Below are positions 1 through 64,000 of a stretch of 64,000 nt of DNA, in pieces. The stretch spans positions 2,048,001 through 2,112,000 of the forward strand of contig OZ220733.1 in the NCBI GenBank assembly GCA_965116875.1, in the 5' to 3' direction. How positions within the stretch are numbered: the first letter of the stretch is position 1; each line of letters starts with the position of its first letter. A program made the position numbers and the translations under genes. The notes beneath the pieces were generated by a model that was not told the origin of the DNA, made no database searches, and worked only from the letters and a program-made list of their open reading frames with translations. This stretch comes from Candidatus Latescibacterota bacterium (GTDB lineage: Bacteria; Latescibacterota; UBA2968; GCA-2709665).

Positions 1-75
1 AAGAAAGAGTCAGGCGTAAAGGCGATGGGGAAGTTCTGGATTGGTCTATTTCGACCAGGGTTTGGAGGTCAGGGT

Positions 76-2505
76 ATGTCAAGCCAGCCAGACATTAGGA
101 TTCGAAGGTGCTGTCGACGGCTGATTGCTTGGTTTTCAGGGTTGTTGTGTTACGGTTTCTGTTTCACCATGTCGATTGAACCCGCCAAGCAGGACGATGC
201 CGACAGCCTTTATTATGTAGCTATGGCCCGCGTGGATACCGTTGCAATTCAGCAGAGTCTGGATGCATTCCGTGACGTATTGAAGGTAAATCAGGACCAC
301 GCACCGGCTCAATATGAAATCGCGAAGCTGTATATGTCCCTTGACACGCCAATGGATCGCCAGAGCGCGCGCAAGTCATTGGATATTGCCATTCGACTGG
401 ATCCAAGTAATTGGGATTATCAACTGATGTACGGGGAAATACTCGGCAAGCAAGGGCTATGGCTAAATGCCGAAAGGCATTTTGAGAAGGTATGTGAGAC
501 ACATCCTGAAAAATACGCTGAAGCGTCGTACATGGTCGCCTTCTTTGCCATGCAGGCGTTCCTGAAGTATATCGAAATGGAGCATTTCGATATCGTGAAT
601 GGAATGATGGACGATCCTGCAACGTACCACCAGTTTCGTTGGGAGGAACACGGTGCCCGAGATCGCGAGAAGGCGATGGCTTTTCTGATAAAGAGCATAG
701 AGTCCGATCCTCGAATTCGAGCCGTGTATTTCGATTTGGGACTGATCCACTATGAAAGCAAGAATCCCAAAGGTTTGGTGACGGCATCAAAGCTGTGCCT
801 GGATCAATATCCCGAGGATAAGGACGCGTTGCTCTATTGCGGGCTGGGATACCAGGGGATGGGTGAATGGGAAACTGCCCAAGAGTATTACATGCGTGCC
901 CTGGAAGTAATGTCGACGGAGGAACGGGCGTTAATGGAGTCGGTGGACCTGATTGCAAGCCAAGAGGAAAATTTGGCGCCGGATTCGATTTCGACAACCG
1001 ATACGACCCGAGTGAGAGGGACGGATAACCGAGAGCGGGTACGGTTCTGGCGGAAGCGCGATCCACTGTATCTGACTGCATTCAGCGAGCGGCGTCTGGA
1101 ACACTATGGACGGGTGGCGTATGCCCACCTTCGATATGGGCAGCGATTGAAAGGAATACCGGGGTGGCAGACGGACCGTGGGAAAGCGCATATCAAATTC
1201 GGGCGCGCTCTCAATAAGAAGGCAAAGCGACTAGAAATCCCAGGAGGTGTTGACTCGTTCGAAGGCAATTTCGGCCGAAATATTCAGGGGGGAGACGAGG
1301 TGTGGTTCTACGAAGGATTCTCGATCTCCTTTGTCAATGGCGACGGGCTGGATTCCTGGCGTTTCGACACCCGCCCGGGTCGCATATCGGCTCGACATAG
1401 GTTCAACCTTCAACCTGCGCATTTTATAGACCCTTACGGTCATCAAAAGTACAGAATCCCCTACCAGGCTGCGATCTTCAAAGACGGGGACGGCCATCAC
1501 ATGGAACTGGCCTATGCGCTGCCGAAATATAACGTATCTGCCTCGGAATCGAACAGGACCATTGCTATTGAGAATGGAGTGTTTGTGTTTGACGAGGATT
1601 GGGACGAGGTGTATCGGAAGCATTCCGATCTCAAACTGAGGTGGCCCGAATTGACACCCAGTGGGTATCCGGTTTCTGACAGCCTGCGGAATAGTCACCT
1701 GGTTTTTCAGTTGGCATTCAAGGTGCCGACCAGCGAATACAATCTGGTTGGAGAGGTTCGTGATCGAAAGCGCGGATCGATCGGCACGTTTCGGGAAAGG
1801 CGCCGGTCCGGGACGTTAGATTCCCTGTTCTCTATGAGCGATCTGTTGCTGGCCACGCAAATCGAATCACGAACCCCGTTTCCGAATGGAAGGAGCGATC
1901 TCACGATCGTAGCGAATCCACAGCGGACGTACCATCGGTCCGAACCCGCGTTTATTTACCTGGAAGTGTATAACCTGGAGCGGGACGAATTCGGGCGCAC
2001 AGAGTATCAAATTGCCTATCGAATAGGACGGCCGGAGCAGAAGAAGATCGACCCGTACCTGTTCCTGGCGCAGCGGCTGCCCGAGGGCGGCAGGCATTTG
2101 CAGGTCACACGTGAAATCAGGACTAGCCATACGGGCATGCGTCGACCTGTCCGGTCGACCGAGGAGGAAGAAGACCGTCAGGGCGGCTTTCCGGTCACGC
2201 CGCCGTTAGTGGTCCCGGATTATTTCGACGTGAAGAGGACGGACGAATTTACGTACCGTGCACGGTTTGTGTTTCCGGACGCGGAGGAACTTGCCAGCCG
2301 AATAAAGGAGAAGGGCCGAACCAGGGAGGGAGCGGAGACCACGATCACGGCGCGCTATGAGGGCGATCGCGAGGACGATTTCACGTATCTGCAGATTGAC
2401 CTCACCCACGTGCCTGCTGGCGTTCACCGCTTGTCGGTTAATGTCAGGGACATGCATAGTGATCAGGTGGTATCACGAGACGCATTGTTCCGCGTGATTG
2501 AATGA
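76..2505 (+). CDS. TPR + GWxTD domain protein #1 (canonical GWQTD motif)
   Basis: ORF 25..2505; GGAGG at 64-68 favours ATG 76. N-terminal TPR-like helices, FWRKRDP...RLEHYGRV, GWQTDRGKAHIKFG, C-terminal beta domain (FIYLEVYNL). Confidence 0.85.
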   Translation: MSSQPDIRIRRCCRRLIAWFSGLLCYGFCFTMSIEPAKQDDADSLYYVAMARVDTVAIQQSLDAFRDVLKVNQDHAPAQYEIAKLYMSLDTPMDRQSARKSLDIAIRLDPSNWDYQLMYGEILGKQGLWLNAERHFEKVCETHPEKYAEASYMVAFFAMQAFLKYIEMEHFDIVNGMMDDPATYHQFRWEEHGARDREKAMAFLIKSIESDPRIRAVYFDLGLIHYESKNPKGLVTASKLCLDQYPEDKDALLYCGLGYQGMGEWETAQEYYMRALEVMSTEERALMESVDLIASQEENLAPDSISTTDTTRVRGTDNRERVRFWRKRDPLYLTAFSERRLEHYGRVAYAHLRYGQRLKGIPGWQTDRGKAHIKFGRALNKKAKRLEIPGGVDSFEGNFGRNIQGGDEVWFYEGFSISFVNGDGLDSWRFDTRPGRISARHRFNLQPAHFIDPYGHQKYRIPYQAAIFKDGDGHHMELAYALPKYNVSASESNRTIAIENGVFVFDEDWDEVYRKHSDLKLRWPELTPSGYPVSDSLRNSHLVFQLAFKVPTSEYNLVGEVRDRKRGSIGTFRERRRSGTLDSLFSMSDLLLATQIESRTPFPNGRSDLTIVANPQRTYHRSEPAFIYLEVYNLERDEFGRTEYQIAYRIGRPEQKKIDPYLFLAQRLPEGGRHLQVTREIRTSHTGMRRPVRSTEEEEDRQGGFPVTPPLVVPDYFDVKRTDEFTYRARFVFPDAEELASRIKEKGRTREGAETTITARYEGDREDDFTYLQIDLTHVPAGVHRLSVNVRDMHSDQVVSRDALFRVIE

Positions 2506-2678
2506 ATATCCGGATATTCTGGAAAGTGCTGAAGTGTTGTCCGAGTGGTTGCAGGGTAGACGGCATCCATGATCCGAATATCCTGGTTTCGCCAGTAATT
2601 GCACGCTCGGACGCATGACAGATCCCCATTTATCCTCCGGCGGATATATTCGTTAGAACCGGATGATTCCGCTAAATC

Positions 2679-2707
2679 TTGATTAATAATTTAAATGAAC
2701 CTACTTT
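2679..2707 (+). promoter_or_regulatory. Putative sigma70 promoter of the FGE array
   Basis: TTGATT-17 nt-TACTTT in an AT-rich patch upstream of 2820. Confidence 0.35.
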
Positions 2708-2819
2708 ATGATAACGAACGGATGCTGTGATGGCTTACCATTAACAACGTCGGCTATTGGAGAACTGAAACGTGACGCGAGCACTTGCCCGCGCTCAGCG
2801 GTCAATGGAGGCCGTTGAA

Positions 2820-3854
2820 ATGTGGAGACGATGTGTAGTTATCGCATTGCTTGCCCTTGGAGCGATGTTGACTGCGAAGCAGTTTGCGACAGCTCAATCC
2901 GCTCGTGATGCCGATTTCGACGCCAACGGTATTGTGGACTTCGGGGACTTCATTCTATTCGCGCAGGCGTTCGGCTCGGATCAGTCCAATTTCGACCTTG
3001 ATGCCAGTGGAAACGTCGATTTTCCGGATTTCATCCTCTTTGCGCAGCGGTTTGGGGAGGGTATGCCGGCAGAAAGCATCACGATAACGCTTCCGAGAGG
3101 GATAGAGCTGGAAATGGTGTGGATCCAGCCGGGCAGGTTTATGATGGGCTCCCCCACTACAGAACCAGAAAGAGACGACGACGAGGGTCCCCAACATGAG
3201 GTCACGATCACGACGGGGTTCTATCTGGGCAAGTACGAAGTCACCCAGGCGCAATGGGAGAGCGTGATGAATACGCGGCCATGGGCGGGGTCGGGAGCAT
3301 CAGGTGATCCCGAAAAAGCGAACTTCCCTGCTTTTTTTGTGCGCTGGGACGACGTTAAGACGTTTGTTCGCAGATTGAACGACACGGAAGGAAGGGATGT
3401 TTTCCGATTGCCCACCGAAGCGGAGTGGGAATATGCGTGCAGGGCCGGGACATCGAGTCCATGGTCGTTCGGTGACGACTTGACCCGGATGGGTGATTAC
3501 GCACGCTATTACGAGAACTCGCGAACTGCGACAGTTCAGGATGACGGCCGCGTCGTCTACGGATCTCCGGAGGCGCAGGAAGCAGGGGGCGTGTTTCCAA
3601 ACCCATGGGGCCTTTACGATATGCATGGAAACGTCCGTGAATGGGTTCAGGATTTCTACGGGCCGTATACGGATAAGCCGCAGACAGATCCCACGGGGCC
3701 AGAAGCTCCCGTCGAAGGAGGACAGCCTGAAAACAACCATGTTGTACGAGGCGGCTCTCACAACGACAGGCCACCGGCGTTGCGGTCGGCGGCACGTCTT
3801 CGCAGCGGAACGAGCATTCGCACAGGATTCCGTCTGTTGCGAGATCATCAGTAG
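2820..3854 (+). CDS. Secreted dockerin-like + FGE-sulfatase (CLec-fold) protein 1
   Basis: Signal peptide; DFDANGIVDFGDFILFAQAFG-type repeat x2; FMMGS, RLPTEAEWEYACRAG, NPWGLYDMHGNVREW, RGGS...GFR. Start ATG 2820 after GGAGG. Confidence 0.9.
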   Translation: MWRRCVVIALLALGAMLTAKQFATAQSARDADFDANGIVDFGDFILFAQAFGSDQSNFDLDASGNVDFPDFILFAQRFGEGMPAESITITLPRGIELEMVWIQPGRFMMGSPTTEPERDDDEGPQHEVTITTGFYLGKYEVTQAQWESVMNTRPWAGSGASGDPEKANFPAFFVRWDDVKTFVRRLNDTEGRDVFRLPTEAEWEYACRAGTSSPWSFGDDLTRMGDYARYYENSRTATVQDDGRVVYGSPEAQEAGGVFPNPWGLYDMHGNVREWVQDFYGPYTDKPQTDPTGPEAPVEGGQPENNHVVRGGSHNDRPPALRSAARLRSGTSIRTGFRLLRDHQ

Positions 3855-3987
3855 ATTTCCCGTCCCCGCCCCGCCTGGCTATCAGGACCATAAACCGCCC
3901 TTTGGGCATTTGTCCCGGGAATTGAGAAGTCATACGCCGAATCGCGTACACGTCGCGGTTCGTTGACCAGCGGGAGATTTGTGTAAA

Positions 3988-5022
3988 ATGAGACGATTTA
4001 CAATTATTGGCTTGCTTGCCCTTGGAACTCTGTTGACTGCCTGGCAGTTTTCGATAGCACAATCCGCTCGTGATGCCGATTTCGACGCCAACGGTATTGT
4101 GGACTTCGGGGACTTCATCCTGTTCGCACAGGCGTTCGGCTCGGATCAGTCCAATTTCGACCTTGATGCCAGTGGAAAAGTCGATTTTCCGGATTTCATC
4201 CTTTTTGCGCAGCGGTTTGGGGAGGGTATGCCAGAAGAGAAAATTACGGTAACCCTTCCTGGTGGCACGAAGCTGGAGATGGTCTGGATCCAACCCGGCA
4301 GGTTCCTGATGGGATCGCCCGACTCTGAGCCCGGTCGGGAGGATCACGAGGGTCCCCAGCATGAAGTCACGATCACAAAGGGATTCTACTTCGGCAAGCG
4401 TGAAGTCACGCAGGCGCAGTGGGAAAGCGTCATGAACACCCGTCCGTGGATCGTAGGATCAACATCGGAGGTACCCGGTAGAGAAAACTATCCCGCCAAC
4501 AGAATGCGCTGGAGCGAAGTCGAAACATTCATCCGTAGGCTGAACGAAGAGTTAGGGGAGGACGTCTTCCGATTACCCACCGAGGCAGAATGGGAATATG
4601 CATGCAGGGCCGGCACAACGACCCGCTGGTTCTTTGGAGAGGACTCGACACGAATCGCCGATTTCGCGCGTTATTATGAAAACTCACGAAGGACGATCGT
4701 TAGGGATGACGGTAGCATAACCTATGGAAGCCCCGAGGTGCAGGAAACGGGCAGTGTTTTTCCAAACCCCTGGGGTCTGTACGATATGCACGGGAATGTG
4801 CGGGAGTTGGTGCAGGATTACTACGGTTCATTCTCAGACCATCCGCAGACCGATCCCAGGGGGCCGGACGGTCCCACTGGAAGGCGCGCTCCGGACGGGA
4901 GTCACGTCGAAAGAGGAGGGTCCAGTTTCGACCGCCCCGAGTGGATACGTTCGGCTGTCCGCTCGGTCGGGTGGGTGCCTAACGCTTTCACCGGGTTTCG
5001 CGTGTTGATGGAATACAGATAG
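3988..5022 (+). CDS. Secreted dockerin-like + FGE-sulfatase protein 2
   Basis: Same architecture and motifs as protein 1; start MRRF placed by comparison with paralogues. Confidence 0.9.
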   Translation: MRRFTIIGLLALGTLLTAWQFSIAQSARDADFDANGIVDFGDFILFAQAFGSDQSNFDLDASGKVDFPDFILFAQRFGEGMPEEKITVTLPGGTKLEMVWIQPGRFLMGSPDSEPGREDHEGPQHEVTITKGFYFGKREVTQAQWESVMNTRPWIVGSTSEVPGRENYPANRMRWSEVETFIRRLNEELGEDVFRLPTEAEWEYACRAGTTTRWFFGEDSTRIADFARYYENSRRTIVRDDGSITYGSPEVQETGSVFPNPWGLYDMHGNVRELVQDYYGSFSDHPQTDPRGPDGPTGRRAPDGSHVERGGSSFDRPEWIRSAVRSVGWVPNAFTGFRVLMEYR

Positions 5023-5135
5023 ATTCGATCAGGAACCGTGAATAGCCTTATCGGCATTGGCCCCGGGAATTGAGAAGTCATAGGCCGAATCGCGTACACG
5101 TCGTGGTTCGTTGACCAGCGGGAGACCTGTGTGAA

Positions 5136-6185
5136 ATGAGACGATATACAATAATCGCGTTTGTTGCCCTTGGAGCGTTATTGACGGTTTGGCAGCTTCC
5201 GTTCGCCCAATCCGCCCGTGATGCCGATTTCGACGCCAATGGCATTGTGGATTTCGGGGACTTCATTCTGTTCGCTCAGGCATTCGGGTCGAATCAATCT
5301 ACTTTCGACCTGAATGGCAGCGGAAGCGTCGATTTCACGGATTTTATCCTGTTTGCACAGCGGTTTGGCGATGGTATGCCAGAAGAGAAAATTGCGGTGA
5401 CACTACCCGGCGGCGCGAAGCTGGAGATGGTCTGGATCCAGCCCGGCCGCTTTCTGAGGGGATCGCCCGATATAGAGCCGGGGCGGCGGGATGACGAAGG
5501 TCCTCAGCATGAAGTTACCATTACTCAGGGGTTCTACCTCGGGAAATACGAAGTCACCCAGGCGCAGTGGCAGAGCGTGATGAATACGCGTCCGTGGGAG
5601 CGATTCGGTGCAACCGATGAACTCGAAAAGGCAAGATACCCGGCTCGCAACGCGCGTTGGGAGTGGATACAGTCATTTATTCTGAAATTGAACGAGGCGG
5701 AAGGAGCGGACATTTTCCGGTTGCCGACGGAGGCGGAGTGGGAATACGCGTGCAGGGCAGGCACCACGACACCATGGTTTTTCGGAGCCGACTCGAGCCG
5801 TATCGGCGATTATGCCCGCAATCGTGAGAATTCGCGGAAGGCGACGTTGATGCCCGACGGCCGCGTGGTCTACGGCAGCCTGGAGCCTCAGGAGACGGGG
5901 AGCGTATTGCCGAATCCGTGGGGCCTGTACGATATGTATGGGAATGTGATGGAATGGGTTCAGGATTACTGGGCTCCGTATTCAGGAGCGGCACAGATCG
6001 ATCCCAAAGGGCCCGACGAGCCTGCGGAGTTTGAAAATGTCAACGCCGGATGGCAGGGTTCATTCCATGTTGCCAGAGGGGGATATTATTTCCACACCGC
6101 TCTCAGCATGCGGTCGGCGATCCGTTTTCGTGGTGGGGGTATGAGTCAACGAATTGGGTTTCGTTTGCTGATGGAATACAGGTAG
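5136..6185 (+). CDS. Secreted dockerin-like + FGE-sulfatase protein 3
   Basis: Same architecture; RLPTEAEWEYACRAG, GLYDMYGNVMEW, IGFRLL. Confidence 0.9.
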   Translation: MRRYTIIAFVALGALLTVWQLPFAQSARDADFDANGIVDFGDFILFAQAFGSNQSTFDLNGSGSVDFTDFILFAQRFGDGMPEEKIAVTLPGGAKLEMVWIQPGRFLRGSPDIEPGRRDDEGPQHEVTITQGFYLGKYEVTQAQWQSVMNTRPWERFGATDELEKARYPARNARWEWIQSFILKLNEAEGADIFRLPTEAEWEYACRAGTTTPWFFGADSSRIGDYARNRENSRKATLMPDGRVVYGSLEPQETGSVLPNPWGLYDMYGNVMEWVQDYWAPYSGAAQIDPKGPDEPAEFENVNAGWQGSFHVARGGYYFHTALSMRSAIRFRGGGMSQRIGFRLLMEYR

Positions 6186-6251
6186 ATTCGATTGGGTACC
6201 GTGAATCGCGCAATCGTGGTGGTTTGCTTACCAGCAGGAGGTCTGTGTGAA

Positions 6252-7301
6252 ATGAGACGATATACTTCTGTCGCGCTGATCACTATTGCAGCGTTGTTGA
6301 CGGTTTGGCAGCTTCCGTTTGCCCAGTCCGCCCGAAATGCAGATTTCGACTCGAATGGTATTGTGGACTTTGGAGACTTCATCCTGTTCGCACAGGCGTT
6401 CGGGTCGGATCAGTCCAATTTCGACCTGAATGGCAGCGGAAGCGTCGATTTCACGGATTTCATCCTGTTTGCACAGCGGTTTGGGGAAGGTATGCCTGAA
6501 GGGAAAATTGCGGTGACCATTCCCGGCGGCGCGAAGCTGGAGATGGTCTGGATCCAACCGGGTCGTTTCCTGATGGGGTCGCCGGTTTCTGAGACCGGAC
6601 GGGACGATGATGAGGGCCCCCTGCACGAGGTCACGATTACAAAGGGATTCTATCTGGCCAAGTTCGAACTCACGCAGGCGCAGTGGGAGAGCGTGATGAA
6701 TACGAGGCCGTGGCTCCTGGGAGTTTATACTCAGGATCCCAAAAAGCTGGATTTTCCGGCACACAGATTGTCCTGGCAGGAGGTCAATACGTTCTTCCGC
6801 AAACTAAACGAACCGGAGGGGAACGAGATCTTCCGGTTGCCCACGGAAGCGGAATGGGAATACGCGTGTAGGGCCGGCACCTCTTCGCCGTGGTCGTTCG
6901 GTAAAGACGCGACCCGAATCGTTGATTACGCGCGCTATTATGAGAACTCACGAACGGCAAACGTCCTCGAAGACGGGCGGGCTGTCTACGGCAATCCGGA
7001 ACCGCAGGAAACAGGCGGGGTCTTTCCGAACTCGTGGGGTCTGTACGACATGCACGGGAATGTATGGGAGTGGGTTCAGGATTATTACGGCCCATTTTCG
7101 GAAGAATCCCGGATCGATCCCAAAGGCCCCGATGGGCCGGCGCCCGAGATGGTCGTCAATGCCGGGTGGCCGGGCACGCTCCACGTGATCAAGGGGGGGT
7201 CGTTCGGCGACACCGTCGAGGAAGTGCGGTCGGCGGTACGCATGCGCGGCCGCGGATGGGGACAACGCACCGGAATCCGCGTACTCATGGTGCGAAGATA
7301 G
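6252..7301 (+). CDS. Secreted dockerin-like + FGE-sulfatase protein 4
   Basis: Same architecture; GGAGG upstream of ATG 6252 (MRRY). Confidence 0.9.
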   Translation: MRRYTSVALITIAALLTVWQLPFAQSARNADFDSNGIVDFGDFILFAQAFGSDQSNFDLNGSGSVDFTDFILFAQRFGEGMPEGKIAVTIPGGAKLEMVWIQPGRFLMGSPVSETGRDDDEGPLHEVTITKGFYLAKFELTQAQWESVMNTRPWLLGVYTQDPKKLDFPAHRLSWQEVNTFFRKLNEPEGNEIFRLPTEAEWEYACRAGTSSPWSFGKDATRIVDYARYYENSRTANVLEDGRAVYGNPEPQETGGVFPNSWGLYDMHGNVWEWVQDYYGPFSEESRIDPKGPDGPAPEMVVNAGWPGTLHVIKGGSFGDTVEEVRSAVRMRGRGWGQRTGIRVLMVRR

Positions 7302-7413
7302 TTCCGCCATGCTGAATAGGTAGTCATCCTGAGCCAGTTTCTGCAAGTATCGGTGTCCTGGAGGTGAATTCTTCAGGGTCTTTTCTTAACAAGCAGCAAC
7401 CGAGGTTGGTCGT

Positions 7414-10400
7414 ATGTCCTATTCGAAAACCACCATCAGTCGAACGCCTTTCCGGAATTCGCGCTGTTCTTGCATTGCGATCACGATGGCGCTGATTACC
7501 GTAGCGCTCTTTTGCCCCCGGACCGCATTGTCAGGAAATATCCACGCAGTGCGCTCTCCGGACGGGAGTACGCTCGCTTATGCCATCGAACGCGGCGAAC
7601 GGCGAGCGTTGCTGACGGAGATATGGCTGTCCCGAGACGGCGGCGGCAGTCGCGAAAGGATCAGGACCTACCCGGGCGCGGCGGGCTCCCTCGGATTCCT
7701 GCCGGACGGCAACGCCCTGGTCTATCTGGAACGTGGCCTCAGGTATCCTGCCTTCGGGTCGTACCTTTCGGGCGGCCGCAGCCTGCCGATCGTGAATAAT
7801 CGGATCTGGGAATTGGCGGTCGACGGATCGAACGAGTCCCGCTGGCCGCTTCCACCCGAACTCAATCCGATGGACGTTGCCGTCTCGCCTGACGGAGATT
7901 TTCTCGCGGTTCGGGGAGAGTGGGACGCATTGTTGGACTCGGGTCAAAGGGGGCTCTGGAGGGTTGACCGAACGGGACGGGCAACACAACTCCGGATCGG
8001 CAGGACAGCCGGCGTCCCGCGCTGGTCCGGAGACGGCGCCAAAGTCTATTTCACCGAGGGCGACACGACGTCGAAGGAAGTCAAGTTCGTGCACGTGGAG
8101 ACCGGAGAAGTGGGTACCGAAACCGCCTCCGAAGCCGCCGGCGTTCGCGGCGTTGCCGAGACCCCACGCGCCGAATTCGAACCCACACCGGACACCCGCG
8201 ACCAGATTTCCCTTCAGAAAGCCCTGGTCGAGCTCCAGAGAGGATTGAGCCGGTACAGCCGGATGAACTCGGCCGTGCACCGGGCGGACCGCCACCGGGA
8301 GAAGGACGCGCGAAAGGCCGTTGAACGGATGTTCGCGGGGTTCCATAAACACCACAAGGCCCTCCGGATCTCGAAAGCAAGCTGCCTCGCCTACGTGGCG
8401 ACGCTACGTGAACAGCAGCTGAGAACCGATGCCGCCGCCGGAGAACATGCCTGCCTGGAACACATGCTCGTGTTGAACGACCTGGCAGGGCGCTACGCCG
8501 AAAAACACGGCGCCCTTCCAACTGAACACGGTATTCTGTTCGGGTGGTTGAAACAGAAAGTCGATCTGCATGCGACCGGGGAAGCGGAACTCAGGCGGGA
8601 CAGGGAAGTCCTGGACATTGTCTTCAGTTGCCCGGCAACTTCCGATTCGGAGCCGTTGATCGAACATCTCTACAGGCCGGATGCCGCGCCCGGAATGCCA
8701 ATCCTGGCCTGTTTCCGGCACCCGGACCGGTATCTCCACCTGACGGAAACGCCGGACGCACGACGCCTCGAGGCGGTGGACATGCGTTCTGGGACGGTCG
8801 ACTCCCTCTTCGCCGTGGTCGTGCAGCGAACCGGAGAGGACCGGTTGCTGGAGGCGGCCGCCCTCTTCCAGCTCGTCGCCGTTCAGCGCCCGAAGGACGC
8901 GCCTCTCCATATCGAACTGGGGCACGCGTACTACAGGGCGAAAGACTACAAACGCGCGATGTGGGCCTTCAAGAAAGCGATCTCTCTACAGGGAGGCGCC
9001 AGGGCCTATTACGGCGTGGGTCTGGTCTATGGGGAGATTCCGAAGGAACGCAACCTGGCCATCCACTATTTCCAGGAGGCCCTCGCCCGGGACCACGGGT
9101 ACGTGGACGCCAGGTATCAGATCGCCAGGCTGCGCTACCTGATGAATGAGTACGACGTGGGCCGCGCGGTAGACCGGGTGCTGGAACTCGACCCAAACTA
9201 TTCGGACGCCTATCGCCTGATGGGCGACTGGTACGCCGATTTCTGGAAGGACTACGAACAGGCCATCGTCTGGTACACCCGATACATGGCGCTGAGACCC
9301 GGTGATTCCAGCCTTCGCAGCCGGCTGGGCATTGCCTACCTGATGATCGAAGACTACGAAAAAATCATGGCGAAGCTGCTTGGATTCGTCGAAGAGAACC
9401 CCGATGCAATTGAACTCATGCCGATCGTTGCGCAGGCATCCATGAAGCAGGGAAAGCCGGATATGGCGATGGAGTTTTTCGAGGACTACGTAGCAAAACT
9501 CCCGTCCCACGAGCGGATCTTGTATGAGGATATCCGCCTGGTTTCGTCGTTCGCAGAACTCGGCGAATTCAACAATACTCCGGAGGCTGAACGCCCCGCT
9601 TTCCTGAAACGGTTCTGGAACGACCGGGATCCGGACCTGTCCACGCCGGTAAACGAACGTTTGCTGGAGCACTACCGCCGCGTCTGGCACGCACTCACCG
9701 AATTTTCGGAAAACAAACAACCGTGGGACGTGAGGGGCGAGGTCTACGTTCGATTCGGAGAACCGGACCACCGCTCCAGGTCCGACCGGCCCAACTACAA
9801 ACAAAGCCTGGCCGTACAGCGGGTCAAAGAACGCCTCGCCGCGAATATCTACGGCGCCGACGGCATGGGTGAGTCGTTTATGGGTCCCGTCTTTCCGGTT
9901 CGCGGCATGCGACGACTGGAGGGTGAATGGTACGAGTTTCGAGAAGTCGAGACTCCGGGATTGCGTGGGGGTGACGCGGGATCGCCAGGCGAAAGCGGAG
10001 GGTCCGCGGGCGGGGATGAACTCGCCGGTGGGGGTGGAGGGTTTGGCGGACCCGTACCGGTCGAGGACGTTATGGATACAGTACGGTTGGGTCTCATGGA
10101 TATGGACAAGCGCCTCGGCTTCGGAGACTATCACCCGGTCACCTCCGGAGAAGACCGGGGGACGATCCCATGGGAGACGTGGATCTACACCGACGTGGGC
10201 GGCGGCATTGAAATCACGTTCACGGACGAATTCGGCGCCGGAACCTATGAATACGCCCCGATGCCGCCGAATCGCGGGGACATCGACCTCGGCCAGACCG
10301 CGAAGTTGAGAAACCACTCTCCAAGGGAGATCTACAAGCGAGCGTCGCGTGTAGAACCCAATTACTATGCGCCGGAAGAGGAGACGGCGCCGCTCGATTT

Positions 10401-11202
10401 TCACTATTCGCTGGCGGACTTCCGGGCCGAGGATGACCGCAGCCTCCTGGAAATCTACTACGGCGTGCCCATTCTCCCTGCTCACTACGATTCGGAAGAG
10501 GACGTCACGCGACAGGTCCTCACGCACCATGCGGCGCTCATTTCATCCACGCTGGACACCGTCTACCGAAAATCGGAAGGGTTGACGTACGAGGCGGAAG
10601 GAAACCAGGCGGGAGAGGGCATCCAGGTTCCCGGCGTCCTGAAGCTGAACCTGCCGCCCGGCGCCTACCGGCTGGAAGTGAGAGCGCAGGACCGGCTCAG
10701 GGGACGAATGGGCGCCTATCGACAGCAGGTCGTCGTAGAGCCATACGGCGAGGAGGGGTTGCAGGTGAGCGATCTCGAACTGGCCTGGAAGGTTGCTGCG
10801 GAAAAAGGGAACAGCCGGTTCAACAAGGGGGACCTGAACGTCATTCCAATGCCGTCGCGAACCTTCAGGAAGGGCCAGGGCGTCTTCGTCTACTACGAAA
10901 TCTACAACCTGGCGAAAGACGCGTTCGGGCAGACGAATTATAATGTGTCCCATACGATCACATCCAGAGACACACCGGCAACCATCAGCAACATCTCACG
11001 CCTGTTCCGCTGGCGAACCGGGAAACGCGAGGAACTGGCCGTCACCTACGAACAGCAGGGGGATGCCGTGCAGGAAGTGGAATACGTTGAATTGGACCTC
11101 GCCGAACAGGCTCCGGGTCGATACTCGCTGAAGGTGGCGATCGAAGACAGGAACAGCGGTGAAACGGCGGAAAAGGACGTTGTATTTGTGATCGCGGAAT
11201 AG
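7414..11202 (+). CDS. TolB-like propeller segment + TPR + GWxTD-type protein #2
   Basis: 1262 aa; signal peptide, SPDG repeats, many TPRs, FWNDRDPDL...ERLLEHYRRV, variant motif PWDVRGEVYVRFGEPD, C-terminal FVYYEIYNL domain. Confidence 0.85.
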   Translation: MSYSKTTISRTPFRNSRCSCIAITMALITVALFCPRTALSGNIHAVRSPDGSTLAYAIERGERRALLTEIWLSRDGGGSRERIRTYPGAAGSLGFLPDGNALVYLERGLRYPAFGSYLSGGRSLPIVNNRIWELAVDGSNESRWPLPPELNPMDVAVSPDGDFLAVRGEWDALLDSGQRGLWRVDRTGRATQLRIGRTAGVPRWSGDGAKVYFTEGDTTSKEVKFVHVETGEVGTETASEAAGVRGVAETPRAEFEPTPDTRDQISLQKALVELQRGLSRYSRMNSAVHRADRHREKDARKAVERMFAGFHKHHKALRISKASCLAYVATLREQQLRTDAAAGEHACLEHMLVLNDLAGRYAEKHGALPTEHGILFGWLKQKVDLHATGEAELRRDREVLDIVFSCPATSDSEPLIEHLYRPDAAPGMPILACFRHPDRYLHLTETPDARRLEAVDMRSGTVDSLFAVVVQRTGEDRLLEAAALFQLVAVQRPKDAPLHIELGHAYYRAKDYKRAMWAFKKAISLQGGARAYYGVGLVYGEIPKERNLAIHYFQEALARDHGYVDARYQIARLRYLMNEYDVGRAVDRVLELDPNYSDAYRLMGDWYADFWKDYEQAIVWYTRYMALRPGDSSLRSRLGIAYLMIEDYEKIMAKLLGFVEENPDAIELMPIVAQASMKQGKPDMAMEFFEDYVAKLPSHERILYEDIRLVSSFAELGEFNNTPEAERPAFLKRFWNDRDPDLSTPVNERLLEHYRRVWHALTEFSENKQPWDVRGEVYVRFGEPDHRSRSDRPNYKQSLAVQRVKERLAANIYGADGMGESFMGPVFPVRGMRRLEGEWYEFREVETPGLRGGDAGSPGESGGSAGGDELAGGGGGFGGPVPVEDVMDTVRLGLMDMDKRLGFGDYHPVTSGEDRGTIPWETWIYTDVGGGIEITFTDEFGAGTYEYAPMPPNRGDIDLGQTAKLRNHSPREIYKRASRVEPNYYAPEEETAPLDFHYSLADFRAEDDRSLLEIYYGVPILPAHYDSEEDVTRQVLTHHAALISSTLDTVYRKSEGLTYEAEGNQAGEGIQVPGVLKLNLPPGAYRLEVRAQDRLRGRMGAYRQQVVVEPYGEEGLQVSDLELAWKVAAEKGNSRFNKGDLNVIPMPSRTFRKGQGVFVYYEIYNLAKDAFGQTNYNVSHTITSRDTPATISNISRLFRWRTGKREELAVTYEQQGDAVQEVEYVELDLAEQAPGRYSLKVAIEDRNSGETAEKDVVFVIAE

Positions 11203-11204
11203 GA

Positions 11205-12335
11205 TTGGAGGACAACGTGGTGCCGGAGATACGAAACGGCCGGTCCGCGCGAGGCATTCTGGCGTTCGTAATGTTATCGATTCTGACGGGCTGCGGCAGT
11301 AGTGTGACTACAAGTATTGATTCAAACAAAGGCCCGACGGGAATTGAAGTCGCCGGACACATGACGGACAAGCGTCACGGGCATTATTCGATATTGTTGC
11401 GGGACGGAAGGGTACTGATCGGTGGAGGCGCCGCGGCGGGTGGGACCGGCGCATATTCGACCTATCATACCAGTGCGGAGATTTTTGATCCCGAAACCGG
11501 ATCCTCCAGAGCAACCCACAGCATGTCGACCGCACGAATGGGCGACGAGGGGACATTGCTGCCTGACGGTCGGGTTGTATTTGCAAGCGCGACTCAGCAT
11601 ACCCGTTCAAAGACGTACCCGGTGGAAATATTCAATCCACGAACCGGCGAATTTACGCCAATTCAATTCAATCCCGCATTCGAAAAGATCTCCAAGACTA
11701 CGTTGCTTTCAAATGGAAAGATCCTTGCATTCGGTCGATCCGGCACGATCTGGACGATAGATCCGGAAACGGGCGAGTTTGAATTCAAAAACAGGCTGGC
11801 GGTCCCTCGCGGGGCATACACGGCGACAATGCTGTGGGATGGGCGTGCCTTGATTACCGGTGGGATTACCGATCGCGCGGTCAGAGATTCTGAAATCTAC
11901 GACCCATCGTCCAATATTCTTACGAAGGTCGGTGGTCTGACGCACGAACGGTACGGACACACGGCGTTGCTGCTTCGGGACGGCAGCGTGTTCATTGCAG
12001 GCGGCAGAATAGGTGATCCGTCCTCTCCGACGCAGGTGACGGCCGCTGAGCGTTACGACCTCACCAACAGGAGGTTTTCGCGGGCTGGCAGTCCCGGCAA
12101 CGAGCAGATTCGAGCTGCCGCAGTATTAAACACAGGGAATGTATTTTTCATCCTCCGCAACGGCGACGTGGTACTCTACGACCCGGAAACCGGGACATTT
12201 CATCCCACAGGCCACAGTATTGGGCAAGACTACAAGCACTTTAGCGTAACGGCGCTTCGCGACGGGCGTGTGCTGGTTATTGGCGGATCAAAAAACGGAG
12301 AAACCCTGGATCAGATCCTGGCGTACCGCCCCTAG
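11205..12335 (+). CDS. Kelch-repeat beta-propeller lipoprotein 1
   Basis: Lipobox ILTG-C; repeated H/Y-x-A-x-LLxDGRVLIxGG and EIFDP motifs. True start probably GTG 11217/11220 after GGAGG. Confidence 0.85.
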   Translation: MEDNVVPEIRNGRSARGILAFVMLSILTGCGSSVTTSIDSNKGPTGIEVAGHMTDKRHGHYSILLRDGRVLIGGGAAAGGTGAYSTYHTSAEIFDPETGSSRATHSMSTARMGDEGTLLPDGRVVFASATQHTRSKTYPVEIFNPRTGEFTPIQFNPAFEKISKTTLLSNGKILAFGRSGTIWTIDPETGEFEFKNRLAVPRGAYTATMLWDGRALITGGITDRAVRDSEIYDPSSNILTKVGGLTHERYGHTALLLRDGSVFIAGGRIGDPSSPTQVTAAERYDLTNRRFSRAGSPGNEQIRAAAVLNTGNVFFILRNGDVVLYDPETGTFHPTGHSIGQDYKHFSVTALRDGRVLVIGGSKNGETLDQILAYRP

Positions 12336-12355
12336 CCTCGGCGGCTGTGCGGGTC

Positions 12356-12445
12356 ACGGGTGGACATTTGGTACAGGTCTTGATCCACGACACGAACACC
12401 GACGAGACGGCGGAAAAAGACGCCGGTTTTGTAATCGCGAAGTAG
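12356..12445 (+). pseudogene. Orphan 3' fragment of a GWxTD gene
   Basis: Reads TGGHLVQVLIHDTNTDETAEKDAGFVIAK*, aligning without gaps to the ends of GWxTD #2 (ETAEKDVVFVIAE*) and #3 (ETVDKDAGFVITEMD*). Confidence 0.75.
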
Positions 12446-12529
12446 GAACGCATTCTTTAACAGATCGACAAACTGAAGCCTTGGCAATCCGACGCGGCCG
12501 TTCAAACCGATTTCAAGGATTCGAGAACC

Positions 12530-14110
12530 GTGAATTTAAGAGCGCGGAAAGTGTGTAATCTAAAGCGTTACAGCTTACTCGTCCGCCAGACGTGGATGGT
12601 CGTTCTTGCCGTGGCGTGTATCAGTTGCAGTCAGAAGAATACGCCTCAGGGTCCGGCGCCAACGCAAGGTCCGACTGCGTCCGGCGGGTCAATCAATCTG
12701 TCCTTCAGCGATCTTATCCTTACGATGCGGGAAGTCGTCTCCCAGCAGGAAGACATGGCGGGGCTTCGACCGACAGTCGATTTTGCGCAGGATATCCGGG
12801 TGACTCTTGAAGACAGCCTGACAATCTTCCCATTGCCGGATTCGGGTTGGGGAGGCAGGCATCCGAGTACGGGGTGGACGACGTCTTTTGTAACGGTCAA
12901 GTTGAAACCTACCCGCCTGGAAGTTGTGCAGACGGAGATCTTATCCGGTGAAATGCGATTCGATATGCACAACAATATGCCGGAAGATGTTCGGGTAAAA
13001 TTGTATTTCAACGACATCAAGAAAAACGAGGTCATTAACCTGGCAGACGTCATTCCCGCGAACGCCGTTAAGACGGTTCGGCTACCCCTGGGAGGTACAG
13101 TCTTCAGACCTCAGATGAGTTCGAGTGGAAGCGATTTCATTAACAATATATCCGGAAACATGGATGTAGAAACTTCAGGGCTTCGTCTCATCAGCGAACG
13201 GATGGTGGATTGGCGCTACGTCCCGTCCCCCATTGTTTTCAATTCGCTAACCGGCCGTATCGTCGATATGCGAATTCCGTTTGAAACCCATCCGATAGAC
13301 GTCTCCCTGCCGGCGGACTTCGAGGGCGTTCAGTCTGCGACACTCGAAATCAACCTGGCCAATGGGATTGTATTTTCGAAGGAACTAAGTTTGAATGTCG
13401 TGGCTCGTGAGGACACGACAGGCGGGAGGTCAATCTCCCTTGACCTGCCGCCGGAAATGCGTCCACTTGGCGAAGGCGTTCCGGACGATCCTGTGCTTAC
13501 GACGCTGCGTCTCGATGAAACGAACAGCAACATTGTCGACCTGCTCAACCTCAAACCTGCATTCATTGAGATCAGCGGCGACATCCTACTTGGAGGCGTC
13601 AGCCAGTCCACGGTTAGACGGACCGACGGTTTGGATATCCAGGTAGCCATCCGTTCGCCGCTGGAGGCTGCCTTCGAGGAAAATATGGCCGTCTCCGAAA
13701 CGAAGAATATTAGTATCGATACGTCCACCCGCGCCAGACTTGCACGAGCCACGGGTGGAACACTCACGCTGGATCTGGCCAATGGGTTGCCCGTTGGCGT
13801 CGGAATCCGGCTTCTTCTGGGAACGGACGCCGAACGGCTTCTTGAGTCCCCGGACCTGAAGATCCCTCGGCAGGGGGACATTGCCCTCGGCGCCGCTCCG
13901 GTCGACGCGACCACGGGTCTGGTCAACGACCCCGGTACCCGCCGGGAACAACTCACGCTCACGGCGGCCGAGGCGGTTGTACTCTCACGGTCACGCCTCA
14001 AATCCCTTATGGTGATCACTACAGAAGCAACTAACGACCGGAAGGTTCGCATCTTGGATAGCGACGCGGTCAAAATGTCGATAAGGGCCAGGATATCTGT
14101 CAGCGAATAG
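12530..14110 (+). CDS. Hypothetical beta-rich lipoprotein
   Basis: 526 aa ORF; lipobox-like ACIS-C then a Pro/Gln linker; alternating beta-strand pattern; recurring N-x-[LMI]-[PV] motif (NNMP, NGIV, NGLP). Confidence 0.7.
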   Translation: MNLRARKVCNLKRYSLLVRQTWMVVLAVACISCSQKNTPQGPAPTQGPTASGGSINLSFSDLILTMREVVSQQEDMAGLRPTVDFAQDIRVTLEDSLTIFPLPDSGWGGRHPSTGWTTSFVTVKLKPTRLEVVQTEILSGEMRFDMHNNMPEDVRVKLYFNDIKKNEVINLADVIPANAVKTVRLPLGGTVFRPQMSSSGSDFINNISGNMDVETSGLRLISERMVDWRYVPSPIVFNSLTGRIVDMRIPFETHPIDVSLPADFEGVQSATLEINLANGIVFSKELSLNVVAREDTTGGRSISLDLPPEMRPLGEGVPDDPVLTTLRLDETNSNIVDLLNLKPAFIEISGDILLGGVSQSTVRRTDGLDIQVAIRSPLEAAFEENMAVSETKNISIDTSTRARLARATGGTLTLDLANGLPVGVGIRLLLGTDAERLLESPDLKIPRQGDIALGAAPVDATTGLVNDPGTRREQLTLTAAEAVVLSRSRLKSLMVITTEATNDRKVRILDSDAVKMSIRARISVSE

Positions 14111-14162
14111 GACCGGCGGAAATACGCAGAGTGAAAGTGGAGATCTAGAATATCCTCAAGAT

Positions 14163-14273
14163 CACTGCTGTCCAAGATAGTTTGAAAAAGACGATCTTGG
14201 ATGCGTAAGTACCTGGTTTTCTTGAAAGTCGTTTCGAAGTGTCAATGCAGGTCACCTTCTTTTGGCCACGGGT
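14163..14273. repeat. Divergent copy of CACTGCTGTCCAAGA element
   Basis: Shares the 15-bp start and a GCCACGGGT-like end about 100 bp later with the copies at 19871 and 31318. Confidence 0.5.
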
Positions 14274-14280
14274 GTCCTAG

Positions 14281-15980
14281 CCCGAATAATTCATGAATCG
14301 TCAGATAATGCGTTTTAAGGAAGCAGAAAGAGCTTCCGAGAGAGACAAGAAACAAAACAGTGTGGTCTGTGACGGATATGTCGTGTTGAACCGGTATTGG
14401 CGGTGGGTGCAGGCAACACGATGGCTCTGAGGCGTCAGGTTGCGCCGAATGCCGCTGTCAAACGTACAGACGTCTCCATGGTCCTTGGTCGTGTCGATGC
14501 AAACGTGATGGCGAGGTCAGAACTTCGATGGATTATGGAACCCCTGTTGACAGATTATCGAGGATTTTACGATAAAGGTGTTGGAGTGGAAACGCCGTTG
14601 GAAGATGGAACTTGATTTTGGTTTTCAACTCACAAACGCGCGCTGCGACTTTCAAGATGCGGTTTTGCAGGGTATTGAACTGTGCGTTGACCCACTTCGT
14701 GCCGCGCAATCCGATGGTCGCCAGGGCATGCATCAGGACATAGGCGACGCTGTGGAGAAAGAGACGGAAGTGATTGGCTTCAAAGGTGTGACAAGAGGTG
14801 CGATCGGAATGGAGAAAGGTTTTGTGATTCTTGATGAAGTTTTCCATCCTGCCGCGCGCGCAATAGACGTCTTTGTAGATGAATGAGGGCTGGCTACTTT
14901 CGAGGTTGGTCACTACAAAGCGTGCATTGGCTTGTCCCGAAGCGGTGATTTCAGCTTTGTAGATGATGCGTCGTGGCGATGCCCAGGTGTGGGCCTGGTA
15001 ATCGAAACTGGTAAAGCGCTGCACCGCCTGTCCGGTTTCCCGATATTCTGCCTTTGCCTGTTCCATCAACGGATGTGCCTGTTGTTCAAGCCTGTCGTTT
15101 CCAGTCTGTCCCAGCACAAAATACACGTCGTGTTCGTCGCAAAAGTCGTGGACCTCAGGACAAGAAAAATGAGCATCGCCACGCACAAAGACAGCCACGT
15201 GGGGCCACGCCTTACGAAGGGCTTTCACCAGTCGCTTGAGAATGCTGACAATCTGTTTGCCGGAAGGACGCGCACCCGGACGCAGGAGGGTCGTGATCAG
15301 TTTCCCTGTCTGGCCTTCATAAATGTGCAAGGGACAGTAGCAGCGTTGATCATGATAGCCGTTGAACAGAGACAACTGTTGATTGCCGTGAACCTCGTCG
15401 TTGGTGTCATCGAAATCCAGAACGACCGCTTTGGGAGGCACATCGTAGGACGCAATGAACTCATCCACAAAGGCCTCGCCGATGCGAACTAAGTCCCTGC
15501 GACGAATCCCGTTTTCCAATCGACTCATCGTGGGTTGACTGGCCAGGTTCGCGTCAGAGGCCGGCAACCGATCACAGGCCATCTTGAACGCGGGATCCTC
15601 GCGCAACAAATCGCAATCGTTCGCATCTTCATACGCGCACGCGATCTGGAACACACGCTGACGGATCAGGTCTGCCATCGTGTGGTCCACATAACTTGGA
15701 TGCCGACGGTCCGTTAACGCCGCCACGATACGCGACAGGATGCCGGTTTGCAACCCCACCTCCCGAAGCAGCATCACCCCCATATCGCTGGTGAGCGCCC
15801 CGCCATCGAAGACGGCTTCCACCTGCTTGCCCGAAACACTTGCGAAAGAGAGCGTGCATTGATTATCTTGAACGTCCACGGTAGTTTCCTCCATTGTCGT
15901 TGTGTTATGGTTATGACCGTAACCACAATATAATACAATGACTTGGGTATGGAAACTACCTTTTTTATGAATTATTCAGG
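14281..15980 (-). mobile_element. Complete IS1380-family insertion sequence (1700 bp)
   Basis: 14-bp TIRs CCCGAATAATTCAT / ATGAATTATTCAGG (1 mismatch); CTAG duplicated at 14277-14280 and 15981-15984. Confidence 0.92.
14533..15894 (-). CDS. IS1380-family DDE transposase
   Basis: FDGGALTSDMG, ASQPTMSRLEN, LDFDDT...HGNQQ, RGDAHFS, YCARGRMENFIK motifs. Confidence 0.95.
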   Translation of the reverse strand: MEETTVDVQDNQCTLSFASVSGKQVEAVFDGGALTSDMGVMLLREVGLQTGILSRIVAALTDRRHPSYVDHTMADLIRQRVFQIACAYEDANDCDLLREDPAFKMACDRLPASDANLASQPTMSRLENGIRRRDLVRIGEAFVDEFIASYDVPPKAVVLDFDDTNDEVHGNQQLSLFNGYHDQRCYCPLHIYEGQTGKLITTLLRPGARPSGKQIVSILKRLVKALRKAWPHVAVFVRGDAHFSCPEVHDFCDEHDVYFVLGQTGNDRLEQQAHPLMEQAKAEYRETGQAVQRFTSFDYQAHTWASPRRIIYKAEITASGQANARFVVTNLESSQPSFIYKDVYCARGRMENFIKNHKTFLHSDRTSCHTFEANHFRLFLHSVAYVLMHALATIGLRGTKWVNAQFNTLQNRILKVAARVCELKTKIKFHLPTAFPLQHLYRKILDNLSTGVP

Positions 15981-16022
15981 CTAGACAGAAACCGATTGGG
16001 GACCGGTGGGGTGGCGTTCCCG

Positions 16023-16170
16023 GGAGCGAGGGCATCCTGCCCTCGACATCGGATAACTCCTCGCACACGGTGTTTTCAGTGACCCGGAGTCGTATTGAAT
16101 GGCCCGATCAGTCTCTCGACGGGAATAGGGATCGGTGACGCGAAGCTCGAGGGCAGGATGCCCTCGCTCC
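16023..16170. repeat. Inverted REP pair (REPIN-like)
   Basis: GGAGCGAGGGCATCCTGCCCTCGA (16023-16046) and its perfect reverse complement (16147-16170); each is itself a hairpin. Confidence 0.8.
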
Positions 16171-16361
16171 GGTTGCGGGTGGATCATGTCGTGGTTGCGG
16201 TTGGAGAGGATGATTGTGGACAGGTGTGCCTCTAGACGTAAAAGAAGGCCAGTGCGAAAACACATTTCGGGGATGCTTTTGGGCTGTGCACGTTTTCCGA
16301 GCCCTGATGACTGGAAGACAACTCAGCCATCGTGACCCAGTTACGGCGAAAGGGTGCCAAT

Positions 16362-19300
16362 ATGAGATCTCAAATTGGATGCATACGCATAGTCCGGCGG
16401 ACTATGATCGCGTTTTCCGTAGCGATATTCGCGAGTGTCTGCGCTCATGACGACACAGATGCGCAAACTCGCCGACAGTCGAGATCCGTGTCGAGCGAAG
16501 GGACGACCGCCTGGGCGGTGGGGATGGAAACCGGCCCGGTCGCCGTTACGGAGATCTGGGTCGAGAGCGAGAGAGGCGCGCCACGTCGTCTGGGCATCTT
16601 TCCGGGTCCCCCCGGGGATCTGGCGTGGACGCCAGGTGGGAAGAAGCTTCATTACCGGTCAATGCCGCTGCAGGTCGCGCTGCACAGTCTTTCAATGGTC
16701 CCGAAGCGATCCGAACCGCTGGTCCAGTCCGTCGTTTGGGAAATCTCGATTTCTGATGGATCCGTAAAGCGTCTGCAGGGAACAGAAGTGCACGAACCCG
16801 AAACACCACCGGTTGCGACCGGTGACGCATCTTCGGCTCCGAGCATTGGAGCCAAAGCTGCTCTGTCCGGCGTCGCTGCAGCGTTCAAAGCCACGGCCCT
16901 AGCTTACAGCACCTTGCATCGATGGGACTTTGAAGAGGCGGAAGACAGGTACCGAAAAGCAGCGAAGGCATGGGGGGCTCTCCCCTCGCGATTCAGCAAA
17001 CAGGGCCTGTTCAGAGAGCCGCTAAACGCCTATGTCAAAGCGCTCGGCGCGATGTCCAGAGAAGCCGAAGAAAAATCAGGCGCCCGCTGGGTCTGTCGGG
17101 ATCATCTTGCCGTTATCGGAGACCTGCTGCAGGCATACGAACAGGACCACGACGGCCAGCGGCCAACGGACCTTAACGCACTCAAAATGTGGGTCGAATC
17201 CCATACCCTGACCCGCGCCGACTCGGTCGTCATGAAGACGCTGTTCCGATCGCCGGCCGACCCGGAAGGCAGCAGGCCGATCAGCTACACGCACGGCTAT
17301 CGACCGGAAGCTGTGGCGGGCGAAGCCGTGGTCACGAGTTTCTTCCACGGCGGTCACCTTATAGAATCAGTCCGCACCGGCGCAGGCTATCGAATCATCG
17401 ATCGACGCGCTGGCCGTGCTCAGATCGACTCACTCCTTGCCCTTGGGATGGAACTCACCCCAAGAAATCCTCTTCGGGCGATCTCCACGCTGGAGGTCCT
17501 TGCCGGCGTCGCGCCGGGTTTTGCAGCCGGCCACAGCAAGCTTGGGTTCGCCTACCTGGAGGTTGGGAACCTGGTTCGCGCCATTCACGCGTTTGAAAGT
17601 GCGATAGAAAGCGACCACACGCTGGCCGAAGCCTATTACGGTCTGGGTCTCACCTTCCGAAGGTGGCCCAGGGGCTCCTACGACGCCATCCGCTACTTTC
17701 AGAAAGCGCTCCAGTATAAGCGGGACTACGTCGAAGCCCGTTACAATATCGCAGAGGTCCGGCACGAACTGGAAGAACACGACGCCCGGCTCGATCTCGA
17801 AAAACTGATGGAAATTGACCCACGCTATGCTCCCGCCTACCTGCTGATGGGAAAATGGTACGAAGAGTTCGAAAAGGACTACGAGAACGCAGCGCTTTAT
17901 TATGCCCAATATATGGGTCTGGCGCCCCACGATCCGGAGGGCAGGAAACGCCTCGCCGCGGTCTACCTGGAAACCCGCAATTACGAGCGTATTGCCGAGA
18001 TGCTGCAGGAATACGCCCTTGAACATCCCGACGACATCCAGATCCTGCCGATTCTCGCGCAGGCCTGTTCCAGGTTGGGAGCCTTTGACAGGGCTGAAGC
18101 ATTTTTCAGGGACTACCTCGAGGCGGTTGATGCGGCCGAACGGGCGCACTACGAAGATATAGCTCTCGTTACGTCTTCCGAGCAGTTGGCGGAATTTGAG
18201 CGGACCCCGTTGTCGGACCGGCCGGCATTTCTGCACTCATTCTGGTCCGATCGAGACCCCGACCTGACCACGGCGGCAAACGAACGCCGGCTGGAGCACT
18301 ACCGTCGGGTGTGGTATTCGATGCAGAATTTTTCGGAGGGCAAGCGGCCGTGGGACCAGCGCGGCGAAGTGTATATCCGGTTCGGTGAGCCGGACCACCG
18401 GTCGCGCTCCGACAACAGAAACTTCCAGCAGTCCCTGGCGGTCCAACGGATAAAGGAACGTCTCTCCACGGCGCTCTACGGCGCAGCCGTCCCGCCGCAC
18501 ATGTTTCTGAAGTCAGCAACCGATCTGGATGGTATCGGGCACGCCAGGGGCGACGTACCGATTCAGACCTCGGGCCCGGGCGCGACGTACGCCGGTCCGG
18601 TCTATCCTGTGCGCAGCCATCGGACCATGAGCGCTGGTGGGTCTCCCGGATTCAGCGCCGAATACCAGGGGGATGGTATCAAATCGAAACAAGCTGCCCG
18701 GTTGGGGATCGACCGTGCCGAGCAGGAAGAACAGATACTCGGCGCCGGCAGGGGAAGCGGCAGACCGTTGAACTTCAAACCTGTGACCAGTGAGGATGAC
18801 GCCTCAATCGTCCCCTGGGAGACGTGGGTGTACGTGAACGTGGGCGGTGGCATCGAAATCACGTTCACCGACGAATTCCACAACGGCACCTATAACTACG
18901 CGCCCGCTCCGCTGGACGCCCGAATTCCCAGCCGCCAGCAGGCCATGTTGAATCGCTACAACCCCCACAACGTCTATCGCATGGCCGCTGCGGCAACCCC
19001 CGATTACTATGTACCGCCTCTGAACGAGGATCCGATGGAGTTCTATTACGACTCGGCTGACTTCAGAAGCGAACAGGGTTACGATACGGCGCTCGAAGTC
19101 TACGCTGGAATACCTCGACGGCAAGGCCATTACCTGCGTGATGAAGACCGCACGGAAATAGATGCCGACCGGACGGTGGCTCTTCGTAATCGAACGACGG
19201 GAGCGGTCTACCGTAGTCACGAACTGATACGTTTCGCCGCCAGGGGAGACGTAACCACAGAACGCGGCGGGTTTGTTCCTGACCTTGCCCGCATGGACGT

Positions 19301-19856
19301 TCCGGCCGGCCTCTATCGGATGGAAGTCAAGTTGAAGGACCGTCTTTCCGCCCGGCACGCGCGGTACCGCCAGGACGTGGAGGTGGAATCCTATAGGGGG
19401 ACGGGTCTTCAGTTGAGCGATTTGGAAATGGCCTGGCGCATTTCCACGAGCGAGAACGAGGACAAATTCAGCAAGGGAAGACTGTGGGTCATTCCCATGC
19501 CCACCCGGACGTACGAAAAAGGCCAGAGCGTATTCGTCTACTACGAAATCTACAACCTGTCGAAGGACGAATTCGGACAGACGAACTACGAAGTGTCCTA
19601 CACGGTCACGTCAAACGACAACCCCGGCGCCGCCGGTATCATCTCCAGCCTGACCCGGTGGAGGGAAGGCAAACGCGAGGTACTCTCCGTTACGTACCAG
19701 CAGCAGGGCACGGCGACCCAGGAAGCGGAATACGTGGAACTCGAGCTGGAAAACCGTCCGGTGGGGAAATACCTGCTGAAGGTAACCGTCATGGACCGGA
19801 ACAGCGGGGAGACAGTAGATAAAGACGCCGGTTTTGTGATCACGGAAATGGATTAG
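16362..19856 (+). CDS. TPR + GWxTD-type protein #3
   Basis: ORF 16332..19856, ATG 16362 preferred; signal-like N-terminus, TPRs, FWSDRDPDL, PWDQRGEVYIRFGEPD, WETWVY, FVYYEIYNL. Confidence 0.85.
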   Translation: MRSQIGCIRIVRRTMIAFSVAIFASVCAHDDTDAQTRRQSRSVSSEGTTAWAVGMETGPVAVTEIWVESERGAPRRLGIFPGPPGDLAWTPGGKKLHYRSMPLQVALHSLSMVPKRSEPLVQSVVWEISISDGSVKRLQGTEVHEPETPPVATGDASSAPSIGAKAALSGVAAAFKATALAYSTLHRWDFEEAEDRYRKAAKAWGALPSRFSKQGLFREPLNAYVKALGAMSREAEEKSGARWVCRDHLAVIGDLLQAYEQDHDGQRPTDLNALKMWVESHTLTRADSVVMKTLFRSPADPEGSRPISYTHGYRPEAVAGEAVVTSFFHGGHLIESVRTGAGYRIIDRRAGRAQIDSLLALGMELTPRNPLRAISTLEVLAGVAPGFAAGHSKLGFAYLEVGNLVRAIHAFESAIESDHTLAEAYYGLGLTFRRWPRGSYDAIRYFQKALQYKRDYVEARYNIAEVRHELEEHDARLDLEKLMEIDPRYAPAYLLMGKWYEEFEKDYENAALYYAQYMGLAPHDPEGRKRLAAVYLETRNYERIAEMLQEYALEHPDDIQILPILAQACSRLGAFDRAEAFFRDYLEAVDAAERAHYEDIALVTSSEQLAEFERTPLSDRPAFLHSFWSDRDPDLTTAANERRLEHYRRVWYSMQNFSEGKRPWDQRGEVYIRFGEPDHRSRSDNRNFQQSLAVQRIKERLSTALYGAAVPPHMFLKSATDLDGIGHARGDVPIQTSGPGATYAGPVYPVRSHRTMSAGGSPGFSAEYQGDGIKSKQAARLGIDRAEQEEQILGAGRGSGRPLNFKPVTSEDDASIVPWETWVYVNVGGGIEITFTDEFHNGTYNYAPAPLDARIPSRQQAMLNRYNPHNVYRMAAAATPDYYVPPLNEDPMEFYYDSADFRSEQGYDTALEVYAGIPRRQGHYLRDEDRTEIDADRTVALRNRTTGAVYRSHELIRFAARGDVTTERGGFVPDLARMDVPAGLYRMEVKLKDRLSARHARYRQDVEVESYRGTGLQLSDLEMAWRISTSENEDKFSKGRLWVIPMPTRTYEKGQSVFVYYEIYNLSKDEFGQTNYEVSYTVTSNDNPGAAGIISSLTRWREGKREVLSVTYQQQGTATQEAEYVELELENRPVGKYLLKVTVMDRNSGETVDKDAGFVITEMD

Positions 19857-19867
19857 ATTAGACCTTA

Positions 19868-19987
19868 CAGCACTGCTGTCCAAGAACCGCGGGATTCCTG
19901 GAGATGAGGTTCGAAAAATGGATTCCTTTCGCGATTATGGACGGCTTTGACCCCGACAACGAAGACCAGTTTGCCATGGGTTCGCGT
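19868..19987. repeat. ~120-bp repeat directly after the GWxTD #3 stop
   Basis: Nearly identical to 31315-31428 (CAGCACTGCTGTCCAAGAACCGCGGGATTCCTGGAGATGAGGTTCG...GGGTTCGCGT). Confidence 0.9.
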
Positions 19988-20119
19988 CTGTTGCATGGCT
20001 TCTCATACTGACCGGAGTCAAAGCATTTTTCGCCGCTTCCGTACCGTGCTGGAGGCGGACGTGCTGCCTCCCAGGTATTGAAACGTGCAAATCGCACGGG
20101 AATAATGCGATGCTGCAGT

Positions 20120-20287
20120 AGATCCTTCGTCGGCCTGGCACCCCATCGGGATGACCGTACGAAGAACGTGTGACGGACGCGTTTCGCCTATGTCGTGCGC
20201 AGGCCTCCTCTGGATGACAGCGGGAAGAAACACGCTTGCATATGGGCCAACATGTCATTCTGAGCGGAGTCGAAGAATCTCCCGTCT
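20120..20287. repeat. REP-like pair of the AGATYCTTCG...GATGACA family
   Basis: TGTCATTCTGAGCGGAGTCGAAGAATCTCCCGTCT at 20253-20287 (copy at 31442-31475); an expanded inverted partner AGATCCTTCG...GGATGACA at 20120-20219. Confidence 0.65.
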
Positions 20288-20520
20288 CGATTAGACGTGT
20301 CGCAGATGCTCTTTGAAGACGAACCTGTGCGCGGACGCTTTGCCAGACTCTCCTCCTCATCTGCATAACATTCGGCCGAAAGTGTGAACGATACATTTCG
20401 CCAATCGTTGTGGGCGAATTTTCCATCCGTATATTTCGTACACTTTCGCATCTTTCGTAGGTTACCACACCCGTTTTTGGACAGGTGTGATATGAGATAA
20501 AACCAACAAAGGTTTTAGAG

Positions 20521-20547
20521 GGTGGGGCGGACATTCCTGTCTGCCCG
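20521..20547. repeat. REP-like palindrome GGCGGACATTCCTGTCTGCCC
   Basis: Reverse-complement copy at about 31542-31567. Confidence 0.7.
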
Positions 20548-20601
20548 CATCGCCAGCCCTATCGCGTAGATGTCACACTCACAGGTTTTTAAAACGCGGG
20601 A

Positions 20602-21720
20602 ATGGAGATGATCGGCAGATTCCTCATAGCGTTGTTTGTCGTCACGAACTTCTGGGCTTGCGGAAGCGATTCGGTGATGATGCCGGACCTTGAACGGGGT
20701 CTCCACGAGGTTGGAAATCTGACACGACCCAGGAATCTGCATGTCGCGACACGACTGCAGAATGGCAAGGTCCTGATTGCCGGCGGCAACGCGGCACTAC
20801 CTCCTGCCGGAGAAGGTGTTGTGGAGCAGGATCTTATTGTCAGCGCGGAGATTTTCGATCCGGAAACGGGGGTCTCAACGCCTACGGGAGACCTGTCCGC
20901 CGGTCGCAGCAAGGACCACGGAATATTGCTTCCCGACAGTCGGGTTCTGATTATATCCAGTTGGTTAAGACTCCCTATTCAGATGTACGATCCTTATTCC
21001 GGCAGGTTCGACGCCGTTGCAGACGCACCCTTCACTTTCGGCACCCGGACTGCCACCCTGTTGCCCAACGGAGAGGTCCTTTTAATCAGCGGGCACCCCG
21101 GGGGTGGACGATGGCGTGTTTTCGATTCCGCTACAGGCACACTTTCCGACACCTTCGCGATGGACCATCCAGGATTTGGGCATACGGCGACTTTGTTGAA
21201 GGACGGCCGCGTGCTGATCGTTGGAGGAAAACCTTTCGGAGGGGAATGGTTGCGGGGACAGAATTTCATCTACGATCCCTCGTCCGAAACCTTTTCAGAA
21301 GCAGGCAGCCTTCAGGTCGACCGCATGCGCCATAAGGCGGTGCTCCTTCAGGACGGCAGGGTAATGATCGTCGGCGGCTACAGGCGAGACGGGCGTCGCG
21401 CACAGACGCCCGAGATCTATAATCCCGAGACAAACACTTTCTCGCCCGCCGGAACTTCCGTAATGGATCCCCTGGCCGCCCTGCTGCTGCCGTCCGGCAG
21501 GGTGTTTTTCATCCACCGGGACAACGGCAATATCGCACTGTACAATCCGGACACGCAGGTATTTTCGCCTACGGGACACAGCATAGGACCGTGGCGATCC
21601 GGGCAGACTGTTACGCTCCTCGATAACGGCCGCGTCGTTATCGCCGGCGGATTGAAGACGGCGGATGGCGGTCATACTCCTGAGTCGATTACGGATCAGA
21701 TTTTCATCTTCACGCCTTAG
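20602..21720 (+). CDS. Kelch-repeat beta-propeller lipoprotein 2
   Basis: Lipobox FWA-C; HTATLLKDGRVLIVGG repeats; collinear paralogue of 11205..12335 (FxPTGHSIG, DQI at the C-terminus). Confidence 0.88.
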   Translation: MEMIGRFLIALFVVTNFWACGSDSVMMPDLERGLHEVGNLTRPRNLHVATRLQNGKVLIAGGNAALPPAGEGVVEQDLIVSAEIFDPETGVSTPTGDLSAGRSKDHGILLPDSRVLIISSWLRLPIQMYDPYSGRFDAVADAPFTFGTRTATLLPNGEVLLISGHPGGGRWRVFDSATGTLSDTFAMDHPGFGHTATLLKDGRVLIVGGKPFGGEWLRGQNFIYDPSSETFSEAGSLQVDRMRHKAVLLQDGRVMIVGGYRRDGRRAQTPEIYNPETNTFSPAGTSVMDPLAALLLPSGRVFFIHRDNGNIALYNPDTQVFSPTGHSIGPWRSGQTVTLLDNGRVVIAGGLKTADGGHTPESITDQIFIFTP

Positions 21721-22063
21721 CCTGCATCATTCAATAAACAGGCAACTGGTGTTCCATTACCCATCGACGTGCTGACCTCGCCTTCACGTTTGCATCGAAA
21801 CGACCAATGGCCAAGGAGGCGTTTGTGCTTTCGATAGCGGCATTCAGGGCAACCTCACGCCACGGCGCTATCGTGTTCCCAGCACACACCCCACAAACGG
21901 CGTGAACGCGCCAAATCCGTCACCGCCCTTGCTCTTTCGTTTCTCGTTTCATCCGGAAATTCTTTCTGCTTCCGTAAAATCCATTATCCGTCGATTCCTG
22001 AATGAATCAGGTTAGAATCTACTTTCTGCATTCCGCGAGAAAATCCCGAAGATCTGGAACCCA

Positions 22064-25000
22064 ATGCATCAATCCAATCCATCCCGTCCACAAATCCCTC
22101 TCGTCTTCGGCAGCATTCTGACGGCGATGTTTCGTTCAATGCCGATCTGGACGATTCTGACACTCGGAACTTCCGACGCATTGTCGCAACAGACCTTTGT
22201 GGTCGACCCGTCGAACGAGAAGAGAGCCTGGACGGTCACATGGTCTGAGGGACCGGTGAGCTTGACTGAAGTGTGGGTAGAGGCGTCCGAAGCGACCCGC
22301 CGTCTGGGCACATTTCCCGGTGAGTCGGGTGGATTGGCGTGGAATTCGGCGAGTGACGGGCTCTTCTACCACGAGAAACCATTTGAAACAAAGATGATCG
22401 GTATCTCTCTGATGGAACGAAGGTCGTCCCCACTGTCAACTCCGCGCATCTGGGAGATCCCCGTCGGTCCAGGTCCAATACGTACCATCCCGGACAGAAA
22501 CGTCAGTGATACAGGCGCAGGCAAGGCACACACATTCGTCACCAGCGATCCGGGTCCCGCGTCCAAAGAGACATTGGCCGCGCTGCAAGCTCTGGGGACC
22601 GCATTTCAGACAGCCGCGCTGGCCTACACCGCCCTGCACCAATGGGACTTCGAAAGCGCCTCAGACAAGTATCGCATGGCGGCTTCAGTTTTCGAGGCCC
22701 TGCGCCGCCGCCATGGGACGGTTGGATTCTATGCGGAACCGATCGCCGCGTACCTGCGCGAACTGAAACGACGAGCAATGGATGCTCAAAAAAACGGCGC
22801 GCGTTGGGTTTGCCGAGACCATCTAAGGGTTCTCGCGGATCTCTTCCTTACCTATGCCGATGCGCACGAGGGACGTCGCCCGGAAACCCTTCCATTGCTC
22901 AAGTCCTGGGTAGCGGAGCAAGTTTCATCAAAGCAAGACCTGGATGTTCTCAATACTCTGTTTCGCTCTCCTGCGGATCCCGAATCCGGTCGCGAGTTCA
23001 GCTACTTCTACCGTGTTGACGCGTCCCCAAGCCAGGCGGTATTGACCAGCTATTTCTTTAAAGGACGGCTGGTGGAACTGGTTCACGATCCGGGTGGAGA
23101 CGTGGTACAGGACAGATCCGTTGATCGCGCGCAGGTCGACTCACTTCTTTCCGCGGGGTTGGCTCTGTTGGAATCCAGGAATCCGCTTTCGCCCCAAGCG
23201 TTGGAAATGGTAACGCGGGTCGCGCCTCGTTTCGCATTGGGACATTCAAAAGCGGGCTATGCCTATCTGGAATCGGGGCAACTGAAGAAAGCGCTGGCAT
23301 CGTTCGAACGGGCGACCCGATTGGATCACAGACTGGCCGAAGCGTACAACGGACTGGGCCTCGTGTTTCAACAGCGCCCGAAAGCACGGCACGACGCCAT
23401 TCGATATTTCCAGAAAGCGCTCCAGTACGACCGGGACTATATCGAAGCGCGATTCAACATTGCGAAGATCAGGTATACGCTAAAGGAGTACGACGTAAAG
23501 AGTGACTGTGAGAAGCTGCTCGAAATGGATCCGACGTTCGGGCCTGCCCATTTGCTCCTGGGAGAGTGGTACGAGACTTTCCACAAGGATTATGAACGCG
23601 CGGCGCTCCACTACGCCCAGTACATGTCCCTGCGTCCGGATGACCCGCGGGGCCGGAACCGATTGGCGGCTGTCTACCTGAAATCCCGGGAATATGCCAG
23701 GATCGTCGAACTCCTGGAAAGCTACGCCCGCGAGCATCCGGATGACGCTGAAATCCTTCCCATATTGGCGCAGGCCTGTCTTAAACTGGGAGCCCTCGAT
23801 CAGGCTGATGTATACTTCAAGAGGTATCTGGAGAGTTTGGGCGCTGAGGAACGTGCACTGTTCGGCGATATCCGTCTCGTGGCGTCGGACATCGAGATGG
23901 CGGCCTTTGAAGCGTCGCCGGAAACGTTAAAGGGGGCGTTCCTGGAAAGGTTCTGGATTGAAAAAGACCCTGATTTAACGACGTCGGCCAACGAACGTAA
24001 GCTGGAGCATTATCGCCGGGTGTGGTACGCTCGCCGCAGCTTTTCGTCTGGTCGACACCCCTGGGACCGCCGCGGCGACGTGTACGTGCGTTTCGGAGAG
24101 CCGGATTATCGTTCGCGGTCCGATATGATGAACGTGGATCAGAGCCTTGCCGTCCAGCGGGTCAAGGAACGCCTTGCCCGTGCGATATATGGTACTTCGG
24201 TGCCTGCGAAATACTTTCTCAAGCCGGCTGAGGACGCAAAGGGGATTCGGCACATTGCTGGAGATTACAAGCTTCAAACGTCTCCTTTCGAGTCCATTTA
24301 TCCCGGCCCGGTCTATCCCGTTCAAAGCCTGCGGCAGTCTTTGGGCGAAGGCCCCGAATTCAGCGCAGAACTCAAGGACGATCCTGGAAGTAACACACAC
24401 GCCAGCGATGCCCTTCCTCCCACGAACTACAGGCCGGTCTCCAGCGAGGAAGATGCGTCTATGGTTGCCTGGGAGACCTGGGTCTACGTGGACGTCGGCG
24501 GCGGAATCGAAATCACGTTTACGGATGAATTCCAAAACGGGATCTACGACTATGCGCCGTCCCCTTCGGATGCTCGGATACCCGTCCGACAGCAGGCAAG
24601 TCTGAATCGCTACAATCCGAGGACCGTCACCGCCCAAGCCGCCAGCGCAACGCCCAACTATTATCAGTTCGAAGCCAATGAAGATCCTTTCACGTTCTAT
24701 TACGATCTGGCGGATTTTCGACGGGACGACCGATCCTCATTGGAAGTTTATCTGGGCGTTCCTCACGTTACGGGACACTACCGGCAGGAGGCGAACGAAA
24801 CCCGGATTGAAATTGAACGGACCGTCGCGCTACTCAACAGGCAGACCGGTGAAATCTACCGGAGAGACGGACAGCTCACCTTCGAGAACGACGGCGACCT
24901 TACCGGGAGGCGAGACGGCTTCGTACCGGATATGATTCGTCTGGCCATTCCGCCGGGGCGTTATCTGATGGAGGTGGGGGTAAAGGACCGATTGTCCCAG

Positions 25001-25504
25001 AATCGGGGCAGATATCGTCAGGAGGTAATCGTAGAACCGTACGGAAGGCAAGGCTTACAGATCAGCGACCTGCAACTCGCCTGGCGCATTGAAACAGAGC
25101 TGACAGGATCCAGATTCAGCAAGGGTGAAGTGCGCGTGATTCCAATGCCCACGAGGACCTACGGGTCAGGCCAGAGCGTATTCGTCTACTACGAAATCTA
25201 CAATCTGTCGAAGGACGAATTCGGGCAGACGAATTACACTGTATCCTATACCATCACATCCAAAGACACACCCGGCACGGTGAGCGACATTTCGCGGCTG
25301 TTCAGGTGGCGAACCGGAATACGCGAAGAACTGGCCGTCACGTACGAGCAGCAGGGCGGGTCTGGCGACGAAGTCGAATACGTGGAAATCGAACTGGAGA
25401 ACCGTCCGGTGGGGAAATACCTGTTGAGAGTAACCGTCGTGGACCGGAACAGCGGGGAAACCGTTGAGAAGGGCGCTGTATTTCTTATCGCGAAAACGGA
25501 TTGA
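22064..25504 (+). CDS. TPR + GWxTD-type protein #4
   Basis: 1146 aa; closest to #3 (ARWVCRDHL, LFRSPADPE, PWDRRGDVYVRFGEPD). Exact start uncertain. Confidence 0.85.
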   Translation: MHQSNPSRPQIPLVFGSILTAMFRSMPIWTILTLGTSDALSQQTFVVDPSNEKRAWTVTWSEGPVSLTEVWVEASEATRRLGTFPGESGGLAWNSASDGLFYHEKPFETKMIGISLMERRSSPLSTPRIWEIPVGPGPIRTIPDRNVSDTGAGKAHTFVTSDPGPASKETLAALQALGTAFQTAALAYTALHQWDFESASDKYRMAASVFEALRRRHGTVGFYAEPIAAYLRELKRRAMDAQKNGARWVCRDHLRVLADLFLTYADAHEGRRPETLPLLKSWVAEQVSSKQDLDVLNTLFRSPADPESGREFSYFYRVDASPSQAVLTSYFFKGRLVELVHDPGGDVVQDRSVDRAQVDSLLSAGLALLESRNPLSPQALEMVTRVAPRFALGHSKAGYAYLESGQLKKALASFERATRLDHRLAEAYNGLGLVFQQRPKARHDAIRYFQKALQYDRDYIEARFNIAKIRYTLKEYDVKSDCEKLLEMDPTFGPAHLLLGEWYETFHKDYERAALHYAQYMSLRPDDPRGRNRLAAVYLKSREYARIVELLESYAREHPDDAEILPILAQACLKLGALDQADVYFKRYLESLGAEERALFGDIRLVASDIEMAAFEASPETLKGAFLERFWIEKDPDLTTSANERKLEHYRRVWYARRSFSSGRHPWDRRGDVYVRFGEPDYRSRSDMMNVDQSLAVQRVKERLARAIYGTSVPAKYFLKPAEDAKGIRHIAGDYKLQTSPFESIYPGPVYPVQSLRQSLGEGPEFSAELKDDPGSNTHASDALPPTNYRPVSSEEDASMVAWETWVYVDVGGGIEITFTDEFQNGIYDYAPSPSDARIPVRQQASLNRYNPRTVTAQAASATPNYYQFEANEDPFTFYYDLADFRRDDRSSLEVYLGVPHVTGHYRQEANETRIEIERTVALLNRQTGEIYRRDGQLTFENDGDLTGRRDGFVPDMIRLAIPPGRYLMEVGVKDRLSQNRGRYRQEVIVEPYGRQGLQISDLQLAWRIETELTGSRFSKGEVRVIPMPTRTYGSGQSVFVYYEIYNLSKDEFGQTNYTVSYTITSKDTPGTVSDISRLFRWRTGIREELAVTYEQQGGSGDEVEYVEIELENRPVGKYLLRVTVVDRNSGETVEKGAVFLIAKTD

Positions 25505-25588
25505 GGGATAGTCGCGAGTGTTGCGCGCGAACAACAGTAATCCGGAAAGAGAATTCGCGGCAGGATAGATCGGAAAGGACCAGGAACG

Positions 25589-27994
25589 ATGTTAGGCAAC
25601 TACATGACACTTGCTTTCAGAAGCATACTCAAGAATAAACTGACTTCGTTGATCAATCTCGGAGGTTTGTCAGTTGCCCTGGCATTCGGCACGCTGGCGG
25701 TCGTATTCGCATATAATGAATTGACCTACGATCTCTTTCATGTCAATGCCGATCGCATCTACAGAATCCAGCAGAGAACCGGTGAACAAATCATGAGCCG
25801 TACGGCATGGCCTCTCGGGCCCGCCATTGCCAATGAAATTCCGGATGCCACGGTTGTGAGGGTTTTTAAATCCGGCGGTTCTGTGGCATACGGAGAGAAA
25901 TCGTCCAGATTCCGGGTGAGTTACGTGGATCCCTCGTTTCTCGATGTCTTTTCATTTCCGATGGCACGGGGAGATGCATCAACCGCGCTTCACGATGTGC
26001 GTTCGATTGTGGTCACCGAGAGGGTTGCGAGAAAACTGTTTCCAGGCGAAGACCCGCTGGGCAAGATCGTGACTATCAACAAGAAAGATGCCTATACGGT
26101 TACCGGGGTCCTGTCAGGACTTCCGGAGAATTCAAGCATTGTGTTCGATTGTTTGGTACCCGCCCACGCTGCAGACAAGCTACTGAATTCGTGGGCATCC
26201 GTGAGAGTTCGAATGGTGCGCGAAGATTCGTCTGACAAGGTTCCCGGTGAAATTCCTGATTTGTCGTGGATGATTCAAGTTGCCACGACGTACGTATACT
26301 TGCCCGAACATCTGCGCCCTCGAAACGTCGAAGAGAGGCTCCCCAAGGTCGTTCAGAGAGCGTGGGGGCGGCAAGCAACCGGCAACATAAAGATGACGCT
26401 GCAGCCTTTACGGGAAGTACGTTTCGACAGGCACACCCAGGGAGTCGAACGAGCGAGCAATCCTGTGTACATCTACGTCTTTCTCGGAATCGCGCTCGTT
26501 GTGATTACGATTACGTGCGTCAACTATTCGGCAATGGCCATTGGGCATGCTCTAACGCGTGCAAAGGAAGCGGGTGTGCGCCGGCTCTTCGGTGCCGGCA
26601 GGCGACAGTTTGTCTCTCAATACCTCGCGGAATCTGTCTTCATGGCGCTGATTGCCCTGGTTGTCGGCCTTGCACTGGTGAGCGCGGTATTGCCGCAATT
26701 CAATTCCCTTGTCGGGGCCAGAATCAGCATGATGGGACAGCTGAGTGCAACGACGTTGCTGTGTATCGTTCTTGTCACGCTGACCGTTGGCATATCGGCG
26801 GGCCTCTATCCTGCCCTGGTATTGTCCCGCCTGCAGCCGGCCGACGTCCTCTATTCTCGATCCGAGAGTGTGAATCCCGGTTTTCTCATGCGGCTGCTGC
26901 TTGTCATACAGTTCGCAATGTCGATGATTCTGATCATGGTCGCCGTTGTGATGGCGGCCCAGCTCAATCTTCTTGTAAACTCGAATCCCGGATTCCGCAC
27001 GGATGGCGTTGTTGCGGTCAACACCGGTGAATTGCGGGAAATTTCACCAGACCTCGCGGATGTCTATGCGCGGAAAATAACATCATATCCGAACATTACC
27101 GGGGTCGCTCGGGGGCAACATCCGCTCAGCAACAGAAAATCAATCGGCGGATTTGCCAGAGCTGAGGGCAGGACAGTCCGAGGAGTGGAGACGATCGCGG
27201 TGGATTATGGGTTTTTGCAAACACTCGAGTTTGAGATGCTGGAGGGCAGGGATTTTTCCAGGTTTCTATCGACCGACCAAGACGCCGTCATCATAAACCA
27301 GACCCTCATGAAACAGTTCGGATGGCAAAGCGCTGCAGGCAGAGAAGTGGACTGGAACGGCAATGGAGACGTGCCGATAATCGGGGTGGTCAGAGACTTC
27401 CACTTCAAATCCTTCCACCAACAGGTCGCGCCCGCTGTCATTTTCCTGGAACCTGAGTATTGTGACCTATCTTTTGTTATTTCAGCCTCCAGCGAGGACC
27501 GGGACATTCTCGAAATTCTCCAAAAGGAATGGCATGAAATCGCGCCGTCTCAACCCTTTCGGGCCAGGTTTCTTGAAGATGACCTCAAGAACCAATACAA
27601 AAAGGATGAAAAATGGCTGAATGCCATTCGACTCCCCGCAATTCTCGCATTGGGTCTGGCGTGCCTCGGAGCGTTTGGTCTGACCTCTTTCTCCGTGGCC
27701 AGAAGGACGAAGGAAATCGGAATCCGCAAGGTCTTCGGCACGCCTGTATCCCGTCTGATGGCGCGTCTTTCGATTGACTTCACGAAGATTCTCATCCTGG
27801 CTGCCATCGTCGCCGGACCGATCGCGTACATTGCCTTGAAAGAGTGGCTTCAGAGTTACGTCTATAGAATCGACTTGATCGCACCTATTGTCGCGGGCGC
27901 GGTGTTGACGTCTGCTTTCGTTATGTTCGCGGTCAGTTGCAAGACGTACAGGGCCGCGACCCTGAATCCGGCGAATACGCTTAGAGACGAGTGA
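25589..27994 (+). CDS. ABC transporter permease, duplicated MacB-PCD/FtsX type
   Basis: 801 aa; RAKEAGVRRLFGA and RTKEIGIRKVFG motifs, two TM bundles, C-terminal NPANTLRDE. Confidence 0.92.
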   Translation: MLGNYMTLAFRSILKNKLTSLINLGGLSVALAFGTLAVVFAYNELTYDLFHVNADRIYRIQQRTGEQIMSRTAWPLGPAIANEIPDATVVRVFKSGGSVAYGEKSSRFRVSYVDPSFLDVFSFPMARGDASTALHDVRSIVVTERVARKLFPGEDPLGKIVTINKKDAYTVTGVLSGLPENSSIVFDCLVPAHAADKLLNSWASVRVRMVREDSSDKVPGEIPDLSWMIQVATTYVYLPEHLRPRNVEERLPKVVQRAWGRQATGNIKMTLQPLREVRFDRHTQGVERASNPVYIYVFLGIALVVITITCVNYSAMAIGHALTRAKEAGVRRLFGAGRRQFVSQYLAESVFMALIALVVGLALVSAVLPQFNSLVGARISMMGQLSATTLLCIVLVTLTVGISAGLYPALVLSRLQPADVLYSRSESVNPGFLMRLLLVIQFAMSMILIMVAVVMAAQLNLLVNSNPGFRTDGVVAVNTGELREISPDLADVYARKITSYPNITGVARGQHPLSNRKSIGGFARAEGRTVRGVETIAVDYGFLQTLEFEMLEGRDFSRFLSTDQDAVIINQTLMKQFGWQSAAGREVDWNGNGDVPIIGVVRDFHFKSFHQQVAPAVIFLEPEYCDLSFVISASSEDRDILEILQKEWHEIAPSQPFRARFLEDDLKNQYKKDEKWLNAIRLPAILALGLACLGAFGLTSFSVARRTKEIGIRKVFGTPVSRLMARLSIDFTKILILAAIVAGPIAYIALKEWLQSYVYRIDLIAPIVAGAVLTSAFVMFAVSCKTYRAATLNPANTLRDE

Positions 27995-28070
27995 AAGCGA
28001 GCGACCGAACTCTGCAGGTCCGGAAACTTATTACGGGCAGCACCGTTTATTTTACATCCTCCGCTGCAGC

Positions 28071-28296
28071 GGCTCAGCTTGTCAAAGCGGTCTTCGCGCC
28101 TACCGAAACGTGGTCACTGAGCTTGTCGAAGTGCCCGCGTTTCGGCACTCAGTAGGCTCCATTGGACAGCCCTTCGTCGACCCTTCGACCCTTCGACAAC
28201 CCTTCGGCCCTTCGACAATCCTTCGGCAGGCTCAGGACAACGGCTCAGGGACCGGAGGCTCAGGGAGCGGTTCAGGGCAAGGCTAACGACCTCAGG
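28071..28296. repeat. REP cluster of the CCCTTCGACAAGCTCAGGG family, including a nested array
   Basis: CTGAGCTTGTCGAAG near 28117, then six CCTTCG left halves (28170-28226) followed by six GCTCAGG-like right halves (28230-28296). Confidence 0.75.
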
Positions 28297-28402
28297 TTTG
28301 GGAAGCGCCGTTTGGTTAACATTCTCCTGTGTAATAGAACAAAGACTGTCAACGATTTAACGCTTCCCGTAATAGGACTTGATCTTGTGTCGCTTCGCAT
28401 CC

Positions 28403-28471
28403 AAAATTACCAGTGAAGATAAACATAGATGCCTGGTGGGGCCACGTGAGGCGTTGTTCCGAGTGATTGAT
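28403..28471 (+). pseudogene. Orphan 3' fragment resembling the end of GWxTD #1
   Basis: KITSEDKHRCLVGPREALFRVID aligns without gaps to SVNVRDMHSDQVVSRDALFRVIE; nucleotides CACGTGAGGCGTTGTTCCGAGTGATTGA vs CACGAGACGCATTGTTCCGCGTGATTGA. Confidence 0.7.
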
Positions 28472-28607
28472 AAAGGCGGATTGTATTCTGATGACATTAT
28501 CGAACACATCAAGCCACTGGATGGTCTTGAAGGAATATTGGGAGAACAAGCTTGAGTATACGTGAATGGGACAGACCGGGATTACCAAAGCTCGTTACCC
28601 GAGAGCG

Positions 28608-28645
28608 AAAAGAGTCCGGACAAGGTGATTTCCGGGCTTTTTTTT
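28608..28645 (+). terminator. Rho-independent terminator
   Basis: GAGTCCGGA-loop-TCCGGGCTT stem followed by a T-run. Confidence 0.7.
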
Positions 28646-28785
28646 GAACCTATGGCGCCTGGCCTGTGTCTTTCATGAGGGACGGGCGTGGCGGATGAAA
28701 GAGCCCGTGGGGACTCCGGTGCGCAGGTCCTAATTTTTCCGCGATTCTGAGATTGGTGTTCTCCTTCGTTCGAAAGGGCCGATGT

Positions 28786-31305
28786 ATGAAGGCAGGTATG
28801 ATGTCACTACCCGTATTCGCGGTCGTTGTTGTCCTGTGTACAACCAAAGCCCCATTGGACGCTGCGTCGATTGCAAATGCCGGCGGAGTCGATTCTCTTT
28901 ATCAGGCGGGAATGCGGCTCGCGGAAACGGACTCACTGGTCGCCGCCGCCGCTCAGTTTCAGACCGCTCTGAAGGTCAACCCGAAACATGCGCCTTCATA
29001 CGTGGGGTTGGGTCACGTCCACCTCAAGTCAGGAAACCTGAAGGATGCAGAAAAAGCCTTTCGCCAGGCGCTAAGGAAGCGCAAGAACTTCGCTCCAGCC
29101 CTGAACGGACTGGGTCTCGTGTTTCGCAATACAGAGAAAATGCTGGATTGGGCAATCAAGTATTTTCGAAGGGCCGTTCGGGCTGACCGAGGTTACGTGG
29201 AAGCGTACTACAACCTGGCCCAAACGTACCGGGAAATTGGCAATTCGAGGGAACTGGACACGTACAAGAAACTGGTTAAGATGGACCCGGATCATCACGA
29301 TGTCTGGTTCCAGATTGGTCGGGTCTACAAAGATGGAAGAGCGGGTCGATTTCGAAATGCGCGAAAGGCAGAGGAAGCGTTCCGCCGGCAACTCCAGGTG
29401 AATCGAGCACATTTTGGGGCTCGGACCTATCTTGCACAGTGGTTGAAGGAAGAAGGACGCACGGATGAAGCGTTGGGGATGTTCAAGGCAGTCGTGGATA
29501 CGCCGAATGCCTATCAACGGCGCGCGTTCCTGGATCTGGCGGAGATGTATCAGCATGCGCGGGACCACGATCCGTTTGATGCGATACTGGATGCTTTCCT
29601 GGAGGGTCTGCCACCCGGCGAGCAGGCATTATACTATGATCTAAGCCTGGTGGTTAACAGCGATGAACTGTCCCGCTTCCAGGCGACGCCAGATGAAGAG
29701 CGCAAGGCGCAATCCGAAATTTTCTGGGCGCCTCGGGATCCTGCGCCGGTGACGGCGGCCAACGAACGGTGGATAGAGCACTGCCGCCGGGTGGCGTATG
29801 CACGGGAGCATTTCAGCGAGTACGAATTCCCCTGGGACGTACGTGGGGAGGTGTATGTACGTTATGGAAGGCCCGATCACATCAGTGCGTCGGAGAACAT
29901 CCGATTTGAGACGGACCCAAAGGTTCTTGCAGTTAAGGACCGGCTGATGAGCCAGGCGGGTGAAGCCCTGCAGCACCTCCTTCTGAGCCGGCGCATGGTC
30001 AGCTTCTACAGGTCGATGAGTGGATCAGTAGAGAAGGGTATGGACGACCAGGAGACGCTATCTACGATTCTTGGTTACCCGGTATACCCCGTTCGAGGCG
30101 TCTGGGAATACTGGATTTACTCGAACGTCGATGGTGGCGTGGAAGTGACTTTTGTACAGGTACACGGGCCAGGCCCAGGCCCCTACAAGTACGCAGAGGT
30201 GCCGCATGCGGGCGCCGCTATCTGGGTGGACGAGATCACAGGGCGAAACCCCGGCACCACCTTGTTGACTGACGGGCTAATGGATGAAATCCCTGATCCT
30301 TGGATCGATACTTCGATCGATACTTCGATGGCGACTGACGAGCCAACGGATGAAATCCTTCATCCTTCGATCGATACTTCGATCAAGTCAAATTTGATAT
30401 GGCAGCGAATGAACCCCGGTCTGGTGATGCGTCGCGTGGCGCGCAAGACGCCGGCGATTTACGAACAGGACTTTGCCACTGCCCCCCTCGATTTCTTCTA
30501 TGACGCGGCTCGATTCAAGGCAGATGACCGTTCGGTAAAACTGGAGGTGTACTATGGTATTCCCACGCGTGAACTTGACTACAAAGAAGGACCCGACGGA
30601 AGGCTGACGGCATACTTGAAGCGGGGCCTGGCGCTGCACGACGAGGATAACAAGCCGGTGTATCGGTCGAGCGAGGATATGGAGCTGTACACGTCGGGAC
30701 CGATTGATACCACCCAGATCGCATTTGTGCCGGAGATGGACCGGCTTTCTGTCGCGCCTGGCACTTATCGGCTATCCGTGCAGATTCTGGACTCGTCTTC
30801 GGATAAGTCTCAGGTCTACAACCGCGAAGTGGTGCTGCATCCATATGCCGATGACTCGCTGAGGGTGAGTGATATTGAGATGGCCTCATTGATTCGTCCA
30901 AGCCGTGGCAGCAAATTCACAAAAGGCGAGATCGAGGTGGTGCCTAATCCAAGTCTGTTCTATTTCGTGGGACAGCCGGTGTTTGTCTATTACGAAGTCT
31001 ACAACCTGACGAAGGACGAGTTCGGCAGGACAAGGTACCGGGTATTGTACGAACTGCATTCGCTCAATAAAGGTAACGTAGCGGTGAAGATCCTGAAGGC
31101 GCTTGGCAGGTTGGTCGGCATCGACAGAAAGGCTGAGGTCGTGAACGTGGAGTACGCGCACGAGGGAGACAGAGCCGATGAGTACGGATACCTGGAACTG
31201 GATATGTCGAAAACCGATGCGGGGCATCAGTTGTTGAAAGTCAAGGTTTTTGATGAGATAGCGGGCAGCCTGGCATCGTCGGCGGTATCGTTTGCAATTC
31301 GATAG
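28786..31305 (+). CDS. TPR + GWxTD-type protein #5
   Basis: ORF 28753..31305; signal peptide, TPRs, FWAPRDP...ERWIEHCRRV, PWDVRGEVYVRYGRPD, FVYYEVYNL. Confidence 0.85.
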   Translation: MKAGMMSLPVFAVVVVLCTTKAPLDAASIANAGGVDSLYQAGMRLAETDSLVAAAAQFQTALKVNPKHAPSYVGLGHVHLKSGNLKDAEKAFRQALRKRKNFAPALNGLGLVFRNTEKMLDWAIKYFRRAVRADRGYVEAYYNLAQTYREIGNSRELDTYKKLVKMDPDHHDVWFQIGRVYKDGRAGRFRNARKAEEAFRRQLQVNRAHFGARTYLAQWLKEEGRTDEALGMFKAVVDTPNAYQRRAFLDLAEMYQHARDHDPFDAILDAFLEGLPPGEQALYYDLSLVVNSDELSRFQATPDEERKAQSEIFWAPRDPAPVTAANERWIEHCRRVAYAREHFSEYEFPWDVRGEVYVRYGRPDHISASENIRFETDPKVLAVKDRLMSQAGEALQHLLLSRRMVSFYRSMSGSVEKGMDDQETLSTILGYPVYPVRGVWEYWIYSNVDGGVEVTFVQVHGPGPGPYKYAEVPHAGAAIWVDEITGRNPGTTLLTDGLMDEIPDPWIDTSIDTSMATDEPTDEILHPSIDTSIKSNLIWQRMNPGLVMRRVARKTPAIYEQDFATAPLDFFYDAARFKADDRSVKLEVYYGIPTRELDYKEGPDGRLTAYLKRGLALHDEDNKPVYRSSEDMELYTSGPIDTTQIAFVPEMDRLSVAPGTYRLSVQILDSSSDKSQVYNREVVLHPYADDSLRVSDIEMASLIRPSRGSKFTKGEIEVVPNPSLFYFVGQPVFVYYEVYNLTKDEFGRTRYRVLYELHSLNKGNVAVKILKALGRLVGIDRKAEVVNVEYAHEGDRADEYGYLELDMSKTDAGHQLLKVKVFDEIAGSLASSAVSFAIR
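30267..30384 (+). repeat. In-frame 66-bp-period duplication with a 12-bp sub-repeat inside GWxTD #5
   Basis: GACTGACG..GGATGAAATCC..ATCCTT.GATCGATACTTCGATC starts at 30267 and 30333; peptide TDGLMDEIPDPWIDTSIDTS / TDEPTDEILHPSIDTSI. Confidence 0.85.
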
Positions 31306-31314
31306 CGTTTTTTC

Positions 31315-31428
31315 CAGCACTGCTGTCCAAGAACCGCGGGATTCCTGGAGATGAGGTTCGAAAAGTGGATTCCTTTCGCGATTACGGACGGCTTTGACAA
31401 CGAAAACCAGGTTGCCACGGGTTCGCGT
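31315..31428. repeat. Repeat directly after the GWxTD #5 stop
   Basis: Near-identical to 19868-19987 (6-bp indel, a few substitutions). Confidence 0.9.
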
Positions 31429-31665
31429 TTTTTACAATACCTGTCATTCTGAGCGGAGCGAAGAATCTCCCGTCTTTTCGATTGCCCCTGACGAAAGCGC
31501 GCCGTAAACGCATTTGCGCGGAGGCATTGTCGGCATCGAGACGGGCAGACAGGAATGTCCGCCTACCCCCTCACACCGGCTTCACCACCATGACAGCTGG
31601 CCGCACCAACGCCTGATGTGTCTTCCGACCCCTTCGCTTTCTATGCATCGACAATATTCCCGTGT

Positions 31666-32514
31666 TCAGTCCCAACGTCGACGAATGAACTTCGCAACGC
31701 CGTCTGCATCATTGCTGCCGATGATCCCGGTTGCGCGTTCCTTGACGGCTGGTATGGCATTCCCCACCGCGAGGGCCTCGTCCGCCAACTTGAACATCCC
31801 CAGGTCGTTTTTATCGTCGCCAAAGACGACAAGACGACGGTCTTCCAGACCCTTCAAGCGCTGAACGTACCGTATGCCGGCTTCTTTCGTGGCGCCGGCA
31901 TCCTGAATGGTCAGCCAGTGCCATCCTGGAGAAGGCAAATTCTCGAAACATTGGGTCTGGATCCGCCCAGCAAAAGGCTGGCTCATTTCATCAGCAAGTT
32001 TCTCCATTTCCGATCCCGTTCCGATGACTCTCAGACTGACCACCTGCTCTTCCAGACCGCGCTCCAGGTCGTGCAGATAGTGCATTCGCGGGTCCTGGTT
32101 GAGCTTCCTGTTTCTCACGTACCATGCCATGCCTCCATTGGTGATATCGCGGTAGTAACATCGGTCGGTATCGCCGTCATAAGTCGAGATGAAGGGCACG
32201 TGGCCGGAACGAGCAATCAGTTGCCACAGTCCGGGCAGGATATCGCGGTGCAGTTCGTGGACCACATAGTGCCGACCGCCAACCAGATCGGAGACGAAGG
32301 CGCCGTTGACTTCAACGACCGGCAAACAAAGACGCAGGCCAGCCAGCACCTGGCGCATGGAGGCGATACTGCGTGCGCTGGCCACAGTGAATAGCAGACC
32401 CTGATCCATCAACGTGTTAAGGGTATCCCTGCTGTATCGAGATAGAGTCGTTTCGCTATCCAGAAGTGTGCCATCCAGATCGGAGATGTAAAGGGAAGGA
32501 TCGGGGAGCATCAA
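31666..32514 (-). CDS. Cof-type HAD-IIB hydrolase
   Basis: SDLDGTLL, ASAR, ATKEAG, FGDDKNDLGMF, NA...VKERA motifs. Confidence 0.93.
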   Translation of the reverse strand: MMLPDPSLYISDLDGTLLDSETTLSRYSRDTLNTLMDQGLLFTVASARSIASMRQVLAGLRLCLPVVEVNGAFVSDLVGGRHYVVHELHRDILPGLWQLIARSGHVPFISTYDGDTDRCYYRDITNGGMAWYVRNRKLNQDPRMHYLHDLERGLEEQVVSLRVIGTGSEMEKLADEMSQPFAGRIQTQCFENLPSPGWHWLTIQDAGATKEAGIRYVQRLKGLEDRRLVVFGDDKNDLGMFKLADEALAVGNAIPAVKERATGIIGSNDADGVAKFIRRRWD

Positions 32515-32756
32515 GTTTTACCGTTGTTTCGCTGCCCGCTCATGTGCTTATATTTCTCCTGGAGATGCCGAGAATATACCTCTGAGCGGTAGAATCTACA
32601 ATGTTCGGAAAGGGCGATTCTTCCAGGCTGTAGCAGATGCCCAACCAGACATCCGATCTCAGTCGAATACTCGCCAAGACTTGTCGAAATCCCAAACCAT
32701 CGGGCATAACCACGCCGCTGAACTCTGGCACTTCTGTCAAATCGGAGTCGACCGCA

Positions 32757-33230
32757 ATGCAGGTCTCTCGCTTTCGAAGTTTCCTGTTTCATTTGGCGAG
32801 TATCTATTGGAAAGTGTTTCGCCCGAAGACGTTCGGTGTAAAAGGAACTCTCCCACATCCGGATGACGATCGGCAGATCCTGTTGATCCGAAACACATAT
32901 GGGAACACAATGCTATGGAATCTTCCCGGGGGTGGCTACCAACCGAAACGGGAATCGCCCGAACGCGCGATCGATCGGGAGATCAGGGAAGAGTTGTCGG
33001 TTACGCCATACAACACGGAACGATTGGGGCAGTACCGAACTGACACGGAGGGCAAGCGTGACACGGTAATCATATTTCTTTGTCGAATAACTGCAGATCG
33101 CGAGAGAGGTAGTTCAGAAATTGCCGAGATAAGATGGGTTTCACTGGACAAACTCGATCAACTCCAAAACATCGCGCGGGTAGCAGTCCACGGTATTGAA
33201 CTCTTCAAGAAAAGATTGAACCTCATATAG
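32757..33230 (+). CDS. NUDIX hydrolase
   Basis: WNLPGGG...ESPERAIDREIREEL Nudix box; GGAG upstream of ATG 32757. Confidence 0.88.
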   Translation: MQVSRFRSFLFHLASIYWKVFRPKTFGVKGTLPHPDDDRQILLIRNTYGNTMLWNLPGGGYQPKRESPERAIDREIREELSVTPYNTERLGQYRTDTEGKRDTVIIFLCRITADRERGSSEIAEIRWVSLDKLDQLQNIARVAVHGIELFKKRLNLI

Positions 33231-33329
33231 GTATTACGTTGATACGTGGCGTGAGCTTAGGTCGATCAGTCCTGAAGCGAGGATGGGATTGGGCAGCGAT
33301 CTGAAATTTCCATCTACGGCTATCAGGTC

Positions 33330-33893
33330 TCATTGAAGAAGCTCTTTCCGGTTCGGCATACGAGTGATAACATACTGTTTCACCTGCTCATACACCTGAT
33401 CCTCGCCGCCGCTGGCATCGACGGAATGCACCTCTGTACGATTTAGTTCCTGCAGGTAGTTCCAGATATTGCGGACTTTCGGCTCAGTCCTGAAGTATGA
33501 AGGAGCTGCGTAACCCTCCGGCGTGGCACGATGCCGCACTTCAAGCCGCTCCAGACACACTTCGTGCGAACATCGGAGAACGACGGGAATGAACAGCGTG
33601 CGCGGATGCCGTTTGAGAATGCCATCCAGCTTCCGCCACTGGAAATCCCATCCCAGGGTCAGGTCGAGAACCACGCTGGCGGACGACGTGATGAATTCAT
33701 CGCAAAGCCGGAATAGTACGTCGTACGCTACGCGGTACGCGTCAATCCTCCCCTCCCGGATTCCTTTCGACCCCTCGATCGTTCGACCGATGATATCCGA
33801 ACTCAGACAGGGCAGATTGAACTCGCTGGAGAGTCTCCGGCAAACCGTCGTCTTCCCGGCGCCGGGGAATCCGCCTATTGCAATCAATGCCAT
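33330..33893 (-). CDS. P-loop kinase/ATPase (AAA_33-like)
   Basis: Walker A GFPGAGKT, SSDIIG, VVLD, CLERLEVR lid. Confidence 0.85.
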   Translation of the reverse strand: MALIAIGGFPGAGKTTVCRRLSSEFNLPCLSSDIIGRTIEGSKGIREGRIDAYRVAYDVLFRLCDEFITSSASVVLDLTLGWDFQWRKLDGILKRHPRTLFIPVVLRCSHEVCLERLEVRHRATPEGYAAPSYFRTEPKVRNIWNYLQELNRTEVHSVDASGGEDQVYEQVKQYVITRMPNRKELLQ

Positions 33894-33968
33894 CCGATGC
33901 TCTCTGGCAGGGAGATGACGCGCGAAATTCGATTCACGTACAGGATGGTACGGACGTTTTTTCAGCCG

Positions 33969-35099
33969 CTAAGCCAGCTCCACCTTGAACAGGAAGCTCG
34001 CGCGGAAGTGGTTGTCCGATTCGGCCACGATGAACGTCTTCGCGTCCACCATGCACATATGGTGCGCCAGCCAGCACCGCGTACCGTCCTGCGTATCCTG
34101 AATCGGCCCGAGGTTATCGAACCGCCGGGTTTCCCGGTCATACGTGAAGAAGTGCGTATCGTAGTTTCCGCCGCTGACCCCATAGATCAACCCGTCGGGG
34201 CCCTCGATCAGTCCCTTCATACGCGGCGCGACATAAGGTTTTCCCAGATACGTCGCGCACACGCCGGTGCCGCTGTGATCCACCTGTACCAGCGCCCCCG
34301 CGCTGGTTCCGACGTACATCGTCCCGTCCTCCGTCAGCAGCGACGAATCCATCTGATTCGACCCCTTAATTCCCGGCGAAACGTCCGGCAGGTCCACGTT
34401 CGTAAAGTCGATCTCGTCCCTGGCAGGATCGTATCGAAGCAGTGGATAACGCCCGGCCCATTGCATCAGTTCGTACGTGTGCCAGGCGCCGCCGTCCGCG
34501 TCCAGGGCGAGATGCTCGGTGGATACGTCGCCCAGCATGGTCAGCACACGCGCGCTGTCGCTACCGATATCGTATCGAAACATCTTTCGTCCGGGAAACG
34601 TATCGCCGTAGATGACGCCCCGCCGGCGGTCCAAGACGAATCCCTGAACGTAGTCGTGCTCGATCGGGATGCACAGGAACTCGTACTCTCCGGTCCGGGG
34701 GTCGTATCGGAAGATCGGTCCGCCCGTAGCTTTCGGCCAGATGTCGGCGTCGCCCAGTGTGGCGACACCCGCGTACACGCGTCCCTCGTCGTCCACCTCC
34801 AGGCCCTGGTGGATCTTGCTTCCGTACCGGTCCCTCTCCCCGGGATAATTCAGGGACGTCCACGTACCCGTCGCCGGGTCGAATGAGTAGAAGATGTCCC
34901 TGTCCAGCGCGGTCAGCCCCACGTAGACCAGGCCGTCTATCGGGTTGTAGCACACGCACGTGGGAGAGATCCACTTCCGGCCGAAGACCTCGTCTTCAAT
35001 CCAGTCCTCGCTCGCCTTCCACTTCGTGAAGTGGTTCCACTTTTCCATACTGATTTCGCATTCCCGAAGCCGATGGGCGGTGATTCTTTCTATCTTCAT
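33969..35099 (-). CDS. Beta-propeller hypothetical protein
   Basis: Repeated DGxxY..G....F.YDP blades; start MKIERI preferred. Confidence 0.75.
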   Translation of the reverse strand: MKIERITAHRLRECEISMEKWNHFTKWKASEDWIEDEVFGRKWISPTCVCYNPIDGLVYVGLTALDRDIFYSFDPATGTWTSLNYPGERDRYGSKIHQGLEVDDEGRVYAGVATLGDADIWPKATGGPIFRYDPRTGEYEFLCIPIEHDYVQGFVLDRRRGVIYGDTFPGRKMFRYDIGSDSARVLTMLGDVSTEHLALDADGGAWHTYELMQWAGRYPLLRYDPARDEIDFTNVDLPDVSPGIKGSNQMDSSLLTEDGTMYVGTSAGALVQVDHSGTGVCATYLGKPYVAPRMKGLIEGPDGLIYGVSGGNYDTHFFTYDRETRRFDNLGPIQDTQDGTRCWLAHHMCMVDAKTFIVAESDNHFRASFLFKVELA

Positions 35100-35160
35100 G
35101 ATTTTACCCTCGAGTGTGGACGTATGTTTTTCTGCGCGTGCATTCGGGTTTACCGCCGAA

Positions 35161-35931
35161 TCAGCCGGATTCCGCCCTTTGCGATGGAAGGACGGCAATC
35201 AGCCGGCAGGGCGCCGCGCACGCGCCTCTGATTTTCATCGGCAAAGCGATCAGCCGGATTCGGGGGGCGGCAATCTCCGCCACGTTCATCAGCGAACCGA
35301 TCACCAGAACGCCGGATCTCATCAGCATGGGCCAGAAGCTCGGTTCTTCCTCTCCATCGTGCCAGCTCGCCATGTCCGACGCCAGGATCGAAGGCTCCTG
35401 ATTCACCGCCCAGTCGATCGCGTCGTAGCTGAAATGCGGCGTCAGTTCGCAGCGAATGTCGCCGCTGCCAAACCGGTCGTATCCCGTGGCGACCAGGATT
35501 GCGTCCCCCGGATGGATCGTTTCTCCCAGGTCCGCCAGAGCACGACCCAGGTCGGCGGCGGTCACCTTTTCGTCCTTCCCCCTGGGAATATGCATCACCA
35601 CCGCGGATACGAACAGCCGTTCCAGGCCGACTTCGGAAATCGACTCCATTTCAGGATAGAGGTGTGCTCCGGTTTCCAGATAGTTTCCGGCCTGCACGCA
35701 CATACGAACTTCCTGAGTGTAACTGCGGTACTCGCGGCCCATGCACAGGGCCTCCATTTCTTCGTCCAGTTCGTGCATCCTGAACGAGGGCAGCGTACCG
35801 GTCATATCCACGGGCATACCGTTGAAGTAATCGCAGGTGAGGTCGACGAGCCGACCCACGTCCCACGTCTGGTTCAACGCTACACCCGAAACCCCGCCGC
35901 CGCCCGATTCTTCTGTTCTATCCGACTTCAT
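35161..35931 (-). CDS. Cyclase family (kynurenine formamidase-like) protein with degenerate motif
   Basis: LVDLT, GDAILVATG, LIALPMKIRGACAAPCRLIA match the family; the HxGTHxD motif is replaced by QAGNYLE. Confidence 0.8.
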   Translation of the reverse strand: MKSDRTEESGGGGVSGVALNQTWDVGRLVDLTCDYFNGMPVDMTGTLPSFRMHELDEEMEALCMGREYRSYTQEVRMCVQAGNYLETGAHLYPEMESISEVGLERLFVSAVVMHIPRGKDEKVTAADLGRALADLGETIHPGDAILVATGYDRFGSGDIRCELTPHFSYDAIDWAVNQEPSILASDMASWHDGEEEPSFWPMLMRSGVLVIGSLMNVAEIAAPRIRLIALPMKIRGACAAPCRLIAVLPSQRAESG

Positions 35932-36035
35932 GTCTTGCCTCCGTTTGCGCAAGCAGCTTCGGAATCAGATGTCAGGTTCATTTTACAGGTTCAACGCACC
36001 CGACGAACGCCAATAGGATTTGACCTTGAGCCGCT

Positions 36036-36112
36036 CCCTGAGCTTGTCGAAGGGTCGGCGAAGTGGTATCGATCGGATTGCAAATCGCTGGCATTTCGAC
36101 AAGCTCAATGAC
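36036..36112. repeat. Inverted REP pair (same family as at 28.1 kb)
   Basis: CCCTGAGCTTGTCGAAGGG ... TTTCGACAAGCTCAATGACC. Confidence 0.75.
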
Positions 36113-36243
36113 CACGCGTTTACAGGCTAACTTCGACTTGCTAAATGTAAGTCTAGACTATTGCTTACGCTGGCGGCATGGAGTCAAGATTAGCAGACGC
36201 GATCGTTGAACGATACGCAGCGCAAATTCACCCTATCCCGCCC

Positions 36244-38208
36244 TTATGCATAGGGAAAGAACGCATTTGAGACGGTTCCCGTAAAGTAGTCCACAGCGAT
36301 CCAGACGCCGGTGCAAACGGCCTCTCCAATGATGATTCCCATAAAGAACGGACGCGTCGACCTGTACAGCCGGGCGCCCCCGAACCTCAGCACGAGGTTC
36401 TTGACGCCCCAGGCCAGGAATACATTGATAAAGAAGTAATCCGTATAGGCAATCGTGCTGACCGGAAGCGCGACAGGATGCAGGGGCCACCACACGAACC
36501 GCGCACGCATCGCCGCCAATAACGCCGCAATGGCGCCCCCCAGCCCCAGATACAGAAATCCTCTCGTGAAGATCGGACTCGGCTCAAGCATGCGCCGCCC
36601 GACAAAGGCATCGAACGGAAGACGCGCGTAGTCCAGAAAGTGCCGGTCGAGATTCAGCCCGCCGTGCCCGTAGCCAAGCTTCAGCGTCATCGTGCCCGCA
36701 GTGATCAGCCCCACCGCCAGCGCCAGCCCCATCGCCCACACCAGGCCCCGCCTCCGTGCGAATCGCCGCGCAAGAAAGAGGGCGCCCGCCGCCCTGGGCA
36801 TCAGCGTACTCGTTCGCGTCATCGTCCAGGCGTAGCCGAACCCCAGCGTCACCAGTCCTGCCGGGCCGAAAGCGGAAGACCCGATCATGCACACAGCGAA
36901 CTCAGACGGATTGATGGGTGAGTACGCGGTGACGAATCCGGTCTCACTCACAACACGCGCCATCACCAGGAACACGATGAAACAGGATGCGAACAAGACC
37001 AGGATCACCGGCGGAGACATCCCGGCCTGGTACAGCCAGCACCCCAGATAGAGGGTTCCTCCGCCGATCCCGATCACCGCTGCCCGGTAGGACATCACCT
37101 CCTTTGAATCGTCCGCCGCGGATGGTCTTCCCAGCGCCGTGGCCGCAACCTGGCGCAGGTGTTCGCGCCCAACCCACAGGCTGTACGCGGCCAGGACCAC
37201 CATGTAGCCCATGCCCATCAGGGCCAGCGACGCGTGTCCCTGGGAACTGAAACGGCCCACCACGCCCGAGACATTGTAGCGTTCCGCACCCAGGATTGCC
37301 AGTACTCCCCGGACAATCTTGGAGATCACGTTGAACACCCAGATGCTCAGGCTCACGTCCGTATTCACGAAATAGGAGTACCCCAGAATAGCGAAGTGCA
37401 GCCTGAGGCGCAAGGGCGTCGTACCGTCGAAAATCCAGATATCGTGAACAAGGCCGATCCGCGGGATCGTGTGAAAATAGTGGTGCAGCGCGTTAATCGA
37501 ACCGATCGCGAACGGAATCGCGAAACCCGCCCACGTCAACCGGCTCCTGAAGAGCCGTCCCACCCTTCCGCTTCGGGTCTCGCTCACCTCCAAAGGTACC
37601 TGCATGATGGGAAACGCGAACCGTTCGTGGTCCTCCCACTGCTTTCGCAGGATTACCGCCAGGCAGATCAGTACCCCGAGAAGCACCAGCAGAAACGCGC
37701 CCCAGCTCACGAGCGGGACGAGCCATGCCTCCCACGGCGGGGAAACCCCGTCGGGCAGCCCCTCGTAGAGTCCCCGGACGACCTCGATGTCCCGCGGCGC
37801 CGTCCAGGTGACGATGTTGGGCAACACGGCCTCCAGGTCGCGCCGCTCGGGAGATGCATAGTAGGTGACGCCGGTGAGGTACGAGATCAGGTGCTTGACC
37901 ATTTGCGAAACGGGCAGCAGAAACAGAAACATCACGTAAATGGCCAGCAGTTCGCCGCGATTCAGAGCGAGTCGTTTCTTAAGCGCGGCAAGCAGCGGAT
38001 TGGCGAACAGGACGAGCAGGAAAAGGAGTACCAGCGCGCCGCGGTCTATGAAATACGCGTTCAGCCAACGGCCCTGGATTACCATGCGATTGTAGGGCAG
38101 CACCAGTCCCAGAAAGGCGCACAGAGCAAGGCCGATCAGAAATGCCCGGGGGCTCAGGCCGTCCCGTCCGTCTTCATCGGGCGCGTGGTAGCCGGGTTCG
38201 CGGTTCAT
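36244..38208 (-). CDS. Polytopic membrane protein, DUF6785-like (putative peptide transporter)
   Basis: Many TM helices; RKQWEDHERFAFPI, WWPLHPV, RFGG.RLY...PFFMG motifs; start MNREPG at 38208. Confidence 0.75.
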   Translation of the reverse strand: MNREPGYHAPDEDGRDGLSPRAFLIGLALCAFLGLVLPYNRMVIQGRWLNAYFIDRGALVLLFLLVLFANPLLAALKKRLALNRGELLAIYVMFLFLLPVSQMVKHLISYLTGVTYYASPERRDLEAVLPNIVTWTAPRDIEVVRGLYEGLPDGVSPPWEAWLVPLVSWGAFLLVLLGVLICLAVILRKQWEDHERFAFPIMQVPLEVSETRSGRVGRLFRSRLTWAGFAIPFAIGSINALHHYFHTIPRIGLVHDIWIFDGTTPLRLRLHFAILGYSYFVNTDVSLSIWVFNVISKIVRGVLAILGAERYNVSGVVGRFSSQGHASLALMGMGYMVVLAAYSLWVGREHLRQVAATALGRPSAADDSKEVMSYRAAVIGIGGGTLYLGCWLYQAGMSPPVILVLFASCFIVFLVMARVVSETGFVTAYSPINPSEFAVCMIGSSAFGPAGLVTLGFGYAWTMTRTSTLMPRAAGALFLARRFARRRGLVWAMGLALAVGLITAGTMTLKLGYGHGGLNLDRHFLDYARLPFDAFVGRRMLEPSPIFTRGFLYLGLGGAIAALLAAMRARFVWWPLHPVALPVSTIAYTDYFFINVFLAWGVKNLVLRFGGARLYRSTRPFFMGIIIGEAVCTGVWIAVDYFTGTVSNAFFPYA

Positions 38209-38240
38209 TCCTGATATGGTCCCTTCAATTCGTGAACGTG

Positions 38241-40334
38241 TCACTCCCACTCCGCCACCAGGGGAATCACGCCGTCCGCATGGGTGATCCGCAGAGGACA
38301 TCGGACGGACCCGGAATCGAGCAAAGCGTCCGCCGCGCAGGATGCTTCCGTCAGTCCGTTGAAGATTCGCGAGAGCCGCTTCCCCTCTGGAATCCGGAAT
38401 CGGATCGACACGGTCGCCTCCGCTCCGAGGTACGACGCGAGAATTGCGATGGCGTATCGAGGCCCCACCTGGGGGAAGAACTGGAACGTGTTCATTCCAC
38501 GCCGGTCCCAGGGGCGAAGCCGCTGGTAGGCCGTTTCCGGCGGGAAATCCTCCACCTCGACCCACGCCGGCCGGCGAGCCAGGAACCTGACCACATTCCC
38601 GATCAGCCGGCGCGTGTGGTTTGGCAGCTTCACCAGAGGTTCATACCCCGGCTCGCGATGATGGAGCACGGGATCGCCCGCCAGGTAGACGAACCTGCCT
38701 TCGCCCACAAGGCTCGAGACCAGTCCCGGCGCGCCCGTGTCGCGTCCGTCCGCGTCCACGAGCGTCGCCCAGACTTCCCCTTCCACACGGCCGATTCTGT
38801 ATGGATTCTCCACGACCACCGGCGCCGTGATGTTTTCCCGCACCGGACAGGCGCTCGTAAACGCGAGACTGTACTGCCCCGCCAGCCTGTCGCCGCTGCA
38901 CAACGCACCCCATTGTGAAGGCAAACCCTCATCGACGGGGACTCCCTCCTCGTCGTACAGTCCCAGGTCCGCGATCGCCAGAACCCGTCCGCCGCCTTCC
39001 AGATAGGCCGTGAGCCTTTCCCGCTGTTGCAGGGAGAGACAGCAAACGTGGGGCAACACCAGCGGGTCGTTCCGGCTCAGATCCGTTTCCTCCAGGCGGC
39101 TGTCCCACACGAACGCATAGGGCAAACCCTCGTCCCGCAGTATCCGCGCAACGGGATGGATCGCCAGAGCGTCGTAGTCCACGTCGTGATACCGCCACAC
39201 CTCGCTCTGTATGGAATGCAACAGGCTGCAGGAGAATTCCGGTTCCGTCTCCTTCAGATAGCGATCCAGGCGGAGCGTCTCCATATACCCTTCGTACTGC
39301 GCCGGCGACGTCCGCAAGGTCTCGTAACACCACGGACTCACGTACTCGGCGCCCACCGCAAACGGCAGGATACCGATCCACTGGCCGTCCTTGCGCGTCA
39401 TCTCCAGCGAAGTGCCGGGACAGAACGCCTGCACCGCCAGTCGCAGCGGCTTTCCCTGAAGCGCGCCGACGAAGATCGAGGCCATGTCGAGTACAATGGG
39501 GAAACGCGGCGTGAAATGATGGGTGCCCCGCGTGACGCCATGGTAAATCCCGGTGTTCATCGTATCCAGGGCGCGGCTCATCGCCCCCAGATCCACTGCG
39601 GAAGCCCACGGCCGGATCCCCATCAATTCGGTACACGCCGTGGCCATGCCCACCCCCAACCCGGGGCGTACTTCCCGTACCGTATCCCGAAACTCCGCGT
39701 GTACCGCCGTCCACTGTTCGAATCGCCACTTGATCCAGTTTCGCCACAACGCGTCTTTCCAATCGATCCCGGTTGGCGGTTCCTCTCCGTAACGGTCCGC
39801 AAAACGCGCGCGGCAGAAGTCGCAATAGCAGGCCATATCGCCGTACGCGCCCAGAAATCCTTCGTCGTTCAGGTACACGAACCTCAGCGCCGGAATCCGG
39901 GTCAACTTGCGCAACTCCGCCTTATATTGACTCTTGTTCGCTTCGTTGAAGGGACAGAGCCAGTTCACGCTTCTGATGCGGCCTTCCACGGAGGTCAGGT
40001 CGCGGGACGCCTGTCCTGAGGCCGTCTCCCGGCTGCGTTTTCCTGTTCCGTCGCCCCGCAGAACCATCCGACGATCGGGATGATCCAGCACGACCCGCTC
40101 GTGATATTTCATATACCCCGTATTCACGAGCACGCCCATCCCTTCCCGTTCGGCCAGTCTTCCGACTTCCATTGCGGTGGACAGACGAAGCCCGCCGATA
40201 TCCACGCCGGATTCAACCTTGTTCACGAAAAAATACAGGTCCGTGAAGCCCAGATTTCTGGCTTCAGGCACGACATCTTCCGGAACCCAATCCGTGGGGA
40301 TGTGCAGGTGGGCGAGGCGTCGTATTTCACGCAT
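38241..40334 (-). CDS. GH42-like TIM barrel + beta-galactosidase trimerisation domain protein
   Basis: LNDE, CYCDFC..RF..RYG, LVLPHV.CLS...L..YLEGGG, GEGRFVYL. Confidence 0.7.
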   Translation of the reverse strand: MREIRRLAHLHIPTDWVPEDVVPEARNLGFTDLYFFVNKVESGVDIGGLRLSTAMEVGRLAEREGMGVLVNTGYMKYHERVVLDHPDRRMVLRGDGTGKRSRETASGQASRDLTSVEGRIRSVNWLCPFNEANKSQYKAELRKLTRIPALRFVYLNDEGFLGAYGDMACYCDFCRARFADRYGEEPPTGIDWKDALWRNWIKWRFEQWTAVHAEFRDTVREVRPGLGVGMATACTELMGIRPWASAVDLGAMSRALDTMNTGIYHGVTRGTHHFTPRFPIVLDMASIFVGALQGKPLRLAVQAFCPGTSLEMTRKDGQWIGILPFAVGAEYVSPWCYETLRTSPAQYEGYMETLRLDRYLKETEPEFSCSLLHSIQSEVWRYHDVDYDALAIHPVARILRDEGLPYAFVWDSRLEETDLSRNDPLVLPHVCCLSLQQRERLTAYLEGGGRVLAIADLGLYDEEGVPVDEGLPSQWGALCSGDRLAGQYSLAFTSACPVRENITAPVVVENPYRIGRVEGEVWATLVDADGRDTGAPGLVSSLVGEGRFVYLAGDPVLHHREPGYEPLVKLPNHTRRLIGNVVRFLARRPAWVEVEDFPPETAYQRLRPWDRRGMNTFQFFPQVGPRYAIAILASYLGAEATVSIRFRIPEGKRLSRIFNGLTEASCAADALLDSGSVRCPLRITHADGVIPLVAEWE

Positions 40335-40428
40335 ACCTGAATCTCCAGTCAGGGTCGTACGCGGGAAGGCACGGGCCGAAACACGCGTATCGGGTCAGGG
40401 AAAGACACCTGTACGAGCGAGGCGCTGT

Positions 40429-41532
40429 TCAACGAGGGTAGGCGACTTCGGTGTACCTGTCTTTGCGGAGCGGAAACGGATGTACCCGCATTCTCCGGTC
40501 GGCGGAGGTCATAAAGATTGCATGGGACGTAATCCAGTTCGCAATGTTGGCCTCCGGCATCTGCAGGATACGACCGGGGGCGTGCAGGTCGAATGCAAAA
40601 TCGACCAGCTCGTCGAGTGTGGACATCCGCGCAAACGCATCCCTGTGGTATTGCACGTACTGCACGCGGTTCTGCGAATTGTAATAGTAGGGGCTCGTCC
40701 AGAACTCCGGTTGGAACTTCCGCGCCGGATCCTGAAGATCCGGATGCTGCCAATGGTTCACCTCCAGGACCATGCCGTCTTCGGGTTCGCGAAATGCGAT
40801 ATTTCCCGACTCCAGTTCGAAACCGAGGACGTTGCCCCGGGCGTCCACAGCCGTGCCGGTCAGCCCCTTCAGGCCGGAAATCCGGTATTGTGAAAGAAAC
40901 CGCCTGACGTCCTCGCAGTCACTGCAATGCTGGGGAACCAGCCCTGTGATCTGAAACAGATTGACGTGTTCCGGATTGTCCGGCCAATGGAATTTCGGCG
41001 CCCCCGACGCCCAGCCCGTCAACAGACCGGCGTCGTTGACCGACGTATGGACCACGCAGAAGTGATGCCCGCCCATGCCCACGTATCCGTGCGGGCGGCA
41101 ATCCGGAAACGCGGCCACGAAGCGATCCCTGAGGAAGTACTCCGTTCCCGCGGCATCGGAAGGGTCGTACGTCCGCAACAGGGCCGGTCCGTCCTCCCGA
41201 AGCAGAATTCCGAACGCGGAACAAGCTTCTTCGTCGCGGCCGGTATTGACTATGTGCAGATAGTACGTGTGATCGAAATTATCGATACCCGCCGCCGCGC
41301 CGTAAGCCTCCATCCGTTCCATGAAATCCGGAAACTCACGCCGCATAAACGCCATGTTCTTGCGAAAGTAGGGGTGGTCGAAATCGTGAGGCCACGTCAA
41401 CCATTCCTTCAGCCGCGAGCGGAGAAAACCCGGGTCCAGGGAACCGTGAGCCCTGCCCATCTCGGCGGGGCTTCCCCGGAACACGTGGAATTTCACCGGT
41501 CCTTCGCGAAGCAAACCTACAGGATCGGGCAT
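40429..41532 (-). CDS. C45 family autoproteolytic acyltransferase/hydrolase 1
   Basis: GS..EMGRAHG, EEA-CSAFG (Ntn Cys), VNDAGL, VNHW. Confidence 0.82.
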   Translation of the reverse strand: MPDPVGLLREGPVKFHVFRGSPAEMGRAHGSLDPGFLRSRLKEWLTWPHDFDHPYFRKNMAFMRREFPDFMERMEAYGAAAGIDNFDHTYYLHIVNTGRDEEACSAFGILLREDGPALLRTYDPSDAAGTEYFLRDRFVAAFPDCRPHGYVGMGGHHFCVVHTSVNDAGLLTGWASGAPKFHWPDNPEHVNLFQITGLVPQHCSDCEDVRRFLSQYRISGLKGLTGTAVDARGNVLGFELESGNIAFREPEDGMVLEVNHWQHPDLQDPARKFQPEFWTSPYYYNSQNRVQYVQYHRDAFARMSTLDELVDFAFDLHAPGRILQMPEANIANWITSHAIFMTSADRRMRVHPFPLRKDRYTEVAYPR

Positions 41533-41610
41533 TGAACTCTCCTCAGATTCCGCCGATGGTCTCAGCAAACAGACCCTGTGGAATGCGACGAGCCGGAAAA
41601 TAGCGCCCTC

Positions 41611-41687
41611 GAAAAAGAGAACCCGCCTGAAAACCCTGCAAGCCTCGCAATAGATGCTCGTCAGGTGTGTTCAGACGGGTTCTCAGG
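41611..41687 (-). terminator. Long conserved hairpin / terminator after Cache protein A
   Basis: GAGAACCCGCCTGAA (41617-41631) pairs with TTCAGACGGGTTCTC (41670-41684); G-U wobble and U-run on the minus strand. Confidence 0.7.
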
Positions 41688-41715
41688 ATCTGACTTCCCG
41701 GCTGACCGTATGGCG

Positions 41716-43542
41716 CTACTTGAGGTACAGCAGCCGTTGCGTCTGCGCACCGCCAGGATAGCTCAGGTGGGCAATATACACCCCCGTCGACAGCAGCGTG
41801 CCGCCCTCGTCACGCGCATCCCACCTGACCTGGTACGAACCTGCCGTTCGTGTCTCATCCACCAGTGTCCGTACGGGTTGCCCCAGCAAGTTGTAGATCA
41901 CGAGCTTCACCGGACCCGGGCCGGACAGGTGGTACGTGATCACGGTCGCGCTGTTGAACGGGTTGGGTGAATTGGGCGCCAGACCGCTGGCTTCCGGCAC
42001 TGCCTCTGCTGAGAACGCCGGCTTGGCAGCGGCTTCAGGACTGGATGCGGCCAGGGCCTCGGCACGTATAACCCGCGCTGTGCCGCCCAGCGTCAGTTCC
42101 AGAACCTGGCGTTTATTGAGATTGAGCGGAATGCTGTTCCACTCCCCCACGATCTCGCCTTCGGTGTTCCGTGCCCGCGCCCTGTAGTATCCGGACCCCA
42201 CATCCGCACCGGAAATAGTCAGGTAGAAGGAGCCGTTCGCATCGGTGACGCCGCTCCAGGCGTAGTCGGACGGCCGCCCGGCGATGGCGCGGGAGAATTC
42301 CACGTCCAGCCCTGCAACCGCATCACCCAGCACCGTGGCCCGCACGTCCGTACGGCGAACCGCCGCGATATCGGATGCACGACCATAAAAGCCCGATCCG
42401 ACGATGATGTCAGCCGAGACTGTGCTTCCGTCCGGTCTCTGTAACTCGACGGCGAACTCACGTGCGTAGCCCACCTTGGGGATATCGGCGCTGTCGGTGT
42501 CGTCGGTGGGATCGTCGAAGAAATACTGTACGAAGCCGCCTTCAGGGTTGCCCTTGGCCGCCTCGATGACCTGCGGCAGAATGAACTCTCCGGTCACGGC
42601 GTCGTGGACGGTCGGCACCAGAGGCCGATACTCGAACCTGTCCGGAAACGCTGCGTGAAATAAGATGATGTTGCTTGCAAGATCCAGGACGTAGAGATAC
42701 ACGGAACCGTGTCTCCAGGGCCCGTCCGGATCCCGCAGGGCGATCCTGGCTTTCGAGGCACCGGCTGCACCGCCGGTCTTCATAAGTTCAAGGAAGTATT
42801 CTCCCGCCCCCGTGACGTAGGCCTTCAGGGTCTCGCGGTCCACCACGTCCTCGGCAGTGACCTCCGGGTCGCCGTAATCGATCTCTTCATCAACCACGTG
42901 AGATTCGTCGAGGTCGAATCCCATGAGCAGTACAACCGGAGTCCCTATATTGGGCGAGACATATACGGCGGCATGGCCCGAGGCGCCTGGCATACCAGGC
43001 TGAACGAATGGTCCATCCGGTTCCTGTGACAAAACGCCCATGACGGTGGTGAGAGCCTGGCCCATAACGGCGGGATCGGGAGATGCCAGATTCGCCAGAT
43101 CGGCCAGGGATACGCCCAGTGCCCGAAGGATCGCTCCATAGATCACGGGGTTGAGCAGACGGCCCGACAGCGCCATGTCCTTCGCGTGAATATACACTCT
43201 TCCATCCAGCGTCAGGCTCACGATGTACGTGGAACCGGAACGCCAGATCCCATCATCCTTCCTTATGATACAACCGATATATATCCCCTGCTCCAGGGTC
43301 GCAGCCCCCGCGGCGTATTCTCTGGATCGCTCGCGCACTGCCAGCGCGAAGTCCTTGAGAGTAGCGCTTCCGTCTTCCACCTGTTGCGCCGTCACACTTG
43401 GGTCGTCAGGGTGCGTCGCACCTTCAGGGAGCGGACATACTGCCACGGCCGGACGCGCGAATGCAAAGACGGCGGCCAGTATGAGCAGACCTGCAACGGG
43501 GTTTACGTATGCCTGCGCGAACAGTGTTCGGAACTTTTTCAT
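41716..43542 (-). CDS. Secreted double single-Cache domain protein with T9SS/FlgD-type CTD (A)
   Basis: Signal peptide; W.HGSVYLYVLD...FHAAFP...GGFVQYFFDDP..KVGYA..IVGSGFY (sCache_2-like); NSPNPFNS...IYNLLGQ.VRTL..WDARD...GVY CTD; ATG 43542 after GGAGG. Confidence 0.82.
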   Translation of the reverse strand: MKKFRTLFAQAYVNPVAGLLILAAVFAFARPAVAVCPLPEGATHPDDPSVTAQQVEDGSATLKDFALAVRERSREYAAGAATLEQGIYIGCIIRKDDGIWRSGSTYIVSLTLDGRVYIHAKDMALSGRLLNPVIYGAILRALGVSLADLANLASPDPAVMGQALTTVMGVLSQEPDGPFVQPGMPGASGHAAVYVSPNIGTPVVLLMGFDLDESHVVDEEIDYGDPEVTAEDVVDRETLKAYVTGAGEYFLELMKTGGAAGASKARIALRDPDGPWRHGSVYLYVLDLASNIILFHAAFPDRFEYRPLVPTVHDAVTGEFILPQVIEAAKGNPEGGFVQYFFDDPTDDTDSADIPKVGYAREFAVELQRPDGSTVSADIIVGSGFYGRASDIAAVRRTDVRATVLGDAVAGLDVEFSRAIAGRPSDYAWSGVTDANGSFYLTISGADVGSGYYRARARNTEGEIVGEWNSIPLNLNKRQVLELTLGGTARVIRAEALAASSPEAAAKPAFSAEAVPEASGLAPNSPNPFNSATVITYHLSGPGPVKLVIYNLLGQPVRTLVDETRTAGSYQVRWDARDEGGTLLSTGVYIAHLSYPGGAQTQRLLYLK

Positions 43543-43647
43543 GACAGTCCTCCCTCCCGTGAAGACAAGGCCGCAAGAGCGACCACGACTGGTTTTCTTC
43601 TTTACGATACATCGGTCCAACACACGGGACCACATCTACAATTGGGG

Positions 43648-43676
43648 ATATTAATTAAAGCTCACCAGTTATGCAA
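43648..43676 (-). promoter_or_regulatory. Sigma70-like promoter of Cache protein A
   Basis: TTGCAT-17-TAATAT on the minus strand. Confidence 0.6.
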
Positions 43677-43677
43677 A

Positions 43678-43750
43678 TAAAAAAACCCGTCTGAAATCAC
43701 AGCAAGCCTCGTTCTTCGGGCTCAGGGGCGATTCCGGACGGGTTCTCAGG
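43678..43750 (-). terminator. Conserved hairpin / terminator after Cache protein B
   Basis: AACCCGTCCGGAATC...GATTTCAGACGGGTT followed by a T-run on the minus strand. Confidence 0.7.
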
Positions 43751-43778
43751 TTGGAGGCATCTAATCGACCGTTCGACG

Positions 43779-45590
43779 CTATTTGAGGTACAGCAGCCTT
43801 TGCGTCTGCACACCGCCAGGATAACTCAGTTGTGCGATATAGACTCCCGTCGACAGCAACACACCATCGTCGTCGCGCGCGTCCCACCTGACCTGATAGC
43901 TGCCCGCCGCACGGGTCTCATCCACCAGCGTCCGTACGGGCTGGCCCAGCACATTGTAGATCACCAGCTTCACAGGTCCCGCGCCGGCCAGATGGTACGT
44001 GATCAGCGTGGCGCTGTTGAACGGGTTCGGCGAATTGGGCGAAAGACCACTGGCTTCCGGCACGGCCTCCGCCGCAAACGCCGGCTTGGCGGCAGCCTCC
44101 GCCTCCGCCGAGGCCAGCGATTCGACCCGTACGACTCTGGCGCTTCCGCCCAGCGTCAGTTCCAGAAACTGGCGCTTATTGAGATTGAGCGGAATGCTGC
44201 TCCATTGCCCCACGATCTCGCCCTCGGTGTTGCGAGCGCGGGCTCTATAGTAGCCAGCCGCTGCATCCGCGCCGGAGATGGACAGGAAAAAAGAGCCGTC
44301 CGCGTCCGTGACGCCGCTCCAGGCGTAGTCGGGCCTCCGGCCTGCGATTGCGCGGGAGAATTCGACGTCCAGCCCGGCAACGGCGCCCCCCAATACCGAG
44401 GCCTGCACGTCCGTACGGCGACCCTTAGCGACATCGGATGCGCTTCCGTAAAAGCCCGACCCGATGATGACGTTGAATCGGACCACCAACTCGCCTCTTT
44501 CCCATCCACCCTTGAACTCACGGGCATAACCCACCTTGGGGATATCGGCGCTGTCGGTGTCGTCGGTGGGATCGTCGAAGAAGTACTGCACGAAGCCGCC
44601 TTCAGGGCTGCTCTTCGCTGCTTCGATAACCTGCGGCAGCACGAGTTCGCCGGTCACGACGTCGCGGACCGTCGCGATCAGAGGTCGCAACTCGTACCGG
44701 TCCGGATTCGCGCCATGAAACAGGATGATGTTACTGGCAAGATCCAGGACGTAGAGATACACGGAGCCGTGTCTCCAGGGACCGTTCGGATCCCGCATGG
44801 CAACCTTGGCCTGTGAGATGGCAGCGCGACCGCCGGTCTTCCCGAGACTGCCAAAGAAACGTCCTGCCTCCGCAACAAAGGCCTTCAAACTCTCCCGGTC
44901 CACGACGTCCTCTGCAGTAACGGCCGGGTCGCCGTAATCGATGTCTTCCTCAACCACGTGAGACGCGTCGAGATCGAATCCGGCAAGCAGTATGAGCGGG
45001 TCCGACCGCCGAGAACTGACGTAGGCGCTGGCATAGCCGGAGGCGCCCGGTATACCTGGCGAAACACCAGGAACAGGTGCGGTCGCATCAAATGCACCGT
45101 GCGGTTCCTGCAACAGCGTGGCCATTACGGAAGCCGGGTCGGTCAATTCTCCCGGGGCGACTCCCAGCGAAACAAGGATTCGTGCAAGAATCGCGCGATT
45201 AAGGAGTCTGCCCGACAACGCCATGTCTTTGGAATGAACGAACACCCTGCCGTCCAGTGTCATCTGCACAAGGTAGGTGGAACCGGAACGCCAGGGCCCT
45301 CCCTCCTGCCTGACCAGGCATCCAAAGTGGTACGCTTGCTCCCCTCCCGCCACGGAAATGTCTTTGAACTGATCTCTTGCAACCTGTGCGAACTCATCCA
45401 GGCGGGCACTGCCGTCTTCCACCTGTTGCGCCGTCACACTCGGGTCCGCAGGAGGCGTCACGCCGGGAGGGAGTACGCAATCTCCCTGCGCCATGGCGGG
45501 GGGCGCATCGAAAAAGACGCCGGCCAGGACGAGCAGGCTGACAGCTGGAATAAAGGATGCCGATGTTAACGATGTTCGAGCTTTCTTCAT
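43779..45590 (-). CDS. Secreted double-Cache + CTD protein (B)
   Basis: Paralogue of A; start MKKARTS at 45590. Confidence 0.82.
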   Translation of the reverse strand: MKKARTSLTSASFIPAVSLLVLAGVFFDAPPAMAQGDCVLPPGVTPPADPSVTAQQVEDGSARLDEFAQVARDQFKDISVAGGEQAYHFGCLVRQEGGPWRSGSTYLVQMTLDGRVFVHSKDMALSGRLLNRAILARILVSLGVAPGELTDPASVMATLLQEPHGAFDATAPVPGVSPGIPGASGYASAYVSSRRSDPLILLAGFDLDASHVVEEDIDYGDPAVTAEDVVDRESLKAFVAEAGRFFGSLGKTGGRAAISQAKVAMRDPNGPWRHGSVYLYVLDLASNIILFHGANPDRYELRPLIATVRDVVTGELVLPQVIEAAKSSPEGGFVQYFFDDPTDDTDSADIPKVGYAREFKGGWERGELVVRFNVIIGSGFYGSASDVAKGRRTDVQASVLGGAVAGLDVEFSRAIAGRRPDYAWSGVTDADGSFFLSISGADAAAGYYRARARNTEGEIVGQWSSIPLNLNKRQFLELTLGGSARVVRVESLASAEAEAAAKPAFAAEAVPEASGLSPNSPNPFNSATLITYHLAGAGPVKLVIYNVLGQPVRTLVDETRAAGSYQVRWDARDDDGVLLSTGVYIAQLSYPGGVQTQRLLYLK

Positions 45591-45696
45591 CGCGGATCTC
45601 CCTCTCGTAAAAGGATGCTCACAAACGTGACCACAGCTGGTTGTCCACTCTCTGAGAATTGACGTTGTTACCCCTGACCGAATCCCGCAAACGCGC

Positions 45697-45725
45697 ATGG
45701 TAAGTGAATTCTTTCGGCCATGCAA
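45697..45725 (-). promoter_or_regulatory. Sigma70-like promoter of Cache protein B
   Basis: TTGCAT-17-TACCAT. Confidence 0.6.
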
Positions 45726-45850
45726 ATGAAAAATAGCGACTAAGATACGTCTACACATCGGTCTGCGAGGGGGACAGAGTGACAGCCTGAAAGTCTCTGG
45801 TCCGGTCCCGGTATGTATTCGCCTTTTTCAGTAAGTATGCCCCTTGAAGC

Positions 45851-45921
45851 AAGAACCCGTCGGAGGACTCAGCAAGCCATGCGATCAGGGTTCATCAGGT
45901 CTTTCCGGACGGGTTCTCAGG
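45851..45921 (-). terminator. Conserved hairpin after Cache protein C
   Basis: AGAACCCGTC...GACGGGTTCT stem; U-tail weak. Confidence 0.6.
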
Positions 45922-45951
45922 AGAATACGACCTTCAATCAACGGATTCGCG

Positions 45952-47802
45952 CTATTTGAGGTAGAGCAGCCGTTGCGTCTGAACACCGCCGGGATAGCTC
46001 AAACTTGCAATATACACTCCCGTAGACAACATCGCGCCCCCGTCGTCTCGCGCATCCCACCTGACCTGATAGCTTCCCGCCGCGCGAGACTCATCCACGA
46101 GCGTCCGTACGGGCTGACCCAGCACGTTGTAGATCACCAGCTTCACAGGACCGGCGCCGGCCAGATGGTACGTGATCAGCGTGGCGCTGTTGAACGGGTT
46201 CGGCGAATTGGGCGAAAGACCGCTGGCTTCCGGCACAGTCCCGGTTTCGAAAACCGGCTTGGCGGCAGCCACCGCCTCCGCCGCAGCCAGCGATGCCACC
46301 CGAACGACTCTGGCGCCACCGCCCAGCGTCAGTTCCAGGGCCTGGCGGCGGCCTTCGTTCAGAGGGATGCTGCTCCACCGGCCCACGACCTCGCCTTCGG
46401 CATTGGTGGCCCGGGCCCGGTAGTAACCGCTCACCCCATCCGGGCCGGAGATGGTCAGCGACAACAGGCCGGCGGCATCGGTGACGGCGCTCCACGCGTA
46501 GTCGGACTGCCGGCCGGCGATGGCACGGGAAAACGCCACGTCCAAACCCTCGACGGAGTCGCCCAGCACCGTGGCCTCCACGATCGTGCTGGGATCCGTC
46601 GTGACCACGTCAGCGGGTGCGCGCCCATAGAACCCCGAGCCGACAATGAAGTTGTACGGGACGACCCTTCCACCTAACTCGGTTTGCGTTTTGAACTCGC
46701 GTGCGTATCCCACCTTGGGGATATCGGCGCTGTCGGTGTCGTCATTGGGATCGTCGAAATAATACTCCACGAAGCCGCCTTCCGGGTCACTCTTCGCCGC
46801 TTCGATGACCTGCGGCAGGATGAGTTCTCCGGTAACCGCGTCCCGGACGGTCGCGATCAGAGGTCGAAGCTCGTATCTGTTCGGAAACGCAGCGTGTATT
46901 TGGATTACGTTGCTGGTCGTATCCAGGACATAGATGTACACGGAACCGTGTCTCCAGGGCCCGTTCGGATCCCGCAGTGCGATCCTGGCGATCCCACCGG
47001 GGAAATTGCCGGTTTTCCGAAGTTCGATACAGTACTCCCCTGCTGCCGTGACGAAGGCTTTCAGGGTTTCTCGATCTACCACGTCCCTGGCGGTAACGGC
47101 CGGGGTAATGTGATCGATCTCTTCTTCAATTACGTGAGTTTCATCGAGCTCGAAACCGGCGATCATCACAAGCGGACCTCTAAAAAAGTCCGAAAAATAT
47201 GCAGCGGCATAGCCGGAGGCGCCCGGTATGCCGGGTCGCAGGCCTGATATAGGGGCGGTCGCGTCGAATGCGGCATCCGGTCCTTGCGTCAATACATGAA
47301 CCACGTCTGCATTCGCCTGGGCGGCAATCGCAGAATCGGTAGACTCCAGGTTGGCCAGAACGGTTGAGGGTACTCCCAGGGCAGAAAGGATCTCTGAATA
47401 AATAATCGGGTTGAGTCGCCTGCTCGACAATGCCATGTTCTTCGCGTGAATCAAAACACTGCCATCGGCCCTCATAACCACGATGTAGGTGGAACCGGAA
47501 TGCCAATAACTCCCTTCTTCCCGGAAGAGACATCCGTAGTAGACCACTTGTCCCAGATTCTCAGCCGTCTGGAGCTGCATAACGAATTGCTCCCTCGCGG
47601 CAAGCGTGAAGTCCTTCAGGCTGCCGCTGCCGTCTTCCACCTGCTGCGCCGTCACACTCGGCGCCACAGGGGATGTCACGCCGGGAGGGGGCGGACATTC
47701 TGCCAGGGCGGGCGGCGCGCTGGCGCAGACGCCGGCCAGCACGAGCAGACCGAATACAGGAATCAAGGATGCCGGAGTAAATAGGATTCGAACCTTCACC
47801 AT
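45952..47802 (-). CDS. Secreted double-Cache + CTD protein (C)
   Basis: Paralogue of A and B; start MVKVRI after AAGGAG. Confidence 0.82.
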   Translation of the reverse strand: MVKVRILFTPASLIPVFGLLVLAGVCASAPPALAECPPPPGVTSPVAPSVTAQQVEDGSGSLKDFTLAAREQFVMQLQTAENLGQVVYYGCLFREEGSYWHSGSTYIVVMRADGSVLIHAKNMALSSRRLNPIIYSEILSALGVPSTVLANLESTDSAIAAQANADVVHVLTQGPDAAFDATAPISGLRPGIPGASGYAAAYFSDFFRGPLVMIAGFELDETHVIEEEIDHITPAVTARDVVDRETLKAFVTAAGEYCIELRKTGNFPGGIARIALRDPNGPWRHGSVYIYVLDTTSNVIQIHAAFPNRYELRPLIATVRDAVTGELILPQVIEAAKSDPEGGFVEYYFDDPNDDTDSADIPKVGYAREFKTQTELGGRVVPYNFIVGSGFYGRAPADVVTTDPSTIVEATVLGDSVEGLDVAFSRAIAGRQSDYAWSAVTDAAGLLSLTISGPDGVSGYYRARATNAEGEVVGRWSSIPLNEGRRQALELTLGGGARVVRVASLAAAEAVAAAKPVFETGTVPEASGLSPNSPNPFNSATLITYHLAGAGPVKLVIYNVLGQPVRTLVDESRAAGSYQVRWDARDDGGAMLSTGVYIASLSYPGGVQTQRLLYLK

Positions 47803-47907
47803 CACGGTTCTCCTTTCCGAAAAGACAAGGCACCTTTGGAGACTACGGCTGGCAGACTTCGCACTGAAAAACGGACCTTTCGCTTCGGGCTGAATCCGCA
47901 AACGCGA

Positions 47908-47936
47908 ATGTTAGGTGAATTCTATCCGCCATGCAA
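47908..47936 (-). promoter_or_regulatory. Sigma70-like promoter of Cache protein C
   Basis: TTGCAT-17-TAACAT. Confidence 0.6.
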
Positions 47937-48094
47937 ACAAAAAAACCGTCTACGTATACTTTCGCGTTAGTGTAGCAAATTGTGACAGCACGGTCACGGC
48001 ACGCTGCCGCGGATACCGGGCGCCGGCGGGGCGTCGCGCGGGCCGTCAGTTTGAGACCATGTGCTGGCACCGCCATAGCATGATTCAGAATCGT

Positions 48095-48127
48095 AAAAAA
48101 AACACCCCGGCAAGAAACCGGGGTGTT
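48095..48127 (-). terminator. Rho-independent terminator after the PorV-like gene
   Basis: AACACCCCGG-7 nt-CCGGGGTGTT stem with a T-run on the minus strand. Confidence 0.85.
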
Positions 48128-48175
48128 GATCCTGCTCGTAATTACCTTGCACGGCAATGGCCAATCAAACTCGCA

Positions 48176-49129
48176 TCAAAACGATCCGCTCAGGCTGAAA
48201 CGAAGCGGCGGTTCGAAGTCGTTGCCGTCGCTGTACGCGAAATCCACGCGGACAACCTTGCCCTCGACGGGCTTGACCTTCAAACCCAGGCCCAGACTGA
48301 ACACTTCCGTATCGTATCCGGGTTTGACGCCGGCCCGCAGCGCGAATGCGTTCTGGAGCCAGAGTTCGCCGCCGATGCGATACCGGGGCTCGGAGTAATC
48401 CGTCGCGTAGTGACTCTCTCCTGTCAACGTCAGATAGGAGAGATCGCTGCCTCTTTCTCCGAAGACTTCCATTGCGAAACCGAAATCGAACGCGACCGGC
48501 ATCTGATAGTTGAGTTCGCGGGACTCGATGTCCTTACCCAGGTTCTTGAACGCCATCCCAAGCCGAAGGCTCCTGAACCCTGTGTTGAACGTCGTGCCGA
48601 AATTGAAGTCCACGCCGGTCAGCCTGTCGACGTCGATGGTTTCCTGCGTCCACCTCACCTGGAATCCGAACGAGAGCTTGTCGGTCAACTTCGTCGCGTA
48701 GGAAGCGCCAACGCTGAAGTCGCCGATTTCAAGCATCCGGCCGGTCCCGACCGGCTGGTAAATCGTCGTCTCCTCTACCTCCGGAACCGAAAACGCCATC
48801 ACGGCCAGCCCGACCACACCGCGTGTCGTATTGTAGGCCAACGCGCCCGAATAGAACCGGGTGTCCACAAGCCAGCGGGTGTATGAAAGGGTGTACTCCC
48901 TCTCTTCCACATTGGTGAGTCCGGCCGGGTTTACGAAGATCGTGCTGATGTCGTCGGCAATGGCTGTAAACGCCCCGCCCATGCCGGCGACACGCGCCCC
49001 ATGGTCCACCTTGTGCACGGAGAATACGGCCTGGCCGAGCCGCTTCTGCGTGTCGCTGTAAGCGGTCTCGGGCAGCAACAGCGCGTATCCTGCGCCGGCC
49101 AGGATTCCAATCCACAAGATCCGTTTCAT
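48176..49129 (-). CDS. PorV/PorQ-like (UPF0164) outer-membrane beta-barrel
   Basis: GARVAGMGGAFTAIADD.S.IFVNPAGL, amphipathic strands, C-terminal Phe. Confidence 0.85.
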   Translation of the reverse strand: MKRILWIGILAGAGYALLLPETAYSDTQKRLGQAVFSVHKVDHGARVAGMGGAFTAIADDISTIFVNPAGLTNVEEREYTLSYTRWLVDTRFYSGALAYNTTRGVVGLAVMAFSVPEVEETTIYQPVGTGRMLEIGDFSVGASYATKLTDKLSFGFQVRWTQETIDVDRLTGVDFNFGTTFNTGFRSLRLGMAFKNLGKDIESRELNYQMPVAFDFGFAMEVFGERGSDLSYLTLTGESHYATDYSEPRYRIGGELWLQNAFALRAGVKPGYDTEVFSLGLGLKVKPVEGKVVRVDFAYSDGNDFEPPLRFSLSGSF

Positions 49130-49210
49130 AGGTCTGTTCCTTATCCGTTTCGGTTGAACGGTTCGACGAACACGCGAACCGGGATACCAGGACGCACTGA
49201 TGCGGCCGTC

Positions 49211-51517
49211 TCACTTGCTGATCACGAAAATCCCCCGTTGCACCCTTCCGGACGTGCCATCCACCTGCGATTCGACCACGTAGAAGTATACGCCGGCCGA
49301 CGCCGAACCGACGTTGTCGATGGTTGTCTGGCTCCAGGTGGTTTCACCCCGCCCCTGGTCGTCGTGATTCACCTCGGCGATCAGATCCCCGGCAACCGTG
49401 TATATCCGAATCTGGCATTTCCGGGGGATGTTCAGAAACCGGATCTGGCCCTTGGTCTCGTAGGCGTGCGCGCCGTCGTCCCGGTACGGATTGGGGGTGA
49501 CAATCACCTTCCTGTCCAGTTGGTCCGACTGCGCCGTGGAAGGGACGTACGGCGTCGAGACTTTGACGCCGTTCACCCACTGTTCCGGCGAACTGTTTCC
49601 GCTCTCCAGGGACGGAATCGCCATGCCCGTCCCGTTCCAGTCGTTGTGCGCGGCGCTGTAGGTGCGGACGCTGTAGTCATACAAAAACCCCGCAATCGAC
49701 TTTTTGTCGACGAATTCGTACTTGCCTCCGCTGTAGAATATGTCTGACTTCAGCGGGATTTCCACCATCAGCTCCCAGGCGTCACGCTTGAAGAGGGACC
49801 GGTAGACCCGGTAGCCCAACACGTCATTGGCCTCCGCACCCGAGTAGTCCGGATTGGCCGCGCCGTCGGCCGTGTCGTCCCATACCAGATTAATGAATCC
49901 CTCGGTCGTTACGCCTGCATCCACCTTCACGTCCGGCGGCGCGTCGGGAAGGTCGTAGTTCCACTGAAAGGCTTCCTTGGCCCTGTTAACGTGCTTGACC
50001 AGGTTGTTGAACGCCTTGTCCGTACGCATCTCGTCCTGATTGCCCTGCTTGGCCCAACCCCAGATATTCTCTTCCACGGGAGCTGCGGCCGCGAGGACGA
50101 AGACGAATTTCGCCTTTTCGCCCGGCGCCAGGTCGTAGGGTCCGTACGCGATCGACCCGTGCCAGGCCCCGACCACCGGTGGATTGTCCCTGATATCGGA
50201 TTCGGCGCCCGCCAGCATGTCGTAGATTTCCCGGTAGGAATGATTTTCCTGGTCCGGCTCATCGAAGTCGCCGCGATTGCGGTATTCCCACCACCGTACC
50301 GTATGAGGCTGGTCTTCGAACCTTGGGGCGACGTAGTTGCCGTCGCCGTTCGTGTCGTAGGAAAAGGCGCCCGGGTCGTTCGAGGTTGACGGCAGGTACG
50401 CGATGGGCGCGAATCCCGCGTACTGAAATGCCGTCAGTTCGCCAGGTACGCGCACCTGCGAGGGTCGCCCGCGATACCCGGGATTTGCCGTGGACGGGTT
50501 GTACGGCTTGCCAATGTCGTCCCCCGGCATCAAGGGGTTATCCCCATCAAAGGCGTACCACATTTTCATGCCCGTTCCCGAAGCGGGTCCGTCGTAGTTG
50601 GCCGCTTCCGTAAACTTGAACCAGTCGTCGTTGTCTGCCAACTTGGTATTTCGATACCAGGCATCGTAGTTCATCCATCCGTGACCGGACTGAGAGATGA
50701 AGAAGCGGACGGAAAAAGCGAAGAACGTGTCGTTCAGCTGCAGCCCTGCGCCACCGTTCAGGTCCGCCGCGCCGTCCCCGTCCGAGTCCCCGGTATTCTC
50801 GAACTCGTAGTCCATGATCTGGAAGTCATCGTAGTCGGGGTAGCTCCACGTATACACCTTTTTGGTGACTGTGATCCCCCGCTTCGTGGTCCAGCGCATG
50901 ATGAGAATGCTCTCGGGAAAGTTATCTTTATCCGAATCCATATAGTGGCCGTACCGGTAGTTGTGAATCTCGGTAACGTACCTGCTTTCCACGGGGGACT
51001 CGCCCGGCCACCAGTTGGCCATCGCAGGACCCACTGGAGAATAGTTCGGGTATCCGATATTCGCTTCCGGCCCCATGGACGCATCGTAGGACATCATCCT
51101 GATGTCATCGGTGATCGCGCGGGGCTTGGAGATCGACACGTAGTACTCGCCCTCGGGATCGTCCCCCACGCGCGTTGCTATGTACGTGCTGAAACCGGGC
51201 ATCGTGGCCGTGGATTCGAACAATGCCGCGTAGGCCGGATGCAGGGTTCCCCAGTTCCGCTCTCCCCAGTAGTCCTGGAATTCCGTGGAATACTGTCGCG
51301 TCCACACGCCGGGATATTGCATGCCCATCTGGCGGTAATAGCTCAGCCAGGCGTCCGGGTCTTCGGAAACGCCCTGGGTCCCGTAGTTCCAGAACATATC
51401 CCACACCTTCGCGCGGGTCTGGAACCTGTGGTTCTCCTGCGACCCGGCGGGGTCAGGCACGCACAGAAGCAGCACAAGAAGCACAGCCATCGCCTCGATC
51501 TTCGGAATCTTGCTCAT
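49211..51517 (-). CDS. Secreted protein with FN3-like domain and T9SS-type CTD
   Basis: Start MSKIPK after AAGGAG; signal peptide; YGPYDLAPGE, PPD..V, GYRVYRS, VTPNPY...IRF.N.P..C.IRIYT.AGDLI...AGVYFY. Confidence 0.82.
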   Translation of the reverse strand: MSKIPKIEAMAVLLVLLLCVPDPAGSQENHRFQTRAKVWDMFWNYGTQGVSEDPDAWLSYYRQMGMQYPGVWTRQYSTEFQDYWGERNWGTLHPAYAALFESTATMPGFSTYIATRVGDDPEGEYYVSISKPRAITDDIRMMSYDASMGPEANIGYPNYSPVGPAMANWWPGESPVESRYVTEIHNYRYGHYMDSDKDNFPESILIMRWTTKRGITVTKKVYTWSYPDYDDFQIMDYEFENTGDSDGDGAADLNGGAGLQLNDTFFAFSVRFFISQSGHGWMNYDAWYRNTKLADNDDWFKFTEAANYDGPASGTGMKMWYAFDGDNPLMPGDDIGKPYNPSTANPGYRGRPSQVRVPGELTAFQYAGFAPIAYLPSTSNDPGAFSYDTNGDGNYVAPRFEDQPHTVRWWEYRNRGDFDEPDQENHSYREIYDMLAGAESDIRDNPPVVGAWHGSIAYGPYDLAPGEKAKFVFVLAAAAPVEENIWGWAKQGNQDEMRTDKAFNNLVKHVNRAKEAFQWNYDLPDAPPDVKVDAGVTTEGFINLVWDDTADGAANPDYSGAEANDVLGYRVYRSLFKRDAWELMVEIPLKSDIFYSGGKYEFVDKKSIAGFLYDYSVRTYSAAHNDWNGTGMAIPSLESGNSSPEQWVNGVKVSTPYVPSTAQSDQLDRKVIVTPNPYRDDGAHAYETKGQIRFLNIPRKCQIRIYTVAGDLIAEVNHDDQGRGETTWSQTTIDNVGSASAGVYFYVVESQVDGTSGRVQRGIFVISK

Positions 51518-51552
51518 ATCCAGGGTCTCCTTCGTGACGGCATCGAATCTTA

Positions 51553-51714
51553 GAAGCTGTTTTAAAATTACCGGTGAGATCCCGAGCGCGAGCGAAAAAG
51601 TGGCGGCCAAGGCGGGAAAACTCGCCCATATTTGTCTATACGGGTGGGTTTGCCCAACGCCGGCCGGCGCTTTTGCAGCCGCGCGAAGACCGCTGGGAGT
51701 CTTAAAACAGCTTC
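51553..51714. mobile_element. MITE (162 bp)
   Basis: Perfect 13-bp TIR GAAGCTGTTTTAA / TTAAAACAGCTTC; TTA on both flanks (51550-52, 51715-17); internal imperfect palindrome. Confidence 0.75.
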
Positions 51715-51741
51715 TTAGGACAACCTGTTTGCCCGGCTGAA

Positions 51742-54700
51742 TCAGAACCGCAATCGAATACCCACGTGTGTGATGCGCGGATCGCCTACGTACCGGCTGC
51801 GGTCCTGGAAATCGCCGTAGTTGAGATAATTCGCATCGTTCGGCCGGGGCCTCTGCAGCCCCCACCACATATAGTCTGTTCCGGAAGCCAACGCGTCCTT
51901 CTGATTGAACATATTGAACACCTCCAGAAAGACGTCCGCGCTGGCGCGGCCCAGTTCAAAGCGTTTCTGCACGTTCAGGTCCATCACGGTGCGCAATGGA
52001 CCTCGTGCGATCTGGCGTGTACCGTCCAGGACCAGATACGTAAACTGGGACCCGGTATAGATCCGGTAGATCAGGTTGGCGTTGACGCCCCCGAGAATCG
52101 TGTTGCCGCCGATCTTCGGACCCATCCCGAAATCCTGCGGCGTAGACAGGAACATCTGAAGACTGCCCTGGCTCCTGCGGCCCACGTCCGTACCCTCGTT
52201 CGCCCTGTGACCATGTACGATCCACAGGCCGCGGGCCCCTTCACGGGCGGCATCCGAAAGCCACTCTTCCTCCCAGGTGGGCACAATGGCGTCCCTGTTT
52301 GTTGCAAAGTCGTAGACGTAACCCCCCGCCACCCGCCGGTCCGCCTGGGCGGCCCGTATGGCCTCGTTGGCTCCGTGACCGATGATGCGGATCTGTTCAT
52401 CGGTAAGGGTGACAGGACGTTCCGAACTGCCCGTGACCTCCCAGGCGAAGAAATAGTTCCCGCTGGCGATGTAATTCGAGTCCGGGATTACCGTTGCGCC
52501 GTTGCTGACGGCGCCGCCGCCGCCGAGACTGTAGTCGCTCCAGGCCAGGTTGAGCGCGGCGCGGAACGAGAAGTAGTGGCTGAAGCCCTTCCTCAGACTG
52601 AACTCCAGGCCGCGCGTGTCTTCGAGGCGGATGTTTGAAAGGGTGCTGGAGAGACGCTGGCGGAGGCGGACGCCCGCGCCGCGCAGCTCAGGATAGAGGA
52701 ATACGTCCCAACCTCCGGTTTCCTGGAAGGAGGCGCTCTTGTAAAACGTCGCCAGCGCCAGGGTATAGTCGGATACGATATTCCAGTCCGCGCCCAGTTC
52801 GAAGCTTATCGTCCGCGCGGTATTGTCCCATATCGGCCTCGAGATGGACGTGGGCGCCGGACGGTAGTGGCTGGTGTATTCGCTGAAACCGATGCCCGGT
52901 ATCCCGTCTCCCGAACCGAACCACTGGTCGTGAAACATCTGGTAGAAACTCGGCAACTGGTAGAAATGCCCGTAGAAGAAATGGAGGCTTGACCGGTAGG
53001 TGATGGGGTGCGAGATCCCCAGCCGCGGACTCCAGTTCACAATGGGCTTCATCGGGTACCTGGGCGCCGTGAGATATCGCGACATCGTGGTATACTGAAA
53101 TGCCCGCAACGCCCCCATCACCGGAACGTCGGCGCCCCAGAAACGGTCGTAGCGGATGCCCGCGTTTACGATGAAGCCCTCGAACTCCATCTTGTCCTGG
53201 ACGTAGGCCGCGAACTGCCTGGGCGTTATCGGCTGTCCTGGCTCGGGGTTGCCGATGTATAGAATCTGTTTCCGCGCGTCGCCGGGCGTATTGCCCTCAC
53301 GGACGAAATGATTGCTGTAGCCCGTGAAGTCGATCCCGATCTTGGAAAAGTGCGTCTTCGTAAGCTGGCTCGAAACGTCGAACTTGAGCGTGCTCCTGGT
53401 CTGCTGGCCGAACGTATACGCGCGCACGCTTCCCCGGCCCGTGTAAAACCATCCGTCCGCATCCGTCCCGATGTCCGCTGTCGTATTCGAAACGCCGCTG
53501 GTATCCTGTGTACTCTGATACCGCGAGATTCTCATTTCGTAGAAGGTCCGCGGACTGATCGTGTGCGTGATCACGCCGTAGAGGACGCTCTCCGTATTGA
53601 TCGTCTCCCCCGCGGGCGACCCTTCAGGCAGGAAAACGTCGCGGCCCGGTCCCCTGAGGACGTTCCGGACGGACGGGGTTGTTCCGCCCAGCCCGCCGTT
53701 GTTAAAGACGGTCCACCGGTCGTAAATCCAGCCGATCTGCATCTTGACGTTGTCGTGCGCCCTGACGGTCAACTTCGCCGTGTTCCGGGTATTGAAAGGT
53801 CTTACGGACCACGCCCCCGGAAATCTGGCGGCATCACGCCGGAGTCGCGAACTCACGAAAAAGGACGTTTCAGGCAGGAGCGGGCCGCCGAGATAGGCGT
53901 CGAAATAGTGACCCCGCTGGTCCGTATAGTTCGTCCGCTGGTGTACAAGCGCGCCGGTCTCCGGGTCCACTTCCGAAGTCCACGCGGGATCGTTCCACCG
54001 CATATGTCCGCGGTGTTCGGGGGCATCGTAGACGTTGGCGCCCCAGTGTTTCTTGCCGCCGGGCGTCAGCCGGTACTCGGCCTCGCCATGGTAGTTGGAT
54101 CCGCCGTCCCGCGTTACCATCTGCACCACGCCCGCCTGCGCGTTTCCGTACTCGGCGTTCATCCCGCCCGTGATTACGGAGACCTCCTGCAGCGCCTTCA
54201 CGTTGGCGCCCCACCACTGGCTGCCCCGGGACGTGGGACCCGCGCGTCCGTCCTGGTTCTGCAAACGCACACCGTCGACGTAGATCAGATTGTCTTCCAC
54301 CTGGCCGCCGCGGATCACCCCGCTGCCGTCAACCGCGACGCCCGCTTCCAGTGCCACGAACTCCGAGGCGTCTCTGAGAATCGGCGTCCGCGCAATATCC
54401 TGGGCGGTCACCACGTACCGGCTCTCCGTCTTGTCGGGCTCCACGGGGGGCGCTTCCGCGACGACGACCATCTCCTCCAATTCCAGCTCGGTCTCGCGAA
54501 GCTGAAAATCCACCGTATTGGTGAAGTCGGACCGGACCTGGATCTGCTCCTGTGTCACCGAGTGATAGCCAACCATGGAGGCCGTCATCTTGTAAACACC
54601 GGGATCGACGGAGATGATCACGAAAAACCCCTCGGCATCCGTGGAGGCGCCCAGCCGCGATCCCTCGATGACCACGCTGGCGCCCGGCAGCCCTTCACCA

Positions 54701-54819
54701 CTTTCGTCGGTCACCTTCCCGACGATTTTCCCCGTCGTCCCGGCCGATGCCTCCCCCGCCAGAACAAACGCGGCAAAGAGTGCGATCATGACGGTAAAAC
54801 CGGTCCTTGACATGTACAT
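51742..54819 (-). CDS. TonB-dependent receptor with carboxypeptidase-regulatory-like N-domain
   Basis: GTTGKIVGKVTD..GEGLPGASV, plug motif VITGGMNAEYGNAQAGVV, AYVQDKMEF, SPRLGISHPIT, C-terminal GIRLRF. Confidence 0.92.
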   Translation of the reverse strand: MYMSRTGFTVMIALFAAFVLAGEASAGTTGKIVGKVTDESGEGLPGASVVIEGSRLGASTDAEGFFVIISVDPGVYKMTASMVGYHSVTQEQIQVRSDFTNTVDFQLRETELELEEMVVVAEAPPVEPDKTESRYVVTAQDIARTPILRDASEFVALEAGVAVDGSGVIRGGQVEDNLIYVDGVRLQNQDGRAGPTSRGSQWWGANVKALQEVSVITGGMNAEYGNAQAGVVQMVTRDGGSNYHGEAEYRLTPGGKKHWGANVYDAPEHRGHMRWNDPAWTSEVDPETGALVHQRTNYTDQRGHYFDAYLGGPLLPETSFFVSSRLRRDAARFPGAWSVRPFNTRNTAKLTVRAHDNVKMQIGWIYDRWTVFNNGGLGGTTPSVRNVLRGPGRDVFLPEGSPAGETINTESVLYGVITHTISPRTFYEMRISRYQSTQDTSGVSNTTADIGTDADGWFYTGRGSVRAYTFGQQTRSTLKFDVSSQLTKTHFSKIGIDFTGYSNHFVREGNTPGDARKQILYIGNPEPGQPITPRQFAAYVQDKMEFEGFIVNAGIRYDRFWGADVPVMGALRAFQYTTMSRYLTAPRYPMKPIVNWSPRLGISHPITYRSSLHFFYGHFYQLPSFYQMFHDQWFGSGDGIPGIGFSEYTSHYRPAPTSISRPIWDNTARTISFELGADWNIVSDYTLALATFYKSASFQETGGWDVFLYPELRGAGVRLRQRLSSTLSNIRLEDTRGLEFSLRKGFSHYFSFRAALNLAWSDYSLGGGGAVSNGATVIPDSNYIASGNYFFAWEVTGSSERPVTLTDEQIRIIGHGANEAIRAAQADRRVAGGYVYDFATNRDAIVPTWEEEWLSDAAREGARGLWIVHGHRANEGTDVGRRSQGSLQMFLSTPQDFGMGPKIGGNTILGGVNANLIYRIYTGSQFTYLVLDGTRQIARGPLRTVMDLNVQKRFELGRASADVFLEVFNMFNQKDALASGTDYMWWGLQRPRPNDANYLNYGDFQDRSRYVGDPRITHVGIRLRF

Positions 54820-54931
54820 ACCCATCTCCTTCCACAAGATCCGTTCAGATACGACGATTCGGAACGACAACAAAATTGTCCATTGCTTTACCGGCCCAAT
54901 TCCGGAAAACATCCTCCATTTGAATTAACTA

Positions 54932-54961
54932 ATATTAGCTATCGATTGACTTTATTGTCAA
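54932..54961 (-). promoter_or_regulatory. Promoter of the TBDR cluster with overlapping palindrome
   Basis: TTGACA-18-TAATAT on the minus strand; TTGAC-N6-GTCAA inverted repeat at 54946-54961. Confidence 0.6.
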
Positions 54962-55085
54962 GAGAAATATCGTCCCTCTGTAAAAATAGCCGGGCATGCA
55001 AGCTCCCGGCGCGAAGGCGGATCCGCGTCTCTGTTGAATGGTGTTCATCCGCAACAATTCAGGCCCTTGTCACCGACTCTCAATC

Positions 55086-56513
55086 TCACGTCGCGCTCAA
55101 CAGTGCCACAGCGCCGTCCACCAGCGCTTCGCCCCCGTCCGGACCCACCGGAGTGAACGCCGTCTCGTAGCCGCCCTTTTCGAAGGCTTCCCGTTCGGCG
55201 ATGTAGCTGACCGCTCCGAATTCGTTCGCGAGCGCGGCGATCAGCAGCCGATGGGAACCGGACCTGGCCCGAATGTCCGTACCGAGAGATACGAACGGTT
55301 CTCCGGGAAGCCCGAGAAAGACCCCTTCGCCGACCCCAAGCGCCTGAACCTCGGTGAGGTGATGGGATTCGGGCGCTTTTCGCTGCCAGTCCGCGAGAAT
55401 CACGCCATCCGCGTGTCGGTATCCTTCCTTCAACGGAAGCGCCACTTCCTTCCGGCGGGCCCGGAGTTCCGGGGACTCGTCCCAGTGAACGATCCCGCGG
55501 ACGGCCGCCATCGCTCCGTCCGCCACCCGGCCGCCCAGACGCGCCAGTTCACGGTCGAATCCACGCTCCCTTCTTGCGAGACCCGCTTCGGGGGCCTCGC
55601 CGGACCGGGTCCTCCAGACCGCCTCGATATCGATATTCCAGATGGGCGTCACGTCGCCCTCGGGGCCGGACGTATATAAAACGACCGGTGGTTCGCCCCC
55701 GTCGCGCCCCCAGGTTTTCGCCACCCGATCGGACGCCGCGCCCGCGATCTCGGCGGAAATACCCGATCCGCAGAAAATCCAGGGATGGGTACCGTAATTG
55801 ACCACCGCCGCCAGCGGCGCTTCCGTTCCCTGCTCTTTCACTGCGAATACCCGCACCAGCGGATCGACACTCGTGCGCGAAACCACGCGGACGCCCTCGA
55901 CGGGGTCCCGCCGGGGATCTCCCCAACTGCCGTCCGACATCAGCACGCGCCTTGAACTGGCCACGCCCTCCACCCGGGCCTCCCCGAATCCCACCGAGGA
56001 CGGCCGCAGCGTGCCGTACGCCTCCTCCACCGCCTCGACCGCCTGCGCGACAAACCGCGCCTTCCATTCCACGTCCGTTTCGCCCACCCAGCTGGCAGAC
56101 GACGATACAGACGTAACCTGGCCCATGGCGGCGGGCGCCGATCCATCGCCGCGTATTGTGAGACGGGCCATGTCTTCGGGGCTGTACGCGGTGGCCACCG
56201 GGCAGAAAGCCGGTCCCGAATGGGTGTGCGTCGCGCAGACCATGATTGTGTCAGGACTCAGTCCGGTCCGCTCCGCGGCGCCGTGACGGACCTGCTCCGT
56301 GGCAACCGCGTCCACGCCCGTCAGGTCGACGGCAACCAGGGCCCACGCCCGGCTCCCGTTTCGCAGGACCAGCGCCCTGGCGTAGAGATCGTCGTGTACG
56401 TAACGCGATCTGATATCCCCGGAAGCCCGCGGGTTCCACCCGGACAGCGACACGCCCACCGGCGGTGTGATCACCCGCTGGGCCGCGCCTGCATACAGAT
56501 TCTGACGATTCAT
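55086..56513 (-). CDS. Neutral/alkaline ceramidase-like hydrolase
   Basis: ITPP.G..L.G, HDDLYARALVL, ATHTHSGP, NYGTHP, GPEGDV, PGEPF, GGYE. Confidence 0.85.
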   Translation of the reverse strand: MNRQNLYAGAAQRVITPPVGVSLSGWNPRASGDIRSRYVHDDLYARALVLRNGSRAWALVAVDLTGVDAVATEQVRHGAAERTGLSPDTIMVCATHTHSGPAFCPVATAYSPEDMARLTIRGDGSAPAAMGQVTSVSSSASWVGETDVEWKARFVAQAVEAVEEAYGTLRPSSVGFGEARVEGVASSRRVLMSDGSWGDPRRDPVEGVRVVSRTSVDPLVRVFAVKEQGTEAPLAAVVNYGTHPWIFCGSGISAEIAGAASDRVAKTWGRDGGEPPVVLYTSGPEGDVTPIWNIDIEAVWRTRSGEAPEAGLARRERGFDRELARLGGRVADGAMAAVRGIVHWDESPELRARRKEVALPLKEGYRHADGVILADWQRKAPESHHLTEVQALGVGEGVFLGLPGEPFVSLGTDIRARSGSHRLLIAALANEFGAVSYIAEREAFEKGGYETAFTPVGPDGGEALVDGAVALLSAT

Positions 56514-56610
56514 ACCTGAAATTCCCGCCGGTGTGAAAGGAATCTGTAAGCCTTCGACTCTCGGCGAACAGTACATCCCACACCGCAACGGGGTCTACCT
56601 TCTACTACAC

Positions 56611-58782
56611 TTACCCCGTTCTTTCAAAACTGAAGATCCGCCCGTCATACGTTCCAACAACCAGGCCGCCCTCTACCGTGCACGGAGACGCCGTGATCGG
56701 GGCGCCGAAGGCAGCGCTGTCCATGCATCGGCCCGAAGCCGGGTCCAGCACGTACAGCAATCCGTCGCACCCGCAGACGATGAGGGAACCTTCGTGCATC
56801 ACCGGAGCGGCCAGAATGGACCGCACGCCCCGGCGATACGGAACCATATCCAGCAGGTCGTCTCCCGTCCGGAACCGCCAGTGCAGCGCACCGTCGTCCA
56901 TGCCGAAACAAAGGGCTTCGCCTTCCGGGGTGGTCGCAAAGATCCGATCGTCGCCAGCCAGCAGCCCCGTGGGATACCGGGAGGGTAGAATCGGTCTTTC
57001 CCAGACGACCCCGCCGGAGTCCCTTTCGACGGCGACGAGAAGCGAGGGCTCGCCGGAGAAGTGATGGAGGTCTTTCGAGCCGCCCCCGCTCAGGAGAAGG
57101 TCTCCCGACAGAACCGGTCCGGCATAGGGAAACTCGACACCTGCCTGCCGTTCCCAGACCACGTCCCCCGTCGCGCGGTCCAGCGCCACAAGCCCCCGTC
57201 GCTGCACGAGAAGGAGAAGCAGGTCTCCGGAGACCTGCGGGCTGGCAAAACACGCCCAGTTGTCACGGTCTTCGTTCACCGTATGCCAGAGCCTCCGACC
57301 CGAGGCCAGATCGAAAGCCGCGTAACCCGCCTTGGCGCCCGCGTAGACTGTACCATCCGCGATCACCGGAGCGGTATAAACCCAGCGCTCCGGATACTCG
57401 GGCAGGTCCGCCTCCCACGTCGAACCGCCGGACACCGCGTCCATCAGATGCACGCGACCGGTTACGGACACCGCCGCGCAGGCGTCGCCATTCACAGCGA
57501 CGCTGTTCTTTACAGCCGCATCCGTCCCGGAGTGCCAGACCAGATCCCCGCTCGCGGCATCGAGGCAGCAGACGCCTGCCTGCACCGGCCAGCCTTCGTC
57601 GCGCAGGCTGAGAAACACGCGTTCACCGGACGAAACCGGCGCCGCCCGGTGAAGCCCGCCCGGAATCTCCCGCGCCCATTTCAGGCGAAACGATCCGCCG
57701 TCGAATCCAATGTCCCGCGGGGACTTCTCCCGCGAATTTGCCGCAACGTTGGCGGCCTGGAGTACGCTCAGGCCGAGGGCGGCGCCACGATCGCTGAACC
57801 GCACCACGCGGTACCCCCGGGGAGACGTGTCGATTCCCCCGAAACAGACCGGCGGGGCGGCGGCCACGACCATATCGCCGGTCGAATGAACCTTGCTGGA
57901 GTGCCAGTGTCCGTGCAGGACGAGTCGGACGTTGTACCTGCTCAGTTCGCGCAGAAATGACACGGGCGGCGGCGTATGGACCACGACGACGATTTCACGG
58001 TCAGCGGGTTGAAGCGCGAGGTCCGACCGGAGCCACTGCGCCTTGCGCTCGAGGTCCGCCGGAGGGTAGTACGCGTCTTCATTCGGGAAAAATGCAAAAT
58101 GGCGTCCGCCCCAATCCAGACTGTAATACGTTGGCCCGAAAAACGCCTCGTAGTGCAGCGTCGCCGGAAGACCGGCGAACTTCCTGCCGATCTCCTGCAA
58201 TTTCGGGTTGTTCGGCGTGGCTTTCAATTCAACGAACTCATCAACTGAAATACCGCCCATGCGCTCCTGGTTCCCGTCGTGTCCGCCGAACAGCGGGAGG
58301 ACCGGGATCGAGATCGTCCGGACGGCGTCGCGAAAGGCGGTCAACTGGTCAATCGTCCCCCAATCCGTAAGGTCGCCGCTGGCGATGATCAGATCGGGCT
58401 TCGCCTCCCGTTCGATCCGGCGCAGGGCTTCCGAAAGCACGGGACCGGAAGTCAGCGTATCTCCTTCCGTAACGATGTGGGTGTCGGTAATCTGTGCGAG
58501 TGTGAACGACCGACGGGCCCGATCGGGAGACGGCGTAAGCCGGAAATCCACTCCGTCTTGCGCTTCCGACCCGTCCAGCGTGGATCGATAGTACCCGTCC
58601 TGTGCGGAAAAGCCGTCCGGAACCGTGATAAACACGAACCGGTGCGTACCGGTTTCCACGTTGATTTCGTACCGACCCTCAACGTCAGTCTGAACGATTC
58701 GCTCACCGTTCGAAACCGAAACTCCGGCCAGGCCTTGCTCCGACCGGTCAACAGTTACGCGCCCTTTAACCTGAATTCTCAC
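56611..58782 (-). CDS. Calcineurin-like metallophosphoesterase + PQQ-type beta-propeller
   Basis: GVSVSNG N-domain; QITDTH, SGDL, GGHD, HGHWH; C-terminal PQQ-like blades (LDAASG..VW). Confidence 0.87.
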   Translation of the reverse strand: MRIQVKGRVTVDRSEQGLAGVSVSNGERIVQTDVEGRYEINVETGTHRFVFITVPDGFSAQDGYYRSTLDGSEAQDGVDFRLTPSPDRARRSFTLAQITDTHIVTEGDTLTSGPVLSEALRRIEREAKPDLIIASGDLTDWGTIDQLTAFRDAVRTISIPVLPLFGGHDGNQERMGGISVDEFVELKATPNNPKLQEIGRKFAGLPATLHYEAFFGPTYYSLDWGGRHFAFFPNEDAYYPPADLERKAQWLRSDLALQPADREIVVVVHTPPPVSFLRELSRYNVRLVLHGHWHSSKVHSTGDMVVAAAPPVCFGGIDTSPRGYRVVRFSDRGAALGLSVLQAANVAANSREKSPRDIGFDGGSFRLKWAREIPGGLHRAAPVSSGERVFLSLRDEGWPVQAGVCCLDAASGDLVWHSGTDAAVKNSVAVNGDACAAVSVTGRVHLMDAVSGGSTWEADLPEYPERWVYTAPVIADGTVYAGAKAGYAAFDLASGRRLWHTVNEDRDNWACFASPQVSGDLLLLLVQRRGLVALDRATGDVVWERQAGVEFPYAGPVLSGDLLLSGGGSKDLHHFSGEPSLLVAVERDSGGVVWERPILPSRYPTGLLAGDDRIFATTPEGEALCFGMDDGALHWRFRTGDDLLDMVPYRRGVRSILAAPVMHEGSLIVCGCDGLLYVLDPASGRCMDSAAFGAPITASPCTVEGGLVVGTYDGRIFSFERTG

Positions 58783-58818
58783 CTGCCGCCTCCTGTTCCG
58801 GGAATCTCAACCCGTTTC

Positions 58819-59271
58819 TTACGCTTCCACGGGCTGCCAGATCTCTATGGGAATGCCGTCCGGATCGAGTATGTAAAATGCGATGGCAGCCACACTTCCG
58901 TCGCGGACGATTTCCGTTGGTGGGCTCATTGCAGGCGCCCCGGCCGCGGTCAGACGTTCGTATTCGGCCGCGGCGTCTTCCACCTGCAGCGCCAGGCTGG
59001 ACGCCCCCACGCAGTTATTGCGCAATTCACGCGCGATGGACCTCGGGTTCTGAAACTGAACCAGTCCCAGGACAAAGCCCGATGGCCGGTGCAGAAGCAT
59101 GCCCACCCGCAAGCTCACGTCCTGCATGTTCATGATCGTATCGTAGGATGCAAGCCCTTCCCGCGCGGCCTCATAGGTGACTTCGAACCCGAGCAGGTCC
59201 CGATAGAACGTGAGCGACCTGTCCAGATCGCCTACCGAGTACTTGACGTGATGGACCTTCGTAAACGCCAT
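58819..59271 (-). CDS. VOC/glyoxalase family protein
   Basis: HHVKYSVGDLDRSLTFYRDLLGF...FYILDPDGIPIEI; true start MAFTK at 59271. Confidence 0.9.
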   Translation of the reverse strand: MAFTKVHHVKYSVGDLDRSLTFYRDLLGFEVTYEAAREGLASYDTIMNMQDVSLRVGMLLHRPSGFVLGLVQFQNPRSIARELRNNCVGASSLALQVEDAAAEYERLTAAGAPAMSPPTEIVRDGSVAAIAFYILDPDGIPIEIWQPVEA

Positions 59272-59306
59272 CGACGCACCTCGCGTGCCGGTTGCAAGTC
59301 TCACGC

Positions 59307-59957
59307 TCATCCGGGCGGCCAGGCCCGGTGGCGCGTGCAATACCGGTCCACCGCGTCGAGGTCGACCTCGACACCCATGCCGGGACCCGCGGGAATCAGC
59401 ACGAGTCCGTTTTCGACTTCCAGGTCCCGGGTGAGCAGATGGGACTCCCGCAGCCACGGCCCTGCCTGGTCGGGGGTGGTGCGCGGCATCCAGTAATCCA
59501 CGGGCACCCGGTCCCGCCACGCGCCTCCCCACAGCGCACACAGGGGCAGACCGGCGCGCCTTGCCGTGAGATCGCTGAGGGCCATCTCCACGAGAGCCTG
59601 CAACGGATGGCGCAGTCTGTGCTGAAGATTGGCAGGGTCGGCCGCGTACGGAGAGGGCGGCGGCGGACGCTGCCAGTAAAGCGCACCCTCGGGCCACAGG
59701 TCCAGGAAGGAAAGCCTGAGTTCCGTGACCGGAATGTCCACGAGACCGGACAGTGCCTCGTCGGTAGACGACCGGGAACCGGACCTTACCGCCTCCCCCC
59801 ACCCTTCGAAGCCGTCTTTGTCCGTGATGCACAGCACATACCGGTCGTCGATACCGGTGGGATTGGCCCCGAATACGGGGCTGGAGGCCCATTCCTCGAG
59901 CAACGGAACCGTAACTTCCCAAAGCCTGGCCTGTGCGATGACCGGTGAAGCAGCCAC
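59307..59957 (-). pseudogene. Mandelate racemase/muconate lactonizing family gene with in-frame loss of the barrel
   Basis: N-domain (G.EGWGE, EMALSDL.AR.AGLPL..LWGG..RDRVPV) joined directly to the C-tail (ENG.V.IP.GPGMGVEVD); only 216 aa. Confidence 0.7.
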
Positions 59958-59971
59958 TGCCGGTCTCCAAT

Positions 59972-60784
59972 CTATGTTTCGTGTTCCTGGCGTGCCCGGA
60001 ACGAATCCCGTTCTCCGAACACCTTGACGTAGTTCTGGCCCGACATCTGTCCGCCGTCCGCCACGATGCCCTGGCCGGTGACGAACGCGGCCCCGTCCGA
60101 CGCGAGGAAGAAGATGATGCTGGCGATATCCTCAGGGCTGCCGATGCGGTTGAGCGGTATGAGCCTGAGGTAATTCTCCACGAAGACCCGATCTTCGAGC
60201 AGGTCCCCATGAATCGGCGTGTCGATAAACCCCGGCAGCACCGCGTTCACGCGGATGCCGTCGCCGCCCAGTTCCACGGCCAGCGTCCGCGTGAGGGCCA
60301 GCAGTGCGGCCTTTGCGGCGTCGTACGTCGCCGCGCGCGGGCTGCTCGACAGGGCGTTCCGCGAAGCCACGTTGACGATGGCCGCACCGTCCACCCGCTT
60401 CATCCCGGGGACAAACCCGCGGATCAGCGCGGACGCCCCAACAAGATTGGTATTCAGGGAGGTTTCCCACATTTCGTCAGTCGTTTCGGTGATATCCGCA
60501 TAGAGGCACACGCCCGCGTTGTTCACCAGCGCGCGCGGCGGGCCGAGCGCCTCGACAATCCGCCCGGCGAGCGGCGTGAGGGACCCCACGTCGGCCAGGT
60601 CGCAGGGAAACGCGTGGATCCGCGGGCCGATTTCCGATTCCGTCAGCCGGTCCAGTCCCTCCCGCGAACGGTCCAGCGCGGCAACGACGAAGCCCGCGGC
60701 GACGAAGCGCTCCACCGCGGCCTTGCCGATGCCGCTGGCGCCGCCGGTCACCACGGCGAGAGGGTCGGATAAGCGTTGAGACAT
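59972..60784 (-). CDS. SDR family oxidoreductase
   Basis: TGGASGIG, NNAG, YDAAK, IRVNAVLPG, FVTGQ..VADGG. Confidence 0.93.
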   Translation of the reverse strand: MSQRLSDPLAVVTGGASGIGKAAVERFVAAGFVVAALDRSREGLDRLTESEIGPRIHAFPCDLADVGSLTPLAGRIVEALGPPRALVNNAGVCLYADITETTDEMWETSLNTNLVGASALIRGFVPGMKRVDGAAIVNVASRNALSSSPRAATYDAAKAALLALTRTLAVELGGDGIRVNAVLPGFIDTPIHGDLLEDRVFVENYLRLIPLNRIGSPEDIASIIFFLASDGAAFVTGQGIVADGGQMSGQNYVKVFGERDSFRARQEHET

Positions 60785-60822
60785 TCGATATTTCCTATCT
60801 CCTGAACGGTCCGTTCGCGGAC

Positions 60823-61896
60823 TCAAACCAGTGTGAACCTCGTGAACCTGTCGAGAGAGGGGAGCCCTTCGTTCAGCCACATCTCGCGATTCCTGCTCAC
60901 GAGTATCACGCCGAAATTCGTGATCATGTTGTTCTCGTTATTCCGCGGCCGCTGGCAGAGACCGCCCGGACTGTACTCATCCATCAGGACCTCCTGCATC
61001 TCCCGAAGCGTGAGCGATTTCCCCCCGTTTCCGAATCTCCCGTAGAGGTGGGCGATCCGGTTCAACGAATTCTGAAAATACCGTGTACTGATGAAACCGG
61101 GATCCCATTTCCAGCCCACGGCCTGCATCTCTTCGCTGAAATAATGGTTGGTGGAGAAGACGACGCCATGCTCCGGCTCCCGTACCCCGTTCATGGCGCA
61201 CGCGTTCTCCGTTGCCGCCGCGTTTCCCTCCTCGTCGGCCAGCACGATGTTGATGCCCTTTCCGGTCAGCGTTGTTCGCCTCAGGAAATCAACGGCCTCG
61301 CTCACGTTCCCGCACCGCTGCAGCACAAGACGGGGGGCGACGTGCTGCGGCACGCCGGACCCGTCCTGCCTCTTCATTGTGGGATGCCCCGAGTTCGTCC
61401 CGACGCAGAGCCCCGCCTCGTTTACGCCGCATTCGGTCCACACCGTCCCGATCTGGTTTACGCACAAAACGTCGTACCCCACGTCCGAACGTATCGTCAG
61501 GATCGTGAGCCCCCCAAGGCGGTCCGAATCCGGGCGAAAACTTCCGTCGTCGGTCTTACCGAGGATGGGCCCCACGTCGCTGGCGGCAAACGCAACGCTG
61601 CTGCAGGCGAGATCGTCGGCCATCGCCGGGGCGACGGCGTTGTAGGTACTCTTGTAGAACGCTCTCTCGTCAGAAATCCCAGCCCCTCGTGCGATACCGC
61701 GAATCTCTTCGATGATTTCCGGGAATTCGGCACGCAGATGCCCGCGCATCGCCTCCATCAAGGCGGTCTGCCGGGTCCGCACTTCGCTGATCCCGGAAAA
61801 ACGGGGGAGGCTTCCGCGAATCTCCTTCCTGAACCGGCGCCCGATCTGCTCCCCACGCTGAAATGGCGTTCCCTTCGCTTCGAATTCAGGAATCAT
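60823..61896 (-). CDS. C45 family autoproteolytic acyltransferase/hydrolase 2
   Basis: GTPFQRGEQIG, EEIRGIARGAG, LA-CSS, GVNEAGL, STNHY; start MIPEF. Confidence 0.85.
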   Translation of the reverse strand: MIPEFEAKGTPFQRGEQIGRRFRKEIRGSLPRFSGISEVRTRQTALMEAMRGHLRAEFPEIIEEIRGIARGAGISDERAFYKSTYNAVAPAMADDLACSSVAFAASDVGPILGKTDDGSFRPDSDRLGGLTILTIRSDVGYDVLCVNQIGTVWTECGVNEAGLCVGTNSGHPTMKRQDGSGVPQHVAPRLVLQRCGNVSEAVDFLRRTTLTGKGINIVLADEEGNAAATENACAMNGVREPEHGVVFSTNHYFSEEMQAVGWKWDPGFISTRYFQNSLNRIAHLYGRFGNGGKSLTLREMQEVLMDEYSPGGLCQRPRNNENNMITNFGVILVSRNREMWLNEGLPSLDRFTRFTLV

Positions 61897-63550
61897 CGTT
61901 CGCTCCCCCGTCCGTGCAGGTCCTCCAGCAGGGCAGGTCCGCCGCGTCCCGGATCCTGTGTGCGTACTCGAACAGCCGCCCGAGACGCCGGACCGTCTTC
62001 TCCCGGCCGCTGGCGTCGCGGACCTCCACATAGAGCGGGCCGCGGGTGATCTGATGCGTGGACCACGCCCACAGAAAACCGGCAAAGGAAATCCGGCCGC
62101 CGAATAGCTCCGTGATCTCGTGATGATTGGAAAGCGCGCCCGACGTGGGATCCGTGCCGACCTGGTGGATGTGATATCCAAGGATTCGCCGCCCGAGGCG
62201 GGCATACCAGTCCCCGAGGGGTTGCAGATTGTCCAGATCGCCCCCGTTGTTGCGCGCGTGACCCACGTCCAGCAACGCGCCCACCCTCGATCCGGCCGCA
62301 TCCCCCATTTCAACTGTGACCGCGTCGATCCATCTCAGGTATTCGTCGATCCGGGTGGCGAATTCCCTCACCGGCGAACCCGCGGGCGTACCGGCAGGAT
62401 TGTGGATGTTCTCAATCGCGATCCCAACGCCGGCGCCGGCCGCTTCCCCGAATAAATCCGCGTAAGCTGCCACGAATTCCAGGAAGCATCCGGTGGGTTC
62501 CGGTCGATCTTCCCGAACACGCTCCATTGTATTTGCGTTTGCCCTGGGGACGTGAACCGTCAGGCTGTTCGCGCCCGCCGCCAACGCGCAATCCACGTGC
62601 GCCCGGACTCTCTCCACGCCCCCGACGCGTCCGGTCCGTGGGGTCCATTTCACGTCGGGCAGGTGATAGGACAGATACAGAGGACCCCGACTTCGAAGAT
62701 CACGAAGCGCGCCTGAAAGCGCACGTGGCGAAAAATCGAGGTCCGTCGGCCGGATTTCGAGGCAGGACAGGCCGGAAGCCAGGGTCTCCCGCGCCGCCGT
62801 TACCGGATCGCCCTGTATCGACCATCCCACGGGCAGCATTCCATTGGGCAGGTCCGCGGGCAGCAGCCGCATCGCGGGCGTCCAGGGAATGAACGTCTCC
62901 GTCCAGGAGCCCTTTTGACCACTCTCGAAAAGGTTGATCCCCGGAAGGTCTCCGATCGCCTTGTCCGGATCCAGCCCGCGGACCACGACCTCGACGAAGC
63001 CGTTTTCGCGCCGGGTCCGGTGGAAGTGGCTGTGTCCGGCGACGAGAAGCTCGACGCCGTTCTCAGAGAGCCAGCGCGTAAACCACGCACGGGCCTCTCC
63101 GTCCATCCTGTCCAGCGGATAGTGGGTGATGACCAGCAGCCGCTGTGCGCGGTTCGACAGGAGACTCCGCTTCAGCCACGAGCGTTCGTGGCCGGGAAGG
63201 CTCCCGGTCGACGTATCGGGCAGGAGAACCAGCAGGTCGCCGAACGCGGCCGCACGGCGTTCGGGCGACGCCAGGTTTTCGAACACCGACATCGCGTGCC
63301 CGCCCCGTCGTTCCGCGTTGCCCGGGGTAAAGAGTACTGGGACTTCGACCCGGTCCAGCGCCTCCAGGCAGCATGTGGCCGAAACAGCCGTTGAAAAGGT
63401 CGTAACGTCTCCGGCCACAGCCAGGAAATCCGGCCTTTCCATGTTCACACGGTCGACCGCCCAATGAAGCGCCTGGCGGGCAGCCGTATCCGGGTTGTCC
63501 GAAAGATGGAGGTCGGCAAGCACGATAAATCGATGCGTGTCTTGGGTCAT
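61886..63550 (-). CDS. Metallophosphoesterase fused to AP-endonuclease-2/xylose-isomerase-like TIM barrel
   Basis: ADLH, AGDV, PGNAE, THYP, AGHSH; then YHLP, IENIH, LDVGH, YHIH, YVE. Confidence 0.8.
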   Translation of the reverse strand: MTQDTHRFIVLADLHLSDNPDTAARQALHWAVDRVNMERPDFLAVAGDVTTFSTAVSATCCLEALDRVEVPVLFTPGNAERRGGHAMSVFENLASPERRAAAFGDLLVLLPDTSTGSLPGHERSWLKRSLLSNRAQRLLVITHYPLDRMDGEARAWFTRWLSENGVELLVAGHSHFHRTRRENGFVEVVVRGLDPDKAIGDLPGINLFESGQKGSWTETFIPWTPAMRLLPADLPNGMLPVGWSIQGDPVTAARETLASGLSCLEIRPTDLDFSPRALSGALRDLRSRGPLYLSYHLPDVKWTPRTGRVGGVERVRAHVDCALAAGANSLTVHVPRANANTMERVREDRPEPTGCFLEFVAAYADLFGEAAGAGVGIAIENIHNPAGTPAGSPVREFATRIDEYLRWIDAVTVEMGDAAGSRVGALLDVGHARNNGGDLDNLQPLGDWYARLGRRILGYHIHQVGTDPTSGALSNHHEITELFGGRISFAGFLWAWSTHQITRGPLYVEVRDASGREKTVRRLGRLFEYAHRIRDAADLPCWRTCTDGGANDDS

Positions 63551-63595
63551 TTCCGGTTTTTTCTCATACCGGTTCTCCGATAGGTACCCTGAAGA

Positions 63596-64000
63596 TCAGT
63601 TCGCGTAGCTGTGTCGGCCCGGATTTCCTCGTGCGAGGTAGAGACGGAGCCCGTCCCAGTCGAACCCGGACGGAGAAACGAACGTGCGGTCGATTGCGGC
63701 ATGGGTCGAGATGTATTTCAACGTGATTCCGCAACGCCGACGGGACGACCGGTTGGGATTGGAACCATGCAGAATCCACGGGTCGTGAACGGAATACTCA
63801 CCCGCGCGCAGCTGCACGTCCCTGGCGTCCGAGAGGTCCGGATTCTCCAGTGACATCGGCAGCGTCGTGCCGGAGTCCAGATCCACCTTGTGCAACAGCA
63901 CGGCTCGCTCCCGGTGGGTGCCGGGAAGCACCCGCATGCAGCCGTTCTCCGCGTCGGAATCGTCCACCGCCAGCCAGAGTGTGAACGTATCCATCGGCTC
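63596..64000 (-). CDS. Phytanoyl-CoA dioxygenase family protein (5' part outside the window)
   Basis: WLAVDD...ENGCMRVLPGTH, L.AGE.SVH....LHGS.PN.S..RR. Confidence 0.9.
   Translation of the reverse strand, partial: EPMDTFTLWLAVDDSDAENGCMRVLPGTHRERAVLLHKVDLDSGTTLPMSLENPDLSDARDVQLRAGEYSVHDPWILHGSNPNRSSRRRCGITLKYISTHAAIDRTFVSPSGFDWDGLRLYLARGNPGRHSYAN

Follow-up and report, generated by a model that had tools for sequence, protein, structure and literature searches.

How the last codons of a GWxTD gene come to stand alone behind a Kelch gene, and whether such a stranded end marks a point of gene entry, is the question raised by a gene array in an uncultured Latescibacterota bacterium. The window analysed here is a stretch of 64,000 nucleotides covering positions 2,048,001-2,112,000 of a 5.45-Mb single-contig genome (G000), and its first 31 kb, annotated from open reading frames and Pfam matches, hold a same-strand gene array (Table 1). 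A sequence-only reading of the window had likened the layout around the gene Kelch1 to attL/attR sites and proposed that cargo enters downstream of GWxTD genes by recombination in their conserved tail. The explanation favoured here, with the balance of probability somewhat on its side, is that the headless tail (the orphan) is an old pseudogene scrap, a direct repeat within a tandem GWxTD/Kelch array that is reshuffled by homologous recombination and gene conversion.

Table 1. Features of the array, in window coordinates
Feature	Position	Strand	Evidence
GW1 (GWxTD gene)	1-2505		
Four FGE-sulfatase-like genes	2772-7301		
GW2 (GWxTD #2), 1262 aa; TPR repeats, GWxTD domain, Ig-like C-terminal region	7414-11202	+	ORF, Pfam
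Functional GW2 tail, left direct-repeat copy; last 29 codons, stop and 2 nt	11114-11204	+	Repeat search
Kelch1, Kelch-repeat beta-propeller with lipoprotein-like signal	11205-12335	+	Pfam Kelch_6, Kelch_4, Kelch_1
Orphan headless GWxTD tail, right direct-repeat copy	12357-12447	+	tblastn, profile HMM, repeat search
Upstream region of the Lipo526 gene	12446-12529	+	DNA alignments
Lipo526, predicted lipoprotein of 526 aa; no Pfam family; single copy in the genome	12530-14110	+	
IS transposase, DDE_Tnp_1_4 (PF13701)	14533-15894	-	Pfam, E 4e-158
GW3 (GWxTD #3)	16332-19856	+	
199-aa ORF	19935-20534	-	
Kelch2, second Kelch gene, followed by a full GWxTD gene	20602-21720	+	
GW4 (GWxTD #4)	22064-25504	+	
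MacB-like permease, after GW4	25589-27994		
GW5	28753-31305		

The orphan lies in a reading frame at 12344-12442 that closes with a stop at 12443-12445 and reads ..VTGGHLVQVLIHDTNTDETAEKDAGFVIAK*. It has neither a start nor a 5′ body, its homology to GWxTD tails begins about 21 nt past the Kelch1 stop (TAG, 12333-12335), and 84 nt separate it from the Lipo526 gene. The direct repeat that it forms with the GW2 tail extends from the 'PG' codons through 2 nt beyond the stop, is ungapped and 73% identical over 91 nt, and is the sole repeat reported by the repeat search; the longest exact run shared by the two copies, read by eye from the printed alignment, is about 11 nt. Kelch1 does therefore sit between two diverged direct copies of a GWxTD tail, and the headless fragment of ~29 codons soon after its stop, already seen in the sequence-only reading, is confirmed by frame, repeat, tblastn and profile HMM. 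The resemblance to the ends of GW2 and GW3 was likewise well observed, the DNA string of the GW3 end being exact in the fragment and that of the GW2 end differing at 2 positions. A GGAGGA comes immediately after the GW2 stop, and the GTG behind it at 11217 or 11220 is the likely start of Kelch1.

Searches of the whole genome indicate that the orphan stands alone in G000. In tblastn it is matched by the last 40 amino acids of GW2, GW3 and GW4 with E values of 5e-4, 7e-5 and 1e-3, respectively. A profile HMM built from 23 tails of the genome and run over 147,589 six-frame stop-to-stop pieces matches it with an E value of 6.6e-6 across positions 16-45 of 45, the match ending exactly at the stop. 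It is the only match in a short open frame with E <0.3, and the remaining matches with E <=0.001 are C-termini of frames of 719-1290 aa; about 29 GWxTD genes are counted in G000 as frames with a C-terminal tail match at E <=1. By this measure the genome has one orphan tail and not a population of them, and orphans occur in relatives as well. The spacer between Kelch2 and GW4 (21721-22063) gives no tail match by tblastn or profile.

Several other features of the array bear on its general make-up. The FGE-sulfatase-like genes upstream of GW2 are 64-70% identical to one another and number 2-5 among congeners, and three of the four carry weak N-terminal EF-hand or dockerin-like motifs. About 40 nt just 3′ of the GW3 and GW5 stops are identical (about 19870-19910 and 31320-31360), and the nearby 199-aa ORF has many relatives, full-length as well as broken, across the genome; together the repeat and the ORF family may represent a small repeated element.

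The site in related genomes

The array was mapped in G000 and 11 congeners (Table 2), and the genomes were placed on an outgroup-rooted tree of the rpoB locus (6.7 kb) that has three clades. Clade I comprises G011, G013 and G007, clade II comprises G012, G001 and G009 in a branching order that the tree does not resolve, and clade III has the topology ((G010,G014),(G006,(G003,((G004,G000),(G005,G008))))). In G002, G006, G011 and G013 no GW2 ortholog is found with this query (best matches 44-53%), which makes them uninformative for the site; G002 has a 77% partial GW2 match at a contig start.

Table 2. Gene order at the site in G000 and mapped congeners
Genome	Arrangement
G000, G004	GW2-Kelch1-orphan (type A)-Lipo526
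G003	GW2-Kelch1-orphan A (frameshifted)
G014	GW2-Kelch1-orphan A-(ORF199 remnants)-Kelch2-GW4
G005	GW2-Kelch1-orphan (orphan-type 5′ part, GW2-tail-type 3′ part)-Kelch1b-decayed orphan B-Lipo526
G008	GW2-Kelch1-decayed orphan B-(450-bp insert)-Lipo526
G010	GW2-KelchX-(190-bp MITE-like insert)-orphan B-(450-bp insert)-Lipo526
G001	GW2-Kelch1-orphan C (GW3-type 3′ part)-MacB
G009	GW2 then Lipo526 directly (L014: 10747-14637, then 14661-16301); further on GW3-KelchX-orphan C-MacB
G012	GW2-Kelch1-full GW4-like ORF (L049, 17115 onward)
G007	GW2-Kelch1b-GWxTD remnant (about -85 to -51 codons)
G013	GW1-like-Kelch-Lipo526; tail not detected

Kelch1-type genes are present in all 15 genomes of the genus, and a Kelch1-clade gene follows GW2 in 9 of the 11 genomes with a GW2 ortholog, in all three rpoB clades. 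Outside the genus, a single Kelch homolog of 33-38% identity is found in each of three of the five genomes searched. Orphan tails stand behind Kelch genes in 8 of the 11 mapped congeners. An orthologous orphan with the same junction behind Kelch1 is shared by at least four congeners (G004, G003, G014 and G005), and decayed copies follow Kelch genes in G008, in G005 (behind the second Kelch gene) and in G010. Being common to several species of the genus together with its junction, the orphan is old. A paralogous pair of GW2'' and Kelch at 3.11 Mb of G000, 50% and 48% identical to GW2 and Kelch1, has no orphan, and the 553-aa ORF that follows the Kelch gene there was rejected as a Lipo526 homolog, as the two have no similarity.

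An allele in which a GWxTD gene is followed directly by the 526-aa lipoprotein had been predicted as the empty counterpart of the site, and it exists in one of the 11 genomes with a GW2 ortholog, G009, where Lipo526 begins within about 100 nt of GW2. DNA alignments show the Lipo526-upstream sequence adjoining the orphan in G000 and the functional GW2 tail in G009. The contrary expectation, that relatives would carry a full GWxTD gene at this position and none would be empty, has a candidate for its first part in G012, where a full GW4-like ORF begins 108 nt past the Kelch1 stop, and fails in its second on the G009 allele. The downstream context in G012 is GW5 and not Lipo526, and the arrangement GW2-Kelch1-full GWxTD-Lipo526, which a deletion route would require as the ancestral state here, occurs in none of the mapped genomes. 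G012 was also considered as a Kelch1/Kelch2 recombinant, an idea that finds no support, its Kelch1-GW4 spacer being unlike the Kelch2-GW4 spacers of G000, G005 and G014.

The relatives also differ in small insertions and lesions around the site. In G003, G004 and G014 the spacer between GW2 and Kelch1 is 250-320 nt long and holds a ~90-nt element (e.g., L012, oriented 10475-10576) about 90% identical, when translated, to sequence upstream of the paralogous Kelch gene at 3.11 Mb; the element is missing in G000, G005, G008, G012 and G001, where no more than about 12 nt separate Kelch1 from the GW2 match. At first sight the element was a candidate remnant of a Kelch head, but its counterpart in the 401-aa K1pp ORF falls upstream of the Kelch homology, and it is therefore probably a repeated intergenic element rather than a gene scrap. 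The ~190-bp MITE-like element of G010 (L013, about 14720-14910) has terminal inverted repeats and an apparent TTAG target duplication, and its insertion point coincides with the Kelch stop codon. The ~450-bp insert between the decayed orphan and Lipo526 is nearly identical in G008 and G010. The aligned frame of the G009 GW3 ortholog (L014, 16535-20041) is interrupted by a stop near codon 191, and the gene is either a pseudogene or the product of an assembly error. G001 carries a GW2-like gene with an internal deletion that joins residues 1-169 to about 1076-1261 (L055/L056, oriented 5331-6362), a different type of scrap from the orphan tails.

Recombination at gene ends and the direction of the event

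Recombination in GWxTD tails, one part of the earlier proposal, has left traces at other positions of the array. In G008 a second empty site has GW3 directly before MacB, and this gene is GW3-like up to its last codons, which are of GW4 type and run into GW4-type flanking sequence close to MacB; a GW3 with the end and downstream sequence of GW4 marks a tail crossover that removed Kelch2 together with the body of GW4. In the sister genome G005, GW3 and GW4 are identical over their final ~350 nt at 45-48 of 50 positions per alignment segment, which indicates that these 3′ ends were homogenised by conversion. GW2 itself (7581-11202) shares 92.5% DNA identity over 3.6 kb, and 91% amino acid identity, with a paralog 16 kb upstream (L001 6028-9652; genome 2036028-2039652) that lacks a Kelch gene and stands before a gene for an M4 peptidase. 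The shared tract begins within the gene and runs as far as the stop codon and no further, its flanks are ~72% identical (including the FGE genes) or unrelated, and it looks like the product of gene conversion. The orphan of G005 is a hybrid in its own right (Table 2).

The arrays also contain plain deletion scars. In G001 a GW1-type tail lies between GW5 and a Kelch gene, at a position occupied by a full GW1 in G012, G003, G007 and G008, and in G003 only a GW2''-type tail precedes the paralogous Kelch gene, at a position where GW2'' is complete in G000, G012 and G007. The GW1-type scar of G001 begins at position 16 of the tail profile, as does the orphan.

Exchange between species is seen in Kelch1 and is suggested for Lipo526. 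A tract of ~1 kb within Kelch1 (about 11297-12297) is 96-100% identical between G000 and G005 (L017), whereas GW2 on one side is 81-95% identical per 100 nt and Lipo526 on the other about 70% at the amino acid level; shorter patches of 98-99% identity are common to G000 and G003 and to G000 and G004. These near-identical tracts indicate mosaic allelic recombination between species, and the 96.5%-identical Kelch1 of G005 was discarded as evidence of cassette exchange, the tract being internal to the gene and not bounded by tails. Lipo526 has orthologs in 6 of the 14 congeners, with amino acid identities to G000 of 89% in G004 and G010, 76% in G009, 73% in G008, 71% in G013 and 70% in G005. These identities and those of Kelch1 (82-97%) conflict with the rpoB tree, the most divergent Lipo526 alleles being found in the close relatives G005 and G008, and for this surface lipoprotein the discordance points to allele exchange or to diversifying selection.

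The mechanism favoured for these observations is one in which RecA-type homologous recombination and gene conversion would act on the conserved ends of the array, the GWxTD tails and the Kelch 3′ ends. The first event would have been either deletion of a GWxTD body downstream of Kelch1 or displacement of the GW2 end by an incoming 'GWxTD 3′ end plus Kelch', and would have stranded the last ~30 codons of a GWxTD gene between Kelch1 and the Lipo526 gene as a non-coding relic. Recombination of the array ends, rather than an integrase, would then have generated the range of alleles with Kelch lost (empty), doubled or replaced and with hybrid orphan tails, and the only present-day role of the orphan would be that of a ~90-nt direct repeat of the GW2 tail.

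The claim that cargo enters downstream of GWxTD genes through their tails survives in part, as the repeat layout, the empty allele and the recombining tails speak for it and the nested position of the empty allele and the deletion scars elsewhere speak against it. G009 sits in a three-member rpoB clade with G012 and G001, both of which are occupied, and an empty allele nested among occupied relatives is more likely to reflect secondary loss than a pre-insertion state; the Kelch1 tree, furthermore, roughly follows the species tree. This polarity is weak because arrays change faster than species diverge, the sisters G010 and G014 having very different arrays, and frequent recombination between lineages likewise weakens species-tree parsimony here. 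Loss by a crossover between tails is not directly visible in G009 because its GW2 tail, which is of the same type as that of the occupied sisters up to and beyond the stop, has no orphan-derived 3′ part, and the site may instead be empty by ancestry.

Entry of Kelch1 by displacement of the GW2 C-terminus is a less likely alternative. An incoming segment made of a GWxTD 3′ region, a stop and a Kelch gene would be anchored by homology in the 3′ region of GW2, and its far end would be joined illegitimately about 32 codons before the resident stop, either by homology-facilitated illegitimate recombination or by a Campbell-type single crossover of a circle. The donor tail would now be in use and the resident tail would have been pushed behind Kelch, and repeated rounds would build arrays such as that of G005. 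The model has been published for Rhs and T6SS effector loci (PMC5361080), and it would account for the empty allele, with its GW2 tail next to the same Lipo526-upstream sequence that adjoins the orphan in G000, as well as for a second site of the same kind, GW3-MacB in G008 versus GW3-Kelch-tail-MacB in G009. In G005, two Kelch genes are each followed by an orphan, the distal one being more decayed, and this order of functional tail, younger-looking orphan and decayed orphan would fit sequential insertion next to GW2.

The ends of the Kelch unit are a further point in favour of displacement. The right end is constant at ~15 nt past the stop and precedes three different continuations: a tail that begins some 32 codons before the GWxTD end, in G007 a remnant that begins some 85 codons before it, and in G012 intergenic sequence with a full GW4. 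The joining positions within GWxTD genes thus vary (-32 and -85 codons) while the unit end does not. The orphan-B junction is the same behind Kelch1 in G008, Kelch1b in G005 and KelchX in G010, genes that are 40-68% identical. A 'GHL' signature is common to orphans A and C and absent from functional tails, which suggests a single old origin of the junction that was later patched by conversion. The constant unit end and the shared junction fit displacement or a defined cassette end better than independent random deletions, and for this reason displacement is kept as a possibility and its site-specific variant, discussed below, as a faint one.

Against displacement stand the regular succession of GW2 and Kelch1 in 9 of 11 genomes, the largely species-like Kelch1 tree and the nested empty allele. 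In addition, the empty site of G008 was produced by deletion, the recent exchange between G000 and G005 took place within Kelch1, a full GWxTD gene follows Kelch1 in G012, and G000 has only one orphan despite about 29 GWxTD genes. On this evidence the reading of the orphan as a scrap of a reshuffled array is preferred.

Relaxed constraint and tests of function

The orphan evolves in the manner of a relic. Between the sisters G000 and G004 it has kept 70 of 91 nt, whereas the functional GW2 tail has kept 80 of 91, and among all copies the orphans agree at 65-71 of 91 nt and the functional GW2 tails at 70-82. Orphans decay faster than functional tails and are under relaxed constraint; the copies of G003 and G001 carry frameshifts and the second copy of G005 an in-frame stop. 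With respect to Kelch, the orphan is in frame in G014 and shifted by -1 in G000, G004 and G005, and recoding from Kelch1 into the tail by frameshift or readthrough is rejected because this relation is not conserved. Taken together, the data suggest that the orphan is a non-coding, functionless relic.

Retention of the orphan for a function, as a promoter or leader of Lipo526, a terminator of Kelch1 or a small ORF, is very unlikely. A functional or orphan tail does lie upstream of Lipo526 in G000, G004, G005, G008, G009 and G010, but none is detectable in G013, and G008 and G010 tolerate the ~450-bp insertion between the orphan and Lipo526. A terminator-like hairpin with a T-run falls inside the orphan (12408-12425), although the scan finds 5 terminator-like sites where 2.2 +/- 1.4 are expected, the stem seems not to be conserved in G004 when the sequences are compared by eye without folding, and the fold of 12320-12540 is no better than that of shuffles (z -0.53). 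The promoter scan returns 0 sigma-70-like promoters. The frame is open in 4 of 5 type-A copies and the kept tail abuts or overlaps the start of the next gene in other scars, but the faster evolution of the orphan and its inconstant frame relative to Kelch count against a function. An Rfam search of 10500-16500 at E values up to 1 returns only a spurious two-strand miRNA match at the 5′ end of the transposase gene, where a palindrome at 15884-15956 matches mir-3524 on both strands with 30 bits against a gathering score of 99 and is a hairpin only.

Site-specific exchange and comparison with known systems

The sequence-only reading had found no integrase in the window, which holds for the 38 ORFs scanned with Pfam: none is an integrase, resolvase or invertase, and the only transposase is the DDE transposase (PF13701) 2.1 kb downstream of the orphan. 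This IS has a 100% identical second copy at genome positions 590056-591414 and 71% identical copies elsewhere by tblastn. In G004, G005, G008 and G009, GW3 follows Lipo526 within 113-521 nt without the IS, and its absence from the site in these genomes marks it as a recent insertion unrelated to the repeat.

That the Kelch genes are site-specific cassettes that terminate at a fixed point ~15 nt past the stop and are joined to a tail site at -32 codons by a recombinase encoded elsewhere is highly improbable. The junction shared by three Kelch lineages (Kelch1 of G008, Kelch1b of G005, KelchX of G010) would be expected of such cassettes, homology between G001 and G009 breaks exactly at the 5′ edge of the orphan, and one clear deletion scar, of GW1 type in G001, starts at the same profile position 16. 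The common 5′ edge may, however, only mark the limit of homology detection, the tail being variable upstream of 'PG', and the join in G007 lies at a different GWxTD position. No recombinase is found among the 38 ORFs scanned, the repeat copies have no exact core longer than about 11 nt, there is no inverted repeat or hairpin beyond chance (z -0.53), and most Kelch genes (K1pp and the Kelch2 arrays) have no orphan.

Some integrative elements enter a gene, in most cases one for a tRNA, at its 3′ end, restore it with a copy that the element carries and leave attL/attR direct repeats. The locus resembles them in the complete gene end to the left of the insert, the headless copy to its right and the empty site in a relative. 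It differs in having no integrase, in repeats that are 73% identical without a long exact core, in a cargo that is a single, mostly vertically inherited gene of ~1.1 kb, and in an empty site that is phylogenetically nested. Because of the missing recombinase among the ORFs scanned, the diverged repeats without a long core and the mostly vertical cargo, the locus does not appear to belong to the attL/attR class of the integrase type.

Tandem multigene families of surface proteins are known for gene remnants, unequal crossing-over and gene conversion. The array shares with them tandem paralogs that lie on one strand and are conserved at their ends, the occurrence of chimeric ends and of homogenised 3′ regions, as well as deletion scars where relatives have full genes and scraps that decay faster. 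Unlike in those families, the scrap recurs on the 3′ side of Kelch and the Kelch unit has a constant end, which random deletion alone does not explain.

The closest described process to this layout is the C-terminal displacement of Rhs, CDI and T6SS effector-immunity loci, in which sequential displacement is proposed to strand 3′ ends by homology-facilitated illegitimate recombination (PMC5361080, which refers to Jackson et al. 2009 and to Koskiniemi et al. 2014, PMC3967940). Both systems use a conserved part of the main gene as the homology anchor, leave a headless same-strand 3′ end of the main gene downstream of an intervening gene, may hold more than one stranded end in an array and do not need an integrase. 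The stranded piece here, however, is not a variable toxin domain but the conserved last ~30 codons, the GWxTD C-terminal tail being the conserved part of the protein, with 55-60% identity between paralogs that are ~41% identical overall. No immunity gene follows the orphan and no small ORF is paired with the tails, the intervening gene is a Kelch lipoprotein, the GWxTD proteins match no toxin family in Pfam, and the event may have been an insertion or a deletion. A full-text literature search for 'GWxTD' found no paper.

A more far-reaching extension is that GWxTD tails act as landing pads of integrase-free exchange, by which Kelch lipoprotein genes with a fixed 3′ end would be moved, stacked and swapped behind GWxTD genes through recombination in the conserved tail; each event would leave the earlier tail stranded, and orphans would record successive insertions. 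This is rather unlikely; if true, an uncultured Latescibacterota lineage would have, for its surface proteins, a counterpart of the C-terminal displacement of Rhs/T6SS loci, and displacement at this site would extend a mechanism of toxin loci to non-toxin surface genes.

Although real, the orphan is a fairly ordinary object, a scrap like many others in an array that reshuffles itself by recombination, and its 90 nt should be annotated as a gene remnant or direct repeat rather than as a gene or an att site. Its value lies in the family to which it belongs, the roughly 29 GWxTD genes of G000 and the Kelch lipoproteins, a large genus-specific family of surface proteins whose array content already differs between sister species through gene loss, doubling, replacement and conversion at conserved gene ends. 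The orphan thereby offers a handle on the turnover of such a family among closely related uncultured bacteria.
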